A stretch of 60,712 nucleotides of DNA, the filler included. It is 6 parts of 6 records of this genome, joined end to end, with 100 filler letters (N's around TTAATTAATTAA, not from the genome) between each part and the next. Parts side by side here need not be neighbours in the genome. Positions count along the whole stretch, not along the records: positions 17,307 to 25,907 come from SRR31156797_27852; 5 more parts are not named here. One strand, given 5' to 3'. A program made the translations under genes and the position numbers. The notes below the pieces were generated by a model, which worked only from the letters and a program-made list of their open reading frames with translations, was not told the origin of the DNA and made no database searches. Shown here piece by piece: positions 1 to 60,712 of this stretch. The first letter of the stretch is position 1. The number at the start of each line of letters is the position of its first letter.

Positions 1-1707
1 CCCTTCGACATCATCCCCACGGGGGATGAGAAGATCTTCTCCAATATGTACTGGTACTACGGACAGATGGATATGAAGGCTGTAGCCCGCCTCAAGGACG
101 AGCCTAATGTCTACGTGACCTTTATCACCAACTTCTCCTGCGCCCCCGACTCTTTCATCCTCCACTATCTGAAGTGGATGATGGGGACCAAGCCCTTCCT
201 GATCCTGGAACTGGACTCCCACTCCGCCGACGCGGGAGTGGACACCCGTATAGAGGCCTTCCTGGATATCATAGAGGGCTACCGCTCCCGTCAGGGCGCG
301 GCAAAGGGAGAACGCTACGACAACGGCCTGCGCTTCATCAACAACGGCAGCGATCCCATCCACCTGAAGAACGAACTGACAGGAGAGACCATCCCCATCA
401 AGGACAATCCCAAGGTGCAGATGCTCCTCTCCAATATGGGAGACCTTTCCACCGCCATGATGGCCGCCATCGTGGGACACACGGGGGTACACGCAAGAAA
501 TCTTCCGGTCGCCGATTCCAAAACCCTGCAGCTCGCCCGCAGCCACGCCTCGGGCAAGGAGTGCGTACCCTCCCATCTGGTTCTGGGAAGCGCCCTGAAG
601 TTCATCAACTCCCCCGACTACAGGAAGGACGAGATCTACCTCCTCTTCGTCCCCATCACCACAGGCCCCTGCCGGACGGGGCAGTACTTCGTCTTCTACG
701 AGAACCTTTTCAAGGATATGAGGCTGGAGAATGTCATCGTCGTAACCATGAGCGCCGACAACTCCTACACCGAGCTGGGACCCGATTTCTCGCGCCATAT
801 GTGGCACGGCCTGGTCGTATCCGACTATATGAAGGACGTACAGACCTCCCTCCGGGCCTGCGCGGAAAATCCGGATGAGGCCCTGCGGACCTACAACCAT
901 CTCTGGCATGAGCTGACCGATGCGGTGGCGAAGGACTTCAACTCCCTCTACCCCACCCTGAAGAAGATCTCCGGAGAGATCGCCAGGATCCCCCTGAAGA
1001 AGACCATTCATGAGGTCCCCAGGGTACTGATCGTGGGAGAGATCTATGTCCGCCGGGACGACTTCGCCGTAGACGAGCTGGTCGACCTGATGAGCCGGAA
1101 GAACATCATCGCCAAGGTTTCGGGCATCTCCGAATGGATCCACTATCTGGACTTCGTCCGCGAGTACGATCTGAAGAAAAGGCTGAAACTCATGCCCTGG
1201 TACAAACGGGCCGGATCGAATGAGATGAAGAAGCTTATGCGCCTCTATCTGGAGATGGCATGGAAGCATGCGGTGGAACGGAAGGCGAAGCGGCAGCTCC
1301 GCTCCTGCGATCTTGTGCCTCATACCCCCCATGACATGAAGAAGATCATGAAAAACACGGTGGATAACTTCGTCAACCTCGAGCTGAACTCGGAGATAGC
1401 CATCTCCAGCGGCGTCGCCGCCACAGCCATGGAAGAGGGTTATTCGGGCATCGTCAACATCTCTCCCTTCGCCTGTCTGATCGGACGCGTGATAGAGGGA
1501 CTGATCACTCCCTGGGCCCGGGAAAAGAACTATCCCGTATTCTCCCTGGAAGTGGACGGCAATATACTGCCCCCCAACATCGTGAACAAGCTCAATATCT
1601 TTATGATGAATGTGCTGCGCTTCAAGGACGGCGCCGATGCGACGGACCTGATAGAGCAGAATGATGACGAGGCAGCGGCGATTGCCAGAGCCGCGGGAAA
1701 CGAGTAG
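1..1707 (+). CDS. C-terminal part of a large 2-hydroxyacyl-CoA dehydratase activase-related protein (DUF2229-type), 5' truncated
   Basis: Frame is open from base 1 (PFDIIPTGDEKIFSNMYW...). Cys motifs TNFSCAPDSF, KECVP, GPCRTGQY and PFACL plus LELDSHSADAGVDTRIEAFLD are typical of this family. Confidence 0.75.
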   Translation, partial: PFDIIPTGDEKIFSNMYWYYGQMDMKAVARLKDEPNVYVTFITNFSCAPDSFILHYLKWMMGTKPFLILELDSHSADAGVDTRIEAFLDIIEGYRSRQGAAKGERYDNGLRFINNGSDPIHLKNELTGETIPIKDNPKVQMLLSNMGDLSTAMMAAIVGHTGVHARNLPVADSKTLQLARSHASGKECVPSHLVLGSALKFINSPDYRKDEIYLLFVPITTGPCRTGQYFVFYENLFKDMRLENVIVVTMSADNSYTELGPDFSRHMWHGLVVSDYMKDVQTSLRACAENPDEALRTYNHLWHELTDAVAKDFNSLYPTLKKISGEIARIPLKKTIHEVPRVLIVGEIYVRRDDFAVDELVDLMSRKNIIAKVSGISEWIHYLDFVREYDLKKRLKLMPWYKRAGSNEMKKLMRLYLEMAWKHAVERKAKRQLRSCDLVPHTPHDMKKIMKNTVDNFVNLELNSEIAISSGVAATAMEEGYSGIVNISPFACLIGRVIEGLITPWAREKNYPVFSLEVDGNILPPNIVNKLNIFMMNVLRFKDGADATDLIEQNDDEAAAIARAAGNE

Positions 1708-1777
1708 GCCATTCGGCCCTATCCGAGGAAGAAACGTCAAGGCAATAGTTGGCGCCTTGACAGTACAGGAGAAAATC

Positions 1778-2212
1778 ATGCAGCCCGATGAAATAGATTG
1801 GAAGATCATAAACCTTCTCAGGGAGACCCATCAGAACAATAACGCCATAGCCAGGCAGCTGGGGATCTCGGAAGGAACGGTCCGTCAGAGACTGAAGAAG
1901 CTCAAGGACTCGAATATCATCAAGATCAAGGCCCTTATCAATCCGGAGGTTCTGGAGAACCAGCAGCTGGCGACGGTGGCGGTCAACGTCTCCGAGTCAT
2001 CCAAGCTGGAAGAGAAGGCGAAAGAGATCGCGTCCCTGCCCAACGTTCTGGATGTCTCCCTGACCACGGGACGCTACGATCTGTTCGTACAGGTACTGGT
2101 GGACTCCAACCACGGGCTGGTCCGCTTTCTGACCGAAGAGCTGCCCGCCGTGCGAGGGGTCAGCTCCACCGAGAGCTTCCTGATGCTCAAAAGCGTCAAC
2201 AAATACGTCTGA
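1778..2212 (+). CDS. Lrp/AsnC family transcriptional regulator
   Basis: AGGAGA RBS before ATG 1778. N-terminal HTH (DEIDWKIINLL...IARQLGISEGTVRQRLKKL) and C-terminal RAM domain (TTGRYDL). Confidence 0.9.
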   Translation: MQPDEIDWKIINLLRETHQNNNAIARQLGISEGTVRQRLKKLKDSNIIKIKALINPEVLENQQLATVAVNVSESSKLEEKAKEIASLPNVLDVSLTTGRYDLFVQVLVDSNHGLVRFLTEELPAVRGVSSTESFLMLKSVNKYV

Positions 2213-2301
2213 TCTCATAAGAATAGGAATGGTATGCTCACCGGGCTCGTGGTACAATGCCCGAACACCATTCCATTTTCATAGAAAAATAAAGGAATCA
2301 T

Positions 2302-3153
2302 ATGAAAAACAAAGTACTGGAAAAGAAGCAGCTTTCCGCAGACGTCTTCCGCATGAAGATCGAAGCCCCTCTTATCGCAGAGGAGCGGAAGGCCGGCCAA
2401 TTCCTCATCCTCCAGGTGGATAAGGAGTACGGAGAGCGGATCCCTTTGACCATCGCCAATGCCGATGCTGAAAAAGGGTATATCGAAATCATCTTTCAGG
2501 CCGTCGGCGCCACCACCAGAAAGCTCAGCCGGAAAGAGCCGGGAGACTTTGTCAGCGTCCTCGGCCCTCTGGGCCAGCCCACAGAAATCAAGAAGATGGA
2601 CCGCCCGGTCGTCTGCGTAGGCGGAGGTATCGGCGTCGCTCCCATGCACCCGATCGTCGAAGCCCATCACAAGGTCGGCAACAAGGTCATCACCATCATG
2701 GGCGCCCGGAACAAGGACCTCCTGATCATGGAAGAGGAGATGAAAGCCCTCTCGGACGAACTTATTATCTGTACCGACGATGGTTCCTATGGACGAAAGG
2801 ATTTGGTTACCGCTCCCCTGAAGGAGCTCTGCGAATCCGATACGCCTCCCGCCGAGGTCGTGGCTATCGGTCCTCCCATTATGATGAAGTTCTGCTGCGA
2901 GACCACCAGGCCCTTTGATGTGCATACGGTCGTCTCCCTGAATACCATTATGGTCGACGGAACGGGTATGTGCGGCGGCTGCCGTGTGTCAGTAGGCGGC
3001 GAGACCAAATTCGTCTGTGTTGACGGACCCGAATTCGACGGCCATAAGGTGGACTTTGAAAATATGATGCTCCGCCAGAAGGCCTATACGGATCACGAGA
3101 AGCACCGCTGCAACCTGGATGTCCAGGCCGAAAAACTGGAGGCTCAGCTATAA
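2302..3153 (+). CDS. nfnA: NfnA-like FAD/[2Fe-2S] subunit of NADH-dependent ferredoxin:NADP oxidoreductase
   Basis: Motifs GERIPLTI, VGGGIGVAP, TDDGSYG and DGTGMCGGCRV...CVDGPEF. Coupled (TAATG) to an NfnB/GltD-like gene. Confidence 0.85.
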   Translation: MKNKVLEKKQLSADVFRMKIEAPLIAEERKAGQFLILQVDKEYGERIPLTIANADAEKGYIEIIFQAVGATTRKLSRKEPGDFVSVLGPLGQPTEIKKMDRPVVCVGGGIGVAPMHPIVEAHHKVGNKVITIMGARNKDLLIMEEEMKALSDELIICTDDGSYGRKDLVTAPLKELCESDTPPAEVVAIGPPIMMKFCCETTRPFDVHTVVSLNTIMVDGTGMCGGCRVSVGGETKFVCVDGPEFDGHKVDFENMMLRQKAYTDHEKHRCNLDVQAEKLEAQL

Positions 3154-4646
3154 TGAGTGAATTCAAAACACCCGAAACCCTGAACAGCGAAGCCGTCGCC
3201 CTCTGGAGTGATCTGAAGGGAAAAGAGCTGAGCGCCAAAGACAGAAGAAACATCCCCCAGCAGGATATGCCCAGTCAGGATCCCTCGGTCCGGCGGGCCA
3301 ATATGGAAGAGGTGGCCCTGGGCTATACGGAGGCCCAGGTCTTCGTGGAGTCGGCGCGCTGTCTCCAGTGTAAGAACGCCCCCTGTATCGACGGCTGTCC
3401 CGTCAGCATCAATATCCCCGGATTTTTAAAGAAAGCCGGAGAGGGCGAGTTCGGCGAGGCCATAGATATCATCAAGGAGAGCAGCATGCTCCCCGCCATC
3501 TGCGGCCGCGTCTGTCCCCAGGAAAAGCAGTGCATGGAACTCTGTACCCTGGGCAAGATTTTCAAGGATCCCGAAAAGGCCGTGGCCATCGGCAGAGTCG
3601 AGCGCTATCTGGCAGACTGGGAGAGAGAGAACCGTCCCGAAACGAAGATTGAAATTCCCGCACCCACCGGACGCAAGGTGGCCATTGTGGGAAGCGGCCC
3701 CTCCGGACTCACGGCGGCGGCGGACCTGCGCAAGGCCGGGCATGAGGTGACCATCTTCGAGGCCTTCCACAAGCCCGGCGGCGTGACGGTCTACGGCATC
3801 CCCGAATTCCGTCTTCCCAAATCCATCGTTGAGCAGGAAGTGGAAGGGTTGATGAAGATGGGCGTCACCGTGGAGAGAAACTTCCTGGTGGGCCGGACCC
3901 GCAAGCTGATGGACCTGATGGAGAAGGACGGATTCGACGCGGTCTATATCGCCTCGGGCGCCGGCCTTCCCAAGTTCATGCATATCGAAGGGGAGAATCT
4001 GGTCGGGGTATTCTCGGCCAACGAGTTCCTGACCCGGAGCAACCTGATGAAGGCTTACGACGGTCAGAACGCCGAAACCCCCATCTACAAGTCTGAGAAC
4101 GTCGCGGTATTCGGAGGCGGAAACGTCGCCATGGACGCGGCCAGAACGGCCGTGCGCAACGGCGCCGAAAAGGTTCATATCATCTACCGGAGAACGGAAA
4201 AGGAGATGCCCGCCCGTGTGGAGGAGGTGCATCACGCCAAAGAGGAAGGGGTGATTTTCGACCTCCTCACCAATCCCGTCCGCATCATCGGCGATGAGAA
4301 CGGCAGGGTAAAGGCCATCGAATGCCTGAAGTACGAGCTGGGCGAGCCAGATGACTCGGGCCGCCGCCGGCCCGTTCCCATCGAGGGCAGCGAATTCATG
4401 ATCGAGGTGGAGACCTGTATCCCCGCCCTCGGGAACTCCTCCAACCCCCTGATCAAGCAGACCACTCCGGGGCTGGAGTTCACCGAATGGGGAACCATCA
4501 AGGTGGACGAAAGACAGAAAACTTCCCTGGACCGCGTCTACGCCGGAGGAGATATCTCCCAGGGCGCGGCCACGGTTATACTGGCCATGGGCGACGGCCG
4601 CCGGGCGGCCGCCTCCATCAACGAGGATCTGGCCAAGCTGGGCTAG
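3153..4646 (+). CDS. nfnB: NfnB-like subunit (GltD/SudA family flavo-iron-sulfur protein)
   Basis: Fe-S motifs RCLQCKNAPCIDGCP and CGRVCPQEKQC, GSGPSG FAD site, YGIPEFRLPK, GGGNVAMD and YRR NADPH site. No gltB nearby. Confidence 0.85.
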   Translation: MSEFKTPETLNSEAVALWSDLKGKELSAKDRRNIPQQDMPSQDPSVRRANMEEVALGYTEAQVFVESARCLQCKNAPCIDGCPVSINIPGFLKKAGEGEFGEAIDIIKESSMLPAICGRVCPQEKQCMELCTLGKIFKDPEKAVAIGRVERYLADWERENRPETKIEIPAPTGRKVAIVGSGPSGLTAAADLRKAGHEVTIFEAFHKPGGVTVYGIPEFRLPKSIVEQEVEGLMKMGVTVERNFLVGRTRKLMDLMEKDGFDAVYIASGAGLPKFMHIEGENLVGVFSANEFLTRSNLMKAYDGQNAETPIYKSENVAVFGGGNVAMDAARTAVRNGAEKVHIIYRRTEKEMPARVEEVHHAKEEGVIFDLLTNPVRIIGDENGRVKAIECLKYELGEPDDSGRRRPVPIEGSEFMIEVETCIPALGNSSNPLIKQTTPGLEFTEWGTIKVDERQKTSLDRVYAGGDISQGAATVILAMGDGRRAAASINEDLAKLG

Positions 4647-4668
4647 TGTCTCTATAGCTTAAAATAAC

Positions 4669-4722
4669 AAGGCCCGCGGTTTCATCTGGATTATCCCAGT
4701 ATTCACCGCGGGCCTTTTCTTT
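4669..4722. terminator. Probable terminator hairpin between convergent nfnB and hisE
   Basis: AAGGCCCGCGGT...ACCGCGGGCCTT followed by TTCTTT. Confidence 0.7.
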
Positions 4723-4764
4723 GTCCCTTCAAACCGCCCGTAAATCAGGACGAAACAGGCTGAT

Positions 4765-5343
4765 CTAATCGTCCCTCTTCTTCAGCTCCGCCAGCACATC
4801 GGCCATGGACAATCCCTCGGCCTCCAGCAGCACCATCATATGGTAGATAAGATCGGCAGACTCGTAGACATAGTCCTCCTTCTTCTCCGCCAGAACCAGC
4901 TCGATGGCCTCCTCGCCGCACTTCTTCTTGATCTTTCCCGTTCCCTTCTCAAAGAGATGGGTGGTATAGGATCCCTCGGGCATATCCTTGTGCCTTTTCC
5001 GAATCGTCTCCGTCAGGGCCGCCAGGATCTCCGCATCGAAGTCCTCCGCGCCGTCACCCAGCGCTTCATGCGCCTCCGCGTCCCCTTCTTCCATCAGGTC
5101 GGCATAGGGCTCACCGCCCGCCCCTTCGGGCATGAGGGCGTAGTAGCTGTTACCCCGCTTTTCCAGGCTAACGAAGCGTCCGTCCCCCGCATGGGGGAGG
5201 ATGCGTCCGGTCCGGGGATGGGTCAGCCAGAGGTCTCCCTGTTCGCGGCTCTTGGAGAATCCCTTCTCATCCATCAATGCGGCGCTTAGGACTGCGCCCT
5301 TCTCCTGCTTCATGATCAGGGGCAATACGGTCATTCGGCTCAC
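4765..5343 (-). CDS. hisE: Phosphoribosyl-ATP pyrophosphatase with a degenerate HisI-like N-terminal region
   Basis: C-terminal PEGSYTTHLFEKG...KKCGEEAIE...YESADLIYH is HisE. Overlaps the hisA stop. Confidence 0.85.
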   Translation of the reverse strand: MSRMTVLPLIMKQEKGAVLSAALMDEKGFSKSREQGDLWLTHPRTGRILPHAGDGRFVSLEKRGNSYYALMPEGAGGEPYADLMEEGDAEAHEALGDGAEDFDAEILAALTETIRKRHKDMPEGSYTTHLFEKGTGKIKKKCGEEAIELVLAEKKEDYVYESADLIYHMMVLLEAEGLSMADVLAELKKRDD

Positions 5344-6086
5344 CAGGCGGCCTCCTCGTTCTCTTTCTGATAGTCTTCTATGGCCTTCACCAGGTCGATC
5401 CGTCCCTCGTAGTACGCCTTACCGGTGATCACCCCCTTAACTAGATCGTCCCCCTGTTCGCATACGGTCTTCAGATCGTCCTGAGAGCTGATCCCTCCCG
5501 ACAGGGTGATCACCAGTCCCGACTCACGGGCCATGCGGTTCGTGTTCTCCAGATCAGGCCCGGCCAGGGTGCCGTCTCTGTCAATGTTGGTGTAGATGAT
5601 GTTCTCGATGCCCATCCCTGCGCAGTCCTTCGCCAGGTCGCTGTCCTTCAGGGCCGTTCCCTTCTCCCAGCCCGAGACCTTCACCTCTCCGTCCAGGGCG
5701 TCGATTCCGGCGATGAAGACGGGACCGAAGGACTGGATCCAGGCGGCCACCTTCTCGGGCTCGCGGGCCAGGACCGTGCCGACGATCAGCTTGTCCACAC
5801 CGATCTCCAGCAGCTCCCGGACATCCTCCTCGCTGCGGACGCCTCCGCCCAGTTCCAGAACGCCCTTGAAAACAGAACGTATCTTCCGTACCGCATCCCG
5901 GTTGTTCTTTCCTTCTCCCCGGGCGGCGTCCAGGTCCACCAGATGGAGCCTTTTCACTCCCATTTCCTCAAAGGCATGGGCCGCTTTTGCGGGATCCCTT
6001 TCATAGGAGGTGACTTCGTTGTAGTCCCCCTTGGTGAGGCGGACGCACTCTCCTCCCAGAAGATCGATTGCGGGTATGATAACCAT
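5340..6086 (-). CDS. hisA: ProFAR isomerase HisA
   Basis: IIPAIDLLGGECVRL, LHLVDLDAA, LGGGVR, YTNIDRDGTLAGPD, SGGI. Confidence 0.95.
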   Translation of the reverse strand: MVIIPAIDLLGGECVRLTKGDYNEVTSYERDPAKAAHAFEEMGVKRLHLVDLDAARGEGKNNRDAVRKIRSVFKGVLELGGGVRSEEDVRELLEIGVDKLIVGTVLAREPEKVAAWIQSFGPVFIAGIDALDGEVKVSGWEKGTALKDSDLAKDCAGMGIENIIYTNIDRDGTLAGPDLENTNRMARESGLVITLSGGISSQDDLKTVCEQGDDLVKGVITGKAYYEGRIDLVKAIEDYQKENEEAAW

Positions 6087-6089
6087 CTA

Positions 6090-7097
6090 TTATTCCTCTC
6101 TTAAGATTTTCCAGTTGAATGTCTCTCCGGCCCCCAGGGGAACGGCTCCGCCGATCAGTTCGGGCATGATCCAGGATCTCTTCTCCAGGGTGATGCTGTC
6201 CCTGTTCAGGGGCAGACCGTAATACTGAGCGCCCTTCTCGCTGACAAAGGCCTCCAGCCTGTCCAGGGCCCCCTCCCGTTCGAAGAGCTCAGCCAGCAGC
6301 GGCAGGGCGCAGGGCGATGTGAACACGCCTGCAGCACAGACGGGGCCCTCCTTCTTCTCCCTGGGATGGGGAGCGCTGTCCGAACCGAAGAAGAGCTTGG
6401 GATGGCCCGAGCAGACCGCGGCGACCAGAGCCCTGCGGTCCGCCTCCCCCTTTACCACGGGCTTGCAGAAGAGGTGGGGCCTCATGCCCCCGCCTATAAG
6501 ATCCTCGATGGAGTAGAGCAGATGATGCACTGTGACAGTGGCGGCGATATGGTCGGGCGTATCACTAATAAAGCTCAAGCCGTCCGCCGTCGAGATATGC
6601 TCCAGGACGATCTTCAGCCGGGGAAAGTCCCGGATAAGGGCCTCAAGCTCCCTGAGGTAAACGGTCTCCCGTTCCAGAATCGGGGCCTCAGGATCCTCAC
6701 CGTGAATGCTGAGGACGATCCCTTCTTCCTCCATTGCCGCCAGGACGTCCCTGATATCGCCGTAATGGCCGATACCGTCCTCCGCATTGGTGGTGGCGCC
6801 GGCGGGATAGAGCTTTCCGATCAGAGCGCCGGCCTTCTTCATCTCGGGGATAACAGCGGGGGGCATATCCGGCAGGAGCTTAAAGCTCATTAGCGCCTCA
6901 AAGCCGGGCGCTTCCCTCTCGATTGCTGATTTATAGGCGGCCATACCGGGAGGATCCGCTACGGGGGGGAGTGTATTGGGCATAACCAGGGCCCGGGCGA
7001 AACCCTCTGCGGTGGCCCGGACGAACTCCCCCAGGGGAGCGCCCTGCCTCAGATGCAGATGAAAATCATCGGGTTTCCGGATAAGCAGTTGTTCCAT
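6090..7097 (-). CDS. pyrC: Dihydroorotase (homodimeric E. coli type)
   Basis: PDDFHLHLRQ, MPNTLPP, KLYPAGATTN, IHGE, LEHIST, FCKP, GSDSAPH. Confidence 0.92.
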   Translation of the reverse strand: MEQLLIRKPDDFHLHLRQGAPLGEFVRATAEGFARALVMPNTLPPVADPPGMAAYKSAIEREAPGFEALMSFKLLPDMPPAVIPEMKKAGALIGKLYPAGATTNAEDGIGHYGDIRDVLAAMEEEGIVLSIHGEDPEAPILERETVYLRELEALIRDFPRLKIVLEHISTADGLSFISDTPDHIAATVTVHHLLYSIEDLIGGGMRPHLFCKPVVKGEADRRALVAAVCSGHPKLFFGSDSAPHPREKKEGPVCAAGVFTSPCALPLLAELFEREGALDRLEAFVSEKGAQYYGLPLNRDSITLEKRSWIMPELIGGAVPLGAGETFNWKILREE

Positions 7098-7115
7098 ATT
7101 CTACTCCTGTGTCCT

Positions 7116-7140
7116 ACCGAAGCTCCGCTGGAGCTTCGGT
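7116..7140. repeat. Perfect 11-bp stem hairpin just upstream of pyrC
   Basis: ACCGAAGCTCC-GCT-GGAGCTTCGGT, with no adjacent U-tract. Confidence 0.6.
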
Positions 7141-7193
7141 GAGTTTCACTCATAAGGCCGAAGGGCCTGGTTTTCAGCTTGCAGGCTCCGGTA

Positions 7194-8255
7194 TCAGGAC
7201 TCTTCAGCAGTGCTTGTCAGCTCCGCTGAGCCGTCCCCAGAGACATCACCTGTTTCATCGGCGATGCCATCCTCCGGACCATCCTCAGGGATCTCCCAGA
7301 CGGTCTCGCCTTTCCGGTTGATATACATCATACGTCCCTCTCTGACCACTAGGGCCAGTTCGCCTCTGAAGTCCTCTCCATTATCATAGAGGGCCTCGAT
7401 TACGAGTTCCCCTTTGTTATCGATATAGCCCATGGCGCCGTCCGTTTCCACACGGGCCAGCCCCTCATGAAAATCTCCGGCAAATCTGTAGGCCGCCTCT
7501 ATGACGACCTCTCCCCGGAGGTTGATATAGCCTGCCTTCTCGTCCTCCAGATAGAGGGCGAGTTCCTCTGAAAAGTCGGAGGAATAGTGGTAGCGATGGG
7601 GAATCGCCAGGTCGCCGCTGCGATCGATGTAGCCCCCCGCGCCATCGGTGACGACCAGGGCCAGTCCATCAGAGAAGTCGGACGCGTATTCATAGATGGG
7701 GGGAATGATCTCCCTGCCCGACTTATCTATGAAACCGGTATGCCCCTCCTTGAGGACAAGGGCCCGCCCCTGGCTGAAGTTTCCCATATACTCGTAGGGA
7801 AGCTCCTTGCGGACCTCCCCTTTTTTGTCTATCAGCAGGGTCTTGCCCTCTGTCGTGTAAACGGGACAGAGCCCCTCGGCAAAACTGCCGCCTCGCCGGT
7901 AGGCCGGAGGGATAACCGTCTCCCCGTCCCTGTTGACATATCCTACCAGTCCCTCCCTGACGATCAGGGCCAGGCCGTCGCTGAAGGGGAGAGCCGACTC
8001 ATATCCGCCCTCTCCGATCTTGTTTCCCTCGGTATCGATAAAGAAAAGGCTGTCATCCCTGAGCACCAGGGCCCTGCCCTCAGAGAAATCATCGCCCCGA
8101 TCGAACTCGGCCTCAATGCGGACCTCTCCTGCGGCATCGATGTATCCGACCTTATCCCCCTCGGTCACAGGGTAGAGCTCTCCTTCGGAACAGGAGCTTA
8201 AAAGCACAAAACACGCCAGAAGCGAGGGAACAAGAAATTTCATGAATGTCCTCAA
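7194..8255 (-). CDS. WG (KWG) repeat lipoprotein
   Basis: Lipobox-like LLSSC. About 8 repeats of GYID..G..I...Y....FSEGLALV and an acidic tail. Confidence 0.85.
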   Translation of the reverse strand: MRTFMKFLVPSLLACFVLLSSCSEGELYPVTEGDKVGYIDAAGEVRIEAEFDRGDDFSEGRALVLRDDSLFFIDTEGNKIGEGGYESALPFSDGLALIVREGLVGYVNRDGETVIPPAYRRGGSFAEGLCPVYTTEGKTLLIDKKGEVRKELPYEYMGNFSQGRALVLKEGHTGFIDKSGREIIPPIYEYASDFSDGLALVVTDGAGGYIDRSGDLAIPHRYHYSSDFSEELALYLEDEKAGYINLRGEVVIEAAYRFAGDFHEGLARVETDGAMGYIDNKGELVIEALYDNGEDFRGELALVVREGRMMYINRKGETVWEIPEDGPEDGIADETGDVSGDGSAELTSTAEES

Positions 8256-8416
8256 TGAAGCAGGGAATTTTCGATATTGTATCGGATAATTGGGGAGATT
8301 GAAATAGAGTCGAGAAGCCTCGGCCTCCTATTCCCAATGAATCGGATATATCCTAAAATGGTGTTCTGCAACATCACCGGAATATTGAACCCGCCCCGGG
8401 GAACAGGAGAGATGCC

Positions 8417-8614
8417 ATGACCCGATATGAGAGCATCCGTTATATTCATCTACGGGCAGAGGAATGCGGCTATCCGAGCGACCGGCTCGAACTGGTCCGC
8501 AGCGAACTTGAGACTCTGCAGGAAGATGAGCTGGAACATCTCAAAAGAATTTCCGAACCGGTCTTCAGAACCTGGTGCACCCAACTCGGCAGGAATGAGG
8601 AAAAACAATCATGA
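8417..8614 (+). CDS. Small hypothetical protein coupled to lysA
   Basis: AGGAGA RBS. Its stop overlaps the lysA start (ATGA). Helical, charged 65-aa product. Confidence 0.55.
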   Translation: MTRYESIRYIHLRAEECGYPSDRLELVRSELETLQEDELEHLKRISEPVFRTWCTQLGRNEEKQS

Positions 8615-9867
8615 GTCAGAAAACGATACCCTTCGGCAAAGACGATCTGGACAGGATCTGTCAGGACCATCCCACACCCTTTCATATTTATGACAAAGAA
8701 GCCATCCTGGAGAACGGAAAGAAGATGATGGACGCCTTCTCATGGGTTCCCGGAGGTTTCCGTAACTATTTCGCCGTCAAGGCCCTGCCCAATCCCCATA
8801 TCCTGAAGATGCTGAAAGGCCTGGGAATGGGTGCCGACTGTTCCTCCCTTCCCGAACTGCTTCTGGCCGACAAGGTGGGACTGAAGGGCGAGGAGATCAT
8901 GTTCACCTCCAATGACACGCCCATGGAGGAGTATGAGAAGGCCCTGGAACTGGGTGCGATCATAAACCTTGACGACTATACCCACCTGGATTTCCTTCAT
9001 GAAGGTCCCGGGCTGCCCGAGCTGATCTGTTTCCGCTACAATCCGGGGCCCCTGAAAGAGGGGAATGTCCTTATCGGTTCGCCCGAGGAGGCCAAATACG
9101 GTTTTACGAGGGAGCATCTGAAGGAAGGCTACAAGAAGGCCGCCCAGTGGGGCGTGAAGCGCTTCGGCCTCCATACCATGGTGGCCTCCAATGAACTGGA
9201 TCCCGCCTATTTTGTGGAAACCGCTCAGATCCTTCTGGACCTGGTGAAAGAGATTCAGGAAGAGACGGGGATAAATTTCGAGTTTATCAACCTGGGCGGA
9301 GGCGTGGGCATTCCCTATAAGCCCGAGGACAAGCCCGTAGACATAGACTTCGTCTCCCGGGGAGTGAATGAGGCCTACCAGAAGACCCTCGCGGGCAGCC
9401 CTCTGGAAGGCAGGCTCAGGATCCTTATGGAGTGCGGACGGGTCATCACCGGTCCCTACGGCTATCTGGTGACGAAAGCCATTCATAAGAAGGATATCTA
9501 TAAAAACTATATCGGGGTAGACGCCTGTATGGCCGACCTTATGCGCCCCGGCCTCTACGGAGCCTACCACCATATCACCGTTCCCGGCAAAGAGAACGCC
9601 CCTCTGGACAAAACCTACGACGTGGCCGGCTCTCTGTGTGAAAACAATGATAAATTCGCCATAGACAGAAAGCTGCCCGCTATCGAGACGGGCGACTATG
9701 TGATCATCCACGATACGGGAGCCCACGGCCATGCCATGGGTTTCAACTACAACGGCAAGCTCAGACACGCCGAACTCCTGATGGAAAAGGACAAATCGGT
9801 CCGGGAAATCAGAAGACGGGAAACCGTGGAGGACCTCTTCGCCACCCTGGATTTCTCGGAACTGTAA
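8611..9867 (+). CDS. lysA: Diaminopimelate decarboxylase
   Basis: PTPFHIYD, FAVKALPNP (PLP lysine), AKYG, INLGGGVG, ECGR, GSLCENND, GAHGHAMGFNYNG. Confidence 0.9.
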   Translation: MSQKTIPFGKDDLDRICQDHPTPFHIYDKEAILENGKKMMDAFSWVPGGFRNYFAVKALPNPHILKMLKGLGMGADCSSLPELLLADKVGLKGEEIMFTSNDTPMEEYEKALELGAIINLDDYTHLDFLHEGPGLPELICFRYNPGPLKEGNVLIGSPEEAKYGFTREHLKEGYKKAAQWGVKRFGLHTMVASNELDPAYFVETAQILLDLVKEIQEETGINFEFINLGGGVGIPYKPEDKPVDIDFVSRGVNEAYQKTLAGSPLEGRLRILMECGRVITGPYGYLVTKAIHKKDIYKNYIGVDACMADLMRPGLYGAYHHITVPGKENAPLDKTYDVAGSLCENNDKFAIDRKLPAIETGDYVIIHDTGAHGHAMGFNYNGKLRHAELLMEKDKSVREIRRRETVEDLFATLDFSEL

Positions 9868-9874
9868 GGGATCC

Positions 9875-12800
9875 ATGACCGCCTGCCTTCTGATTGAAAA
9901 GTCTGTTCTCAATTCCCTGGAGCTGAGTCCTGAGAGGGACAGGCGGGGCCGCACGGTCTTTGAAGGCGGCTTTGAATCCAGGTCGCTCAGCGAGAGCATA
10001 AATGGGAAGCTGAGCCCTCCCGTACCCTGCAGCGCGGGAAGGCTTTCCCTGGTCGGGATGCTCTACGCCTTCTACGCCTCCCTCAGCTCCGCTTATATGG
10101 AGGATCTGAGATCTCTCTCCGAGGAGCTCACGCTGGGAGAACTGGCTGGAAATAAGGACGGCGACCTGTGGGATTCCCTTTTCGAATCCGCCGACAGAAG
10201 CTTTCCCGCCGCCCTCCCCGTTCGGAGGAGCAACAGCCCTGCGGACATGGAAGAGAGAATCATCGACCTTCTCTCTCTGCAGCTCTTGTGGGGCAATCCG
10301 GCGGCTTCTTCATTCAAGATCCTCTATCCCTCTCTGGAAGAGGCCTCTTCATTCTTCAGAGAGCTTCCCGAAAACGCCGCCGCCTACCTCAGAAGCCTGC
10401 CCCTCCCTCCGGGCTGGGACGAATCGCTGCTCCACCTTCTATTGAAGCCTCAGGAACTTTTCGCCGATTCCCTGGAGGAGCAGATACGCTTTATCACTGG
10501 CAGCCCCTTCTACAGCCGGTTGGGGAACAAGACTCCCTATCTGAAGGCCCTGGACCTGGCAAACGAGGAAAACAAGTTCGGCGGACCCGGACCCGGACCG
10601 GTGGAGGGAATTGACCTCTCCTTTATCGAAGACGACACCCCCCGGTTCAGCGATGATTCGGACTGGATGCCCAAGCTGATCCTGATCGCCAAGAACTGCT
10701 ATGTGTGGCTCTTCCAGCTTTCCGGAAAGTACGGGAGAGAGATCAGAACCCTCAACGACATTCCCGGAGAAGAGCTGGACGAGCTCCGCCGCAAGGGAAT
10801 CGGAGGGCTGTGGCTGATCGGTCTCTGGGAGCGGAGTCCGGCATCCCGCCGTATCAAAAGGGCCTGCGGCAATCCCGAGGCCGAGGCCTCTGCCTACTCC
10901 CTGAAAAACTACTCCATCTCCGGAGATCTGGGCGGTTGGGACGCCCTGATCAATCTGAAGGAGCGCTGTCTTTCCAAGGGAATCCGACTGGCCAGCGATA
11001 TGGTCCCCAACCATACGGGTATGGATTCGGACTGGATGGCCGAACATCCCGAATACTTCCTGAGCCTTCCCCGGGCTCCCTACCCCAACTACCGCTTCAG
11101 CGGAGCCGACCTCAGCAGCGATCCCCGGATGGAAATCTATCTGGAAGACGGCTATTACGACCGCAGCGATGCGGCGGTGGTCTTCCTCAGAAGGGATAGG
11201 GAAACGGGAACGGATCGTTACGTCTATCACGGGAACGACGGGACGGCCATGCCCTGGAATGACACGGCCCAACTGGACTTTATGAAAGAAGAGGTCCGGG
11301 AGGCGGTGATCCGCCAGATCATCAAGGTTGCCGAAACCTTTCCTATCATCCGCTTCGACGCGGCCATGACCCTGGCCCGGAAGCATGTGCAGCGGCTCTG
11401 GTATCCCAAACCCGGAGACGGCGGCGCCGTTCCCTCCCGTTCCGAATACGGTATGAGCGAGAGGGAATTCGCGAAGCGCATGCCCGAAGAGTTCTGGCGC
11501 GAGGTGGTCGACCGTATCAGGGAGGAGGCTCCTCAGACCCTCCTTCTGGCCGAAGCCTTCTGGATGATGGAAGGCTACTTTGTCCGGAACCTGGGGATGC
11601 ACAGGGTTTATAACTCGGCCTTCATGAATCTTCTGAAGACGGAGGACAACAGGGAGTACCGCCGCATACTCAGGGAGACCCTCAGCAGGGATCCCCGCAT
11701 ACTCAAACGTTTCGTCAACTTTATGAACAATCCCGACGAGGATACGGCGGTCAGCCAGTTCGGCAAGGGAGACAAGTACTTCGGAATCTGTACCCTTCTG
11801 GTCACCCTCCCCGGCCTTCCCATGATCGGCCATGGCCAGTTCGAGGGCCTTGCGGAGAAATACGGAATGGAGTACAGACGCTCCTACTTCGACGAGAGCC
11901 CCGACGAGGGGCTCCTCGCCCGTCATGAAAAGGAGATCTATCCCCTGATGAAAAGCAGACTGCTTTTCGCCGGGGCACGCCGCTTCCACCTCTTCGACTA
12001 CTACAGCCGCAAGGGCGTCAACGAGAACGTCTATGCCTTCTGCAATACCAGGGAGGAACGCCATGCGCTGGTCCTCTACAACAACAGCAACATCCTGACC
12101 GAAGGGCGCATCCACAGGGAGTGCCCCAAGGCGGTGGAGGGCGAGAAAAGGAAGAGCGAGCGGAGCATCGGCCAGATACTGGAGCTGAGCGAAACCGGTT
12201 ATGCCCTGCTTTTCGAGACCAGAAAAAGGCTCTGGTACATCCACAGGAACAGGGACATCCTGAAAAAGGGTCTTCCCGTTAAACTGTACGGATATCAGAG
12301 CAAAGTCTTCTACCCCATAGAGATCCGCGAGGACGATGAGGAAAGGCGTATTGAGAAACTGATCCAGAAGATAGGGACCCGGGGCATCCCTGATCTGAAC
12401 AGGGCCCTCCTCCACTCCGAGCTGGAGCCCCTGATCCATATGATGAGGACCTTCTTTTCATCACGGATCGTCGACACTCCTGTGATGAGCGATCTTATAA
12501 CCCAGCTCTCTAAGGATCTGGGCAGGATCCGGAAGATCCTCAGCTCCCCCCGCAGCGGAAGGCGCCGTCCGGTCCGCAGCGAACAAAAAGCTCTGGAGGA
12601 TATCATCCGCCCCTCCTTCCTCTCCCTCACCCTCAGCGAACCCGACGACGGGCGTTCCTTCTATATGTCCCGCTTCTATCAACTCTGGAAGGAAGAGAAG
12701 AGACGGGACACAACGGACTATTCACAGTTCTGGACCAGGATTCTGGAAGACAGCGAATTCAGTCCCTGGTTCGGTATCAACAGCTATAAAGAGATTCTCT

Positions 12801-12991
12801 GGTTCAACAAGGAGTATATGGATGAGGCTTTCTGGTGGTTCAGCTGTCTCTGTTGCCTGGAAGCCCTCACCCGCCACTCAGTTGCGGAGGATTGGAAAAG
12901 GATGGAAGAGTGCGCGGATTTCCTGAAAAGGACCCAGAAGAGAATAGCCGAGTCGGAATACAGAGTCTCCCAGATACTGTACAGGCCGTAA
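9875..12991 (+). CDS. Large alpha-amylase family (GH13) glycoside hydrolase
   Basis: DMVPNH, IRFDAAM (nucleophile Asp), LAEAFW (acid/base Glu), NNPDE, TLPGLPM, with long N- and C-terminal extensions. Confidence 0.8.
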   Translation: MTACLLIEKSVLNSLELSPERDRRGRTVFEGGFESRSLSESINGKLSPPVPCSAGRLSLVGMLYAFYASLSSAYMEDLRSLSEELTLGELAGNKDGDLWDSLFESADRSFPAALPVRRSNSPADMEERIIDLLSLQLLWGNPAASSFKILYPSLEEASSFFRELPENAAAYLRSLPLPPGWDESLLHLLLKPQELFADSLEEQIRFITGSPFYSRLGNKTPYLKALDLANEENKFGGPGPGPVEGIDLSFIEDDTPRFSDDSDWMPKLILIAKNCYVWLFQLSGKYGREIRTLNDIPGEELDELRRKGIGGLWLIGLWERSPASRRIKRACGNPEAEASAYSLKNYSISGDLGGWDALINLKERCLSKGIRLASDMVPNHTGMDSDWMAEHPEYFLSLPRAPYPNYRFSGADLSSDPRMEIYLEDGYYDRSDAAVVFLRRDRETGTDRYVYHGNDGTAMPWNDTAQLDFMKEEVREAVIRQIIKVAETFPIIRFDAAMTLARKHVQRLWYPKPGDGGAVPSRSEYGMSEREFAKRMPEEFWREVVDRIREEAPQTLLLAEAFWMMEGYFVRNLGMHRVYNSAFMNLLKTEDNREYRRILRETLSRDPRILKRFVNFMNNPDEDTAVSQFGKGDKYFGICTLLVTLPGLPMIGHGQFEGLAEKYGMEYRRSYFDESPDEGLLARHEKEIYPLMKSRLLFAGARRFHLFDYYSRKGVNENVYAFCNTREERHALVLYNNSNILTEGRIHRECPKAVEGEKRKSERSIGQILELSETGYALLFETRKRLWYIHRNRDILKKGLPVKLYGYQSKVFYPIEIREDDEERRIEKLIQKIGTRGIPDLNRALLHSELEPLIHMMRTFFSSRIVDTPVMSDLITQLSKDLGRIRKILSSPRSGRRRPVRSEQKALEDIIRPSFLSLTLSEPDDGRSFYMSRFYQLWKEEKRRDTTDYSQFWTRILEDSEFSPWFGINSYKEILWFNKEYMDEAFWWFSCLCCLEALTRHSVAEDWKRMEECADFLKRTQKRIAESEYRVSQILYRP

Positions 12992-13005
12992 AAGGAGTTT
13001 AACAT

Positions 13006-13668
13006 ATGGGCAAAACCGTCCTGATTATCGGCAGCGAAACGCTGTTGGGTCGTAAGCTGATAGAGCTTTATCTTAACAGCGGCTGCAGAGTCGTCGCACC
13101 CGTCATGACAGAGCAGGAGAAGCTGAAGGAGTCGGAAAAGAAGAACCTCCAGGTCATCCCCTGGAACCGCAGCTCCCTTGTCTCGGCGAAAACCGTCTTC
13201 AGAGAGGCCCTCAGGGTTCACGAAAAGCTGGACCAAACCATCGTCGTCAATCCGGAGCTCAATGACGGCAGCGCTCTGGAGGATGCGGATTATGAAAGGA
13301 TGGACGACCTTCTGGGTACCTATCTCCACGGCAACCTCTATCTGATAAAGGAGGTTCTGGGCTGTTATGACCGCCAGGATGCGGGGCTCCTCGCTTTTGC
13401 CGAGACTCCCAAAGGGCAGAATTCGCCTTCCCTTCTCCCTTCGATTGTGGGGAGCGCTTTCCACAGCATGGCTGAGTCCATACTCTGCGGCGAGTCCTTC
13501 CAGGGGCTCTGCTGCGGATTCACCTCCCGCTTGACTGAAATGGAAGACTATGCACAATTCATCAAGGGGTTTCTGGATGCGGGCGATTCCAGAATCAACG
13601 GCGAATGGCTGCTCTTCAGTGAGAAGAAGAACCTGTTCCAGTCCCTTCCCATTCTGAAACGAAAATAA
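13006..13668 (+). CDS. Degenerate SDR/Rossmann-fold protein
   Basis: AAGGAG RBS. VLIIGSETLLGRKL resembles a Rossmann start and SDR-like spacing follows, but no YxxxK is evident. Confidence 0.6.
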   Translation: MGKTVLIIGSETLLGRKLIELYLNSGCRVVAPVMTEQEKLKESEKKNLQVIPWNRSSLVSAKTVFREALRVHEKLDQTIVVNPELNDGSALEDADYERMDDLLGTYLHGNLYLIKEVLGCYDRQDAGLLAFAETPKGQNSPSLLPSIVGSAFHSMAESILCGESFQGLCCGFTSRLTEMEDYAQFIKGFLDAGDSRINGEWLLFSEKKNLFQSLPILKRK

Positions 13669-13705
13669 GCCCCGGAAACAGTCCGGACTCAACCTGGAGG
13701 ATCCC

Positions 13706-14959
13706 TTGAAACTTTGGTTAAAATATTCAATCTCCGCAGCCCTGGGAATGGTGCTGGCCATCTTTCTGCCTTCCCTTCCCGTCCTGGATGCAGCGCTCTA
13801 CGGAATAGCCGAATTCGCTCTCAGAGCCGGACGCTTCCTGGCCTTTCCTCTGATATTCTTTACCCTGGCCGTCTCGGTATGCCAGCTCAGACGGGAAAAG
13901 CGCCTTCTCAGAATTCTGGGACGCCTTATCCTCCTGACCCTTGCCGGTACGGTGATCTACACCCTGCTGGCTTTGGCATTCTCCTTTATCCTTCCGGTAG
14001 ACAGGATTCCCATCCTTACCGATTCGTCGGGCTGGAAATCGGCCATCCCCTTCCGGAACGATATCGTTGAAACGACTCTTCCCGAGCTGCTGAGGCAGTT
14101 CCTGCCCGTAAACGCCTTCAGAATTTTCCAGTACCCCGGCAACTTCGTACTGCCGGCTCTGCTCTTCTCCTTCCTGCTGGGAACCCAGCTCTTCCACGAT
14201 AGGGAAGAAGCGGAACCGGTATACAACCTGTTCGACTCTTTCAGCAGGATGTTTTACAGGATGAACCTCCTCTTTACAGAGTTATTGGTCCTGGTCTTCT
14301 TCTGTCTGAGCTTCGCGGCCCTTCGCCATATCAGCTCCATAAACGATCCCGGGGCCTATTTGAGCATTATCCGCCTTATATTGCCCTCCACCCTGATCGT
14401 AGTGTTCGGGATACAGCCCCTCCTTTACTTTCTGCTGAGCCGCAGAAATCCCTACAGAGAGATGAAGGTGTTCTTCCCCGTCATCATCGTTTCCCTTTTC
14501 AGCGGTGATTATTTCATTAACTATCTTGTCAATATGAGGACCCTCAAGGAAAACGGAGGGATAAAACGGAAGATCAGCGGTCTGTCCCTCCCCTTTTTCA
14601 CCCTCTTTTCCAGGGGGGGAACCGCCCTTATAACCACCATCAGCATGCTGACCATTCTCAAGTCCTATTCCAGTCTGGAGCTCACGGCACTGCAGGTTTT
14701 CTGGGTGGCGGGCGTTTCCATCCTCGTATCCCTGATGCTGTTCTCCCAATCCTATCTGACCGTCTATACGGCCCTCATCACGGCCTGTTCCCTCTATGGC
14801 AGAGGCCTGGAAGACGGATACGTCCTGATCCTCCCCCTCCTCCCCCTCCTGATTCCGGCGGGAGCCCTGATGGACGCTGTGAACGCGGCCTATCTGACCC
14901 TTCTGTTCGATGATGACAAGGAGTTCAGGATCCCCGAGGATCCCGAAGATTTTATCTAA
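13706..14959 (+). CDS. Dicarboxylate/amino acid:cation symporter family protein (divergent)
   Basis: GGAGG RBS and TTG start. Many hydrophobic helices, PLIFFTL, FLPVNAF and SLPFFTLFSRGGTA in DAACS-like positions. Confidence 0.7.
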   Translation: MKLWLKYSISAALGMVLAIFLPSLPVLDAALYGIAEFALRAGRFLAFPLIFFTLAVSVCQLRREKRLLRILGRLILLTLAGTVIYTLLALAFSFILPVDRIPILTDSSGWKSAIPFRNDIVETTLPELLRQFLPVNAFRIFQYPGNFVLPALLFSFLLGTQLFHDREEAEPVYNLFDSFSRMFYRMNLLFTELLVLVFFCLSFAALRHISSINDPGAYLSIIRLILPSTLIVVFGIQPLLYFLLSRRNPYREMKVFFPVIIVSLFSGDYFINYLVNMRTLKENGGIKRKISGLSLPFFTLFSRGGTALITTISMLTILKSYSSLELTALQVFWVAGVSILVSLMLFSQSYLTVYTALITACSLYGRGLEDGYVLILPLLPLLIPAGALMDAVNAAYLTLLFDDDKEFRIPEDPEDFI

Positions 14960-14965
14960 TGCTCA

Positions 14966-15002
14966 CAGGCTTCCCGATTCGCCCGACGACTCGGGAAGCC
15001 TG
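14966..15002. terminator. Hairpin between convergent genes
   Basis: CAGGCTTCCCGA...TCGGGAAGCCTG. Confidence 0.65.
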
Positions 15003-15031
15003 CCTTCGATCTGTCCTGAATTCTGATGCCC

Positions 15032-15688
15032 TTACTGGGCCAGTACCCGGATTCCCACCAGAAAGTTAACCATTATGCCGTCTGAAAAGGGGAGTCCCGT
15101 TCCGGCCCAGGCGTTATAGACAGGCAGATTCAACTCAAGCTTGAAGTTAAATCCGAAACGTTCGGTCAGGGGATTGTAGTACCATACCCCCAAATCGAGG
15201 TAGAGGAATTCACGTATCAGAGCCGAAAACATATCGCCCCTGTCCTCATCCCCCGGTCCCGAAACAGGAACCTGGATATTGAAACCCGGAGCTGCCTGCA
15301 CGCCGAGGATGTGGCGCTCCTTAAAGGTCCAGCGGTATCCCACCGCAGGCTGGATGAAAAGGGACGTAACGGTCATGGACTTGTTGTTGGAGTAATCAAC
15401 CGGAATGGTATAGTCCCTCTCGGGAAGATACTCCAGAGTCTGGTTGTAGAAGAAGAGAGAGGGCCTGAAAAACCAGTTCTCATCAACCGAAAAGAAAACG
15501 GAGACGCCGGGGATGAAGGTCAGAGTGTCGGGACCGCTGTCGCCCTTCTCCTTGTCATAGCCGTCATTGTTCTTCCAGAGAAAGCCCATCTCGCCGTCGA
15601 TCCCCTCATAGCTCAGCTCAAAGGCCCCGAGGGAAGATAGAGACATCGCAAGTGATAACAGCACCAGAAAACAAACGTTCTTCCTCAT
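15032..15688 (-). CDS. Secreted, probable outer-membrane beta-barrel protein
   Basis: Signal peptide MRKNVCFLVLLSLAMSLSSLGA and amphipathic aromatic-rich strands. Start moved to 15688 because 15715 lies in the proS terminator. Confidence 0.6.
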   Translation of the reverse strand: MRKNVCFLVLLSLAMSLSSLGAFELSYEGIDGEMGFLWKNNDGYDKEKGDSGPDTLTFIPGVSVFFSVDENWFFRPSLFFYNQTLEYLPERDYTIPVDYSNNKSMTVTSLFIQPAVGYRWTFKERHILGVQAAPGFNIQVPVSGPGDEDRGDMFSALIREFLYLDLGVWYYNPLTERFGFNFKLELNLPVYNAWAGTGLPFSDGIMVNFLVGIRVLAQ

Positions 15689-15713
15689 ATAACCAATATA
15701 TAACGCAATGGGC

Positions 15714-15752
15714 AAAAAAAAAAGCGGAGCCCTCTTTTATGAGAGCCCCGCT
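15714..15752 (-). terminator. Rho-independent terminator of proS
   Basis: On the minus strand GAGCGGGGCTCTC...GAGGGCTCCGC followed by a T10 tract. Confidence 0.75.
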
Positions 15753-15775
15753 CATTCGCTCTTAACGATTCCGGT

Positions 15776-17206
15776 CTATGCTTTTTTTTCTGCAGCCAGG
15801 AAGTCGCTTACAAAGGAGTTCACATCCTTCAGGGGGATGTTCTTCTTCTCTCCGCTCTTCCGGATCTTGACCTCGACCTCCCCGGCCTCAAGGGAACGGG
15901 CGCCGATGACGATCTGCAGGGGATAACCGATGAGATCGGCGTCCTTAAATTTGAATCCGGCTCTCTCTTCCCGGTCATCCAGGGCGATATCCACTCCGAC
16001 GGCCTTCAGATCGGCGTATATCTTCTCGCCGGCCTCGACGACCTCGTCCTTGTTCATCTGCAGAGGCAGAACCACCGCTTCGTAGGGGGCGATGGCCGCG
16101 GGCCAGATCATACCGTCCTCATCATGATGCTGCTCTATGGCCGAAGCCATGGTCCGTCCCACGCCGATGCCGTAACAACCCATGACGGCGGGGTGAGACT
16201 TTCCGTCCTTGTCCAGATAGTTGCACTCCATGGGTACGCTGTACTTGGTTCCCAGATAGAAAACCTGTCCTACCTCGATCCCCCTGTGCTCCTCCAGCTT
16301 TCCCTCGCATTTGGGACATTTCTGACCCGCCTGGGCAAAGCTCAGGTCTCCCAGGATATCGGCGCTATAGTCTCTTCCGTAGTTGACGTTCACTTTGTGA
16401 TAGTCATCCCTGTTCGCTCCGCTCACCATATTGGCTCTGCCGGTAACCGAATAGTCGGCGACGATCTTCACCTTCTTCTTCAGTCCCGCAGGTCCAGCGA
16501 AACCGGTTCCCGCACCGGTGACCTCAAGAACCGCGGCATCGTCTGCCAGGAAGACGCCGTTGGCTCCGCAAAGGGTCTGAAGCTTTGACTCGTTGATATC
16601 CAGGTCACCCCGGATCAGGACGAGCACGGGTTCCTCATCGATCATATAGACGATGCTCTTGATAAAGTCCTCTTCAGGGCGCTTCAGAAAAGCGGAGATC
16701 TCCTCGATGGTTTTGCAGGCGGGGGTATGAAGGTCTTCCGCCTCCTCCAGGCCTTCCGTAAGAACGGGAGAGGCCTCCCTGGGCGTCACGGCTTTTTCCG
16801 CATTGGCGGCGTAGTCGCAGCTGTCGCAGCTCAGGATCAGATCCTCTCCGGACTTGGCCAGGACCTGGAACTCATGGCTCATATCGCCGCCTATGTTTCC
16901 CGTTGCCGCATCAACGGCGCGGAAGGTCAGCCCGCAGCGATTAAAGATGGCCGTATAGGCCTCATACATCTTCCAGTAGTTCTCTTTCGAGGCCTCTTCG
17001 TCCACATCGAAGCTGTAGCCGTCTTTCATGATGAACTCCCGTCCCCTCATCAGTCCGAAGCGGGGGCGGACCTCGTCTCGGAACTTGCCCTGAATCTGGA
17101 AGAGATTCCAGGGAAGCTGCTTATAGGATTTGAGGACCTTGGAAACCATATCGGTGATAACCTCTTCATGGGTGGGCCCCAGACAGAAATCGCCGTTCTT
17201 TCTATC
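15776..17206 (-). CDS. proS: Proline--tRNA ligase (bacterial type with editing insertion), 5' truncated
   Basis: Frame is open to the contig edge (DRKNGDFCLGPTHEE). KFRDEVRPRFGLMRGREFIMKD, GIEVGQVF, MGCYGIGVGR and an anticodon-binding domain. Confidence 0.97.
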   Translation of the reverse strand, partial: DRKNGDFCLGPTHEEVITDMVSKVLKSYKQLPWNLFQIQGKFRDEVRPRFGLMRGREFIMKDGYSFDVDEEASKENYWKMYEAYTAIFNRCGLTFRAVDAATGNIGGDMSHEFQVLAKSGEDLILSCDSCDYAANAEKAVTPREASPVLTEGLEEAEDLHTPACKTIEEISAFLKRPEEDFIKSIVYMIDEEPVLVLIRGDLDINESKLQTLCGANGVFLADDAAVLEVTGAGTGFAGPAGLKKKVKIVADYSVTGRANMVSGANRDDYHKVNVNYGRDYSADILGDLSFAQAGQKCPKCEGKLEEHRGIEVGQVFYLGTKYSVPMECNYLDKDGKSHPAVMGCYGIGVGRTMASAIEQHHDEDGMIWPAAIAPYEAVVLPLQMNKDEVVEAGEKIYADLKAVGVDIALDDREERAGFKFKDADLIGYPLQIVIGARSLEAGEVEVKIRKSGEKKNIPLKDVNSFVSDFLAAEKKA

Positions 17207-17306
17207 NNNNNNNNNNNNNNNNNNNNNNNNNNNNNNNNNNNNNNNNNNNNTTAATTAATTAANNNNNNNNNNNNNNNNNNNNNNNNNNNNNNNNNNNNNN
17301 NNNNNN
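17207..17306. other. Artificial contig linker (also at 25908-26007, 32544-32643, 44731-44830, 54137-54236)
   Basis: Identical 100-nt N44-TTAATTAATTAA-N44 blocks with stops in all six frames. Genes are cut and composition changes across them. Confidence 0.98.
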
Positions 17307-18475
17307 ATGTTCATCTCCCGGATCTGTTTTTCCGTCTCCTCATTTTCCCGGGAGCGGTTCAGAACGCCTCTCCGGGAGACCTTCCTCAGGTTGGTTATGG
17401 TTGTGTTTTCCGCACAGCTCATCTCGAGGATCAGTCCCTGCTGCTTCCTGTCTTCCGTCAGAAGGCAGAGCCCCTGCTCCACAGCCTCTTTCGGGCTGGT
17501 GATCCTAATCTCGCGGCCCTCGAGGAAGATCTGTCCCCCCTCGTTCCTGTCGGCGCCGAACAGGGCCCTTACCGTTTCGGTTCTTCCCGAACCCACCAGC
17601 CCCGCTATGCCCAGGATCTCTCCCTTGCGGAGGGTGAAGTCCTTTCTATGGGGATTGCCTTTGTAAAGCAGATCGCGGACCTCCAGAAGGGGTTCTCCGG
17701 GAATAACGCTTTCATCAAAGGGATACTCCGACTCCATACTGCGGCCGACCATCATCCTGACGATGCCGGGAATGTCCAGCTCCCCGGCCGGATGGGTTCC
17801 CACCCGGCAGCCGTTTCTGAGGACCGTCACCCTGTCCCCGATGCGGAAGATCTCATTCAGCCTGTGGGAGATATAGATGATGGAGACTCCCTCGGCCTTC
17901 AGCTTCCCCAGAAGGCCGAAGAGCGTGTCGATCTCACCGGGCATCAAGGTCGCCGTCGGCTCGTCGAGTATGAGGACCCGGCTCTTTCCGGAAAGGGCTT
18001 TGGCGATCTCCACCAGCTGCATCTGGGCGACCCCCAGATTCTCGACGGGCTGGCGGGGGGACAGCTTGTCCAGGCCCACTTTCCTCATAAGGGCTTCGGC
18101 GTCGGCATGCAGCTTCGGATAGTCCACGAGCCCGCGCTTCACAGGGAGGTTCTCAAAATAGATATTCTCGGCGATGGAAAGGAAGGGGAGAAGGTTGAAC
18201 TCCTGATAGACGACCCTCACGCCCTTTTCTATGGCATCCAGCGGGGTCTGGGGCTCATAGGCCTCGCCGTCGAAGAACAGCTTTCCGTCGGTCGGCATAT
18301 AGACGCCGCACAGGGTCTTGACGAGAGAGGACTTGCCGGCGCCGTTCTCTCCCAGAAGGATATGGATCTCACCTTCCCGGATATCAAGGTCAATCCCGTC
18401 CAGAGCCTTCACGCCGGGAAAGCTGAGAGACAGGTTCCGTATTTCTATAATGTTTTTATCTGAGTTCATTCTCAC
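17307..18475 (-). CDS. CUT2 sugar ABC transporter ATP-binding protein (RbsA-like, tandem NBDs), 3' truncated
   Basis: GENGAGKS, VYQE, LILDEPT and YISHR in NBD1. GLVGSGRTE and EDRKQQG in NBD2. Confidence 0.93.
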
Positions 18476-18482
18476 TCCAAAA

Positions 18483-18512
18483 AGCGGGAGGGAGCGATCA
18501 TCCCTTCCCGCT
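18483..18512. other. Intercistronic hairpin after the binding-protein gene
   Basis: AGCGGGAGGGA...TCCCTTCCCGCT. Such stems commonly stabilise binding-protein mRNA in ABC operons. Confidence 0.55.
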
Positions 18513-18525
18513 GTGCTACAGGCTC

Positions 18526-19482
18526 TTACTTGAAGAATTTCTTGTCAGCCAGAATCAGAGGAGACTGAACCCAACCCAGGTTTTCCCTTTCCCCGTCGAG
18601 GATTTCGAACCCTGCGTTGAAGGCCAGGATGGCCATCTCGGCACCGTCCATATGCACGGTGGCCAGCATCTTGTCGTTCATGATCAGGTCCTTGACTGCG
18701 GGGATGTTATCGAATCCCACGACCTGCACATCCGATCTGCCGGCGGCCTCGAGGGCTCTAACAACGCCCAGGGCCATGGAGTCGTTGGCGCACATAACAC
18801 CCTCCACATCAGGGTGCTTGGTGAGGAGGTTGGTCATAAGGGTATTGGCCTCTTCCGTTTCCCAATGGGCCGTATTGGAAGCCAGAAGCTCAAGATTATG
18901 GGACTCGATGGCCTTCATAAAACCGTTTTTTCTCTGCTTGGCATTGTCGGCGCCGGGATTTCCCTCGATGATGAAGACCTTGCCTCCGTCCCCCAGGGTA
19001 TCGCCGAGGTAGTTGCCGACCATCTCGGCGCCGTCGGTGTTATCGGGGCCTACGAAGAGGAACTCTTCGGGAAGCCCGGCGGCCTTAAGGGCCTCCTTGT
19101 CCAGGGTTACGTCGAAATTGATAACCGTCACGCCGGCGTCGATGGCTCTCTTTACGGGAGCGACCATTCCCGCTGAGTCGGCGGGGGCGAGGACGATCAG
19201 ATCCACGCCCTGGGTGATCAGGCTGTCGACGGCATTCACCTGGGTATCGAAATCGGTTTCCGAATTCATACCGACGGTGATAAGCTCAAAGCTGCCGTCC
19301 TTCTCGGCATAGGCCTTTGCGCCCTCTTCCATGGCCATGAAGAACTCATTGGCCAGGGACTTCATAATCAGGCCTACTACGGGCTTGCCGTCATCGGCCT
19401 TATCCTGCGCGCCGTTGGCCATCACCACGGAAGGCAGCAGCAGAAGCAGACAGATCAGCATGGAAAAGATTCTTTTTTTCAT
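18526..19482 (-). CDS. Sugar ABC transporter substrate-binding protein (RbsB-like)
   Basis: Signal peptide ending VMA-NGAQD. KSLANEFF, VLAPADS, VGPDN, CANDSMALG, VVGFD. Confidence 0.92.
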   Translation of the reverse strand: MKKRIFSMLICLLLLLPSVVMANGAQDKADDGKPVVGLIMKSLANEFFMAMEEGAKAYAEKDGSFELITVGMNSETDFDTQVNAVDSLITQGVDLIVLAPADSAGMVAPVKRAIDAGVTVINFDVTLDKEALKAAGLPEEFLFVGPDNTDGAEMVGNYLGDTLGDGGKVFIIEGNPGADNAKQRKNGFMKAIESHNLELLASNTAHWETEEANTLMTNLLTKHPDVEGVMCANDSMALGVVRALEAAGRSDVQVVGFDNIPAVKDLIMNDKMLATVHMDGAEMAILAFNAGFEILDGERENLGWVQSPLILADKKFFK

Positions 19483-19535
19483 TATGAAACTCCTTAATTT
19501 CCCCTTTGATACGGGTTTGTTCTGTCACCATCCCA

Positions 19536-19552
19536 TACAATAACTGTGCCAA
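19536..19552 (-). promoter_or_regulatory. Putative sigma54 (-24/-12) promoter of the sugar ABC operon
   Basis: Minus strand TTGGCAC-AGTTA-TTGTA against consensus TGGCAC-N5-TTGC (one mismatch at -12), about 55 nt upstream of the start codon. A sigma54 activator is encoded nearby. Confidence 0.65.
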
Positions 19553-19679
19553 AAAAATACCGATAAGGAGGGAATACCGTCTCAGACAGAAAATCAACGC
19601 CGGGGAACGGATTCAGCCCCTTCCCGCACGGGAATCCGAATATCCTCCCTCCCGGCCGATCATGCCGCAGCGGCCAGGC

Positions 19680-19740
19680 GGGCTGAACACAACTGAACAC
19701 TCTGTCAGGTGCCGTGTTCAGTATCTGGACAGTTCAGCCC
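19680..19740. promoter_or_regulatory. Putative upstream activator sequence for the sigma54 activator
   Basis: Repeated CTGAACAC half-sites and the near-palindrome TGTTCA-GTATC-TGGACA (19715-19731), about 130-190 nt upstream of the -24 box. Confidence 0.5.
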
Positions 19741-19741
19741 T

Positions 19742-21574
19742 TCAAACGGGGAAGGAGAGTCTGAAGCAGCAGCCGGCTCTCCCTTCCTCCTGCAAAAGAG
19801 AAATATCGCCGCCGTTTCGTTTCAGAATGTTGTAGCACAGGGAGAGCCCCAACCCGTAATTGGATCCCATGGTTTTGGTCGACTTGAAGGGCAGAAAGAC
19901 ATCGTTGGGATCTTCAAAGAGGATACCGGGGCCGTCGTCACGGAACAGGAGAAGGACCGTTCCCTCCCGGAGAATCAGATCCAGCCGGATCTCCCCGCCG
20001 GCGCTGAGGACCTCAAAGGAATTCTTGAAGAGATTCAGAAGGACCTGCTTAAACTCGTTTCTGTTCATTCTTACGGAAAAGCCGTTCTCTTCGCTAAAGG
20101 TGAATTTGATCCTGATATCCTTCTCTCTGCCGTTGTAACGGATCATATTGATGATCTTCCGTATTTCATCGACGGCATCGAATCTCTCGGCGCTGCACTT
20201 CTGGTTCTCCGAAAAGGAGACCAGGTTCCCGATGACCTGTGAAATATAATTGATCTGTTCGAACAGATAGTCGAAGATGGCCGGCTTCTCATCCTCGGCG
20301 ACCTTCTCCATCTTAAAGGATTCGAGATAGTTGGAGATGACCCCCAGCGGATTGTTTATCTCGTGAGCCACTCCGGCGGCCAGGAGGCCGAGAGACGCGA
20401 GCTTCTCGGAAAGGACGAGCTGGTCTCTCAAACGCTCCCTTTCGGTGATGTCCTCGATAATAAACATATTGCCGATGAGAATCCCTCCGTCCAAGATCGG
20501 AAAAACGGCGACATTCACCGTATAGGCGACGGCGTTCAGGCTGAGGGGAAGGTTGTACCGGGAACAGCTCTCCCTGAGCTCCTGGGCCTCATTCAGCAAC
20601 GTCACGATATCGGGATTTCCCTGGAAAAGCTCTTCCACGCTTATGTTCCGGAGTTCCGACTGGCTGTCCAGCCCCAGGAATTCCATGGCGCTTTCGTTCA
20701 CCATCCTGATCCTGTGATCGTAGTTGCTCACGATAAGGCTTATGGGAAGCTGCTTGAGGATGACCTCGTTGTATTTGAGAAGCTTACTGAATTCATGGGC
20801 CTGGGCCTGTTCGTCTTCCAGCCTCGAGAACTGGGTATAGGCCATTTTTATCAAACTGATCTTATCCAGCTCGCGTATGTCATCGCTTATAATGACCTTC
20901 CCCTTTCTCACGACGCTCACCCGGTCGGCGATCATGTAAAGGTCATCGATCCGGTGGGTGATGAAAAGGATCAGCGAACCCTTTTCCTTCAGGCTCCTGA
21001 GGATCTGGATGACCCGTTCAAGCCCCTGGGCCGACAGCTTCTCCAGGGCCTCGTCCAGGATAAGGACCTTCGGAGGAAAATAGAGATTCTTGACGATGCT
21101 GAGGAGCGCCCGGTCCGACAGCTCGAGGCTTGAGACCTTTGCCTTGGGATTCAGATGGATGCGGCTCTCCCTGAAATAAGCCTCGGTCAGCCTGGTCACT
21201 TTTTTCTGACTGAAGGAGGCGCCCCTGGACTGGAACTCCTTCTTGTTGGCAATGAACATATTCTCAGCTACCGTAAGGGAGTCGTTGAGCTGCATCTTTT
21301 GGAAGACCATCCGAACCCCTGCGTCGATGCTCTCCTTGTAACTCATCCGAGAGTAGGGTTCGCCCTGAAAATAGACCGCTCCCGTATCCGGAGAGATCAG
21401 GTGGGAGACCGTCATCGCAAGGGTGGACTTACCCGCTCCGTGTTCGCCGACCACCGCATGGATCTCTCCCGCGCGGAAGGACAGGCTGATGCGGTCCAGA
21501 GCCTTGATGGCGCCGAATCTGATTGAAACATCCCTCAGCTCCAGAAGGATTTCGGGGGGCTTATTCGATGCCAT
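19742..21574 (-). CDS. ABC-ATPase domain-PAS-histidine kinase fusion protein
   Basis: aa 1-245: GEHGAGKST, VFQ, LILDEA, FITHR. Then a PAS-like region ending IEDITERE, H-box GVAHEINNPL, N-box QVLLNLFKNS, DDGPG and GLGLSLC. No transmembrane helix is evident. Confidence 0.9.
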   Translation of the reverse strand: MASNKPPEILLELRDVSIRFGAIKALDRISLSFRAGEIHAVVGEHGAGKSTLAMTVSHLISPDTGAVYFQGEPYSRMSYKESIDAGVRMVFQKMQLNDSLTVAENMFIANKKEFQSRGASFSQKKVTRLTEAYFRESRIHLNPKAKVSSLELSDRALLSIVKNLYFPPKVLILDEALEKLSAQGLERVIQILRSLKEKGSLILFITHRIDDLYMIADRVSVVRKGKVIISDDIRELDKISLIKMAYTQFSRLEDEQAQAHEFSKLLKYNEVILKQLPISLIVSNYDHRIRMVNESAMEFLGLDSQSELRNISVEELFQGNPDIVTLLNEAQELRESCSRYNLPLSLNAVAYTVNVAVFPILDGGILIGNMFIIEDITERERLRDQLVLSEKLASLGLLAAGVAHEINNPLGVISNYLESFKMEKVAEDEKPAIFDYLFEQINYISQVIGNLVSFSENQKCSAERFDAVDEIRKIINMIRYNGREKDIRIKFTFSEENGFSVRMNRNEFKQVLLNLFKNSFEVLSAGGEIRLDLILREGTVLLLFRDDGPGILFEDPNDVFLPFKSTKTMGSNYGLGLSLCYNILKRNGGDISLLQEEGRAGCCFRLSFPV

Positions 21575-22886
21575 ACTTCCTCATCTTGCTGTAGAGGGTC
21601 GTCCGGCTCATATTCAGGGTCCGGGCGACCTTCTTCTTATTAAACTGGGACCTTTTCAATTCGCTGATGATGATCTCCTTCTCCGAGAGATCCAGGACAC
21701 CCAGGCCTTCGGAGCCGGAGACATGTTCCCGGATCCTGGCCGGGAGATCGGAGGTTCTTATGATGCCGTCTTCCGTAAGGGCGCAGGCATACTGGAGAGC
21801 GTTTTTCAACTCTCTGATATTACCGGGCCAGTCATAGGCGAACATCCTTTCCCGCACCTCATTATCCAGGAGGAAGGGGCGTCCCAGGCTCTGAGAGTTC
21901 TCCTTCAGGAAGGTTTCCGCCAGTATGCCGATATCCGACAGCCGATCCCTCAGAGGCGGTATGGCGACGGTCGCCGCATTCAGTCTGAAAAAAAGATCCT
22001 GCCTGAACTTCTTCTGAAGTATCAGATCCTCAAGATTCTTGTTTGTGGCGGAGATGATCCTGACGTTGACCTTGATAAGCTCTTTGCCGCCCAGCCTGTA
22101 GAGTTCCTGATTCTGCAGTACCCGCAGGACCTTCGCCTGAACCTCCAGAGACATATCCCCTATTTCGTCCAGGAAAAGGGTGCCCCCGTCCGCCCTTTCG
22201 AACACACCCTTATAGAGGCTGTCGGCGCCTGTATAGGCCCCCTTCTCATGTCCGAAGAGCTCGTTATCCAGCAGGTTGTCGGGAAAGGCCGCGCAATTGA
22301 TCTTAATGAATGCCTGCGAAAACCTGCCGCTTCGCCCGTAGATATAGTTTGCGAACAGCTCCTTTCCCGTTCCGTTCTCGCCATACAAGAGGATGGGGAT
22401 ATTCGCGGAGGTCAGCTTCCCTATCTCTTTTTTCAGGCTGTTCACAAGCGGATCGTTACTCACTATTTTAAAGGTTTTCCCGCCCGCGCCCGCCGGCACC
22501 GTAACCTTTGAGAAAGCGGCCTGACGTCCGGACAGGTTCTTCTCGATAACCCTGACAAACTGATCATAGGACACGGGCTTCTGAATGTAATCGGCCGCCC
22601 CCTTCTTCATGGACTCAACGGCCGTCTCGATGGTTCCGAAGCCCGTCAGCATGACAACGGGGATATGGGGATACTCCCTCAGCATACTACCCAGGAGATC
22701 GATCCCCGAGTCATTGCCCAGGCGGATATCCAGGAGGGTGAGCTCCGGGGCCTCCCTCTTCAGCAGAGCGAAGGCCTCTTCCCGACCGGCCGCGGGGAGC
22801 ACCCTATAGCGCTCATCGCTCAGCATGCGGACCAGGCTCATCCTGAACTGTTCGTTATCATCGACAAGAAGAATTTTAATGGACAA
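21561..22886 (-). CDS. Sigma54-dependent NtrC-family response regulator
   Basis: Receiver (LLVDD, LLDIRL, MLTG, QKP), AAA+ (GENGTGKE, ELFGHEKGAYTGA, LFLDEIG, WPGNIREL) and Fis-type HTH. Overlaps the kinase start by 14 nt. Confidence 0.95.
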   Translation of the reverse strand: MSIKILLVDDNEQFRMSLVRMLSDERYRVLPAAGREEAFALLKREAPELTLLDIRLGNDSGIDLLGSMLREYPHIPVVMLTGFGTIETAVESMKKGAADYIQKPVSYDQFVRVIEKNLSGRQAAFSKVTVPAGAGGKTFKIVSNDPLVNSLKKEIGKLTSANIPILLYGENGTGKELFANYIYGRSGRFSQAFIKINCAAFPDNLLDNELFGHEKGAYTGADSLYKGVFERADGGTLFLDEIGDMSLEVQAKVLRVLQNQELYRLGGKELIKVNVRIISATNKNLEDLILQKKFRQDLFFRLNAATVAIPPLRDRLSDIGILAETFLKENSQSLGRPFLLDNEVRERMFAYDWPGNIRELKNALQYACALTEDGIIRTSDLPARIREHVSGSEGLGVLDLSEKEIIISELKRSQFNKKKVARTLNMSRTTLYSKMRKYGIE

Positions 22887-23176
22887 TGCTCAGCTCCTGC
22901 GCCGGTCGGATGCGGAGGATCCGGCATCCCCGTATATTGGCATTACAAACCTTCCCTGCCGTTCCACGGCTTTCGATATCCTGAACGGCCGACGGCGTGC
23001 TGTCATGATAAACGCATAGAACCCGGCCGTCAATGTTTATTAAACATTTACTTAATTTCAACTAAAACTCATGCTTACGGAGATAATATAATGTTTTTCT
23101 TTACAACAGTCCCCCCGTTGCCTAGTCTTATTAGAAGCAAACAATTGATCTGAATTTGATCTTCGAGGATAGAGTC

Positions 23177-24364
23177 ATGCCCTCAGGTATTCCCAGCTAT
23201 TTCGCCCCGGCGGAACGGGATGATGACATTGCCATACATTCTGAACTCCAACTGATTATGGAGAATCCCATTCTGGATACCCTTCTCTCATCCATAGGCG
23301 GTCTGGTGGCGGTTCTCAACGACAAAAGACAGATCCTGATGGTCAACCAGGTCCTTTTGAACCAGCTGGGAATCAGGGATATCGACTGCATACTCGGACA
23401 GAGACTGGGAGAGGCGGCGGAATGCGTCCATGCCCATGACATGGCAGGGGGCTGCGGTACGGGCCCCTACTGCGCCACCTGCGGAGCCGTTATTGCGATG
23501 GAATCGACCCGGCTGGAGCAGAAGCCCTTTGAAGCGAAATGCTATATAGAAAAGGACGACCGCGGGCAATCCGTCGATCTGAGCTTCAGCGTCCGCACGA
23601 GCCCGGTCTGCGTTGAAGGATTGGAACTCATTCTCATCATTCTGAGGGATATTTCATCGGAAGAACGCTGGAACATGCTGGAAAGGACGTTTTTCCATGA
23701 TCTGAATAATATCATCGGCTCTCTGACAGGCTCGATGGAGATGATGAAGCTGGGAAGCAGGGGGAAGAAGAGCCGGGAGGTACAGCAGCTCCAGAGATCC
23801 GCCCAGAGGCTGGTGGAAGAGGTGGCCGTCCACAGGGTACTCTGTGAGGACGAAGGCTACAGGGAGTTAACCGGCAAAGAGTACTTCCCTGTGGAAGAGC
23901 TGACCGGAGCCCTGACGCTTCAGTATTCATCCCACCCGGTCGGCCGGGGAAAGACCCTTGAACTAGAGCGTCATGATGGCAATCGGATGATCTACTCCAA
24001 CAAGACTCTCATACTGAGGGTGTTGGGAAACATACTGACCAATGCCTTCGAGGCCACGGGCAGGGCGGGCCGGATCCTGTTCAGTACGGAAGACAGGGGG
24101 GAGGCCGTTGTTTTTTCGGTGTGGAACGACCAGCACATCCCGGAGAAGCATGCATTGAGGGTCTTCCAGAGGAACTACAGCACAAAGGCGGAGAAGGGCC
24201 GCGGCCTGGGCACATTCGGAATGAAACTGTTCGGCGAGAAGATACTGGGCGGGAAGGTTGATTTCACAAGCTCTCCGGAAGAGGGAACGACCTTCCGCTT
24301 CACCCTTCCCCTGAACACGGCGGACAGCGGCCCGAAGAACGAGAGATCGAATCATAATCATTAA
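23177..24364 (+). CDS. Soluble histidine kinase with a Cys-rich PAS-like input domain
   Basis: CVHA...GCGTGPYCATC inside a PAS-like region. FFHDLNN H-box, NILTNAFEA, FQRNYSTK, GRGLGTF. Confidence 0.85.
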   Translation: MPSGIPSYFAPAERDDDIAIHSELQLIMENPILDTLLSSIGGLVAVLNDKRQILMVNQVLLNQLGIRDIDCILGQRLGEAAECVHAHDMAGGCGTGPYCATCGAVIAMESTRLEQKPFEAKCYIEKDDRGQSVDLSFSVRTSPVCVEGLELILIILRDISSEERWNMLERTFFHDLNNIIGSLTGSMEMMKLGSRGKKSREVQQLQRSAQRLVEEVAVHRVLCEDEGYRELTGKEYFPVEELTGALTLQYSSHPVGRGKTLELERHDGNRMIYSNKTLILRVLGNILTNAFEATGRAGRILFSTEDRGEAVVFSVWNDQHIPEKHALRVFQRNYSTKAEKGRGLGTFGMKLFGEKILGGKVDFTSSPEEGTTFRFTLPLNTADSGPKNERSNHNH

Positions 24365-24466
24365 TAAACTCATATTTATAATTAATATTGGATAAGCTCC
24401 GGAAGAACGATTATTCTATAAGTTACGATCGCTTATTTATCGTCAGCGCGTTCAAGGAGTTAAACA

Positions 24467-25907
24467 GTGAAACAGATGAAAGTCAGAACCAAGCTTCTGC
24501 TCAGCTTTTCCGCCCTGATCGCTTTTTCCGTCATCATAAGCCTTTCCGGATCCATGGGCATCAATACCCTGAAAAAGCAGTGTCTGGTAGAATCGGAGAT
24601 CACATCGGCCATGAACCATGTCCAGAACATGCAGTCAGATTCCCTGAGATTCGTCATCTACGGCAAAGATTCCTATATGGAAAATATGGCCGCGGAATTC
24701 GAGTCGGTCAAAACGGTTACGCAAAGGCTCCTTCTCGAGATCGACAACACCGCCCTTCTCAAGCAGATAAAAGATCTGGAAGAGGCCGCAGGGGAGTATC
24801 TGGAGCGCAACATGGAATTCTACGCCCTTCACCAGGAACTGAATGCCATCTCCCAGGCCAGAGAGGCATCGGCGGCGCTGATTCTGGAAACCACGGAGGA
24901 TCTGATCCATCGCTACCAGTCATCGGAGAACAACATAGAAATCCTCTTTCAGGCTGAAAAGGCCCTTATGGAGGTCCATCGCTTTCACAACAGCGCCTAT
25001 CTCTACCTTTTGAGCAACGACAGGCAGGCGAAAGAGGGCCATCTCTCCGACTGGCTGACGGGGACGGAAGAAGCAAGGGCGAGCTTCTCCGCCCTGAACC
25101 GCTCCCTGGGCAATGGGAACCGGGAGATCCTGAATGCTCTGGAAGAGTTTGACAGCTACAGGGATAACGTCAGGCTCTTTACGTCTGTGGAGCAGGAGCA
25201 GAAGGCGCTGATGCCCAGGGCGAAGGAAGCGGCGGGCAAGGTCGTTCAAAGCGGAGAGACCGCCATCCTGAGCATCAGACAGACCATGGACGAGGCCATC
25301 CGCAACAACCTTATCATCAATATGGCTATCCTGCTGGTCATCATACTGTTCAGCTCTGTGATCAGCATAGTCCTTACCCGGTCGCTGACCCGACAGCTCG
25401 GCGGGGAACCCTATGAGATCATGGACATCGCCCATGAGATCTCCACGGGAAACCTGGCTCTCAGTTTTTCGGCCGGAAAGAAGACGGGAGTCTACCACTC
25501 CATGCATGAGATGACCCTCAAGCTGAGGGAGATCGTCGAATCCATCATCCGCTCGTCCTCAGAGGTTTCCAAGGGAAGCGAGCAGATCGCCGCCTCCTCC
25601 GAGGAAATTTCCGCAGGCACCAGCGAGCAGGCCTCCAATATGGAGGAGGTCTCCGCCTCCCTCCAGCAGCTCACGGCCAATATCCAGCAGAATTCGGAGA
25701 ACGCCCAGCAGTCCAGCCTGATGGCGACACAGGTCTCCCGGGATTCCAGGGAGGGCAGCCAGGCCGTATCCGAAACCCTGACAGCCATGACCGACATCGC
25801 CGAGAAGATATCGATCATCGAAGAGATCGCCCGGAGCACGAACATGCTCGCCCTTAACGCCGCCATCGAAGCGGCCCGGGCCGGCGAGGCGGGCAAGGGA
25901 TTTGCCG
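24467..25907 (+). CDS. Methyl-accepting chemotaxis protein, 3' truncated
   Basis: Two TM helices, LGGEP HAMP-like segment and [30 protein letters not shown] signalling motif. Confidence 0.95.
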
Positions 25908-26116
25908 NNNNNNNNNNNNNNNNNNNNNNNNNNNNNNNNNNNNNNNNNNNNTTAATTAATTAANNNNNNNNNNNNNNNNNNNNNNNNNNNNNNNNNNNNN
26001 NNNNNNNATAGTCGTAATTTCATTTTCTTTGATCTTTGAATTGCTTCCCGCTGATTACTCGGACAAACGCAAATTTTACCTGAGTTCATTTACGCAATCA
26101 GCGAACAGTATTTTAT

Positions 26117-27559
26117 TTATTCACCCTGATGTTTTGTTTTACCTCGGCGGGCAACCAAAGCTTCGCGGATTTCATGTGCTTTTTCTTCCGTGATATTATA
26201 CTTCCAAATAATGAGAATCGCTATGGAAGCCGTAACAATTGGAATTACAATATCTGCAATGCGCAGGTTTATCAGAGCTTCTGTCGATTGCTGATCGATA
26301 GTTTGGTCGAAACCAACAGCCTGCAATACCATACCACTGGACAGGAGCGCCAGAGCTGTCCCCAGCTTTACCATCCACCAGTAAACGGCACCAAACATTC
26401 CTTCGCGACGTTCGCCGTTATTTAATTCATCCAGGTCGCAAACATCGGCAGTCATCGACATCATGAGAGTAAAAAGTCCTCCAATTCCGAATGAAAGAAA
26501 TGGTATAGGCATAAAAATTAACCATGGATTTTCGGGATTGAAACCCCACCATTTCAAAGCATAACCAATAATCGAAATAAGTGTGGCTACAATAAAAGCT
26601 CTTTTCTTTCCAAGCTTTTCTGACATTTTTGTAACAATCGGAATTACAACAAAGGCAGTGGCTATTGCACTCATTGTTCCAAACCAGGCCGGCCAGGTTC
26701 CCGATGCTACTTTATCGCCCTGAAACAGGTAGTAAACAATAATAAACATGGCAAACTGTGCGATAGTCTGAAATCCGTTGAAGATGAAAAAAGTTGCGCC
26801 ACAGAGTCTCATAAACTGGCTGTTATTAACTGTCAACATTATACCTTTTAAAAATTCTTTGATATTAACAGCCAACTCTTTCCACGACAAACTAGCCATT
26901 TTATCTTTATCAGGCACAATCATTTCTTTGTTGAAAAACGCTGGTAAAATTCCTAGCACCATACAAATGGCTCCTACCCAAATTGCCAACTGACGTGCTC
27001 CTTCAGGAGCCGATGCAAAAATATCCGGATCGTAAATAATTACCCAAAACCAGGGAGCGATCATCCAGGCCACCTGCCCCATCCACTGCGAAACGGCCAT
27101 CAGCCGCGTGCGTTCGTTATAGTCTGGTGTCATTTCGTAACCCAGCCCAATTAATGGTGTGGCAAAGATGGTATAACCAATGTAGAAAAAGATGGATACA
27201 ATTAGAAAATAAACAAAGTTATAGGTTTGCGAATTTTCGGGATTTAGCTGCCACATTATCATAAAAGCAACACCAGTAATTACACTACCCAGCAAAATAT
27301 ATGGTTTTCTGCGCCCCCATTTCGAACGGGTATTGTCAGAAATAAATCCCATAATCGGATCGGTAAGCGCATCGAGTAAGCGCGGCAAAGCACCAAGTAT
27401 TCCGGCCAACACCGGGTTCATATTTAGCGACATTACCAGCACAACCATAAAAACTCCCAGAGCTGCCGGGAATAGTTGGTTCGCTAAATGACCTGAGCCA
27501 AATGCCAGTTTCTGCCCAAAGGGAACGATGTCTTCGTTTGCTGTTTTGTAATGTGCCAT
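26117..27559 (-). CDS. MFS transporter, glycoside-pentoside-hexuronide (MelB-like) family
   Basis: DALTDPIMGFISDNTRSKWGRRKPY, EMTPDYNERTRL, SMTADVCD...RREGMF. Confidence 0.9.
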   Translation of the reverse strand: MAHYKTANEDIVPFGQKLAFGSGHLANQLFPAALGVFMVVLVMSLNMNPVLAGILGALPRLLDALTDPIMGFISDNTRSKWGRRKPYILLGSVITGVAFMIMWQLNPENSQTYNFVYFLIVSIFFYIGYTIFATPLIGLGYEMTPDYNERTRLMAVSQWMGQVAWMIAPWFWVIIYDPDIFASAPEGARQLAIWVGAICMVLGILPAFFNKEMIVPDKDKMASLSWKELAVNIKEFLKGIMLTVNNSQFMRLCGATFFIFNGFQTIAQFAMFIIVYYLFQGDKVASGTWPAWFGTMSAIATAFVVIPIVTKMSEKLGKKRAFIVATLISIIGYALKWWGFNPENPWLIFMPIPFLSFGIGGLFTLMMSMTADVCDLDELNNGERREGMFGAVYWWMVKLGTALALLSSGMVLQAVGFDQTIDQQSTEALINLRIADIVIPIVTASIAILIIWKYNITEEKAHEIREALVARRGKTKHQGE

Positions 27560-27613
27560 AAGTTTTGTTTTATCGGTTATTGTTGGTTATTGAATCTTTC
27601 TATTGTTGGTTTT

Positions 27614-27670
27614 ACCACCCCACCATCGCTTCGCTCGGCACCCCTCCTTTTCTTCGAATAAGAGGGGGAT
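27614..27670. repeat. REP-like palindromic intergenic element
   Basis: ACCACCCC...CGCTTCGCTCGGCACCCCTCCTTTTC-TTC-GAATAAGAGGGGGA, a GC-rich double hairpin in an AT-rich context. Confidence 0.5.
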
Positions 27671-27683
27671 TTTCGTGCTCCTT

Positions 27684-28757
27684 TCACTGCTTCATTACCA
27701 ATTTAGGCTTCCTGTTAACAGTATAAAGTCCCCAGTGCTTTTCAGCACCGAACGGATTTCCCGGATCGCCTTTCCAGTCTTCATCAAAAGCTTCGAAGAA
27801 AAAAGTCGTAATATTCATTTCTTTCGTCCAGTCCATCAGCTCGTTGTAGTACTGCAATTGTTTTTCCTCGTTGGCCCGTTCTCCAAATTCTGAAGCCACT
27901 GATGCCCACCCCACCTCACTAATAACAATGGTAGCATTGGACAGCGAATCGCGCACACGCTGCAGGTTTTCGATGGAATACGACAGCCCTTCATCAATTG
28001 TTTTACCTTCCCATACCGGGTAAATGTGTACAGCTATAAAATCAACTACTGTGGCCAGTTTTTGGCCATGGTCAGCCCACCACACATAATTATCGGCTAC
28101 GGTAACCGGCTGTTCAATTTCAGCTTGTATACGCTGGCAATAAGAAATAATGGTATCCACATCCACTTTATGATCATTCCAGTCAACCAGTGCTTCGTTT
28201 CCAACATTTACTGCTACAATAATTTCAGGATACTCATTTGCCAAATCAATTCCACGCTGAATTTCCTGCAAATTAACCTGCTTATTATTAGCAAGCATTT
28301 CCTGCGGAATAGGCTTGGTAAGCCAGGCACAGGTTTCATGAGCACTCAACTCTGCATTTAGCCATATGCCAAGCATTACTTCAATATCCAACTGATTTTC
28401 TTTTATAAGACGTAGAACAGCCTGCGAATTTTCTCCCGAATCGTACAAGCGAATCAGCTTAAAATCCATGTCGTTGGTAATAAGCTGGAGGTCTTCCAAT
28501 ATTTCTTCATCGCTGGGATTTATAGCACCGTCGCCTCGATCGGGGTGTTGGTAACTACGAAATCCAGAGTAGCAAACAGCAGAGTGGATACCAGCCAACA
28601 ATTCTTTCTTTCTTTGTTGGAGGGTATTTAGCGAGGTTTCAGATTTCTCTTGTATCATTTTTCCTTTTTTGGGGTTTGGCGAACAGGCGGATATCAATAT
28701 CAAAAAAAGTATAAACACACCGCCAATTATTTGCAAACACATCCTATTATACTTCAT
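27684..28757 (-). CDS. GH17 beta-1,3-glucanase/transglycosylase, predicted lipoprotein
   Basis: Lipobox LISAC after the start at 28757. IRLYD, AVNVGNEAL, HIYPVWEG, ISEVGWAS, FEAFDEDWK, HWGL. Confidence 0.85.
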   Translation of the reverse strand: MKYNRMCLQIIGGVFILFLILISACSPNPKKGKMIQEKSETSLNTLQQRKKELLAGIHSAVCYSGFRSYQHPDRGDGAINPSDEEILEDLQLITNDMDFKLIRLYDSGENSQAVLRLIKENQLDIEVMLGIWLNAELSAHETCAWLTKPIPQEMLANNKQVNLQEIQRGIDLANEYPEIIVAVNVGNEALVDWNDHKVDVDTIISYCQRIQAEIEQPVTVADNYVWWADHGQKLATVVDFIAVHIYPVWEGKTIDEGLSYSIENLQRVRDSLSNATIVISEVGWASVASEFGERANEEKQLQYYNELMDWTKEMNITTFFFEAFDEDWKGDPGNPFGAEKHWGLYTVNRKPKLVMKQ

Positions 28758-29637
28758 ATTTTTTGACTCCTTTTTTATCCCAAATTCCCCAATACGCGCC
28801 AACATCACCTTCTGTATCAATTTTCCAGTTTTCGTCGAAAGAAGAGAAATACATAATCTCAATATTGTCTTCTTTGCTCCACTTTTGGGTATTTATGAAA
28901 TAGCGCAAAGCATTTTCTGTTGAAGGTTCCGACCCTTCGAATGCTGTACCTTTATTCGGCCATCCCGTTTCGCTAATAATCAACCTTTTACCTTTAGTAG
29001 CCTGAAGTGCGCCGTAATACATATTTTTCATATACATATGCGAGTAATCAATATGACAGCCTTCCCAAAACGGGTAGCAGTTGGCAAAAATTACGTCGCA
29101 GGCATCGGTTACGGCAGGCCGGTTAATAAACTCGTAGTAAGCATCAACATAACCCACCTGTGTATTGGGGAGCAATGCTTTTACCCTGTTAATATATTTG
29201 ATCAACTCTTCCTCCGTCATCTCTTCGCGGTAAAGCACTTCATTCCCAACTGCTACCAAGTCGGCATTTCCTGCGTTTACAACTTTTACCAGAGCCTCAA
29301 TTTCTTTATCATTTTTTTCTTTATCGTCGCTCAGCCAGGCCCCCACCATAACTTTCAAACCATTCTCTTTAGCAATGGTCGGAATCAGTTCGTTGCCATC
29401 GGTACACGAAAATGTGCGTACCCATTTGGTGTAAGGTTTAATGATTTCTATTCTGCGACTGATTTGCTCCTCTGAGATTATCGATCCAGGTTTTTGTCCA
29501 TCTTCGTAAGCACTAAAGCACAGTCCGTGTATGCCTTCGTTTAATAGCTGGCTACATATTATCTTCAAATCTTCAACTGTTTTTTGCTGAAAGTCTTCGC
29601 CTATAAGCGATAGTATTTTTTCACTTCTGAATGACAT
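28747..29637 (-). CDS. GH17 beta-1,3-glucanase without signal peptide
   Basis: WVRTFSC, VAVGNEVL, NCYPFWEG, ISETGWP, FSSFDENWK, YWGIWD. Confidence 0.88.
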   Translation of the reverse strand: MSFRSEKILSLIGEDFQQKTVEDLKIICSQLLNEGIHGLCFSAYEDGQKPGSIISEEQISRRIEIIKPYTKWVRTFSCTDGNELIPTIAKENGLKVMVGAWLSDDKEKNDKEIEALVKVVNAGNADLVAVGNEVLYREEMTEEELIKYINRVKALLPNTQVGYVDAYYEFINRPAVTDACDVIFANCYPFWEGCHIDYSHMYMKNMYYGALQATKGKRLIISETGWPNKGTAFEGSEPSTENALRYFINTQKWSKEDNIEIMYFSSFDENWKIDTEGDVGAYWGIWDKKGVKKYEV

Positions 29638-29649
29638 TACTATTCTTGG

Positions 29650-32543
29650 TTAAGTTTGTTTTATCGTATAAAATTCAATTTGTTTTACTTCGCCGGTTCG
29701 GCTAAATATTTTTGCACAGCTAGCAGCATCCATAGTATTTCCTGTGAAACGTTGCACACTGCCATCGACAAATTTTACATTGATAAACTCTTCCTTATCA
29801 ATAGAATAAATCACAGGAACCTGACAAACTGTAAACGCTAGCTGATTAGGCTCAAGCTTAATTTTTTGAGTGTTGCCTTTTAAGTCGTTGTATTCAAAAA
29901 TCTGCTGATTTTGGAGCCACTCATTGTTGTTCAGTAAAATGGTGTTAAACATTATTTTCCCATTTTCTACGTGAACACCCAATTCTCCAAAACGCGAAAT
30001 CACATCTTCTTTTACCTGGCCCGTTAAACCCGGCTGTTTGGCACCGGCATTTCCGGGAGTGTGTGAATAGGCATCGGTTGGAAAAGCACCATACAATTCC
30101 GGCGACTTATACAATCCAATTCCGGCTTTAATCTCATAGTAATGTTGCTGCAAGCTGCCTAGCGTTTCTGCGTCTGCGCCCTCACTTTTTCCTTTAAAAT
30201 AACATTCCTGAACGGCCAGTAAAAGTTTCGACACCATGTGCCAGTAAATACTTCCCAAGCCCTCATAAGCGAAAAAAGTACCCGAGCGCCCAGTGAAAGA
30301 TTGGTGATCGAAAATCTCTTCGTAAATATCCGAAACCAGTTGTTTTTGCTCCTGAACGAGCTTTCCGTACTGTGCCATATCCAGCTCTTCCAATGCATTT
30401 TTCAGCAACTCTACATTTCGGAATGTTCCGTTAAAATGACAGGCTCCCGAATCATCTTTTTGAATAATCCCAGACTTGTTATCGGCCAATAACTTCTGCA
30501 ATAACTGTGATTTTTTGAGCTGTGCCGCAGAAATATTGTTCTTGGCGATAAAACGTGGCAAATCACGATCAGGATAAAGAATATAACTGTACTGATCTTC
30601 ACGGAACAATCTGCTGGCTTTTAGCGCATTCATCACCTGCAAGCTCTCACCGGCAGATAAAAGCCCTGAACTCAACACTGCCACCTGCCCTTCCAACATT
30701 TCGTATAAATACCTGATTGATATACTTTCTCCCTTAAAAGCAACCAGGTTGTAAGCATGATAAAGACCGTCTTCGCGTTTATTTTTTTGAATTGATTGAT
30801 CGATATATTTTAGTGCGAGGTTTATAAAACGACCCAAATCATCGCTTGTAATTTTCTCTTTTTTCGCTAAGAAAGAATTACCATAAATTGTATTTCTGTA
30901 ATCGCTTCCTGCAATTCCCAAAGCACTTGTTACCCGATAGCGTTCTTCGTTTGAAAAACCTGTTGCAATTTGCGGAAGGTGTGCTTCAAACACTTCAAAT
31001 ATTTTATCGAAAAGGATTTTCAGCTCTTCCGAAACAGAATAATCTTCATCGTTTATTGTATTGAACTTTTCTTGCCAGAATGCCAGGAAACGCCTCAGGT
31101 AGTACAATGTAACCATCGATACTCCGTTGCCCACCAATGCATTGTTAGCATCGTTCCATTCCGGACGTTGAGTATTCAGCCAAATACCGGCTTCGGGGAT
31201 AAAATTGCTGAGTTTCGACAAAAGTGTGGCAAGGATTTTCTCCATCAGATTTGCCTTATAAATCGTTCCGTTTTTATCGCATAGCAGCTTGCCATCGGCT
31301 CCTTTTTGTTGCACCAGCTTTTCAATTTTATTGTTCAATGCGACATCAAAATCAATTGTCGATTTAGGATCTTCAACCAGTTCCCCAAAAGATTTTATAC
31401 GATAAGGCACATTGGCGTAAACAAAAATCTCTTTGCCCAGCAGTTCATTAAGTTTCCCCGGGTGAAAAGCTTCCGATTGCTCAAGAAACTTCTGCAAATA
31501 AATAATCTGATGGTCACCCCAGTATCCAATGTAAGCCCACGGATCATTCGGATCAGGACTTTCCCAGTCGATACCATCGCGGGTGATGCGATATGGATTG
31601 TAACCATCGGCAGTTGATGCATTTACAAATTTGGCCATAATACCTTCAATGTATTCCGGAAACGACAAACTTAAGGCTTCCCAGTTTTGAAAGATATCGC
31701 GCCAGTTACCCTGATAATTCAGCTTATCTGAGCCATCATCATTTTTTGTTTCAATGGAAAACTGATTCCACGGGCGACTGGGATCGCCATGACGACGACT
31801 AAATGTAAGCGGCAGATATTCGTAGCAAATACGTTCCAAATCTGCATTGGCTAATTTTCTGCCCCAATCAAGCAAAGCGTTGTATTCAATTTGCTCCGGT
31901 AAGCAATTCAATTCGTTAACAAACTGCTGCTCAATGTCCTTATTTGTCTGGCTTACATAACGTCTGAAATCGGCTGAATCGACAGTATAATTTTTGGTAT
32001 AAATTCCGCCCCGCATTACATTAAATAATGTGTTCGAAAAATGGCGGGCAAAACCGAGCTCTTCGTTCCCAAGCTGCAATCCATCGGCGTTTGCAACAAT
32101 ATTAATTAGTGCTTGTGTTCCGAAAGCAATATCTTCTTCCAGTTTTCCGGCAATGTTAGCATCCGATTTAATCCATTTATCAAGATTCGCCACATCTGTA
32201 GCATCCTGATTTACTTCAGCTACTGTATACCATTTTCGTTTGTCGTTCTTATCAAGCGTCAATGCAACATTCAGATAATAAGCACCTCGCGCTGCCCGAA
32301 CATCCAATTCAGTTTCTACCTCTTGCCCCGAAACAAACTTTTCCAATTGTTTATCTGAAACAAGGTATTTAGCCGATTTTTCGTGTAAACTCGACCAAAC
32401 AGTTGTTGTTTTCAGTGCTTCGCTGGGTTCAGCACGATCAACAGGAATAGAGCTTAGAACAAAGAGCCCTATTTTACTTTCAGGTAGCAGCTCATTCTTT
32501 TTATAGGCATCAAGTAGATTGCTGAATTCGTTCTGAAATACAC
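29650..32543 (-). CDS. Probable beta-1,3-glucan phosphorylase (GH149-like), 5' truncated
   Basis: Frame is open to the contig edge. LPLTFSRRHGDPSRPWN, YQGNWRDIFQNWEAL, QRPEWNDANNAL, YEGLGSIYWHM, FPTDAYSHTP, QPGLTGQVKE, plus the GH17/MFS context. Confidence 0.8.
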
Positions 32544-32667
32544 NNNNNNNNNNNNNNNNNNNNNNNNNNNNNNNNNNNNNNNNNNNNTTAATTAATTAAN
32601 NNNNNNNNNNNNNNNNNNNNNNNNNNNNNNNNNNNNNNNNNNNTGTATAAGAAACTAATTAAAATTT

Positions 32668-32687
32668 ATATAGGTTGGAGGGGTATA
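32668..32687. promoter_or_regulatory. CsoR-like operator, second copy
   Basis: Reverse complement TATACCCCTCCAACCTATAT matches 32925-32944 at 17 of 20 positions. Confidence 0.55.
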
Positions 32688-32691
32688 ATAA

Positions 32692-32907
32692 TTATTGCTT
32701 TTCTATACCTACTAATTCATAACCTTCTTCGTCAATTAATTCAATTAGTTTTTTATCTTCAATTTCTGATTTGAACTCTACGACAGCTTTTTCATCAGCC
32801 AGATTAACATCAGCTAATATTACTTCATCTAATTCTTCTAGAGCTGATTTTACATGATTAACGCAATGATTACATGACATACCTTTAATTGATAAAACTT
32901 TTTTCAT
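32692..32907 (-). CDS. copZ: CopZ-like heavy-metal (copper) chaperone
   Basis: GMSCNHC HMA motif, GY loop near the C-terminus, GGAGGTG RBS, 71 aa. Confidence 0.88.
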   Translation of the reverse strand: MKKVLSIKGMSCNHCVNHVKSALEELDEVILADVNLADEKAVVEFKSEIEDKKLIELIDEEGYELVGIEKQ

Positions 32908-32924
32908 ATTTAACACCTCCGAAA

Positions 32925-32975
32925 TATACCCCCTCTACCTATATTCATTATAGTATTTTTTATTTCAAAAGTCAA
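32925..32975 (-). promoter_or_regulatory. Sigma70 promoter of copZ with an adjacent CsoR-like operator
   Basis: Minus strand TTGACT-17 nt-TATAAT (32975-32947), then a C/G-tract box TATACCCCCTCTACCTATAT at 32925-32944. Confidence 0.7.
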
Positions 32976-33397
32976 CAAATGCCAATAAAAATTTGAAAAA
33001 CATTAAATTAAATATTTTATATGCAAAATAGAATGTATAATGAGATACTAATATGAAAATATACTTCTTAGAAGAGAGAGGTAATTTTTATCAATGACTT
33101 TTAAACCCTTGTTTTTGTTGGATTTTTTACAAAAAAACTACAAAAAAAACGTTTTATTTGGTCGATAAATATGGTATGATATAAGTATAAGAAAAGATGT
33201 TAAAATGTCATTGAAAGGATTAATATTTTGAGCAGAAATCGTTTTCATAGACAAAAATAGGACTTAGTTCCAGATAAGGAACGTCGGGTGAAAAAAAGTT
33301 TAAAAATAGAGTGCACTTTTCGGAACAGGGTTCGATAAGTGTATCTTGTGATATTTTTTGAATTATTTAATATATAGTTTTTAGGAGGGCGTTTAAG

Positions 33398-36300
33398 ATG
33401 CAAAATTTTATTAGTTTACAGCGATGGAAGCGGTATTTATTTAATTTGTTTTTGATACTGGGAATGATAGGTTTTACTAGTTCAATGTATGCCAAATCAT
33501 ACAATGACATAACTTTTGGTAACGTTACTAGTAATGATATTGGAACGACATATGAGTCGGAGGTTTATTTTTCAAGTAGCTCAAAGGGATCAGAGTTTAC
33601 GATAACTATTACGAATATTTATAAAAGTGGAAGTACAGCATATTTGGAATTTACCTCTACGAAAAATCTGAATCATATTTATGGTACTAGTTCAGCAAAA
33701 AATAAAGATGATGAAGAACAAAGTTATATACTGCTCGATTCCGAGAAGATGGAATTGGTTTCTGAAAGCAACACAAGAGATTATGTTTTTAAAATGGACA
33801 ATGTGAGCACTAGTTTAGCTGATTTAGAATTTACGCCTCACTTAATTCATGGTAATAACATTATAGGTGGAGCGGTAACTACAACAGGGAATGATTCAGA
33901 TTACTCTATGGAACTTAGTGTAATAGATGCAACAGGAATTGTTTCAAGTAGAGAGTTTCTTGCAGTTGATGATGATGAAATATTTGAGGAAAGTAAAGTA
34001 GTTAAAGGTACGACAATTGTTAACCTTTCAGCTGAAAGTACAGCTGATGATGATGCAACAGCTTTATACTATCAATTTAATTCAACTCAAACAACGGATG
34101 AAAATAGTTGGGTAGAAGTAGTACTTGATTACTCAGATACCTCAGATGTTAACTTGGATAGTCAAGGATATTTAACATATAAATCCTATAACGTTGAGCA
34201 TATACCAGGTTTAAGTGATGGTTACTCAATAGATGTTGTTGATGAATATTGGTCAGATCGAGAAATAGTATTTGCGTATCCATTTTCAACAACAGGTGAG
34301 TTAAGTACAGAATTGTCTGAATCTGTTAATTGGAGCTCCGGTGATGGTGACAATACTTCGACATCTTATGGAACGTGGAGTGATATAGCTGATTACGAAG
34401 TTACTCAATTGCTAAGTGGAACTAAAAAAACGATAATTAAAGAGTGGCAACCTAATACTGTGTTTCTAGAAAACGATTGGATAAGTGGAGAATATAAGGC
34501 CTCATATAAATTTTGGGGATATGTTACTGTGCCTAAGACAGATACATACTACTTTGGAATGAGGGCGGATGATGGAAATCGTGGATACATTGTTATTGAT
34601 GGAGAAGAAGTGGAAATTGCAGAAAGTTTCCAGCTCCAAGGAAGTACATATTCATCTTCAAAAAATTCATTCTATTTAGAAAAAGGGAAATATTATCCGA
34701 TATATCTAGAATATTTTAACTGGGGTGGATCAGCAGATTATAGAGTTCTTTATAGTACTGATTCAGCAACTAGTGTAGAAAGTGAAAATACACAAGTTCC
34801 TGCAGACTGGCTTTACCCTTCGAATAGTACTTATCCAGGAGAAACATCTGGAGGGAAATTTTATGGGACAACACAATTACAACTTCCTTCTGACGATGGA
34901 GAGTACTATGTTGCAACAAAACTTGAATCTGAAAATAAGGTACAAGGAAAAACTGTAATTGAAGTAGAATTATCCGGTATAACAGGACCATTTGAAGTAA
35001 TTGATTATGATTCACTTACTGTTACAAAAGAAATTCTTAACAAAACAGTAACAAATGGTGAAGTGGTTATAGGAATAGATGAAACATTTACAGTTAGATA
35101 TACTCTTACACCGAAAGATTGGGATGAGAGTAAAGGTTCAGATGGAATGTCAATAACAAATATCAGATTAGCTGATATATATCCTACAGAAGCAGAAATT
35201 ACAGGTAATTCAGGATTTTCTGATATATCAATTGATAGTTCAACAGGAGCAATAAGTGCTCAAATAGCTGATATAACTTATAGCTTGGTAAATGGAAATT
35301 TAGTTGCTAATCCTGTGACTTTAGATATTACAGTTACTATCGATACAGCAGGGGAATATACATTTAGTAATTCAGGAAAATCAATAGCTAGTTATACAGA
35401 TGTTGATGAATATACTCAAAATGAAAAGGAATTTTCTCTACTTAATGTTGTAGTTGGGGGAGATATAACTAATTTAAGTATATTAGAAATCACAGATAAA
35501 GGTCATTCAGATCTTGAGAGTGTAATCCCCGATACTGTTAGCCTTACAACGATATCGATTAAACAATATGTTTCATTAAGAAAACAAATAGAAGGATTAT
35601 ATGATGTTGTTTATTTCGGAACTGGTGACTATATTGATACTGAATTAGGATCTGGTTCAGGTGGAGATGTAGGCAGACATGCAACAAGTGACATAATGAA
35701 TGATATAACGGATTTAAAAGCTAATGAAATAAAAAATAAATTCATTGCAAATGGATATTTAGTATTATTTCATGATGATATATTTGATGCTTCAAATTTA
35801 AACACACATTTTTCTACATATAAAACATCTGGAACATCAACTGTTAAAACAGTAGAATCTCCTAATGATGCACTAACAGCAATGTATCTTTATTCGGATA
35901 GAAGACCGACTTTAGAAGTAAGTAATACGTCAGACGGTGCAACATATAGTGATGGTGATAGTTTTAGTTTGACATATACAACAGATTCAGGTAGCTATAC
36001 TACAAAACTTTATGTCGATACTGACTATGATAATATAAATGAAAATTCAGAGATCGAAGCAACGAGCTCTACCGGAACAATATCATATACAATACCTCAT
36101 TCATTATCTGGTATTAGACCTTGGACGTTAGAAATAACTGATACTGATACTGGTCAGAAAAATATTAAAACAGGTTACTTTATAGTTAAAGATACAACTG
36201 TTGTAGTTGATGTATTACAAGTTACAGTTGATACGAATTATAAAGGAAGCTTAACAAACTCATCAAACATGACACAGGAATATTTAAGTGATGAAGATAA

Positions 36301-39300
36301 AGATTACCAAATTAACATTACTGTTATTGATATGGATACATTTAATAATACAGCGTATCAAAACATTAATGGATCATACGATATGATTTTATTCGGATTC
36401 CAAGATGTTTATGGGAGTAAAGCTCTGAGTGATGATGCTAAAGCAGCACTAGATGAATTCATTGCAACGGATCAGAGTGTTATGTTTACTCATGATATGT
36501 TATTCCAGAGTTCACCTACTTGGAGTGATTATCTAAGTGTATTTGGACAAAAAACTCCGGAACATAATTTAGGTAAAGGTGCACCTGCAACAACAACAAA
36601 CACTCAGAAAGTAAATGAAGGTATTATTACCATGTACCCATTTGATCTATCTGATAATATTAGTATTGCAACTACCCATAACCAGTATTTTACACTTGAT
36701 TTAGAAGATGAAGATATAATACCTTGGTATAATTTAAGTGGTAGTGATAGAGATGTATATGATAGTTATAATCATTATTATATATATTCTAAAGGAAGTT
36801 TAACATACTCAGGAACTGGGCATAGTGGAGGAAACTTCCCGGATTCGGAGCAACAATTATTTGTTAATACAATGTATCGAGCGTTCTTAGGAGCAAGAAA
36901 CCATAATCCAATAATCACAATTGTTTCTCCTGAATTAGATACAACTATTAACAAAGATGACTCACTTGAGAATAGTGAATTATTGAATCTTCAAGTTAAA
37001 ATTGAAGATTTAGATGTAGAAGATACGGAACTTGATGCTATAATCTATGTTGAAGGCATAGAAGTATATAATGGAACTGTTACAAGTGGAGATACTTTAA
37101 TGCCAGAGGATATGGACTTTACAAATGTTGTATTCGAAGGAAGAGATATAGATATTAAAGTTGTTGCAACAGATTCATCTAATGCAACAGATGAAGAGGA
37201 AGTAGCAATAGCTTATAATTCAAAATCAGCACCTGTGATAACAGCATTTACTATTAAAAATAATACGCTTGCAGAATTATTAGATAGTTTGAAAGATGAA
37301 AATGGTGGAACGCTATTTAATTCAACAGACGATTATTCAAACTATGACCTACTTAACGGAGGAGTACCTTATTTTAAAACAGGAGATGAATTAGATATTT
37401 CATTAACACTTACTGATGATAGTTTTTCAGTTGATGAAGATGGAAATATTAAACTTGATGAAAATGGTTTCCCTGTAGATATTAACTTCGATTGGACAGT
37501 GTTTGGCATAGTAGGTAATCCTGTTGTGGTTTATGATACTGAAACAGGAGAGTTAAAAATAGACTTCACAGTTACTGTAATAGGAACTACGGAATCAACT
37601 CAAACGGCACTGTTCTCAAGTGAAGGAATAGTTGATACGTATGGTAACACGACTGATACAAGTGATAAAGTTGGAGCTCTTGATAATACTCCGTTGTCAG
37701 ATGCAAGTGTTGAACTTGAAGAGGAAACAGCAGTTAAAAACGAATGGTATTTAGGTATTAAACACGCTGATGATTATAAATTAAAAATTACTAACGCATC
37801 GAATAATGCTTTGGCTTATATAATAATATATGACTATGATTACAGTAAGTCTGATAAGACTTCTGATACAAATGATCTAAATAATGCATTAAGTGGAAAT
37901 ACAAAATGGGTAGCTGTTAGAAATGCTGCTAATGAATTAGGTTCTACTTTAATAGAAGCAAATGACTCAACTCAGGACTTTAGCGGTAATGGATTTACTG
38001 TTGAAACAGGCAGAAATACGAATACAGCTATTAATCTAAGCTCGGCAGGTTATGTTGTAGTTCAAGACGGACAAGGGAACAGTAACACTATCAATATAAA
38101 TGCAAGCTCAGGAAGAGATACAGTTTATTTCAATGAAATATCAGGAAGTAATAACAATTATAATGGTTCGGGTAATAATGACACACTTTTATTAGGAAAA
38201 ACTCAATCTGAATACACGATTACAAATTACACTAATAATAATGGAATTATTTCCGCAAATATTAAAGATAATTCTACAGGCAAAACGTTACAAGTTAACA
38301 ATATTGAATCTATTCAATATGGCAGTGATGCAAGTATTACGTTACCAATAGATACAACAAATAATAAATATGACGGTCAGTATATTACCAGAAGAGTTAT
38401 TGCAATCGATAGAGCAGGAAATATGCTTAAGAGTGAAAGTGGTTCAACAACGGTAAGTAGTATTTCTGATATAACAGTTGGAACAACAGCAAAACTAACT
38501 CACTATGTGGATACAATTGCACCAATGGTTAAAACATTTACTATAAGCAACACTACACAGGGAACGAGTAGCGACTTGTTGGCTGTAAACCCTGATGAGT
38601 TCTATGGTAATCCTAACGACCAAGTTGTAATTGATTTAGAGTTTGTTGATGAGAATTTAGATTTAACGGATTTAACTTCAATTACAAGTTTATCAGTACT
38701 TGCGAATGCGGGAATTACTTTAAACTCAAATCTGTTTGATAGTACTATAGCGATAACAGAAAATAGTGGAGTTTATTCAATTAACGCAACTGTTAGTACT
38801 TTGTCTGAAAGTTATAGTGGAGACGAACTAGAAATTATTACGACGGCAAATATAATAGATAGGGCAGAGAATGCATTAACTGATATTTCTCGAAATATAA
38901 AAGTAGATAATACTCCACCATTAGTAACAGTATTTACAATAACGAATACAACGCAAAGTGGTTCAACAGTAAATATGTTATCAGAAAATGCAGATAGTGT
39001 AGCAGCAACGAATGGAGATTCATTAACGATCTCACTAACATTGAAAGATGCGAACTTTAAATCAACATCAGTTTTAAGTGGAGCAAGTTATACATTATCG
39101 CAATTAAGCACAATTTATGGAGTAAGCTTAAGCAGTAGCTTATTTGATGAAAACATAACATTGACAGTAGTAGATAATGAAGACGGAACGTTAACCTTTA
39201 CAATAGTAGCAATAGTAGCAACAGTAGGAAATACAGGAGATGGATCTACAAATATCTTCGACTCAGTAGCATTAGTAGATAAATTCGGAAATCAAGCAGC

Positions 39301-42300
39301 AACATCGAATGCAGTGACAAAAGATGATGCAGATCAAACAGAGATAGTACCGACATTGAGTCTTGACAATACAGCTCCGATAGTAACAGCATTTACAATA
39401 ACTAATAATACATTAAATAATATAAAAACAGCATTAGGAGTTACTACCGAAACGAGTAATATATTAAACGGAAATGAATTATATGCTAAAGCAAATGATT
39501 CGCTAACAATATCATTAACGATTAAAGATGATAACTTCATTTCCACAGGAGCTTTAACTGGTGCAAGTTATACGTTATTAGAATTATATACAAACTACGG
39601 AGTGAACTTAAGTACAACATTATTTGATAGTGCAATAACACTGACAGTAGTAAATAATGGAAACGGCACATTAACATTTACAATTGATGTAACTGTTGCT
39701 AGTTCTGGAAACGGAGCTACTTCGATATTTGAAGAGACGGGATTAATAGATAACTTAGGAAATAAGGCAAGTAATAGTTCAGCAATTACAAAATCAGATG
39801 GAAATGAAACAATACCAACGATAACAGTAGATAATACAGCTCCTGCTAAAGGAGATGCATCAATAGACTTAGCAACTACTACAAAGAATACTAGAGGAGA
39901 GAAATCATCGGTAGCATGGTATGTTGTAAAGTTAAGCTCAGATACTTCGGATTTTTCATATCAATTAGAGATTGATGAATCTAGTTCAACAGACTTAACT
40001 TTAGCCAATGTATTAGCGTATATAGTGATAGTAGATCATCCGGTTAGTGGAAATCAAACCATCTATATAACTAATGGAACAACAACTTCAACAAATGACT
40101 TGATAGCAGATATTCATAACGGTGCAGATGATGGTCAATATGATGTTGAACTGATTGTTATTGATAAAGCAGGTAACATAAGTGGTGGAATTACTGAAGC
40201 AGAATTGATAGTTGCAGACGATAAAAATAGAGTTTTTAACAATATTAACCCAGATGATTACACATATCATGTATTTGCTAATAGAGGCACATTAAATGTA
40301 GATATTACAACGACTAATTTAGCTCCAGATGTAGATGGAAAAATTAACGTAGATTTTAGTGTAGCATCATATTATTATATAATTGATACATCACAAGCGA
40401 CACCGCATAGAGCTATCCCTGACCTTGGGAAACTTGAAATTATAGTTGACGAAGATGAAGAGAATCCTTTCTACACTTCCACAGATTTAACAGGAACAAG
40501 AGTTACAACAGCTGAAGCCGACAAAGGAACGAATGAATATTATACTAAAACATTTAATATTGTATTTACTGACTTAGATCCTGATACAGCTACAGATATG
40601 TATGATAAGATTCTAGCGCTGGATACTTCAGGTTCTAATCCTAATTCTGTTACTGTTAAATTGAAAGCTACTGGTGAAATTACAAATGAAATTACCACAA
40701 CAGTATCTCAACCAGATGTATCAGTCTCGGGAGAATCAGTAGTACCGGTTATAACGGAATTGACTATAACAAATAAAACAGTTGAAGCAATGTATGGAAG
40801 TTTAGTTGGGCTGACTGATTCAACAGCTTTGAGTGCAGATTTCTATAGTGAGACTTACACAAATACTGGAACTTCGCTAGAGTCAACACTATATACTAAA
40901 GAAAATGATACTGTGGAGTTATTGGTAACATATACAGATGATAGTTTATCAGTGACTAATAATGAAATATTAGAGCAATTTGATCTTTCGTTTGTTGATT
41001 CAGGAGTCGCAACTATTAGTTCTAAAGAAATTGAATCTGGAGGAAGCGGCACAACCAGAGTAACTGTTAAAGTAATATTTGAAATTGATTATTCTACTGT
41101 AGATGGAGATATATCAAAACAAATTAATTTTGACATAAAGGATGCATATGGAAATTCACAAAATTTAGCATTTACATTTAGAATAGATAATGTTGCAATA
41201 AGTGATGCAAGTATACTGAGTTTTACTAAACCTGATGATACTTCAATAACTGAAAAAGTAGTAACATTTGAAACGGATTCTACTCCAGTTGTAACTACCA
41301 CGGAAACAGCTAGATATGTTAATAGATATAATGATGGAGGAAATTCTACTGAAGAAAGCTATGATTATACAATTAACTTGAATACAACAAATCAAAATTC
41401 GATAACGGCATATGTATTATTAATGATGGCAAGCGATAATAACCTTAATTTAACTAAGGATTCAAATAATATATACTGGGGTGCGATTAAAGGAAAAGCT
41501 GTTGATTCTAACACCGAATTAAAATTTGAATTGCCAGTAGAGATTTCTTCGAACTCGTATGACACGAGATACTTGGTTAAAAGAGTAATTGCTTTAGATA
41601 AAGCAGGTAACATAGCAGCATTTGATGGTTCAATAGGTTCTCTGGATAATTTACCTTCTATGATAAATACCTCTGAAACAGATACAGATCTGATTCACTA
41701 TGTAGACACAGTTAAACCTGTAATTGGTGGAGCTGTTGTTACTAAGGAAACGAATACTAACTATGATACATATAAATCAGAGGATCAATTAAGTATAACA
41801 TTTAGTGCTTCGGATGATAATTTATCAAGTGATGAATCTAATGACTATAATATAACTATTGCAGATGTTAAAATGGATGATTTGGCTTATACTTATATTA
41901 AAGATAATAATGGTAAACCGAGCGTTGTAACAATTAATAAATCTAACCATGAAGTAAGTGGCTTATCAAATGGAGATCATACAATAGAAGCTGAAGTTAA
42001 AGATTTAGCTGGTAATAAAGAATCAGCGGTATTGAAGACTTTCTCATTTAGTGATGCAGTAATAGCAAATGTATCATTAACTTTAGTTGGTTCTCCACTG
42101 GAGGATCCTTCAACTACTGTGAAAAGTTTAAAATCTACATCTAGAATAATTACTGCAAGTTATGTTAGTTTAGGCATAACTGTAACAGATGTTTCAGGAA
42201 ATGCAGTTCCTATTAAGCAAGTAACGGTGAACTTTAATTCGGGAGCTGAAACATTTGAACCGCAAGAAACAGATGCTACAGGTTCAGCTTCGAAAACTAT

Positions 42301-43039
42301 AACAACTCTTTCTTCTGGTAAAAAGACGATATCAAGCATTGTAATTACATCAGATACTGGAGAAACTACAACAATCTCTTCAAGTACGGAAATAACTATA
42401 AATAGTACATTAGACACATTGAGTGATGTTGTAATACTGAAAGATAGTAAAGTTGATACGCAAATTGAAACTGTAGGGAAAATTAGTGTATCATATGATT
42501 CAGATAAATCTAAAGAAGAAACAGAAAAATCTGGTAAAGATTCTAAAATTTATAAAGTAACATTTGATTTCTCTGGTGTAAAAGATTATACTGATGTATA
42601 TAAAATAATAGTTGAAGACATAAAAATTAAAGGCGCTTCAGCTTCGAATTTACCAATTTCAACTAATGGAGGAAGCAGTTATTCTGATTTCTCTTCAGGA
42701 TTAGAGCTAACAAACGGAAGCATTGAATTAACAACTGAAAATATTGGAGAGTTATTTGATGGTTATTCAGCAATAATATATGTAAATGTAACTAATCAAA
42801 AAAACTTTATTGGTTCAAGGATAACATTCGAAGTTGATGTTGTTGATGGAATTGGAAATAAATCAAGTGATAGTGGCTCGACGATAAAATATGATGCGAC
42901 ATTCCCAAAACAAGATTTAATATTAAAAGGAAGACAATCTGGAAGTAAAAGGGAAAAAACAAGTACAATTCAAGTAGTTGGAGATGGAAGTGGATCTAAA
43001 TTCGATATTCAAAGTGTAATAGAAGCAGGACAAGAATAA
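33398..43039 (+). CDS. Giant secreted surface protein/adhesin (PA14, DUF5057-like and Ig-like repeats), 3213 aa
   Basis: AGGAGG RBS and signal peptide ending SMYA. PA14-like WGY..VP....Y.F...ADDG...LEKGKYYPIYLEYFN. DUF5057-like YDMILFGFQD...FTHD...THNQYF.LDLED. Repeated DKAGN/DNTAP motifs. Rich in T/S/D/N. Confidence 0.85.
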   Translation: MQNFISLQRWKRYLFNLFLILGMIGFTSSMYAKSYNDITFGNVTSNDIGTTYESEVYFSSSSKGSEFTITITNIYKSGSTAYLEFTSTKNLNHIYGTSSAKNKDDEEQSYILLDSEKMELVSESNTRDYVFKMDNVSTSLADLEFTPHLIHGNNIIGGAVTTTGNDSDYSMELSVIDATGIVSSREFLAVDDDEIFEESKVVKGTTIVNLSAESTADDDATALYYQFNSTQTTDENSWVEVVLDYSDTSDVNLDSQGYLTYKSYNVEHIPGLSDGYSIDVVDEYWSDREIVFAYPFSTTGELSTELSESVNWSSGDGDNTSTSYGTWSDIADYEVTQLLSGTKKTIIKEWQPNTVFLENDWISGEYKASYKFWGYVTVPKTDTYYFGMRADDGNRGYIVIDGEEVEIAESFQLQGSTYSSSKNSFYLEKGKYYPIYLEYFNWGGSADYRVLYSTDSATSVESENTQVPADWLYPSNSTYPGETSGGKFYGTTQLQLPSDDGEYYVATKLESENKVQGKTVIEVELSGITGPFEVIDYDSLTVTKEILNKTVTNGEVVIGIDETFTVRYTLTPKDWDESKGSDGMSITNIRLADIYPTEAEITGNSGFSDISIDSSTGAISAQIADITYSLVNGNLVANPVTLDITVTIDTAGEYTFSNSGKSIASYTDVDEYTQNEKEFSLLNVVVGGDITNLSILEITDKGHSDLESVIPDTVSLTTISIKQYVSLRKQIEGLYDVVYFGTGDYIDTELGSGSGGDVGRHATSDIMNDITDLKANEIKNKFIANGYLVLFHDDIFDASNLNTHFSTYKTSGTSTVKTVESPNDALTAMYLYSDRRPTLEVSNTSDGATYSDGDSFSLTYTTDSGSYTTKLYVDTDYDNINENSEIEATSSTGTISYTIPHSLSGIRPWTLEITDTDTGQKNIKTGYFIVKDTTVVVDVLQVTVDTNYKGSLTNSSNMTQEYLSDEDKDYQINITVIDMDTFNNTAYQNINGSYDMILFGFQDVYGSKALSDDAKAALDEFIATDQSVMFTHDMLFQSSPTWSDYLSVFGQKTPEHNLGKGAPATTTNTQKVNEGIITMYPFDLSDNISIATTHNQYFTLDLEDEDIIPWYNLSGSDRDVYDSYNHYYIYSKGSLTYSGTGHSGGNFPDSEQQLFVNTMYRAFLGARNHNPIITIVSPELDTTINKDDSLENSELLNLQVKIEDLDVEDTELDAIIYVEGIEVYNGTVTSGDTLMPEDMDFTNVVFEGRDIDIKVVATDSSNATDEEEVAIAYNSKSAPVITAFTIKNNTLAELLDSLKDENGGTLFNSTDDYSNYDLLNGGVPYFKTGDELDISLTLTDDSFSVDEDGNIKLDENGFPVDINFDWTVFGIVGNPVVVYDTETGELKIDFTVTVIGTTESTQTALFSSEGIVDTYGNTTDTSDKVGALDNTPLSDASVELEEETAVKNEWYLGIKHADDYKLKITNASNNALAYIIIYDYDYSKSDKTSDTNDLNNALSGNTKWVAVRNAANELGSTLIEANDSTQDFSGNGFTVETGRNTNTAINLSSAGYVVVQDGQGNSNTININASSGRDTVYFNEISGSNNNYNGSGNNDTLLLGKTQSEYTITNYTNNNGIISANIKDNSTGKTLQVNNIESIQYGSDASITLPIDTTNNKYDGQYITRRVIAIDRAGNMLKSESGSTTVSSISDITVGTTAKLTHYVDTIAPMVKTFTISNTTQGTSSDLLAVNPDEFYGNPNDQVVIDLEFVDENLDLTDLTSITSLSVLANAGITLNSNLFDSTIAITENSGVYSINATVSTLSESYSGDELEIITTANIIDRAENALTDISRNIKVDNTPPLVTVFTITNTTQSGSTVNMLSENADSVAATNGDSLTISLTLKDANFKSTSVLSGASYTLSQLSTIYGVSLSSSLFDENITLTVVDNEDGTLTFTIVAIVATVGNTGDGSTNIFDSVALVDKFGNQAATSNAVTKDDADQTEIVPTLSLDNTAPIVTAFTITNNTLNNIKTALGVTTETSNILNGNELYAKANDSLTISLTIKDDNFISTGALTGASYTLLELYTNYGVNLSTTLFDSAITLTVVNNGNGTLTFTIDVTVASSGNGATSIFEETGLIDNLGNKASNSSAITKSDGNETIPTITVDNTAPAKGDASIDLATTTKNTRGEKSSVAWYVVKLSSDTSDFSYQLEIDESSSTDLTLANVLAYIVIVDHPVSGNQTIYITNGTTTSTNDLIADIHNGADDGQYDVELIVIDKAGNISGGITEAELIVADDKNRVFNNINPDDYTYHVFANRGTLNVDITTTNLAPDVDGKINVDFSVASYYYIIDTSQATPHRAIPDLGKLEIIVDEDEENPFYTSTDLTGTRVTTAEADKGTNEYYTKTFNIVFTDLDPDTATDMYDKILALDTSGSNPNSVTVKLKATGEITNEITTTVSQPDVSVSGESVVPVITELTITNKTVEAMYGSLVGLTDSTALSADFYSETYTNTGTSLESTLYTKENDTVELLVTYTDDSLSVTNNEILEQFDLSFVDSGVATISSKEIESGGSGTTRVTVKVIFEIDYSTVDGDISKQINFDIKDAYGNSQNLAFTFRIDNVAISDASILSFTKPDDTSITEKVVTFETDSTPVVTTTETARYVNRYNDGGNSTEESYDYTINLNTTNQNSITAYVLLMMASDNNLNLTKDSNNIYWGAIKGKAVDSNTELKFELPVEISSNSYDTRYLVKRVIALDKAGNIAAFDGSIGSLDNLPSMINTSETDTDLIHYVDTVKPVIGGAVVTKETNTNYDTYKSEDQLSITFSASDDNLSSDESNDYNITIADVKMDDLAYTYIKDNNGKPSVVTINKSNHEVSGLSNGDHTIEAEVKDLAGNKESAVLKTFSFSDAVIANVSLTLVGSPLEDPSTTVKSLKSTSRIITASYVSLGITVTDVSGNAVPIKQVTVNFNSGAETFEPQETDATGSASKTITTLSSGKKTISSIVITSDTGETTTISSSTEITINSTLDTLSDVVILKDSKVDTQIETVGKISVSYDSDKSKEETEKSGKDSKIYKVTFDFSGVKDYTDVYKIIVEDIKIKGASASNLPISTNGGSSYSDFSSGLELTNGSIELTTENIGELFDGYSAIIYVNVTNQKNFIGSRITFEVDVVDGIGNKSSDSGSTIKYDATFPKQDLILKGRQSGSKREKTSTIQVVGDGSGSKFDIQSVIEAGQE

Positions 43040-43060
43040 TCTCATTTCTAAATACTTGTT

Positions 43061-43090
43061 AAAGCAGCAGGCAAACGCCTGCTGCTTTTT
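43061..43090 (+). terminator. Rho-independent terminator
   Basis: AAAGCAGCAGGC-AAAC-GCCTGCTGCTTTTT. Confidence 0.85.
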
Positions 43091-43225
43091 ATGTTTATAG
43101 TAAATTCTAAGTAAATTTTTATAAATTTTGCTTTAGCTTTTATTTTAAAATGTTGTATAATGTATAAGAAGAAGTAGTTTCATCAGAAATAAATGAAAAA
43201 ATAAGAAGCTAAAGGAGATGATTTT

Positions 43226-44578
43226 ATGAGACACAGTGATAAAATACCAAATGAAAAAAAATCTATATCTTCTTTTTTTATTGGAAGTGCTTCGGGAATA
43301 GCAGTTTTTTTGATTATAGTGATTTCGATATTTCTAAAATTTCAAGTTGATTCAAAGGAAAGATATATTGAGGCTTTGAGGGAGTTAAGTGAGTTAAGAT
43401 TTGAGGCAGAAAATATATTTAGTAAAAGACTTGCACTTGCAAAAGGAGTAGTAGCTTTTGTAAAGGTTAATCCTGATATTACAAATCCTGAGTTTAGTAT
43501 ATTTTCAGATAGTTTGCTTGATGAAGATGATCTTATTAGGAATATAACTTTATTAAAAGGAACTGTAATATCATTCGTTTATCCCTATGAAGAGAATAAG
43601 AAAGCCCTTGGAGTAGATTTGGCTAAAATAGAGGGGCAAAAGATACAGATATTAAAAGTAAAAGAAACTCGTGAGCCAATAATTACAGGAATAATCAATC
43701 TGGTTCAGGGTGGCAGAGGAATTATATTTAGAATGCCTATATTTATTGAAAATGTGTATTGGGGACAGGCAAGTATAGTTATAAATGCTGATAAATTATT
43801 TGAAAACCTTAAAATAGAGGAGTTTGGTAAAAAATATGATCTTTCTATAAAGAGGGTTAGTGAATCGGATTTTTCAACTGATTTGATTTATGGAGATGAA
43901 GAGATATTTTTCTATAGAAAAATAGAGTTGGAAGTAAATTTTGGGAATGCTACGTGGAAGATAGGAGCGATTCCTAAAAATAAAGAGTTCTTTGCTAAGC
44001 AGCAAATTTTGGGAAGTATAGCACTTAGTTTACTTGTGTCAGTTTTAATTGGTTATATTGTTGGTTATACTTATCATATTAAAAATTTAATGAAAAAGCT
44101 GGCATATACAGATGTATTGACGGGACTTCCAAATAGACTAAGTTTATCGAATACTTTCTTTAAAATATCACAGGAAGCTGACAGGATGGAATCTCCGGCT
44201 GCTGTACTTGTAGTGGATATAGACAGGTTTAAATATATTAATGATACATATGGGCATGTTATTGGGGACGAAGTATTGAAGAAGTTTGCAAAGCAGGTTT
44301 CGGGCACTCTTAATGTAAATGATGTCATATTGAGAACTGGTGGAGATGAATTTTTGATACTCTTGTCGAGCATCTCTTCCCATGATGAGATAGACCTCGA
44401 GATTAAAAAAATTAGGGCTCTGCTAGAGGATAATTGGCAAATTAACGGGCATAGTGTAGAGGTAAAAGCAAGTATAGGCTATGCAGTATATCCGAAGGAT
44501 GCACTGGATATTGATGAATTGATACATCATGCAGACCTTATGATGTATGAGGAAAAGAAGAGTCATAGAAAATCTTAA
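43226..44578 (+). CDS. CHASE-domain membrane diguanylate cyclase
   Basis: Two TM helices flanking a CHASE-like region (YPYEENKKALGVDL, NLVQGGRG). DVLTGLPNR, DIDRFKYINDTYGH, RTGGDEF, SIGYA. Confidence 0.9.
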   Translation: MRHSDKIPNEKKSISSFFIGSASGIAVFLIIVISIFLKFQVDSKERYIEALRELSELRFEAENIFSKRLALAKGVVAFVKVNPDITNPEFSIFSDSLLDEDDLIRNITLLKGTVISFVYPYEENKKALGVDLAKIEGQKIQILKVKETREPIITGIINLVQGGRGIIFRMPIFIENVYWGQASIVINADKLFENLKIEEFGKKYDLSIKRVSESDFSTDLIYGDEEIFFYRKIELEVNFGNATWKIGAIPKNKEFFAKQQILGSIALSLLVSVLIGYIVGYTYHIKNLMKKLAYTDVLTGLPNRLSLSNTFFKISQEADRMESPAAVLVVDIDRFKYINDTYGHVIGDEVLKKFAKQVSGTLNVNDVILRTGGDEFLILLSSISSHDEIDLEIKKIRALLEDNWQINGHSVEVKASIGYAVYPKDALDIDELIHHADLMMYEEKKSHRKS

Positions 44579-44581
44579 AAT

Positions 44582-44621
44582 AAAAAAATCTGACTTCCTA
44601 AATTTGAAGTCAGATTTTTTT
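44582..44621. terminator. Bidirectional terminator
   Basis: AAAAAAATCTGACTTC...GAAGTCAGATTTTTTT. Confidence 0.8.
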
Positions 44622-44830
44622 ATGTCTTTGAAAGTTTCGTCTATTTTGATTTTGTTTTATGTGAAAATATGAATCTCATTTACACTCTGATGGCGAAACC
44701 CTTTTTTATGATATGGGAAAGTATAAACTTNNNNNNNNNNNNNNNNNNNNNNNNNNNNNNNNNNNNNNNNNNNNTTAATTAATTAANNNNNNNNNNNNNN
44801 NNNNNNNNNNNNNNNNNNNNNNNNNNNNNN

Positions 44831-44858
44831 GTCCCTGGTTCGATCCCAGGTGGTACCA
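44831..44858 (+). tRNA. 3' fragment of a tRNA (T-arm and acceptor strand), probably tRNA-Phe
   Basis: GTCCCTGGTTCGATCCCAGGTGGTACCA: CCTGG/CCAGG T-stem around TTCGATC. Anticodon is missing, so identity is inferred from resemblance to Bacteroidota tRNA-Phe. Confidence 0.75.
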
Positions 44859-44861
44859 CAG

Positions 44862-44893
44862 AAAAACCGATAAGTTTACTTATCGGTTTTTTT
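44862..44893. terminator. Bidirectional terminator after the tRNA
   Basis: AAAAACCGATAAG-TTTA-CTTATCGGTTTTTTT. Confidence 0.85.
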
Positions 44894-44964
44894 GTTTTAT
44901 AATATTTGAATAGAATTGATTTCGGTTTAGTGATTGTATATATTGCCTGTTGAGCTTTCTTATT

Positions 44965-45603
44965 TTATTCTTTAAAATAATATCGAATCCCAACATTTAT
45001 ATTTAAAGATGCATAATCAATACCATACAATTTTAAAACAACACGACCTGTATTGTATTGAAATTCGCTAAACAAATTAACAGGAAATTTGGATAAGTTT
45101 TTTTCGATTCCAACACCTAAAAAATAACCTGAGAGTCCTTTACTTGAAGAATCTAATTTATTTGGATCGATTGACTTTTCTCTTGAATTAACGAATGTTA
45201 GTCCTCCGTTGGTAATGATTGTCCAATCGCTCTGAAGTTCAATATTATATTGTAGGCCAACGTTAATAAGAAAATGATTGATCTTTATTTTTCCTTCTTG
45301 AGTTGTGTAATTGTTTGCAATTCCATTTTCTGAAGTAAAATGGTAAACGATTGGAGTTCCTTCTTTTTGGAAATGCATTCCTTTTCCATAAATAAATAAT
45401 TCCTTATTCGAAATTGGAATTCCTAAACTCAAACCATTAATAAATATCATATCACTGTATGTTTTTCTAAAGTCTTTTCCTAAAGAAATATATCCTCCTG
45501 AGTTAATAGATATAAAAGCTTCTCTATTACTATTTTCCTGAGCAGATAGGTTGATAAATAGCAAAAGAAACATGAAGAGAAGTGTAGTAGCTTTTTTATT
45601 CAA
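44965..45603 (-). CDS. Outer-membrane beta-barrel domain protein
   Basis: Signal peptide ending LSA-Q, alternating strands and C-terminal INVGIRYYF. Confidence 0.7.
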   Translation of the reverse strand: MNKKATTLLFMFLLLFINLSAQENSNREAFISINSGGYISLGKDFRKTYSDMIFINGLSLGIPISNKELFIYGKGMHFQKEGTPIVYHFTSENGIANNYTTQEGKIKINHFLINVGLQYNIELQSDWTIITNGGLTFVNSREKSIDPNKLDSSSKGLSGYFLGVGIEKNLSKFPVNLFSEFQYNTGRVVLKLYGIDYASLNINVGIRYYFKE

Positions 45604-45626
45604 GGTTAGTTGTAATTAGTTAGTTT

Positions 45627-46388
45627 TTATTTTTTAACTTTTATTGCACTAATACATTCTAAATACAAATTCCTAACAAATTCCCATTTGCCATCTTTTA
45701 ATTTATAAATATCTTCAATGCAACATTCACTTCCTGTGCGATAACTAACGACAGCAACTTTTCTAGATTTAAACATGGTAATGTTATCAATGGTGCCATA
45801 AGGAGGACTAAGCCAATAATAGAATATTCTATTTGATAAGAATTGTTTCTGTTCAGAATTCCAGAAATAATGCCTTTTTGAGTAAAATTTATCTAAAGTT
45901 TTTTCATACTTACTATTTAAAAATAAACAATTTTGGTAAGTCAAATCAGGTATAAAATCACCTAATTCTGTTTTAAAAACTCTTGGTACTTTAATTGTCC
46001 CTTTGTCATGCTCAAAATCACAAACTTTAGAGTTGATTAGTAAATTTTCAATGCTGTCTGAATTAACTAATTGTAGAATTACATTTGTAAAGTCAAAAAT
46101 TAAGTATTTATTATCCAATTTATCATATGGGAAAAGATATTTTTCTTGGTCTAATTGGTTAATTTTTATTTCATAAAAGTCTTTCATAAAAGAAAGAAAT
46201 GGCTCAATTGAGTCATTAGCATTCTGATTATTTACTTGTTTTATTTCATTCTGCCAGTTATTTATAAATAAATTAATAAGCGAGTCTGATTCTTTTTTAC
46301 AAGCTGTCTCTAATAATTTATATTCAGTTTGAGCATAAATTGGAATACTTAAAGCTAAGCTGAAAAATGCTAGTAATATTGATTTCAT
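45627..46388 (-). CDS. Secreted hypothetical protein
   Basis: Signal peptide ending IYA-Q. Very AT-rich 253-aa ORF with no recognised motif. Confidence 0.6.
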   Translation of the reverse strand: MKSILLAFFSLALSIPIYAQTEYKLLETACKKESDSLINLFINNWQNEIKQVNNQNANDSIEPFLSFMKDFYEIKINQLDQEKYLFPYDKLDNKYLIFDFTNVILQLVNSDSIENLLINSKVCDFEHDKGTIKVPRVFKTELGDFIPDLTYQNCLFLNSKYEKTLDKFYSKRHYFWNSEQKQFLSNRIFYYWLSPPYGTIDNITMFKSRKVAVVSYRTGSECCIEDIYKLKDGKWEFVRNLYLECISAIKVKK

Positions 46389-46503
46389 TCTATCTAAAAT
46401 TATATAACATTATAAAATAAATTATATTTGATGAAGTTAAATGTCAAATATAATTATTCGAATGTAAATCTCCATTCTAAAAAATCATGTTGTTTTGAGG
46501 CAT

Positions 46504-46538
46504 AAAAAAAGGTTGTCCCTATTGTTAGAGACAACCTT
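46504..46538 (-). terminator. Terminator of satP
   Basis: AAGGTTGTC...GACAACCTT with a T tract on the minus strand. Confidence 0.7.
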
Positions 46539-46563
46539 AAGTATATTGTAGAATAATATTATT

Positions 46564-47118
46564 CTATTGAATAAGCTTTTTTCCTACAGGTAAAACGGTT
46601 TTTCCAGCTAAATCGTTAATGATAATAGCACCCATCATATACCATGCAGCTAATGCACAAATAATTAAATCCCATGCCGCAACTTTTGTTAGTTGAGGGA
46701 ATCCAAAGTGTGCCAGGTCTAATAAAATAAATCCAATTAATAGTGTTCCAAAGGTAAATGTCATGGCAGTATGCACTCTATACGAAGCAATAAATAAAAT
46801 TACAGTGTAAAGTGTCCATGCAACCAAGAAGAAACCTACATCGGAGTGTGATGCTTTGTAAATGCCAAAGTGGTTAAGAAACCAAATAATACCTAATCCA
46901 ATCCAGAACGAACCGTAACCAACAAATGCGCTATAACCAAAGTTGTTACCCATTTTTTGTTCCTGGAATCCGGCGATCATCTGTGCCAAACCTCCAAAAA
47001 TAATTCCCATGGCTAAAACTGGTCCAAGACCCATCCATCCTAGGTTGTGAAATTGTAGTAATAAGGTTGTCAGACCAAAACCGGCCAAGCCAACCACTGC
47101 GGGATTTCCGTTTTTCAT
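46564..47118 (-). CDS. satP: Acetate/succinate uptake channel, GPR1/FUN34/YaaH family
   Basis: GNPAVVGLAGFGLTT, FGGLAQ, YGSFW and six hydrophobic helices. Confidence 0.88.
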   Translation of the reverse strand: MKNGNPAVVGLAGFGLTTLLLQFHNLGWMGLGPVLAMGIIFGGLAQMIAGFQEQKMGNNFGYSAFVGYGSFWIGLGIIWFLNHFGIYKASHSDVGFFLVAWTLYTVILFIASYRVHTAMTFTFGTLLIGFILLDLAHFGFPQLTKVAAWDLIICALAAWYMMGAIIINDLAGKTVLPVGKKLIQ

Positions 47119-47218
47119 TTTTAATGTTAGTTTTTAATATTTAGCCCGCAAAAGTATATCAAGAGGTTGACGCTGACAAGTTTGTAATTGTTAAAAAATG
47201 TTTACAATCTGCATTTTC

Positions 47219-48727
47219 TTAAATCGGAAGGAATGGAATTTCGAAATAAAAGGTAGAGCCTTTATTTACTTCTGATTCAACCCAAATGGAGCCATTCATA
47301 ATATGAACTAATTTTTTACAAATAGAAAGTCCTAAACCTGTACCTTTTTGTTTGTTAACGCCTTCGTGTTGTGCCTGCGTAAAGCGCTCAAAAATACTGC
47401 CCATATATTGTTCTGGTATTCCGATGCCGGTATCTTTTACGTAAAAAATAATTTCGGCAGAGTAGGTAATGATTCCTATTTCTATGTTTCCGTTTTCTGT
47501 AAACTTAAGGCTGTTGTTGATAAGGTTGGTAAGTACCTGTTGAATTTTAGCCGGGTCTCCACTTAAAGTGGCCAGGTTACATTTAGAAGTGTTTATACTA
47601 ATTGTATTATTTCCTCTTTCGGCTACAGGTTTAAAAAATGCTACAATCTCTTTTAGTAATCTTAAAATATCAAAAGGAACCGATTCTACTTTAATGTGTC
47701 CGGTTTCTATCTTAGAAATTTCCAAGACATCATTAATAATATTGAGTAATTGCTGACCGCTGGAAAGGATTACATTTAAATAATCCTCACGTTGTTGCGG
47801 GTTTAAAGATTGATTTTTTAATAGTTCCGAGAAGCCAATAATTCCATTCATTGGTGTTCTGATTTCGTGGCTCATATTGGTGAGGAAAGAAGATTTTAAA
47901 CGGTCGCTTTCTTCTGCTTTTTCTTTGGCCTGACGCAGCTCTTCATTGCTTCGTTCTAATTCTTCCTGTGCTTTTTTTCTTTCTCTCAAATCGCGAATAA
48001 TGGACAAGTAATATTCATTGGCAGGTTTTTTTGAATTCATTTCTACGGGAATTCTATCGCCATTTTTTCCGAGAAGTACACGTTCGAAAATAACAATTTG
48101 TCCATCGTTAATAAGGTCAAAACGTAAAGGTTTATCTTCTATAGATTCCGGAGCAAAAATGGTTGAAATATGCTTGTTGATAATTTCATCTTTACTAAAT
48201 CCGGTAATAGCTAAAAATCCGTTATTGGCTTCAATGATGTTTCCTTCCAGATTTCCGATAATAATGCCATCACCGGCGTTTTCAACAACTTCACGGTATT
48301 TGCTTTCACTTATTTCGAGAGTTTCCAGTGTGTTTTTGTAATCAGTAATATCCCGGATAACTACAATTTTAACTTTTTTGCCTCCGTAAAAGTGTATTCG
48401 AGATCTAATTTCTGCATTGAATTCTTTGCCATCCTTTTTAATAAGAGTGATTTCAAGAGGGGTACTTATATCCTCTTGTAGTCTTTGATTGATGATATCT
48501 TTGTAATGGTCAGGAATCATTTCAGTGGCATGTTTTCCTATTAATTCGTCTTTTTCATACCCTAAAAGAGCACAACCTGTGTGGTTAGTTTCAATACAAT
48601 ACCCATTTTCCAGAAAATATATTCCTTCAAAAGTTGTATCTGCCAGAGCATTATATTTTTCTTTAGAATCAGCTAGTGCTTGTCTTAATTTCTCAATTTC
48701 GTTATGAAGCTCTTGCATATTATCCAT
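47219..48727 (-). CDS. Soluble two-PAS sensor histidine kinase
   Basis: Two PAS domains, FLTNMSHEIRTPMNGIIG, NLINNSLKFT, DTGIGI, GTGLGL. Confidence 0.92.
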   Translation of the reverse strand: MDNMQELHNEIEKLRQALADSKEKYNALADTTFEGIYFLENGYCIETNHTGCALLGYEKDELIGKHATEMIPDHYKDIINQRLQEDISTPLEITLIKKDGKEFNAEIRSRIHFYGGKKVKIVVIRDITDYKNTLETLEISESKYREVVENAGDGIIIGNLEGNIIEANNGFLAITGFSKDEIINKHISTIFAPESIEDKPLRFDLINDGQIVIFERVLLGKNGDRIPVEMNSKKPANEYYLSIIRDLRERKKAQEELERSNEELRQAKEKAEESDRLKSSFLTNMSHEIRTPMNGIIGFSELLKNQSLNPQQREDYLNVILSSGQQLLNIINDVLEISKIETGHIKVESVPFDILRLLKEIVAFFKPVAERGNNTISINTSKCNLATLSGDPAKIQQVLTNLINNSLKFTENGNIEIGIITYSAEIIFYVKDTGIGIPEQYMGSIFERFTQAQHEGVNKQKGTGLGLSICKKLVHIMNGSIWVESEVNKGSTFYFEIPFLPI

Positions 48728-49005
48728 AATTCACTTAAAAACAGGTTAAGTCATTTGCGGTATTAACTATTTGGTCTCAATAATAGGATAGGTTTGTTAA
48801 AAGATATTAGTGTTTATCGAAGATACAATGTGGAAAGTATCTCAAATTATACAAAAAAATGCAATATATCCACATTCGAATCATTTTGTGTTAAGTTAAA
48901 TTTAGGATAAGTATATATATTCTTTCTTTGTTTTTACCTTATAATTAGATATTTTTGCGCCTTAATTTAGAATTAGTAAAAATAGAAACAAAATATATTA
49001 AAACC

Positions 49006-50535
49006 ATGGATAAGAAAACGATTCTTGTTATTCTGGATGGATGGGGATTTGGTGATAAGTCAAAATCTGATGTAATTTCCACAGTTGATACACCTTATTG
49101 GGATAGCTTAATAGCTAAATATCCTAATTCGCAGTTGAATGCTTCTGGCGAGTATGTTGGTTTGCCTGACGGGCAGATGGGTAACTCTGAAGTAGGTCAC
49201 TTGAATATTGGTGCAGGTAGAGTAGTATACCAGGATTTAGTAAAAATTAACCGCGCTTGTGAAGACGGTTCTATTGCTAAAAATCCTGAGTTGGAGAAAG
49301 CATACAACTATGCAAAAGCAAATGGAAAAAAAGTACATCTTTTAGGTTTGATGTCTCAAGGTGGTGTACACAGTAGCCAGGAACACATTCATAAGCTAAT
49401 CAGCGTAGCACAAGAGTATGGTTTATCTGAAGTTTTTGTTCACGCTTTTATGGATGGTAGAGATACTGACCCAAAGAGTGGTAAAGGATTTATGAGCAAC
49501 TTATTGGCTCACATGGATAAAACTGTAGGTCAGGTTGCAACAGTAACTGGTCGTTATTACGCAATGGATCGTGATAAGCGTTGGGAGCGTATTAAAATTG
49601 CTTACGATGCTATGGTGGCTGGAGTTGGTGAGTCAACTACAACTGATGTATTGGCAGGAATTCAAGCTTCTTACGATGCAGATGTAACCGATGAGTTTAT
49701 TAAGCCAATCGTAAAAGTAGATGCTGACGGAAATCCAGTAGGAAAAATTGAAGAAGGTGATGTAGTTGTATTCTTTAATTTCCGTAACGACCGTGCAAAA
49801 GAGTTAACAATGGTATTAACTCAGCAAGATATGCCAGAGGAAGGAATGAAAACTATTCCTTTACACTATTGCACAATGACTCCTTATGATGCAACTTTTG
49901 AAGGATTACATATTCTTTTTGATAAAGAAAATGTTAAAAATACAATTGGAGAAGTAGTTGCTAATGCTGGTCTTAAGCAATTAAGAATTGCAGAAACTGA
50001 AAAATATGCACACGTAACATTCTTCTTTTCAGGAGGTCGTGAGGCTGTGTTTGAGGGTGAAGATCGTATTCTGGTAAATTCGCCAAAAGTAGCTACTTAC
50101 GATTTACAACCTGAAATGAGTGCTTTTGAAGTGAAAGATAAAGTAGTAGCTGAGTTGAATAATAAGAAATATGATTTTATTGCTTTAAACTTCGCTAATG
50201 GTGATATGGTTGGACACACAGGTGTTTACGAAGCGATTGAAAAAGCAGTTAAAGCGGTTGATGATTGTGTTGAAGCAGTTATTGAAGCTGCAAAAGCCAA
50301 TGGTTATGAAGCAATTATTATTGCTGACCACGGTAATGCAGATAATGCTGTAAATGCTGATGGTTCTCCCAATACTGCGCACTCGTTGAATCCTGTGCCA
50401 TTTGTTTGGGTAACTGAGCAAGAAGGAACAGTAAGCAATGGTGTATTAGCAGATGTTGCTCCATCTATTCTTAAGTTAATGGGAGTAGAGCAGCCAGCTG
50501 ATATGACCGGGAAAAACCTTATTGATGTGAAATAA
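49006..50535 (+). CDS. gpmI: 2,3-bisphosphoglycerate-independent phosphoglycerate mutase
   Basis: [52 protein letters not shown]. Confidence 0.97.
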
Positions 50536-50556
50536 TTATTTCTCAATATGATTATT

Positions 50557-50589
50557 AAAAGCAGTAATCCCGTGGGATTGCTGCTTTTT
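50557..50589 (+). terminator. Terminator of gpmI
   Basis: AAAAGCAGTAATCCC-GT-GGGATTGCTGCTTTTT. Confidence 0.8.
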
Positions 50590-50636
50590 CGTTTAACAAA
50601 ACCGATACCTGAAAGTAATTATTATAAAATACAACG

Positions 50637-51218
50637 ATGATTCAAATTGATGATAAGATAATTAGTCTGGAGCTTTTTACAGAGAAGTTTATTTGTAATA
50701 TAGCAAAGTGCCATGGGGTGTGCTGTGTAGAAGGAGATTCAGGTGCTCCATTGACAGAAGAAGAAGGGAAGATCATCGAAGAAATTTATCCCAAAATAAA
50801 AAAACGATTATCACCAGAAGCTATTAAAACCATAGAGAAAGAAGGAACCTCGGTGATTGATTTTGAAGATGAATTGGTTACGCCTATTATACATGGTAAA
50901 GAATGTGTTTATACTTATTTTGATGATAAGGGAGGTGTACATTGTGCCATAGAAATGGCGTGGAAAGAAGGTGAGGTTAATTTTAGAAAGCCGATATCCT
51001 GCCATTTATATCCAATTCGAACAAGAAAATTAAGTCAGGGAGAGGCTATCAATTATGATGTTTGGCCAATATGTGATGATGCCCGCAAGTTAGGAGAGAA
51101 AGAAGGTGTACCTGTTTATCGTTTTTTAAAAGAACCGATTATTCGAAAATACGGAGAGGCATTCTACACTGAAATGGAGGAGTCTGAGAAGATGCTAAAG
51201 GAGAAAGGTCTTATTTAA
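50637..51218 (+). CDS. DUF3109 family Cys-rich protein
   Basis: FICNIAKCHGVCCVEGDSGAPL, ECVY, CAIE, KPISCHLYPIR. Confidence 0.8.
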   Translation: MIQIDDKIISLELFTEKFICNIAKCHGVCCVEGDSGAPLTEEEGKIIEEIYPKIKKRLSPEAIKTIEKEGTSVIDFEDELVTPIIHGKECVYTYFDDKGGVHCAIEMAWKEGEVNFRKPISCHLYPIRTRKLSQGEAINYDVWPICDDARKLGEKEGVPVYRFLKEPIIRKYGEAFYTEMEESEKMLKEKGLI

Positions 51219-51358
51219 AATAGCAGAAGTATTCGCGTTTTTTGAAAAAGCTTGCTTTTTGTGCAACATTTGTTCGTAGAGTACTTGACCTTTTATTGCA
51301 TTAATAAAATAAATAATTCTTTATTCCTAAACTCTTCCATCACTACTTGTATACATTT

Positions 51359-51413
51359 TAGTGAAGCAACAGTGAAGGAATAGTGAAGGAAAAGTGAAGA
51401 AGTAGTGAACGAA
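51359..51413 (+). repeat. Five tandem 11-bp repeats (nAGTGAAGnAA-like)
   Basis: TAGTGAAGCAA CAGTGAAGGAA TAGTGAAGGAA AAGTGAAGAAG TAGTGAACGAA. Confidence 0.85.
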
Positions 51414-51510
51414 ATGCATTTCAATCGCGATAAAAGTACGAGATGATATTATTCATAAATTACCCTCTGAACCTTTTGTATATTGGGTCGTTTTTATTAA
51501 AAAGTAAGAC

Positions 51511-52881
51511 ATGGAAGGAATAAAAAACTATATAAGTGAAAATAAAGAGCGCTTTCTGGCAGAATTGTTTGAATTATTAAGAATTCCATCGATAAGTAGT
51601 ATCGAATCGCATAAGCCGGATATGTATAAGGCCGCAGAAATGTGGAAGAAACTATTATTGGAGGCAGGTGCGGATAAGGCAGAAATTTATGAAACGGCAG
51701 GTAACCCTATTACCTATGGTGAAAAAATGATTGATCCGGCATTACCTACAATTATGGTATATGCGCATATGGATGTGATGCCTGTTGATCCTATCGAACT
51801 TTGGAATACAGACCCTTTTGAGCCAGTAGTGAAAGAAGGAAAGATTTGGGCACGAGGTGCTGATGATGATAAAGGACAGGGTTTTATGCATGCCAAAGCT
51901 TTTGAGTTTATGGTAAAAACCGATCAGCTTCCTTGTAATGTAAAATTCCTTATTGAAGGTGAGGAAGAAGTTGGTTCTGTTCATCTTCCTCAGTTCTGCG
52001 AAGAGAATAAAGAGCTTTTAAAAAGTGATGTGATTTTAGTCTCTGATACTTCAATTCTAGATCCAGGCATTCCTTCAATTACTACAGGATTAAGAGGTTT
52101 AGCCTACTGGGAAGTGGAAATTACAGGACCTAACAGAGATTTACATTCCGGTTTATTTGGGGGAGCAGTAGCTAATCCGATTAATGTGCTTTCAAAAATG
52201 ATAGCTCAAATGACCGATGATAATGGTAGGGTTACAATTCCTGGTTTTTATGATGATGTCATTGAAGTTTCGCCAGAAGAAAGAAATAAAATGGCTCAAG
52301 CTCCATTTGATAAAAATACCTATAAAGCAGCAGTGGGTGTAAAAGAATTAAGTGGAGAACAAGGTTACTCAACTAGTGAGCGTACCGGAATACGTCCTTC
52401 ATTCGATGTGTGTGGAATTTGGGGAGGATATACCGGTGAGGGAGCAAAAACAGTGTTGCCATCTAAAGCGTATGCAAAAATTTCATCTCGTTTAGTACCT
52501 AATCAGGATCATCATAAAATAGCTCAATTATTTAAAGAACATTTTGAGTCGATTGCCCCGGAAAGTGTAAAGGTTGAGGTGAGGATATTGCATGGTGGAC
52601 AAGGATATGTTTGTCCGATAGATTTACCAGAATATAAAGCAGCAGAAAAGGCATATGAAACTGTGTTTAACACAAAGCCGGTTCCTGTTCGAAGTGGAGG
52701 TTCTATTCCAATTATATCCACGTTTGAAGATATTTTGGGTGTAAAATCCATATTGATGGGATTTGGTTTAGAAGCCGATGCCATCCATTCTCCAAACGAA
52801 AATTATCCACTGGAACAATTTTATACAGGAATTGAAGCTATTCCATATTTCTATAAGAACTATGTGGAATTAAAAAAGTAA
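51511..52881 (+). CDS. M20 family dipeptidase
   Basis: YAHMDVMP, ARGADDDKGQ, EGEEEVGS, DLHSG, GGSIP, HSPNE. Confidence 0.92.
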   Translation: MEGIKNYISENKERFLAELFELLRIPSISSIESHKPDMYKAAEMWKKLLLEAGADKAEIYETAGNPITYGEKMIDPALPTIMVYAHMDVMPVDPIELWNTDPFEPVVKEGKIWARGADDDKGQGFMHAKAFEFMVKTDQLPCNVKFLIEGEEEVGSVHLPQFCEENKELLKSDVILVSDTSILDPGIPSITTGLRGLAYWEVEITGPNRDLHSGLFGGAVANPINVLSKMIAQMTDDNGRVTIPGFYDDVIEVSPEERNKMAQAPFDKNTYKAAVGVKELSGEQGYSTSERTGIRPSFDVCGIWGGYTGEGAKTVLPSKAYAKISSRLVPNQDHHKIAQLFKEHFESIAPESVKVEVRILHGGQGYVCPIDLPEYKAAEKAYETVFNTKPVPVRSGGSIPIISTFEDILGVKSILMGFGLEADAIHSPNENYPLEQFYTGIEAIPYFYKNYVELKK

Positions 52882-52930
52882 TCTATTAAATATTTGATTT
52901 AGTGTAAATCAGATAAGTCCCACAATATAT

Positions 52931-52963
52931 AAAAACGCCATCTCAATAGAGTTGGCGTTTTTT
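52931..52963 (+). terminator. Terminator of the dipeptidase gene
   Basis: AAAAACGCCATCTC...GAGTTGGCGTTTTTT. Confidence 0.75.
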
Positions 52964-53401
52964 GTTTTATGCAAGTTTCAGATAAAAATAGGAGTTGACT
53001 AAGCGGAACATTAACTTTACCTTTAAATCTTTCTTTATTAAATTGTTGTTGCTGGGATTAAGATTAATAATCTATGAAATAGCATTAAATTTCTTCGTTT
53101 CGTGAAAAATCCAGTAAAAATTGTAGACTAGTCAAGAATATTGCTTATAAATTGTTATTAAAAACAATCATATACTTTCGATTTTTGCCAATTATTTTTT
53201 GAATGAGGGATGTTTTAGTGTTGTAATCGAAAAAAAAATGAATTTACCGTTAAATTATGGGGTTTTACTAGATAAAAACGGGTTTTTGTTTCGGATGGAG
53301 TTTATTTTAATGAAAAAAATCATATTTTTCGGAGGTTTTAATTTAGAATTATATATTTTTGCTACGCTAACTCGAAGAAAAATTAAATTTTTAATACAAT
53401 T

Positions 53402-54136
53402 ATGGCAACATTAAGATTTCAAGCATTAAACGAGTTGCTTTCAAGAGCACCAAAAGATGTTACGTTACCATCAAATAAGGTAACTGATTACTATGGCGAA
53501 TTAGTATTTAATACTGACGCTATGAGAAAGTATCTTTCTTCAGATGCTTTTGCTGCAGTTAAAGCTGCAAATGAAAAAGGTGGAACTATCGATAGAAAGC
53601 AAGCTGATGGCGTTGCTTCTGGTATGAAAGCCTGGGCTATTGAAAAAGGTGCAACTCACTACACTCACTGGTTTCAACCATTAACTGATGGTACAGCTGA
53701 AAAGCATGACGGTTTCATCGATTATGGTGATGATGGAAGCATTATTGAAAACTTCTCAGGTAAGTTGTTAGCTCAGCAAGAGCCTGATGCATCTTCATTC
53801 CCATCAGGAGGTATTCGTCAAACTTTCGAAGCTCGTGGTTATACTGCTTGGGATACTTCATCTCCAGCATTTATCGTAGGTACTACACTTTGTATTCCTA
53901 CTGTATTTATTTCTTATACAGGAGAAGCTTTAGATTATAAAACACCTTTATTAAAAGCTTTATCTGCTGTTGACGAAGCTGCAACTGCTGTTTGTCAGTA
54001 CTTCGATAAGAATGTATCTAAAGTACATACCAACATGGGTTGGGAGCAAGAGTATTTCTTAATTGATGAGGCTCTTTATCAAGCTCGTCCTGACCTTGCT
54101 TTAACTGGTCGTACTTTAATGGGACACTCTTCTTCA
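53402..54136 (+). CDS. Glutamine synthetase type III, 3' truncated
   Basis: GATHYTHWFQPLT, AEKHD, QEPDASSFPSGGIRQTFEARGYTAWD, GWEQEYFL. Confidence 0.95.
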
Positions 54137-54236
54137 NNNNNNNNNNNNNNNNNNNNNNNNNNNNNNNNNNNNNNNNNNNNTTAATTAATTAANNNNNNNN
54201 NNNNNNNNNNNNNNNNNNNNNNNNNNNNNNNNNNNN

Positions 54237-54270
54237 GAAGCGTACCTGGGTTCCAAATGAAATTTTTCAT
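54237..54270 (-). CDS. Start of a gene cut by the contig edge (MKNFIWNPGTL)
   Basis: GGAGG RBS 5 nt before the ATG at 54270. Frame is open to the edge. Confidence 0.45.
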
Positions 54271-54453
54271 GGGATCCTCCTTTGGCTGAAAAGCAATTAA
54301 TCAATAAAAAGGGGTCACATCTTGAAATATTATTTTTTTCTTTGGTTAATTATTTTGCTTACCGTTGTATAATGTATGGATAAATAATCGGCGATCGCTT
54401 TCATTGTATAACCATACTGAGCACCTGGTAAAAAGGCAAGTTCCTATCCCTTA

Positions 54454-57400
54454 TCAATGTAAAAGTGACAGCAGTTCTTCAGCGGATATTTTTGCAGACA
54501 CATCGCTCCCCGCAAGCAGGTTTTCCGCTAATTTGCGTTTCTGTTTGTGAAGAGTCACGATCCGTTCTTCAATCGTATCCTTCATAATCAGCCGATATAC
54601 CGTTACCGGACGTATCTGCCCGATTCTGTGAGCCCTGTCTGAGGCCTGATCTTCCACCGCCGGATTCCACCAGGGGTCCATATGGATGACATAGTCAGCT
54701 GCCGTGAGGTTCAATCCAACACCACCTGCTTTGAGACTGATAAGAAACAGGTCTCCCTCTCCCCGTTGAAACGCATTTATCCGGTTTTCACGCATGGTCT
54801 TGGATGTGGCACCATCCAGATACTGATAAGCGATTTTTTTCCCATCCAGGTAGGATCTCAAAATAGCCAGATGCTTTACAAACTGGCTGAATACAAGCAC
54901 TTTATGGTTATTCTCCAACAGCTCATGCACCAATTCGCCAAACAGCTTCAATTTTGAACTTTTAATGGCCGTATCCGGCAGGATGAGGGAAGGATTGCAG
55001 CAGAGCTGCCGCAGTCTTGTCAGCTCTGACAGAATTTTTAAGTGGATCTGCCCTTTTGTGCCGTCACTGTTTTCTATGGCTTCAACAGCCAGTTGCCGCC
55101 TTGCTTCGTAAAGCGCGGCCTCCTCTTCACTCATGATGACTTCAAGGTTTATTTCCGTTTTTTTCGGAAGGTCTTTGAGCACGTCCGCCTTCATCCTGCG
55201 AAGGATAAAGGGTTTGATCAATTTTTGAAGTCTTTGTGACGCCGTTTTATCCTGATCCCGCTCAATCGGTGTGGCAAAGGTCTGCCTAAAACGGGTCCAT
55301 GTGCCAAGCAGCCCCGGGTTCAAAAAATGAAACAAAGTCCACAACTCGCTGAGATGGTTTTCGATCGGCGTTCCAGTGGTGATCATTCTAAATTTGGCAT
55401 TTAGATTCATCGCCGCCTTTGAACGCTTGGTCTGCATGTTTTTAATGGCTTGGGCCTCATCCAGGATAACGGTCTGCCAGTTTTGTTTCGCAAGCTTATC
55501 CTCTTCAATTTGTAAAAGACCGTAGGTGACAAGGAGTAAATCAAAAGGTCCCAGGGTATCAAGGTTTTTTTGCCGGTCACCGGATCCGAAAACAATGGGA
55601 TTTAAAGTGGGAGCGAATTTTCGGCACTCATCCACCCAATTGGAGACAACGGACAACGGCGCGACCACAAGAGACGGCCCGTCACCAGCGCCAAGCAGCA
55701 CAGCGCCAAGGGCTTGAACTGTTTTTCCAAGCCCCATATCATCGGCCAGACATGCCCCGACCTGCCAATGGGCCAGTTGAAACAGCCAATTGAATCCGGT
55801 GATCTGGTAATCTCTCAAACGTGCCCGCAAAGTTGAGGGTATTTGAGGCGTGACAATTTGTGTTAATTTTTTTACATGTTTTTTCCAGGCAAGATCACTT
55901 TTCACTGAGCCCAGTGAATCTGCCAACTCCTCCACAGCCAGAGCGGCAAACGGTGAAAATCGCAAGGAATTTTTATGGGGCGTTGAATAAGATTTCAACT
56001 CTGCAAGCCGCTCTTTTAACGAGCTGGTAATTGCAAGGAATGTAGTATCGTCCAGGGGAATAAAACGGCCAACCGGTTGATCAAGCATGGTCATAAGCTG
56101 TTTGAGATCAAATGACAATTCCTGGTCAATTGAAAGTGTGCCTGACGCTTTGAACCAGTCCCTGTCTTTGTTGATTGACAATTGAAAATTATCAAAACCG
56201 GCCTGGCCGTAAATTTTCATTTTTTCACCCTGGGGCCATTTCAGGATCAAATCATGTTCACAGTTTTTCAATTCAAAAAGAATTTCCAGGGCGTCTTCGG
56301 GATTTTCGATCTGCCATTGGCCATCTAAAGGTTCAAAGGAACTCAACGTGGGACAGGCGTTAAGAATATTTTCCACCTTTTCCAGTTCCAGGGTTTGATT
56401 CCGCGCCGTTTGAATCCTGGCGCCGTTTAGTTGAGCAGAGACATGCCGTCCTCCCTGCCCCGGTGTAAAGTAAGCCCCATACTCTTTGAGCGGCCGTATG
56501 AGTATCGTCACACTGATTCCCTGAAGATGTGACGTCACATGAATATGGGGTGTCGGATCTGCTGTGATCTCTTCTCCTGGTGCATCACCGGCAACTTCGA
56601 GATCGGAATGTACCGGAATATGGGTGGTCAGGGAATCCATTGCTTTGCTGACCATACCTTTTGCTTTGGCCGGCAGCTTCATTCCGTTTTTCCCCAGGGT
56701 CTCACATATTTTAAGATGCTTGTGCGAAAACCGGACCAATTTTAGACGGGTGGGGGCTTCCCTGGTGATTTGCACTCTGGCATCGTCATTTTGGGGATTG
56801 GGGTGCATTGTCACACTGATCTTCCCTTTTTCAACACGGACGCGCAGTTCCGGGTCTCCTTCCACGATTTCAACCGGTGTGCTGATATCTTCTTCAAAAA
56901 ACAAAAGCGGGTGTCCGATCAAAGCAGGTAATGCCTTGTCATCATCAATGTCATAATCGGTTTCCGCATACCTTCGCCGATATCCTGTATAGTAAGTTTC
57001 AGCATCAATGGCGTCGCAGACTTGATGATCCTGCTCGGTGAGATGTTTCATGGATTTGTGATTATGATATAAATTCTTCAACGCCACAGGCCGCCCTTTG
57101 GTCCAAGTGCCGTTTTTCGAAAATTTCTGAAGACGGGGGGTAATGTGGCACGAGTTGTACTTTTCACTGTATGACAAAAGCCAGATCAACCGTTCGTCAT
57201 ACAGATTTCCGCCACGGGTCGTTTCTTTCCGGTTCCCATCAAGCGCTTTTCCGATATTCAACAGACTGTTCAGATCTTTTTCCCATTTGGGAACCGGTTC
57301 TACAAGGGTTGTAAGCGTCTTGGTCCCCATGGCCTGGTGAAGGCTCTTTGCATGTTTGTTTTTGGCTTGCTTTTTAACGCCCAGCTTAGAAAGCAATGCG

Positions 57401-58653
57401 CTCGCTTCAGCTTCCAGCCAGACATATGATGAATCGGCTGCTTTGTCCGCAATGTACTCCAACTTGCGGGTATGTTTCTTTGCTCTTGTACCATCGAACC
57501 AGCTTAAAATGAGAATATCTATAAAGACGTCCATGGGTCTGGCCATGCGCAACGACGTTAAATCGGACTTTGGACGGTCAACCGGCATGCCGAGTTTTTC
57601 ATGAAAGACCGTTTGCATGGCCTCTAGGGCAAATCCATAGTCATGATCCATTTTTTTTGAAATATCGATATAGGTTAGTGCCGCACGGTGGTCGTCTCCA
57701 TCGCTGCTTGCCCCAAGGGCCAGTATAAAAAAAAGACCGGGGTAGCCATCCAAAAAAATATTTTTCTGGCGACGTTTGCCTTTTTTCAGGGTCAATGCCT
57801 GATTAAACCCTTTCAAGGCTTGATCATATTCCCCCTTAAGCACCTGCAAACAGGCTTTGTAAGCGCAAATCTGACTGGATGACGATCTATTTTTATTTTG
57901 CAAAATTTTTTGATACGCGTCTGTTTTTCCACAAAGCAGCAGCGCTTTGAGTAGAGATTCATGTTTTTGGGTTACAGCTTTTCCATCTGTCTGGGAAACA
58001 TAATACGCTAAAGCATCTTCTGCCGGTGCCAATGTGTCTGCGGCATCCTCTATAATATACGAAAGAATTTTTATACGGGTTGACACCGGGAATGTATCAA
58101 ATAATGTCCTGGAAAAAGGACGATGAAATAGTTCCAGAAACACAGAATCCTGTTGATACTGCATCGGTAGCTTTTGCATGGCCGAGTTGTAAACCAGCTC
58201 GATATCGGCCAGCCGCTCATGACTGAAGGCGGAAATTCGCACGGCTCTTAAGTATTCCGTCCGGCTTTCAAATGGAATGATACCTTTGTTGGATTGCTGA
58301 ATATTATGAGATATTTTATCCGGAAACGGGCATACGTTTAAAACAGCCTGGGCCATGGCATCAAAGCAGCCTTCATGCATAGCGTCTTGAATAACCCCCA
58401 GCAGGGAACCGGGGCAGGAAACGCCTTTTGGACTTTTAATAATAAGTTCCTGTTTTTCAAGCTGGCTCAGCATCACACGAAGGGTTTTTAGGGCCAGTGC
58501 TCCGCCCGCCACATCCTTAACCCCAATGGTGTCAAGACAGGCTAAAAGATCTTTTTGCTTGAGTGGTAACACCTGTATGGAAAGTAATTGAATAATCTGC
58601 TGCATTATAGCAGGAAGCTGTTTGTACTGATGAATGCTGCTGTTTTGTTTCAT
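54454..58653 (-). CDS. Large SNF2/SWI2-family ATPase (helicase-like) with a long N-terminal extension
   Basis: LADDMGLGKT, ILDEAQ, TGTPIEN, FILRRMK, LVFSQF, LKAGGVGLNLTAAD and QASDRAHRIGQ in the C-terminal third. Confidence 0.95.
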   Translation of the reverse strand: MKQNSSIHQYKQLPAIMQQIIQLLSIQVLPLKQKDLLACLDTIGVKDVAGGALALKTLRVMLSQLEKQELIIKSPKGVSCPGSLLGVIQDAMHEGCFDAMAQAVLNVCPFPDKISHNIQQSNKGIIPFESRTEYLRAVRISAFSHERLADIELVYNSAMQKLPMQYQQDSVFLELFHRPFSRTLFDTFPVSTRIKILSYIIEDAADTLAPAEDALAYYVSQTDGKAVTQKHESLLKALLLCGKTDAYQKILQNKNRSSSSQICAYKACLQVLKGEYDQALKGFNQALTLKKGKRRQKNIFLDGYPGLFFILALGASSDGDDHRAALTYIDISKKMDHDYGFALEAMQTVFHEKLGMPVDRPKSDLTSLRMARPMDVFIDILILSWFDGTRAKKHTRKLEYIADKAADSSYVWLEAEASALLSKLGVKKQAKNKHAKSLHQAMGTKTLTTLVEPVPKWEKDLNSLLNIGKALDGNRKETTRGGNLYDERLIWLLSYSEKYNSCHITPRLQKFSKNGTWTKGRPVALKNLYHNHKSMKHLTEQDHQVCDAIDAETYYTGYRRRYAETDYDIDDDKALPALIGHPLLFFEEDISTPVEIVEGDPELRVRVEKGKISVTMHPNPQNDDARVQITREAPTRLKLVRFSHKHLKICETLGKNGMKLPAKAKGMVSKAMDSLTTHIPVHSDLEVAGDAPGEEITADPTPHIHVTSHLQGISVTILIRPLKEYGAYFTPGQGGRHVSAQLNGARIQTARNQTLELEKVENILNACPTLSSFEPLDGQWQIENPEDALEILFELKNCEHDLILKWPQGEKMKIYGQAGFDNFQLSINKDRDWFKASGTLSIDQELSFDLKQLMTMLDQPVGRFIPLDDTTFLAITSSLKERLAELKSYSTPHKNSLRFSPFAALAVEELADSLGSVKSDLAWKKHVKKLTQIVTPQIPSTLRARLRDYQITGFNWLFQLAHWQVGACLADDMGLGKTVQALGAVLLGAGDGPSLVVAPLSVVSNWVDECRKFAPTLNPIVFGSGDRQKNLDTLGPFDLLLVTYGLLQIEEDKLAKQNWQTVILDEAQAIKNMQTKRSKAAMNLNAKFRMITTGTPIENHLSELWTLFHFLNPGLLGTWTRFRQTFATPIERDQDKTASQRLQKLIKPFILRRMKADVLKDLPKKTEINLEVIMSEEEAALYEARRQLAVEAIENSDGTKGQIHLKILSELTRLRQLCCNPSLILPDTAIKSSKLKLFGELVHELLENNHKVLVFSQFVKHLAILRSYLDGKKIAYQYLDGATSKTMRENRINAFQRGEGDLFLISLKAGGVGLNLTAADYVIHMDPWWNPAVEDQASDRAHRIGQIRPVTVYRLIMKDTIEERIVTLHKQKRKLAENLLAGSDVSAKISAEELLSLLH

Positions 58654-58748
58654 ATGAATTGGCCGTATTATAGTCGGGTTTTGTTTTATTTTTTATTGTG
58701 ATATGACGGCTTCTATATCAAAAAATTTTAAAAAAAAGAAATCAAAAT

Positions 58749-60464
58749 ATGGCACAAAACAATCAAAATTTTAAAACATTAAAAGAAGGCTTAACATCTT
58801 ATAAAGTTTATCAATTAAAATCACTGGGAACTTTGATCAGTACAAAGCTGCCGACCCGCAAAGCGGAACTGGTAGATCATATTAACGAACTGGTCTTTAG
58901 CAACCTCAAAGAGATTGTTAATGAACTGGACAAACTGGGTGTTACAGCCCTTCAAGAAGCTGTTTTTAACTGGGATGGTGAATTCAGGGCCAGACAATTC
59001 GTTGCAAAATATGAGGCATACCCCATCCCAGGCAGGTCAGATGATCCGTATCGAAAAGACCTTCATCTGTTATTCCTCTTCTTTATCAACGGTACGATTC
59101 CAACCGATTTGCAGGATAGATTAAAAACCATTCTTGACCAACCCGAAACCGAATCCATCACATACAGCTCACAAGAAGATTTAGAGGCGTTGATCGTTCG
59201 TGAAACTGAGCTTGCCGCTGCAATGAATTTGAGTATGATGATTGACATGGTAAATGACGGAAAATTAAAGGTAAGCGGCAAAACCGGCCGGCCAACAGCA
59301 GCCACCATGAAAAAAATTAACGCGGCGTTGTATGACGGTGATTTTTATGAAGATGAAGAATATGGCCCCCTTCAATCTTTTGCATGGCCGCTTCTTCTTC
59401 AAGGCGGCGGCATAGCGGATTTGGACGGAAATACACTTAAGCTGACCAAAAAAGGGACGGCTGTGGCCAAAAAAGACTTGGCTTACGGCATAAAAACGAT
59501 TTGGAAAAAGTGGGAAAAGACAAAGATTGTTGACGAATTTTCACGGGTAAACCATATCAAAGGACAGAAAGCCGCCAAGGGGCGAGCCCTGCTGTCTCCC
59601 GTTCGAAGACGTCCTGCCATAAACAATGCATTGTCATATCTCAAAGAGGGCCGGTGGGTATCTGTTGATGAGGTTGCACGATATATGCTCTCCAAGGACC
59701 TTGACTTTGACATGACAAATTACGAGTGGAAACTTTACATCCTTGATCCCCATTATGGCAGCTTAAGCTATTGCGATACCTGGCCCCTATTGCAGCTGCG
59801 CTACATGCTGGTTTATTTTTTTGAATATTGCGCGACATTGGGCATTCTGGATGTTGCTTACACAAAACCGGAATATGCCCGGCCGGATTTCAGGGAAAAC
59901 TGGGGTGCAGATGAATACGAGTACTTAAGTGTCTATGATGGATTGATGTATATCCGGCTGAACAGTCTTGGTGCTTATGTTGTTGGGCTTTCAGAACAGT
60001 ACGGGTCGAAAGATGCCAAAGAATTTTGCATTGTTGATACGCTGATCCAACATAAAGGGAAAAATGCGCCGTCAGCCGATATCCTTCTCTATCTGGACAA
60101 AATTGCCGATCGAAAAGAGACGTCACAATGGCAAATTTCAGAATCAACCCTTGCCATGGCCGTTAAAAACGGTGAAAAAATTGCAGATATCCATGCCTTT
60201 TTAAATGACATCACTTCACAAAATCCGGGTGAAACGGTGATTAAGCTTCTTGATGAAATGATGGATATGGCAGCAGCAGTCGTGGATAGAGGGTCGGTAA
60301 CACTGTATGAATGCCACACCCAGGCGCGAAAACAGATATTATCAAACCGGCACTTGAACCAACATTGTCTGCCCGCAGGTGATGCGCATATCGTTGTGCT
60401 GCCAGGAAAAAAAAAGGCGTTTTTGAATCAGCTTGAGGCATTGGGGATTATTGTTGAAAGGTAA
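58749..60464 (+). CDS. Hypothetical protein with a C-terminal XPB/Ssl2 N-terminal-like (Helicase_C_3-like) domain
   Basis: YLDKIADR...WQISESTLAMAVKNG...IHAFL...VIKLLDE resembles the XPB-N-like domain. N-terminal LPTRKAELV helix motif. No Walker motifs. Confidence 0.6.
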   Translation: MAQNNQNFKTLKEGLTSYKVYQLKSLGTLISTKLPTRKAELVDHINELVFSNLKEIVNELDKLGVTALQEAVFNWDGEFRARQFVAKYEAYPIPGRSDDPYRKDLHLLFLFFINGTIPTDLQDRLKTILDQPETESITYSSQEDLEALIVRETELAAAMNLSMMIDMVNDGKLKVSGKTGRPTAATMKKINAALYDGDFYEDEEYGPLQSFAWPLLLQGGGIADLDGNTLKLTKKGTAVAKKDLAYGIKTIWKKWEKTKIVDEFSRVNHIKGQKAAKGRALLSPVRRRPAINNALSYLKEGRWVSVDEVARYMLSKDLDFDMTNYEWKLYILDPHYGSLSYCDTWPLLQLRYMLVYFFEYCATLGILDVAYTKPEYARPDFRENWGADEYEYLSVYDGLMYIRLNSLGAYVVGLSEQYGSKDAKEFCIVDTLIQHKGKNAPSADILLYLDKIADRKETSQWQISESTLAMAVKNGEKIADIHAFLNDITSQNPGETVIKLLDEMMDMAAAVVDRGSVTLYECHTQARKQILSNRHLNQHCLPAGDAHIVVLPGKKKAFLNQLEALGIIVER

Positions 60465-60612
60465 TCTTTTTATCCTCATTTATTAGTCAAATATCAAATC
60501 GCATCAACTCGAAACATACAAATAATATATTGATTTTATAGTCTATACAGCATAAAATACATCAGAATTTATTAGTCATTATATGAGCCAAAACATGAAC
60601 ACAAATTAGACT

Positions 60613-60712
60613 ATGCCACTGTCAATCAAAGAATATCTGGAACGAGGTCCTTCAACATCCAAAGAGATCCAGGCAGCAACCAGCCTGAGTCAGAGTTCTG
60701 TTGCACGCAGAC
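60613..60712 (+). CDS. N-terminus of a probable YjjJ/HipA-like HTH-kinase toxin (truncated, absent from the ORF track)
   Basis: MPLSIKEYLERGPSTSKEIQAATSLSQSSVARR shares the L..GP....E.......SQ....R pattern I recall from the N-terminal HTH of E. coli YjjJ. Confidence 0.45.
   Translation, partial: MPLSIKEYLERGPSTSKEIQAATSLSQSSVARR

What the first reader, a model, noticed from the sequence alone, without database searches (positions are those of the whole stretch)
19742..21574. Histidine kinase whose sensor is a sugar-ABC ATPase domain (NBD-PAS-HisKA-HATPase fusion)
Seen: one continuous 610-aa ORF joins a full ABC nucleotide-binding domain (Walker A GEHGAGKST, Q-loop, Walker B LILDE, H-loop ITHR) to a PAS-like domain and an intact NtrB-type kinase, with no TM helix. 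The NBD aligns by eye with NBD1 of the neighbouring RbsA-like ATPase (ALDRISL/ALDGIDL, GVRMVFQ/GVRVVYQ, ADRVSVVRKG/GDRVTVLRNG). Its signature region (LELSDRA) and D-loop (DEALEKL instead of DEPT) have diverged. Established: BceAB-BceS and Pst-PhoU-PhoR couple ABC transport to kinases through separate proteins. Inference: a co-opted NBD docks on the sugar permease, or reads ATP state, and turns transport activity directly into autophosphorylation. I know of no characterised example of this fusion.
Basis: partly seen in the sequence, partly recalled or inferred. Interest (0 to 1): 0.9.

Follow-up and report, generated by a model that had tools for sequence, protein, structure and literature searches.

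The report
ABC ATPase domain fused sensor kinase
A real, widely conserved but apparently unstudied bacterial sensor kinase uses a sugar-transporter ATPase domain as its input, which probably lets a soluble kinase read a membrane sugar importer and switch on that importer's genes.

Summary
A 610-aa ORF on the minus strand (19742-21574) is ABC_tran-PAS-HisKA-HATPase_c with no membrane helix.

- **Not a chimera.** All 120 listed homologues are full length with the same domains. Contigs from two other sequencing runs bridge the domain junction.
- **Origin of the ATPase domain.** It is a single-origin offshoot of NBD1 of CUT2 sugar ATPases. It keeps the Walker A Lys, Q-loop Gln, Walker B Asp-Glu and mostly the H-loop His. 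The signature and D-loop are replaced by family-specific conserved motifs.
- **Context.** In 25 of 25 relatives a sigma-54 response regulator sits directly upstream. In 21 of 25 a complete CUT2 operon (binding protein, its own ATPase, permease) is adjacent. These operons often carry a -24/-12 promoter; the window has one with a single mismatch before its binding-protein gene.
- **Docking model.** A complex model places the domain's Q-loop groove on the permease's cytoplasmic GGN-loop (0.61 against 0.00 for controls). Any CUT2 NBD1 might do the same, and my covariation tests gave no specific support.

Best reading (about 0.5): a two-component system that induces its neighbouring sugar importer, with the co-opted ATPase domain docking on the permease as the signal input. 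Seven literature searches found no characterised example. I rate it a new variant of transporter-coupled signalling, interest about 0.65.

The parts
21561..22886 (-). Sigma-54-dependent response regulator (REC, AAA+ sigma-54 interaction domain, lid, HTH_8). Its stop overlaps the kinase start by 14 nt.
   Evidence: Pfam: Sigma54_activat 8.7e-64, Response_reg 6.2e-24, HTH_8 3.7e-12. Translation: GENGTGKE and a GAYTGA loop. The same gene sits directly upstream of the kinase in 25 of 25 relatives.
19742..21574 (-). NBD-PAS-HisKA-HATPase_c sensor histidine kinase, 610 aa (P0001).
20837..21550 (-). Input domain (residues 9-246): ABC nucleotide-binding domain derived from CUT2 NBD1. Walker A, Q-loop, Walker B-Glu and H-loop are kept. 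The signature (LELSD) and D-loop (ALEKL) are replaced.
   Evidence: Fold boundaries.
20741..20836 (-). Conserved junction and linker (residues 247-278). It follows the helix DKISLIKMAYTQ (237-248) and contains the EF..LLKYNE..L..LP motif. Confidence is low in the monomer model.
   Evidence: invariant K238, L241, Y246, T247, Q248, F262, Y268, N269, E270, L273, L276, P277. (pLDDT below 50 at 247-268). Contigs bridge it in runs X2 and X3.
20450..20740 (-). PAS domain (residues 279-375).
   Evidence: PAS_4 5.9e-06, above cut-off.
19748..20446 (-). Kinase core: DHp/HisKA (377-458, phospho-acceptor His404 in HEINNPL) and catalytic HATPase_c (463-609, N, G1, F and G2 boxes).
   Evidence: His404 in 146 of 146; ZraS 9jfj_A 2.2e-25; 3a0r_A 3e-24.
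19680..19740 (.). Cluster of short inverted and direct repeats (CTGAACAC / GTGTTCAG, GGGCTGAAC / GTTCAGCCC) just after the kinase stop. Possibly an enhancer (activator-binding) site or a terminator. Untested.
19537..19551 (-). Sigma-54 type -24/-12 promoter-like site TGGCAC-N5-TTGT (one mismatch to TGGCAC-N5-TTGC), 55 nt before the binding-protein start codon.
   Evidence: About 2.7 such one-mismatch sites are expected per window by chance, so the support comes from its position and from relatives.
18526..19482 (-). RbsB/AlsB-like periplasmic sugar-binding protein with an N-terminal signal-like hydrophobic stretch.
   Evidence: Peripla_BP_4 9e-63; RbsB 6.6e-48, below the equivalog cut-off.
17307..18475 (-). 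CUT2 tandem-NBD sugar ABC ATPase, 5' part only (about 390 of about 500 aa). It is cut by the contig end and N-linker, so the permease gene expected downstream is not in the window.
   Evidence: (XylG/AraG/RbsA-type, profile positions up to about 390 of 500).

Best explanation
The ORF encodes a soluble sensor histidine kinase of a conserved, uncharacterised family. In this family NBD2 of a CUT2 sugar-importer ATPase has in effect been replaced by PAS-DHp-CA.

Together with the sigma-54-dependent response regulator encoded just upstream, it forms a two-component system. This system most likely activates the adjacent sugar-binding-protein/ABC-importer operon from a -24/-12 promoter.

The most likely input mechanism is inferred, not shown:
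- The two NBD1-like domains of the kinase dimer dock, through their Q-loop/helical-subdomain groove, onto the cytoplasmic coupling loops of the CUT2 permease dimer.
- They do so in place of, or in competition with, the transporter's own ATPase.
- Docking of sugar-loaded binding protein on the periplasmic face favours ATP-dependent closure of the two domains.
- The closure is passed through the conserved C-terminal helix, linker and PAS to the DHp helices and sets kinase activity.
- Because both composite ATP sites would pair a consensus Walker A/B/H-loop with a degenerate signature, ATP is expected to be bound and at most slowly hydrolysed. The complex would then act as a receptor rather than a pump.
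For: **Real gene and family**
- 120 of 120 listed homologues are 586-641 aa and carry ABC_tran, HisKA and HATPase_c.
- An independent 10,103-base contig in run X2 covers 19483-22886 with 48 differences and no gaps. A 446-base contig in run X3 (20566-21011, 0 differences) bridges the junction near 20827.

**ATP-binding half kept under selection (146 members)**
- Walker A Lys 145, Q-loop Gln 146, Walker B Asp 146, catalytic Glu 142, H-loop His 131, phospho-acceptor His 146.
- The signature is never LSGGQ.
- The D-loop is a conserved ALEKLS-type motif: L177 in 124, E178 in 127, K/R179 in 140.

**Single origin from NBD1**
- The kinase domains form one clade (support 0.985) among the NBD1 and NBD2 of neighbouring ATPases.
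- They share the NBD1 features: GExGAGKS and the ITHR H-loop.

**Context**
- A sigma-54 regulator is directly upstream in 25 of 25.
- A full binding-protein/ATPase/permease set is adjacent in 21 of 25 and partial in 3.
- The one exception is followed by arabinose-catabolism genes.
- Genomes with 2-3 paralogues have one CUT2 operon per paralogue.

**Regulatory target (strict -24/-12 filter)**
- Sites occur before 12 of 28 CUT2 operon starts, 0 of 25 regulator genes and 2 of 140 other genes.
- Both of those other genes lie between the regulator gene and the binding-protein gene, on the strand of the latter.
- The window has a one-mismatch site 55 nt before its binding-protein gene.
- rpoN is present in 5 of 5 genomes tested.

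**Docking model (locus L108 permease with residues 1-262 of its own kinase)**
- Score 0.61; best of 3 controls 0.00.
- That mark was reached by 58 of 80 solved complexes and 2 of 110 mismatched pairs. These counts hold only roughly because my own alignments were used.
- The runs agree in at least 74% of contacts, and the partner pLDDT is at least 79.
- Contacts run from permease residues 191-215 (the conserved GGN..A...SGI cytoplasmic loop) to kinase residues 86-127 (Q-loop and helical subdomain).
- No CUT2 permease structure was found by sequence in the PDB (0 hits).

**Weak hint (19 loci)**
- Correlation with permease divergence is highest for the ATPase domain: NBD r 0.58, PAS 0.445, kinase core 0.35.
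Against: - **No experiment of any kind.**
- **The transporters do not need this domain.** Every adjacent transporter has its own ATPase. Docking therefore requires competition with it or a separate pool of permease.
- **The complex score is not discriminating.** It cannot tell this domain from any CUT2 NBD1. The tool states that close cousins of a true partner also pass (10 of 12 colicin pairs), and ABC importers in general are solved.
- **The predicted interface is not specially conserved.** Its columns are no better conserved than the rest of the domain. Kinase-versus-NBD1 similarity at those columns is below the domain average (0.75 against 1.33; permutation p 0.93).
- **No same-locus groove similarity.** Kinase groove residues are no more like the same locus's NBD1 groove than other loci's (z 0.25, p 0.40). 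For NBD2 they are less like (z -2.5).
- **Weaker co-divergence with the permease.** Correlation is r about 0.53 for the kinase NBD, against 0.92 and 0.88 for the true ATPase NBD1 and NBD2.
- **The window's own -12 element reads GT, not GC.** About 2.7 one-mismatch sites are expected by chance per window.
- **The window holds no permease gene.**
Confidence: 0.5

Rival explanations
1. The signal is read in the cytoplasm. The PAS domain binds the imported sugar or a metabolite of it. The ATPase domain never touches the permease and serves as an ATP-dependent dimerisation clamp, or as an ATP/ADP (energy-state) input that gates the kinase.
For: - The kinase is soluble.
- PAS is conserved across the family.
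- The cis ATP-binding residues are kept while the trans elements are remodelled into a family-specific, conserved surface. This fits a new NBD-NBD or NBD-PAS interface.
- One locus has no transporter nearby, only arabinose catabolic genes and a LacI-type regulator (L113).
- The predicted permease-contact columns are not specially conserved.
Against: - A generic energy sensor would not be tied one-to-one to CUT2 operons (21 of 25 full, 3 partial).
- The Q-loop Gln, which in transporters links the ATP site to the membrane subunit (established knowledge), is kept in 146 of 146. The following TVAENLF segment is conserved.
- The complex model passes its controls.
- The ATPase domain tracks permease divergence better than PAS or the kinase core does.
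Confidence: 0.25
2. The domain senses the working transporter rather than acting as a receptor subunit. It associates transiently with the transporter's own ATPase, or competes with it for permease. The kinase then reports transport flux or spare capacity, a need-based sensor in the manner of BceAB-BceS.
For: - The adjacent transporters keep a complete ATPase.
- The catalytic site of CUT2 ATPases pairs the NBD1 Walker motifs with the canonical LSGGNQQK of NBD2. An NBD1-like domain could in principle pair with an NBD2.
- Flux sensing through ABC transporters is established for Bce systems (passages read in PMC8534201).
Against: - In tandem ATPases NBD2 is already paired within the same chain (established knowledge).
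- At the one locus with a single-NBD ATPase, that ATPase is fully canonical (GSNGAGKST, LSGGQRQ, IIMDEPT, ISHE). It therefore needs no NBD1-like partner.
- Kinase groove residues are, if anything, less like the same locus's NBD2 groove.
Confidence: 0.15
3. The fusion is an assembly chimera or a decaying gene without function.
For: The window is a set of draft contigs joined by N-linkers.
Against: - Contigs in two other runs bridge the junction.
- A 98%-identical and an 82%-identical full-length protein exist in other assemblies, and 120 of 120 listed homologues share the architecture.
- All catalytic and phospho-acceptor residues are conserved.
- Gene order is conserved in 17 genomes.
Confidence: 0.01

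Closest known systems
NBD1 of CUT2-family sugar ABC ATPases (RbsA, MglA, XylG, AraG, YtfR)
   Same: - Best profile matches for residues about 4-250 (MglA 1.6e-47, YtfR 2.2e-47, AraG 5.7e-47, RbsA 8.5e-43).
- 34% identity to the NBD1 of the neighbouring ATPase.
- Same Walker A type, Q-loop, Walker B-Glu, H-loop and C-terminal helix. NBD1 already has a weak signature in the true ATPases.
   Different: - A single NBD, not a tandem.
- Scores are far below every equivalog cut-off (162 against 828 for MglA).
- The signature and D-loop are replaced by family-specific motifs.
- NBD2 is replaced by PAS-DHp-CA.
- The kinase NBDs form their own clade.
AtoS/ZraS/NtrB-like kinases paired with NtrC-family sigma-54 activators
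   Same: - The PAS-HisKA-HATPase_c part matches AtoS (3.7e-52) and ZraS (2.1e-33) profiles and the ZraS structure 9jfj_A.
- It has a HEINNPL H-box.
- The partner is a REC/AAA+/HTH_8 regulator closest to AtoC/NtrC.
   Different: - Scores are below the equivalog cut-offs (177.5 against 646 for AtoS).
- There is no membrane or periplasmic sensor.
- The input is an ABC nucleotide-binding domain.
- The target is a sugar importer operon.
BceAB-BceS and related ABC-transporter/kinase sensory complexes
   Same: A two-component system that controls the operon of the ABC transporter it appears to use as sensor (logic described in PMC8534201, passages read).
   Different: - In Bce the kinase is a separate two-helix membrane protein that contacts the permease within the membrane, and the transporter is an exporter-type resistance pump.
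- Here the kinase is soluble, the contact would be through a fused NBD, and the transporter is a binding-protein-dependent sugar importer.
Transporter domains fused to kinases: CbrA/CrbS (SLC5-STAC-kinase) and KsAmt5 (Amt-kinase)
   Same: A transporter component is covalently fused to a histidine kinase as its input (abstracts of PMC5715377 and PMC7096432 seen in the listings; KsAmt5 passage in PMC8534201).
   Different: Those fuse the membrane-spanning, substrate-binding part. Here the cytoplasmic motor domain is fused, and the substrate would be seen only indirectly.
MalK-MalT and PstB-PhoU-PhoR (ABC ATPase subunits that report transporter state to regulators)
   Same: The ABC motor subunit is the point where transport state is passed to gene regulation. 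This is recalled knowledge, not checked in a call.
   Different: There the ATPase is the working motor and the regulator is a separate protein. Here a dedicated, non-canonical copy of the motor domain is part of the kinase.

Membership tests
ABC transporter nucleotide-binding domain (Pfam ABC_tran PF00005) | Profile match above the gathering score | tested here: met
   80.3 bits against a cut-off of 25, residues 26-177.
ABC transporter nucleotide-binding domain (Pfam ABC_tran PF00005) | Walker A lysine, Q-loop glutamine, Walker B aspartate plus catalytic glutamate, H-loop histidine | tested here: met
   K49, Q92, D174, E175 and H207 in the window protein. Kept in 145, 146, 146, 142 and 131 of 146 family members.
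ABC transporter nucleotide-binding domain (Pfam ABC_tran PF00005) | LSGGQ signature and canonical D-loop | tested here: not met
   LELSD at 150-154 and ALEKL at 176-180. None of the commonest variants among the 146 members is LSGGQ. Neighbouring NBD2s carry LSGGNQQK.
ABC transporter nucleotide-binding domain (Pfam ABC_tran PF00005) | ATP binding and hydrolysis; association with a membrane subunit | not testable with these tools
   Only a model of association is available (0.61 against 0.00 for the best control).
CUT2 sugar ABC ATPase equivalogs (RbsA, MglA, XylG, AraG) | Tandem NBD1-NBD2 protein of about 500 aa scoring above the NCBIfam cut-off | tested here: not met
   Only NBD1 is matched. 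Best score is 162.3 against a cut-off of 828 (MglA); RbsA 146.8 against 745.
HisKA-class sensor histidine kinase | HisKA and HATPase_c above gathering scores; conserved phospho-acceptor His; N, G1, F and G2 boxes | tested here: met
   38.1 against 26.9 and 54.8 against 26.4. H404 in 146 of 146. N514/N518, D546-G548-G550, F560/F563 and G574-L575-G576 are invariant in alignment A1.
AtoS / ZraS equivalogs | Full-length match above the NCBIfam cut-off | tested here: not met
   AtoS 177.5 against 646; ZraS 115.8 against 479.
Sigma-54-dependent two-component system (NtrB/NtrC type) | Regulator with REC, sigma-54 interaction AAA+ domain with a GAFTGA-type loop, and a DNA-binding HTH | tested here: met
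   for the domains. GAYTGA and GENGTGKE seen. That GAYTGA is an accepted variant is recalled, not tested.
Sigma-54-dependent two-component system (NtrB/NtrC type) | -24 GG / -12 GC promoter at the target operon | tested here: inconclusive
   The window site is TGGCAC-N5-TTGT, one mismatch at -12. Relatives have strict sites at 12 of 28 operon starts, against 0 of 25 regulator genes and 2 of 140 other genes.
Bce-type transporter-dependent (intramembrane-sensing) kinases | Two-helix membrane kinase without a sensor domain, partnered with a BceAB-type exporter | tested here: not met
   No membrane helix. The partner genes are a CUT2 importer.

The most novel reading that the evidence does not exclude
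The kinase dimer replaces the ATPase on a CUT2 permease dimer and forms a non-transporting ABC 'transceptor'. Sugar-loaded binding protein on the outside drives ATP-dependent closure of two half-degenerate nucleotide-binding domains on the inside, and that closure is the switch of a histidine kinase. This would be a new way for a soluble kinase to sense a periplasmic ligand. It would also be the first case of the ABC power stroke being used as a signalling stroke.
Probability: 0.4. Interest if true: 0.8.

Novelty: new variant of a known kind. Interest (0 to 1): 0.65.

Why it matters
How transport state is converted into gene regulation is known only for a few systems, and in those the coupling runs through separate proteins. 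Here the coupling element is covalently built into the kinase, so signal flow from an ABC motor domain to a DHp helix can be dissected in a single polypeptide.

The family is large: at least 120 clusters at 90% identity, from Spirochaetota, KSB3/Moduliflexus and Desulfobacterota-labelled records. It is always paired with a sigma-54 activator and a defined target operon. That gives a ready genetic read-out and many natural variants.

If the docking model is right, it adds the ABC nucleotide-binding domain to the list of kinase input modules. It also offers a scaffold for sugar biosensors that use binding-protein specificity. If the model is wrong, the domain is a new kind of ATP-dependent cytoplasmic input, which is also worth knowing.

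Tried and rejected
**Tools unavailable or corrected**
- No whole genome is held for the window. The missing permease and the rest of the ATPase could not be looked for in the same organism.
Only L001-L004 and L062 were true fusions.

**False or empty leads**
- Four loci with Acidoferrum/Acidiferrales titles (L006, L020, L028, L039) looked full length in the tblastn table. They are a kinase next to a separate small ABC or unlabelled gene, not fusions, and I dropped them from all counts.
- An exact TGGCAC-N5-TTGC search of the window found nothing.

**Tests of the docking model that gave no support**
- Conservation of the predicted contact columns (p 0.93).
- Same-locus similarity of kinase and ATPase grooves.
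- Interface-specific Mantel correlation. The positive controls (true NBD1 and NBD2) also showed no interface-specific excess, so this last test has no power with 19 loci.

**An idea I rejected**
- I considered that the NBD1-like domain pairs with a stand-alone NBD2-like ATPase. The only single-NBD ATPase found (L115) is fully canonical.

**Expression**
- A metatranscriptome run (X7) gave only short contigs over parts of the stretch, each with 1-18 differences from the window. The tool itself says presence in an RNA library does not show transcription. I draw no conclusion on expression.

**Literature**
- AtcS of Treponema denticola (PMC12070737, passages read) is a membrane kinase without a sensor domain and is unrelated.
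- The 2005 signal-transduction census (PMC1183210, passages read) does not mention this architecture.
- Supplementary files of papers were not consulted.

**Unverified lead**
- The ESM Atlas listed further ABC_tran plus HisKA clusters (826-852 aa, some with GAF, commonest phylum Actinomycetota) at scores of 0.83, which is lead level. I did not verify them.
Full report
**1. What is in the sequence**

The window is not one piece of DNA. It holds five pairs of N-runs, and the junction I read (17207-17306) encloses a six-frame stop spacer. The contig that carries the finding therefore spans only 17307-25907.

The plus-strand reading is full of stops.

Pfam finds four domains above their gathering scores:
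- ABC_tran, residues 26-177
- PAS_4, residues 273-381
- HisKA, residues 395-456
- HATPase_c, residues 505-609

The only strongly hydrophobic 19-residue window (355-373) lies in predicted PAS beta strands of the AlphaFold model. That model has mean pLDDT 78 and these boundaries: NBD 9-246, low-confidence linker 247-268, PAS 279-375, DHp 377-458, catalytic domain 463-609. The protein is therefore soluble.

**2. It is not a chimera**

The large protein collection returned 120 listed relatives. All 120 are 586-641 aa and carry ABC_tran, HisKA and HATPase_c. They include a 98% identical protein from a different assembly, an 82% identical one on a 5-Mb contig, and a 64% identical one named from Oceanispirochaeta crateris. 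Relatives at about 42% identity are labelled KSB3, Moduliflexus, Vecturithrix, Desulfomarina and Spirochaetota.

Logan contigs of other runs settle the junction question:
- Run X2 holds a 10,103-base contig that covers 19483-22886 with 48 differences and no gap.
- Run X3 holds a 446-base contig (20566-21011, no differences) that bridges the NBD/PAS junction near 20827.
- X1 may be the source sample and is not counted.

**3. Anatomy of the ATPase domain**

I aligned 146 family members: 121 proteins (query included) plus 25 from loci. Duplicates between the two sets were not removed. Two short locus ORFs (L124, 482 aa; L125, 525 aa) are included.

| Element | Members that keep it (of 146) |
|---|---|
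| Walker A Lys | 145 |
| Q-loop Gln | 146 |
| Walker B Asp | 146 |
| Catalytic Glu | 142 |
| H-loop His | 131 |
| Phospho-acceptor His | 146 |

The signature position reads L-x-L-S-D, never LSGGQ. The D-loop is a conserved A-L-E-K-L-S. The elements that bind and attack ATP in cis are thus under selection. The elements that act in trans across an NBD dimer have been replaced by a new, conserved surface.

The neighbouring tandem ATPases explain where this came from:
- Their NBD1 has GENGAGKST, a weak signature (such as LSVGKQQ) and an H-loop His.
- Their NBD2 has a Lys-less Walker A (GxGRTE), no H-loop His and a canonical LSGGNQQK.

In a tree of 24 kinase NBDs, 22 NBD1 and 21 NBD2, the kinase domains form one clade (support 0.985) and NBD2 forms another (1.0). 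NBD1 is not a single clade. I left out kinases under 560 aa, ATPases under 480 aa and the truncated NBD2 of the window.

BLASTP of the window kinase against its neighbour gives 34% identity to NBD1 (E 7e-41) and 26% to NBD2 (E 4e-8). The conserved helix DKISLIKMAYTQ at the end of the domain aligns with the end of NBD1. The fusion therefore looks like a CUT2 ATPase whose NBD2 was replaced once, long ago, by PAS-DHp-CA.

**4. Context**

In the window, the response regulator gene (21561-22886) overlaps the kinase start by 14 nt. It encodes REC, a sigma-54 interaction AAA+ domain with a GAYTGA loop, and HTH_8. Downstream follow an RbsB-like binding protein (18526-19482) and a tandem-NBD CUT2 ATPase that is cut by the contig end.

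I collected 24 loci with 25 fusion genes from 17 genomes:
- The sigma-54 regulator is directly upstream on the same strand in 25 of 25.
- A complete set of binding protein, ATPase and permease (BPD_transp_2) is adjacent in 21 of 25.
- The set is partial in 3: L004 has a binding protein only; one L062 copy has ATPase and permease at the edge of the fetched stretch; L120 is a 5.4-kb contig.
- It is absent in 1 (L113). There the operon continues with a LacI-type regulator, an FGGY kinase, a class II aldolase/epimerase and L-arabinose isomerase.
- Genomes with two or three paralogues have one CUT2 operon per paralogue.
- In the phylum-level sample around G001, whose locus L003 is titled Spirochaetaceae, 13 of 401 genomes had a full-length match. 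This is a lower bound, since only three candidates per genome were scored.

**5. The likely target**

Between the kinase stop and the binding-protein start lies TGGCAC-N5-TTGT, 55 nt before the ATG. Taken alone this is weak, because about 2.7 one-mismatch sites are expected per window by chance.

In relatives I used a strict filter: GG and GC fixed, at most one other mismatch, within 300 nt upstream. It finds sites before:
- 12 of 28 CUT2 operon starts;
- 0 of 25 regulator genes;
- 2 of 140 other genes of at least 200 aa.

Both of those two exceptions are unlabelled genes that lie between the regulator gene and the binding-protein gene, on the strand of the latter. rpoN is present in 5 of 5 carrier genomes tested. 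The two-component system therefore most probably activates the neighbouring importer operon.

Short inverted repeats just after the kinase stop (19680-19740) could be the activator's binding sites or a terminator. I did not test this.

**6. How the signal may enter**

A soluble kinase that controls a binding-protein-dependent importer needs a route to the periplasmic signal. The domain it carries is the one that, in the real transporter, sits on the permease.

*The complex model.* I used the one complex job on the permease of locus L108 and residues 1-262 of the kinase of the same locus, each with its own alignment.
- The model supports binding: score 0.61, best of three controls 0.00.
- That mark was reached by 58 of 80 solved complexes and 2 of 110 mismatched pairs. 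These counts hold only roughly because my own alignments were used.
- The runs agree in at least 74% of contacts, and the partner pLDDT is at least 79.
- The contacts are the textbook ones. Permease residues 191-215, the conserved cytoplasmic GGN..A...SGI loop, meet kinase residues 86-127, the Q-loop and the start of the helical subdomain.
- No CUT2 permease has a solved structure detectable by sequence. ABC importers in general are solved, however, and the tool warns that close cousins of a true partner pass too. The result shows that the groove is still compatible, not that this copy binds.

*Tests for more specific support, reported as run.*
- The contact columns are not better conserved than the rest of the domain.
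- Kinase groove residues are not more like the groove of the same locus's NBD1 (z 0.25). They are less like its NBD2 (z -2.5).
- Divergence of the kinase NBD correlates with permease divergence at r 0.53, against 0.92 and 0.88 for the true ATPase halves.
- The interface-specific version of that test shows no excess even for the true ATPase, so it has no power with 19 loci.
- The one mild positive: within the kinase, the NBD follows the permease better (r 0.58) than PAS (0.445) or the kinase core (0.35).

*My reading, about even odds.* The kinase dimer seats its two NBD1-like domains on the permease dimer, and ATP-dependent closure reports docking of loaded binding protein. Each composite site would pair consensus Walker motifs with a degenerate signature, so hydrolysis should be slow. 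The conserved C-terminal helix, linker and PAS carry the movement to the DHp. Placing a dimeric C-terminal module under the NBD dimer resembles the regulatory domains of MalK-type ATPases; this comparison is recalled knowledge and an inference.

*Rivals.*
- A cytoplasmic PAS sensor with the NBD acting as an ATP clamp or energy input (0.25).
- A Bce-like flux sensor that engages the working transporter or its ATPase (0.15).
- The idea that the domain pairs with a stand-alone NBD2-like ATPase is not supported. The only single-NBD ATPase found, in L115, is fully canonical.

**7. Comparison with what is known**

By membership:
- The N-terminal domain is an ABC_tran domain that fails the signature and D-loop criteria. 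It is not a CUT2 ATPase equivalog.
- The C-terminal part is a HisKA-class kinase close to AtoS and ZraS but below their cut-offs.
- The system is an NtrB/NtrC-type sigma-54 pair.

By mechanism, it belongs with transporter-coupled signalling:
- BceAB-BceS and the Amt-kinase fusion KsAmt5 (passages in PMC8534201).
- The SLC5-kinase fusions CbrA and CrbS (abstracts in the listings).
- MalK-MalT and Pst-PhoU-PhoR (recalled).

None of these fuses the ABC motor domain to the kinase.

Seven full-text searches and passages read in three papers turned up no description of this architecture. Paper supplements were closed, and subscription journals are largely outside the library. Automated annotation already names both halves, so the architecture is catalogued but, as far as I could see, unstudied.

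The ESM Atlas lists the protein's own cluster (62 members, score 0.99). It also lists lower-scoring clusters with ABC_tran plus HisKA, commonest in Spirochaetota (515 aa) or Actinomycetota (826-852 aa, one of these with GAF). These are leads that the idea may have arisen more than once.

**8. Verdict**

- Observation: confirmed, with the strand and context corrected.
- Interpretation: partly supported.
- Novelty: a new variant of a known kind.
- Interest: 0.65.

Noticed in passing
window 17207-17306, 25908-26007, 32544-32643, 44731-44830, 54137-54236: The window is a chain of at least six draft contigs joined by N-runs. The junction I read (17207-17306) encloses a TTAATTAATTAA six-frame stop spacer. 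Genes on either side of a linker are not shown to be neighbours. For example, the N-terminally cut proline-tRNA ligase at 15776-17149 is not next to the ABC ATPase.
   Followed up: yes
window 23156-24364 (+) and 24467-25907 (+): Divergent from the regulator gene, on the same contig, lie a 402-aa protein with only a HATPase_c domain (1.7e-15) and a methyl-accepting chemotaxis protein cut by the contig end. Whether they belong to the same sugar-sensing circuit (chemotaxis towards the sugar?) is open.
   Followed up: no
window 33398-43039 (+): A 3213-aa ORF whose only Pfam match is a PA14 domain (9.5e-10). It looks like a giant surface or adhesin-like protein of unknown family.
   Followed up: partly
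window 54454-58653 (-): A 1399-aa SNF2-family helicase (SNF2-rel_dom 3.7e-69, Helicase_C 5.7e-25) with a long unannotated N-terminal part of about 950 residues.
   Followed up: no
L062 2941-9791: One genome carries two regulator-kinase pairs of this family back to back and divergent. Each faces its own CUT2 operon, and one regulator ORF is unusually long (632 aa).
   Followed up: partly
L107 6514 and L111 6304 (first genes of the CUT2 operons): In two relatives the sigma-54 promoter-like site precedes an unlabelled gene (289 and 216 aa) that lies between the regulator gene and the binding-protein gene, on the strand of the latter. I did not identify these extra genes.
   Followed up: no
L115 5603-6400 (-): One relative's adjacent transporter uses a canonical single-NBD ATPase (265 aa) instead of the usual tandem ATPase.
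   Followed up: yes
ESM Atlas clusters: Clusters of 826-852 aa proteins with ABC_tran, HisKA and HATPase_c (one with GAF_2), commonest in Actinomycetota. This suggests a second, possibly independent, NBD-kinase fusion family.
   Followed up: no
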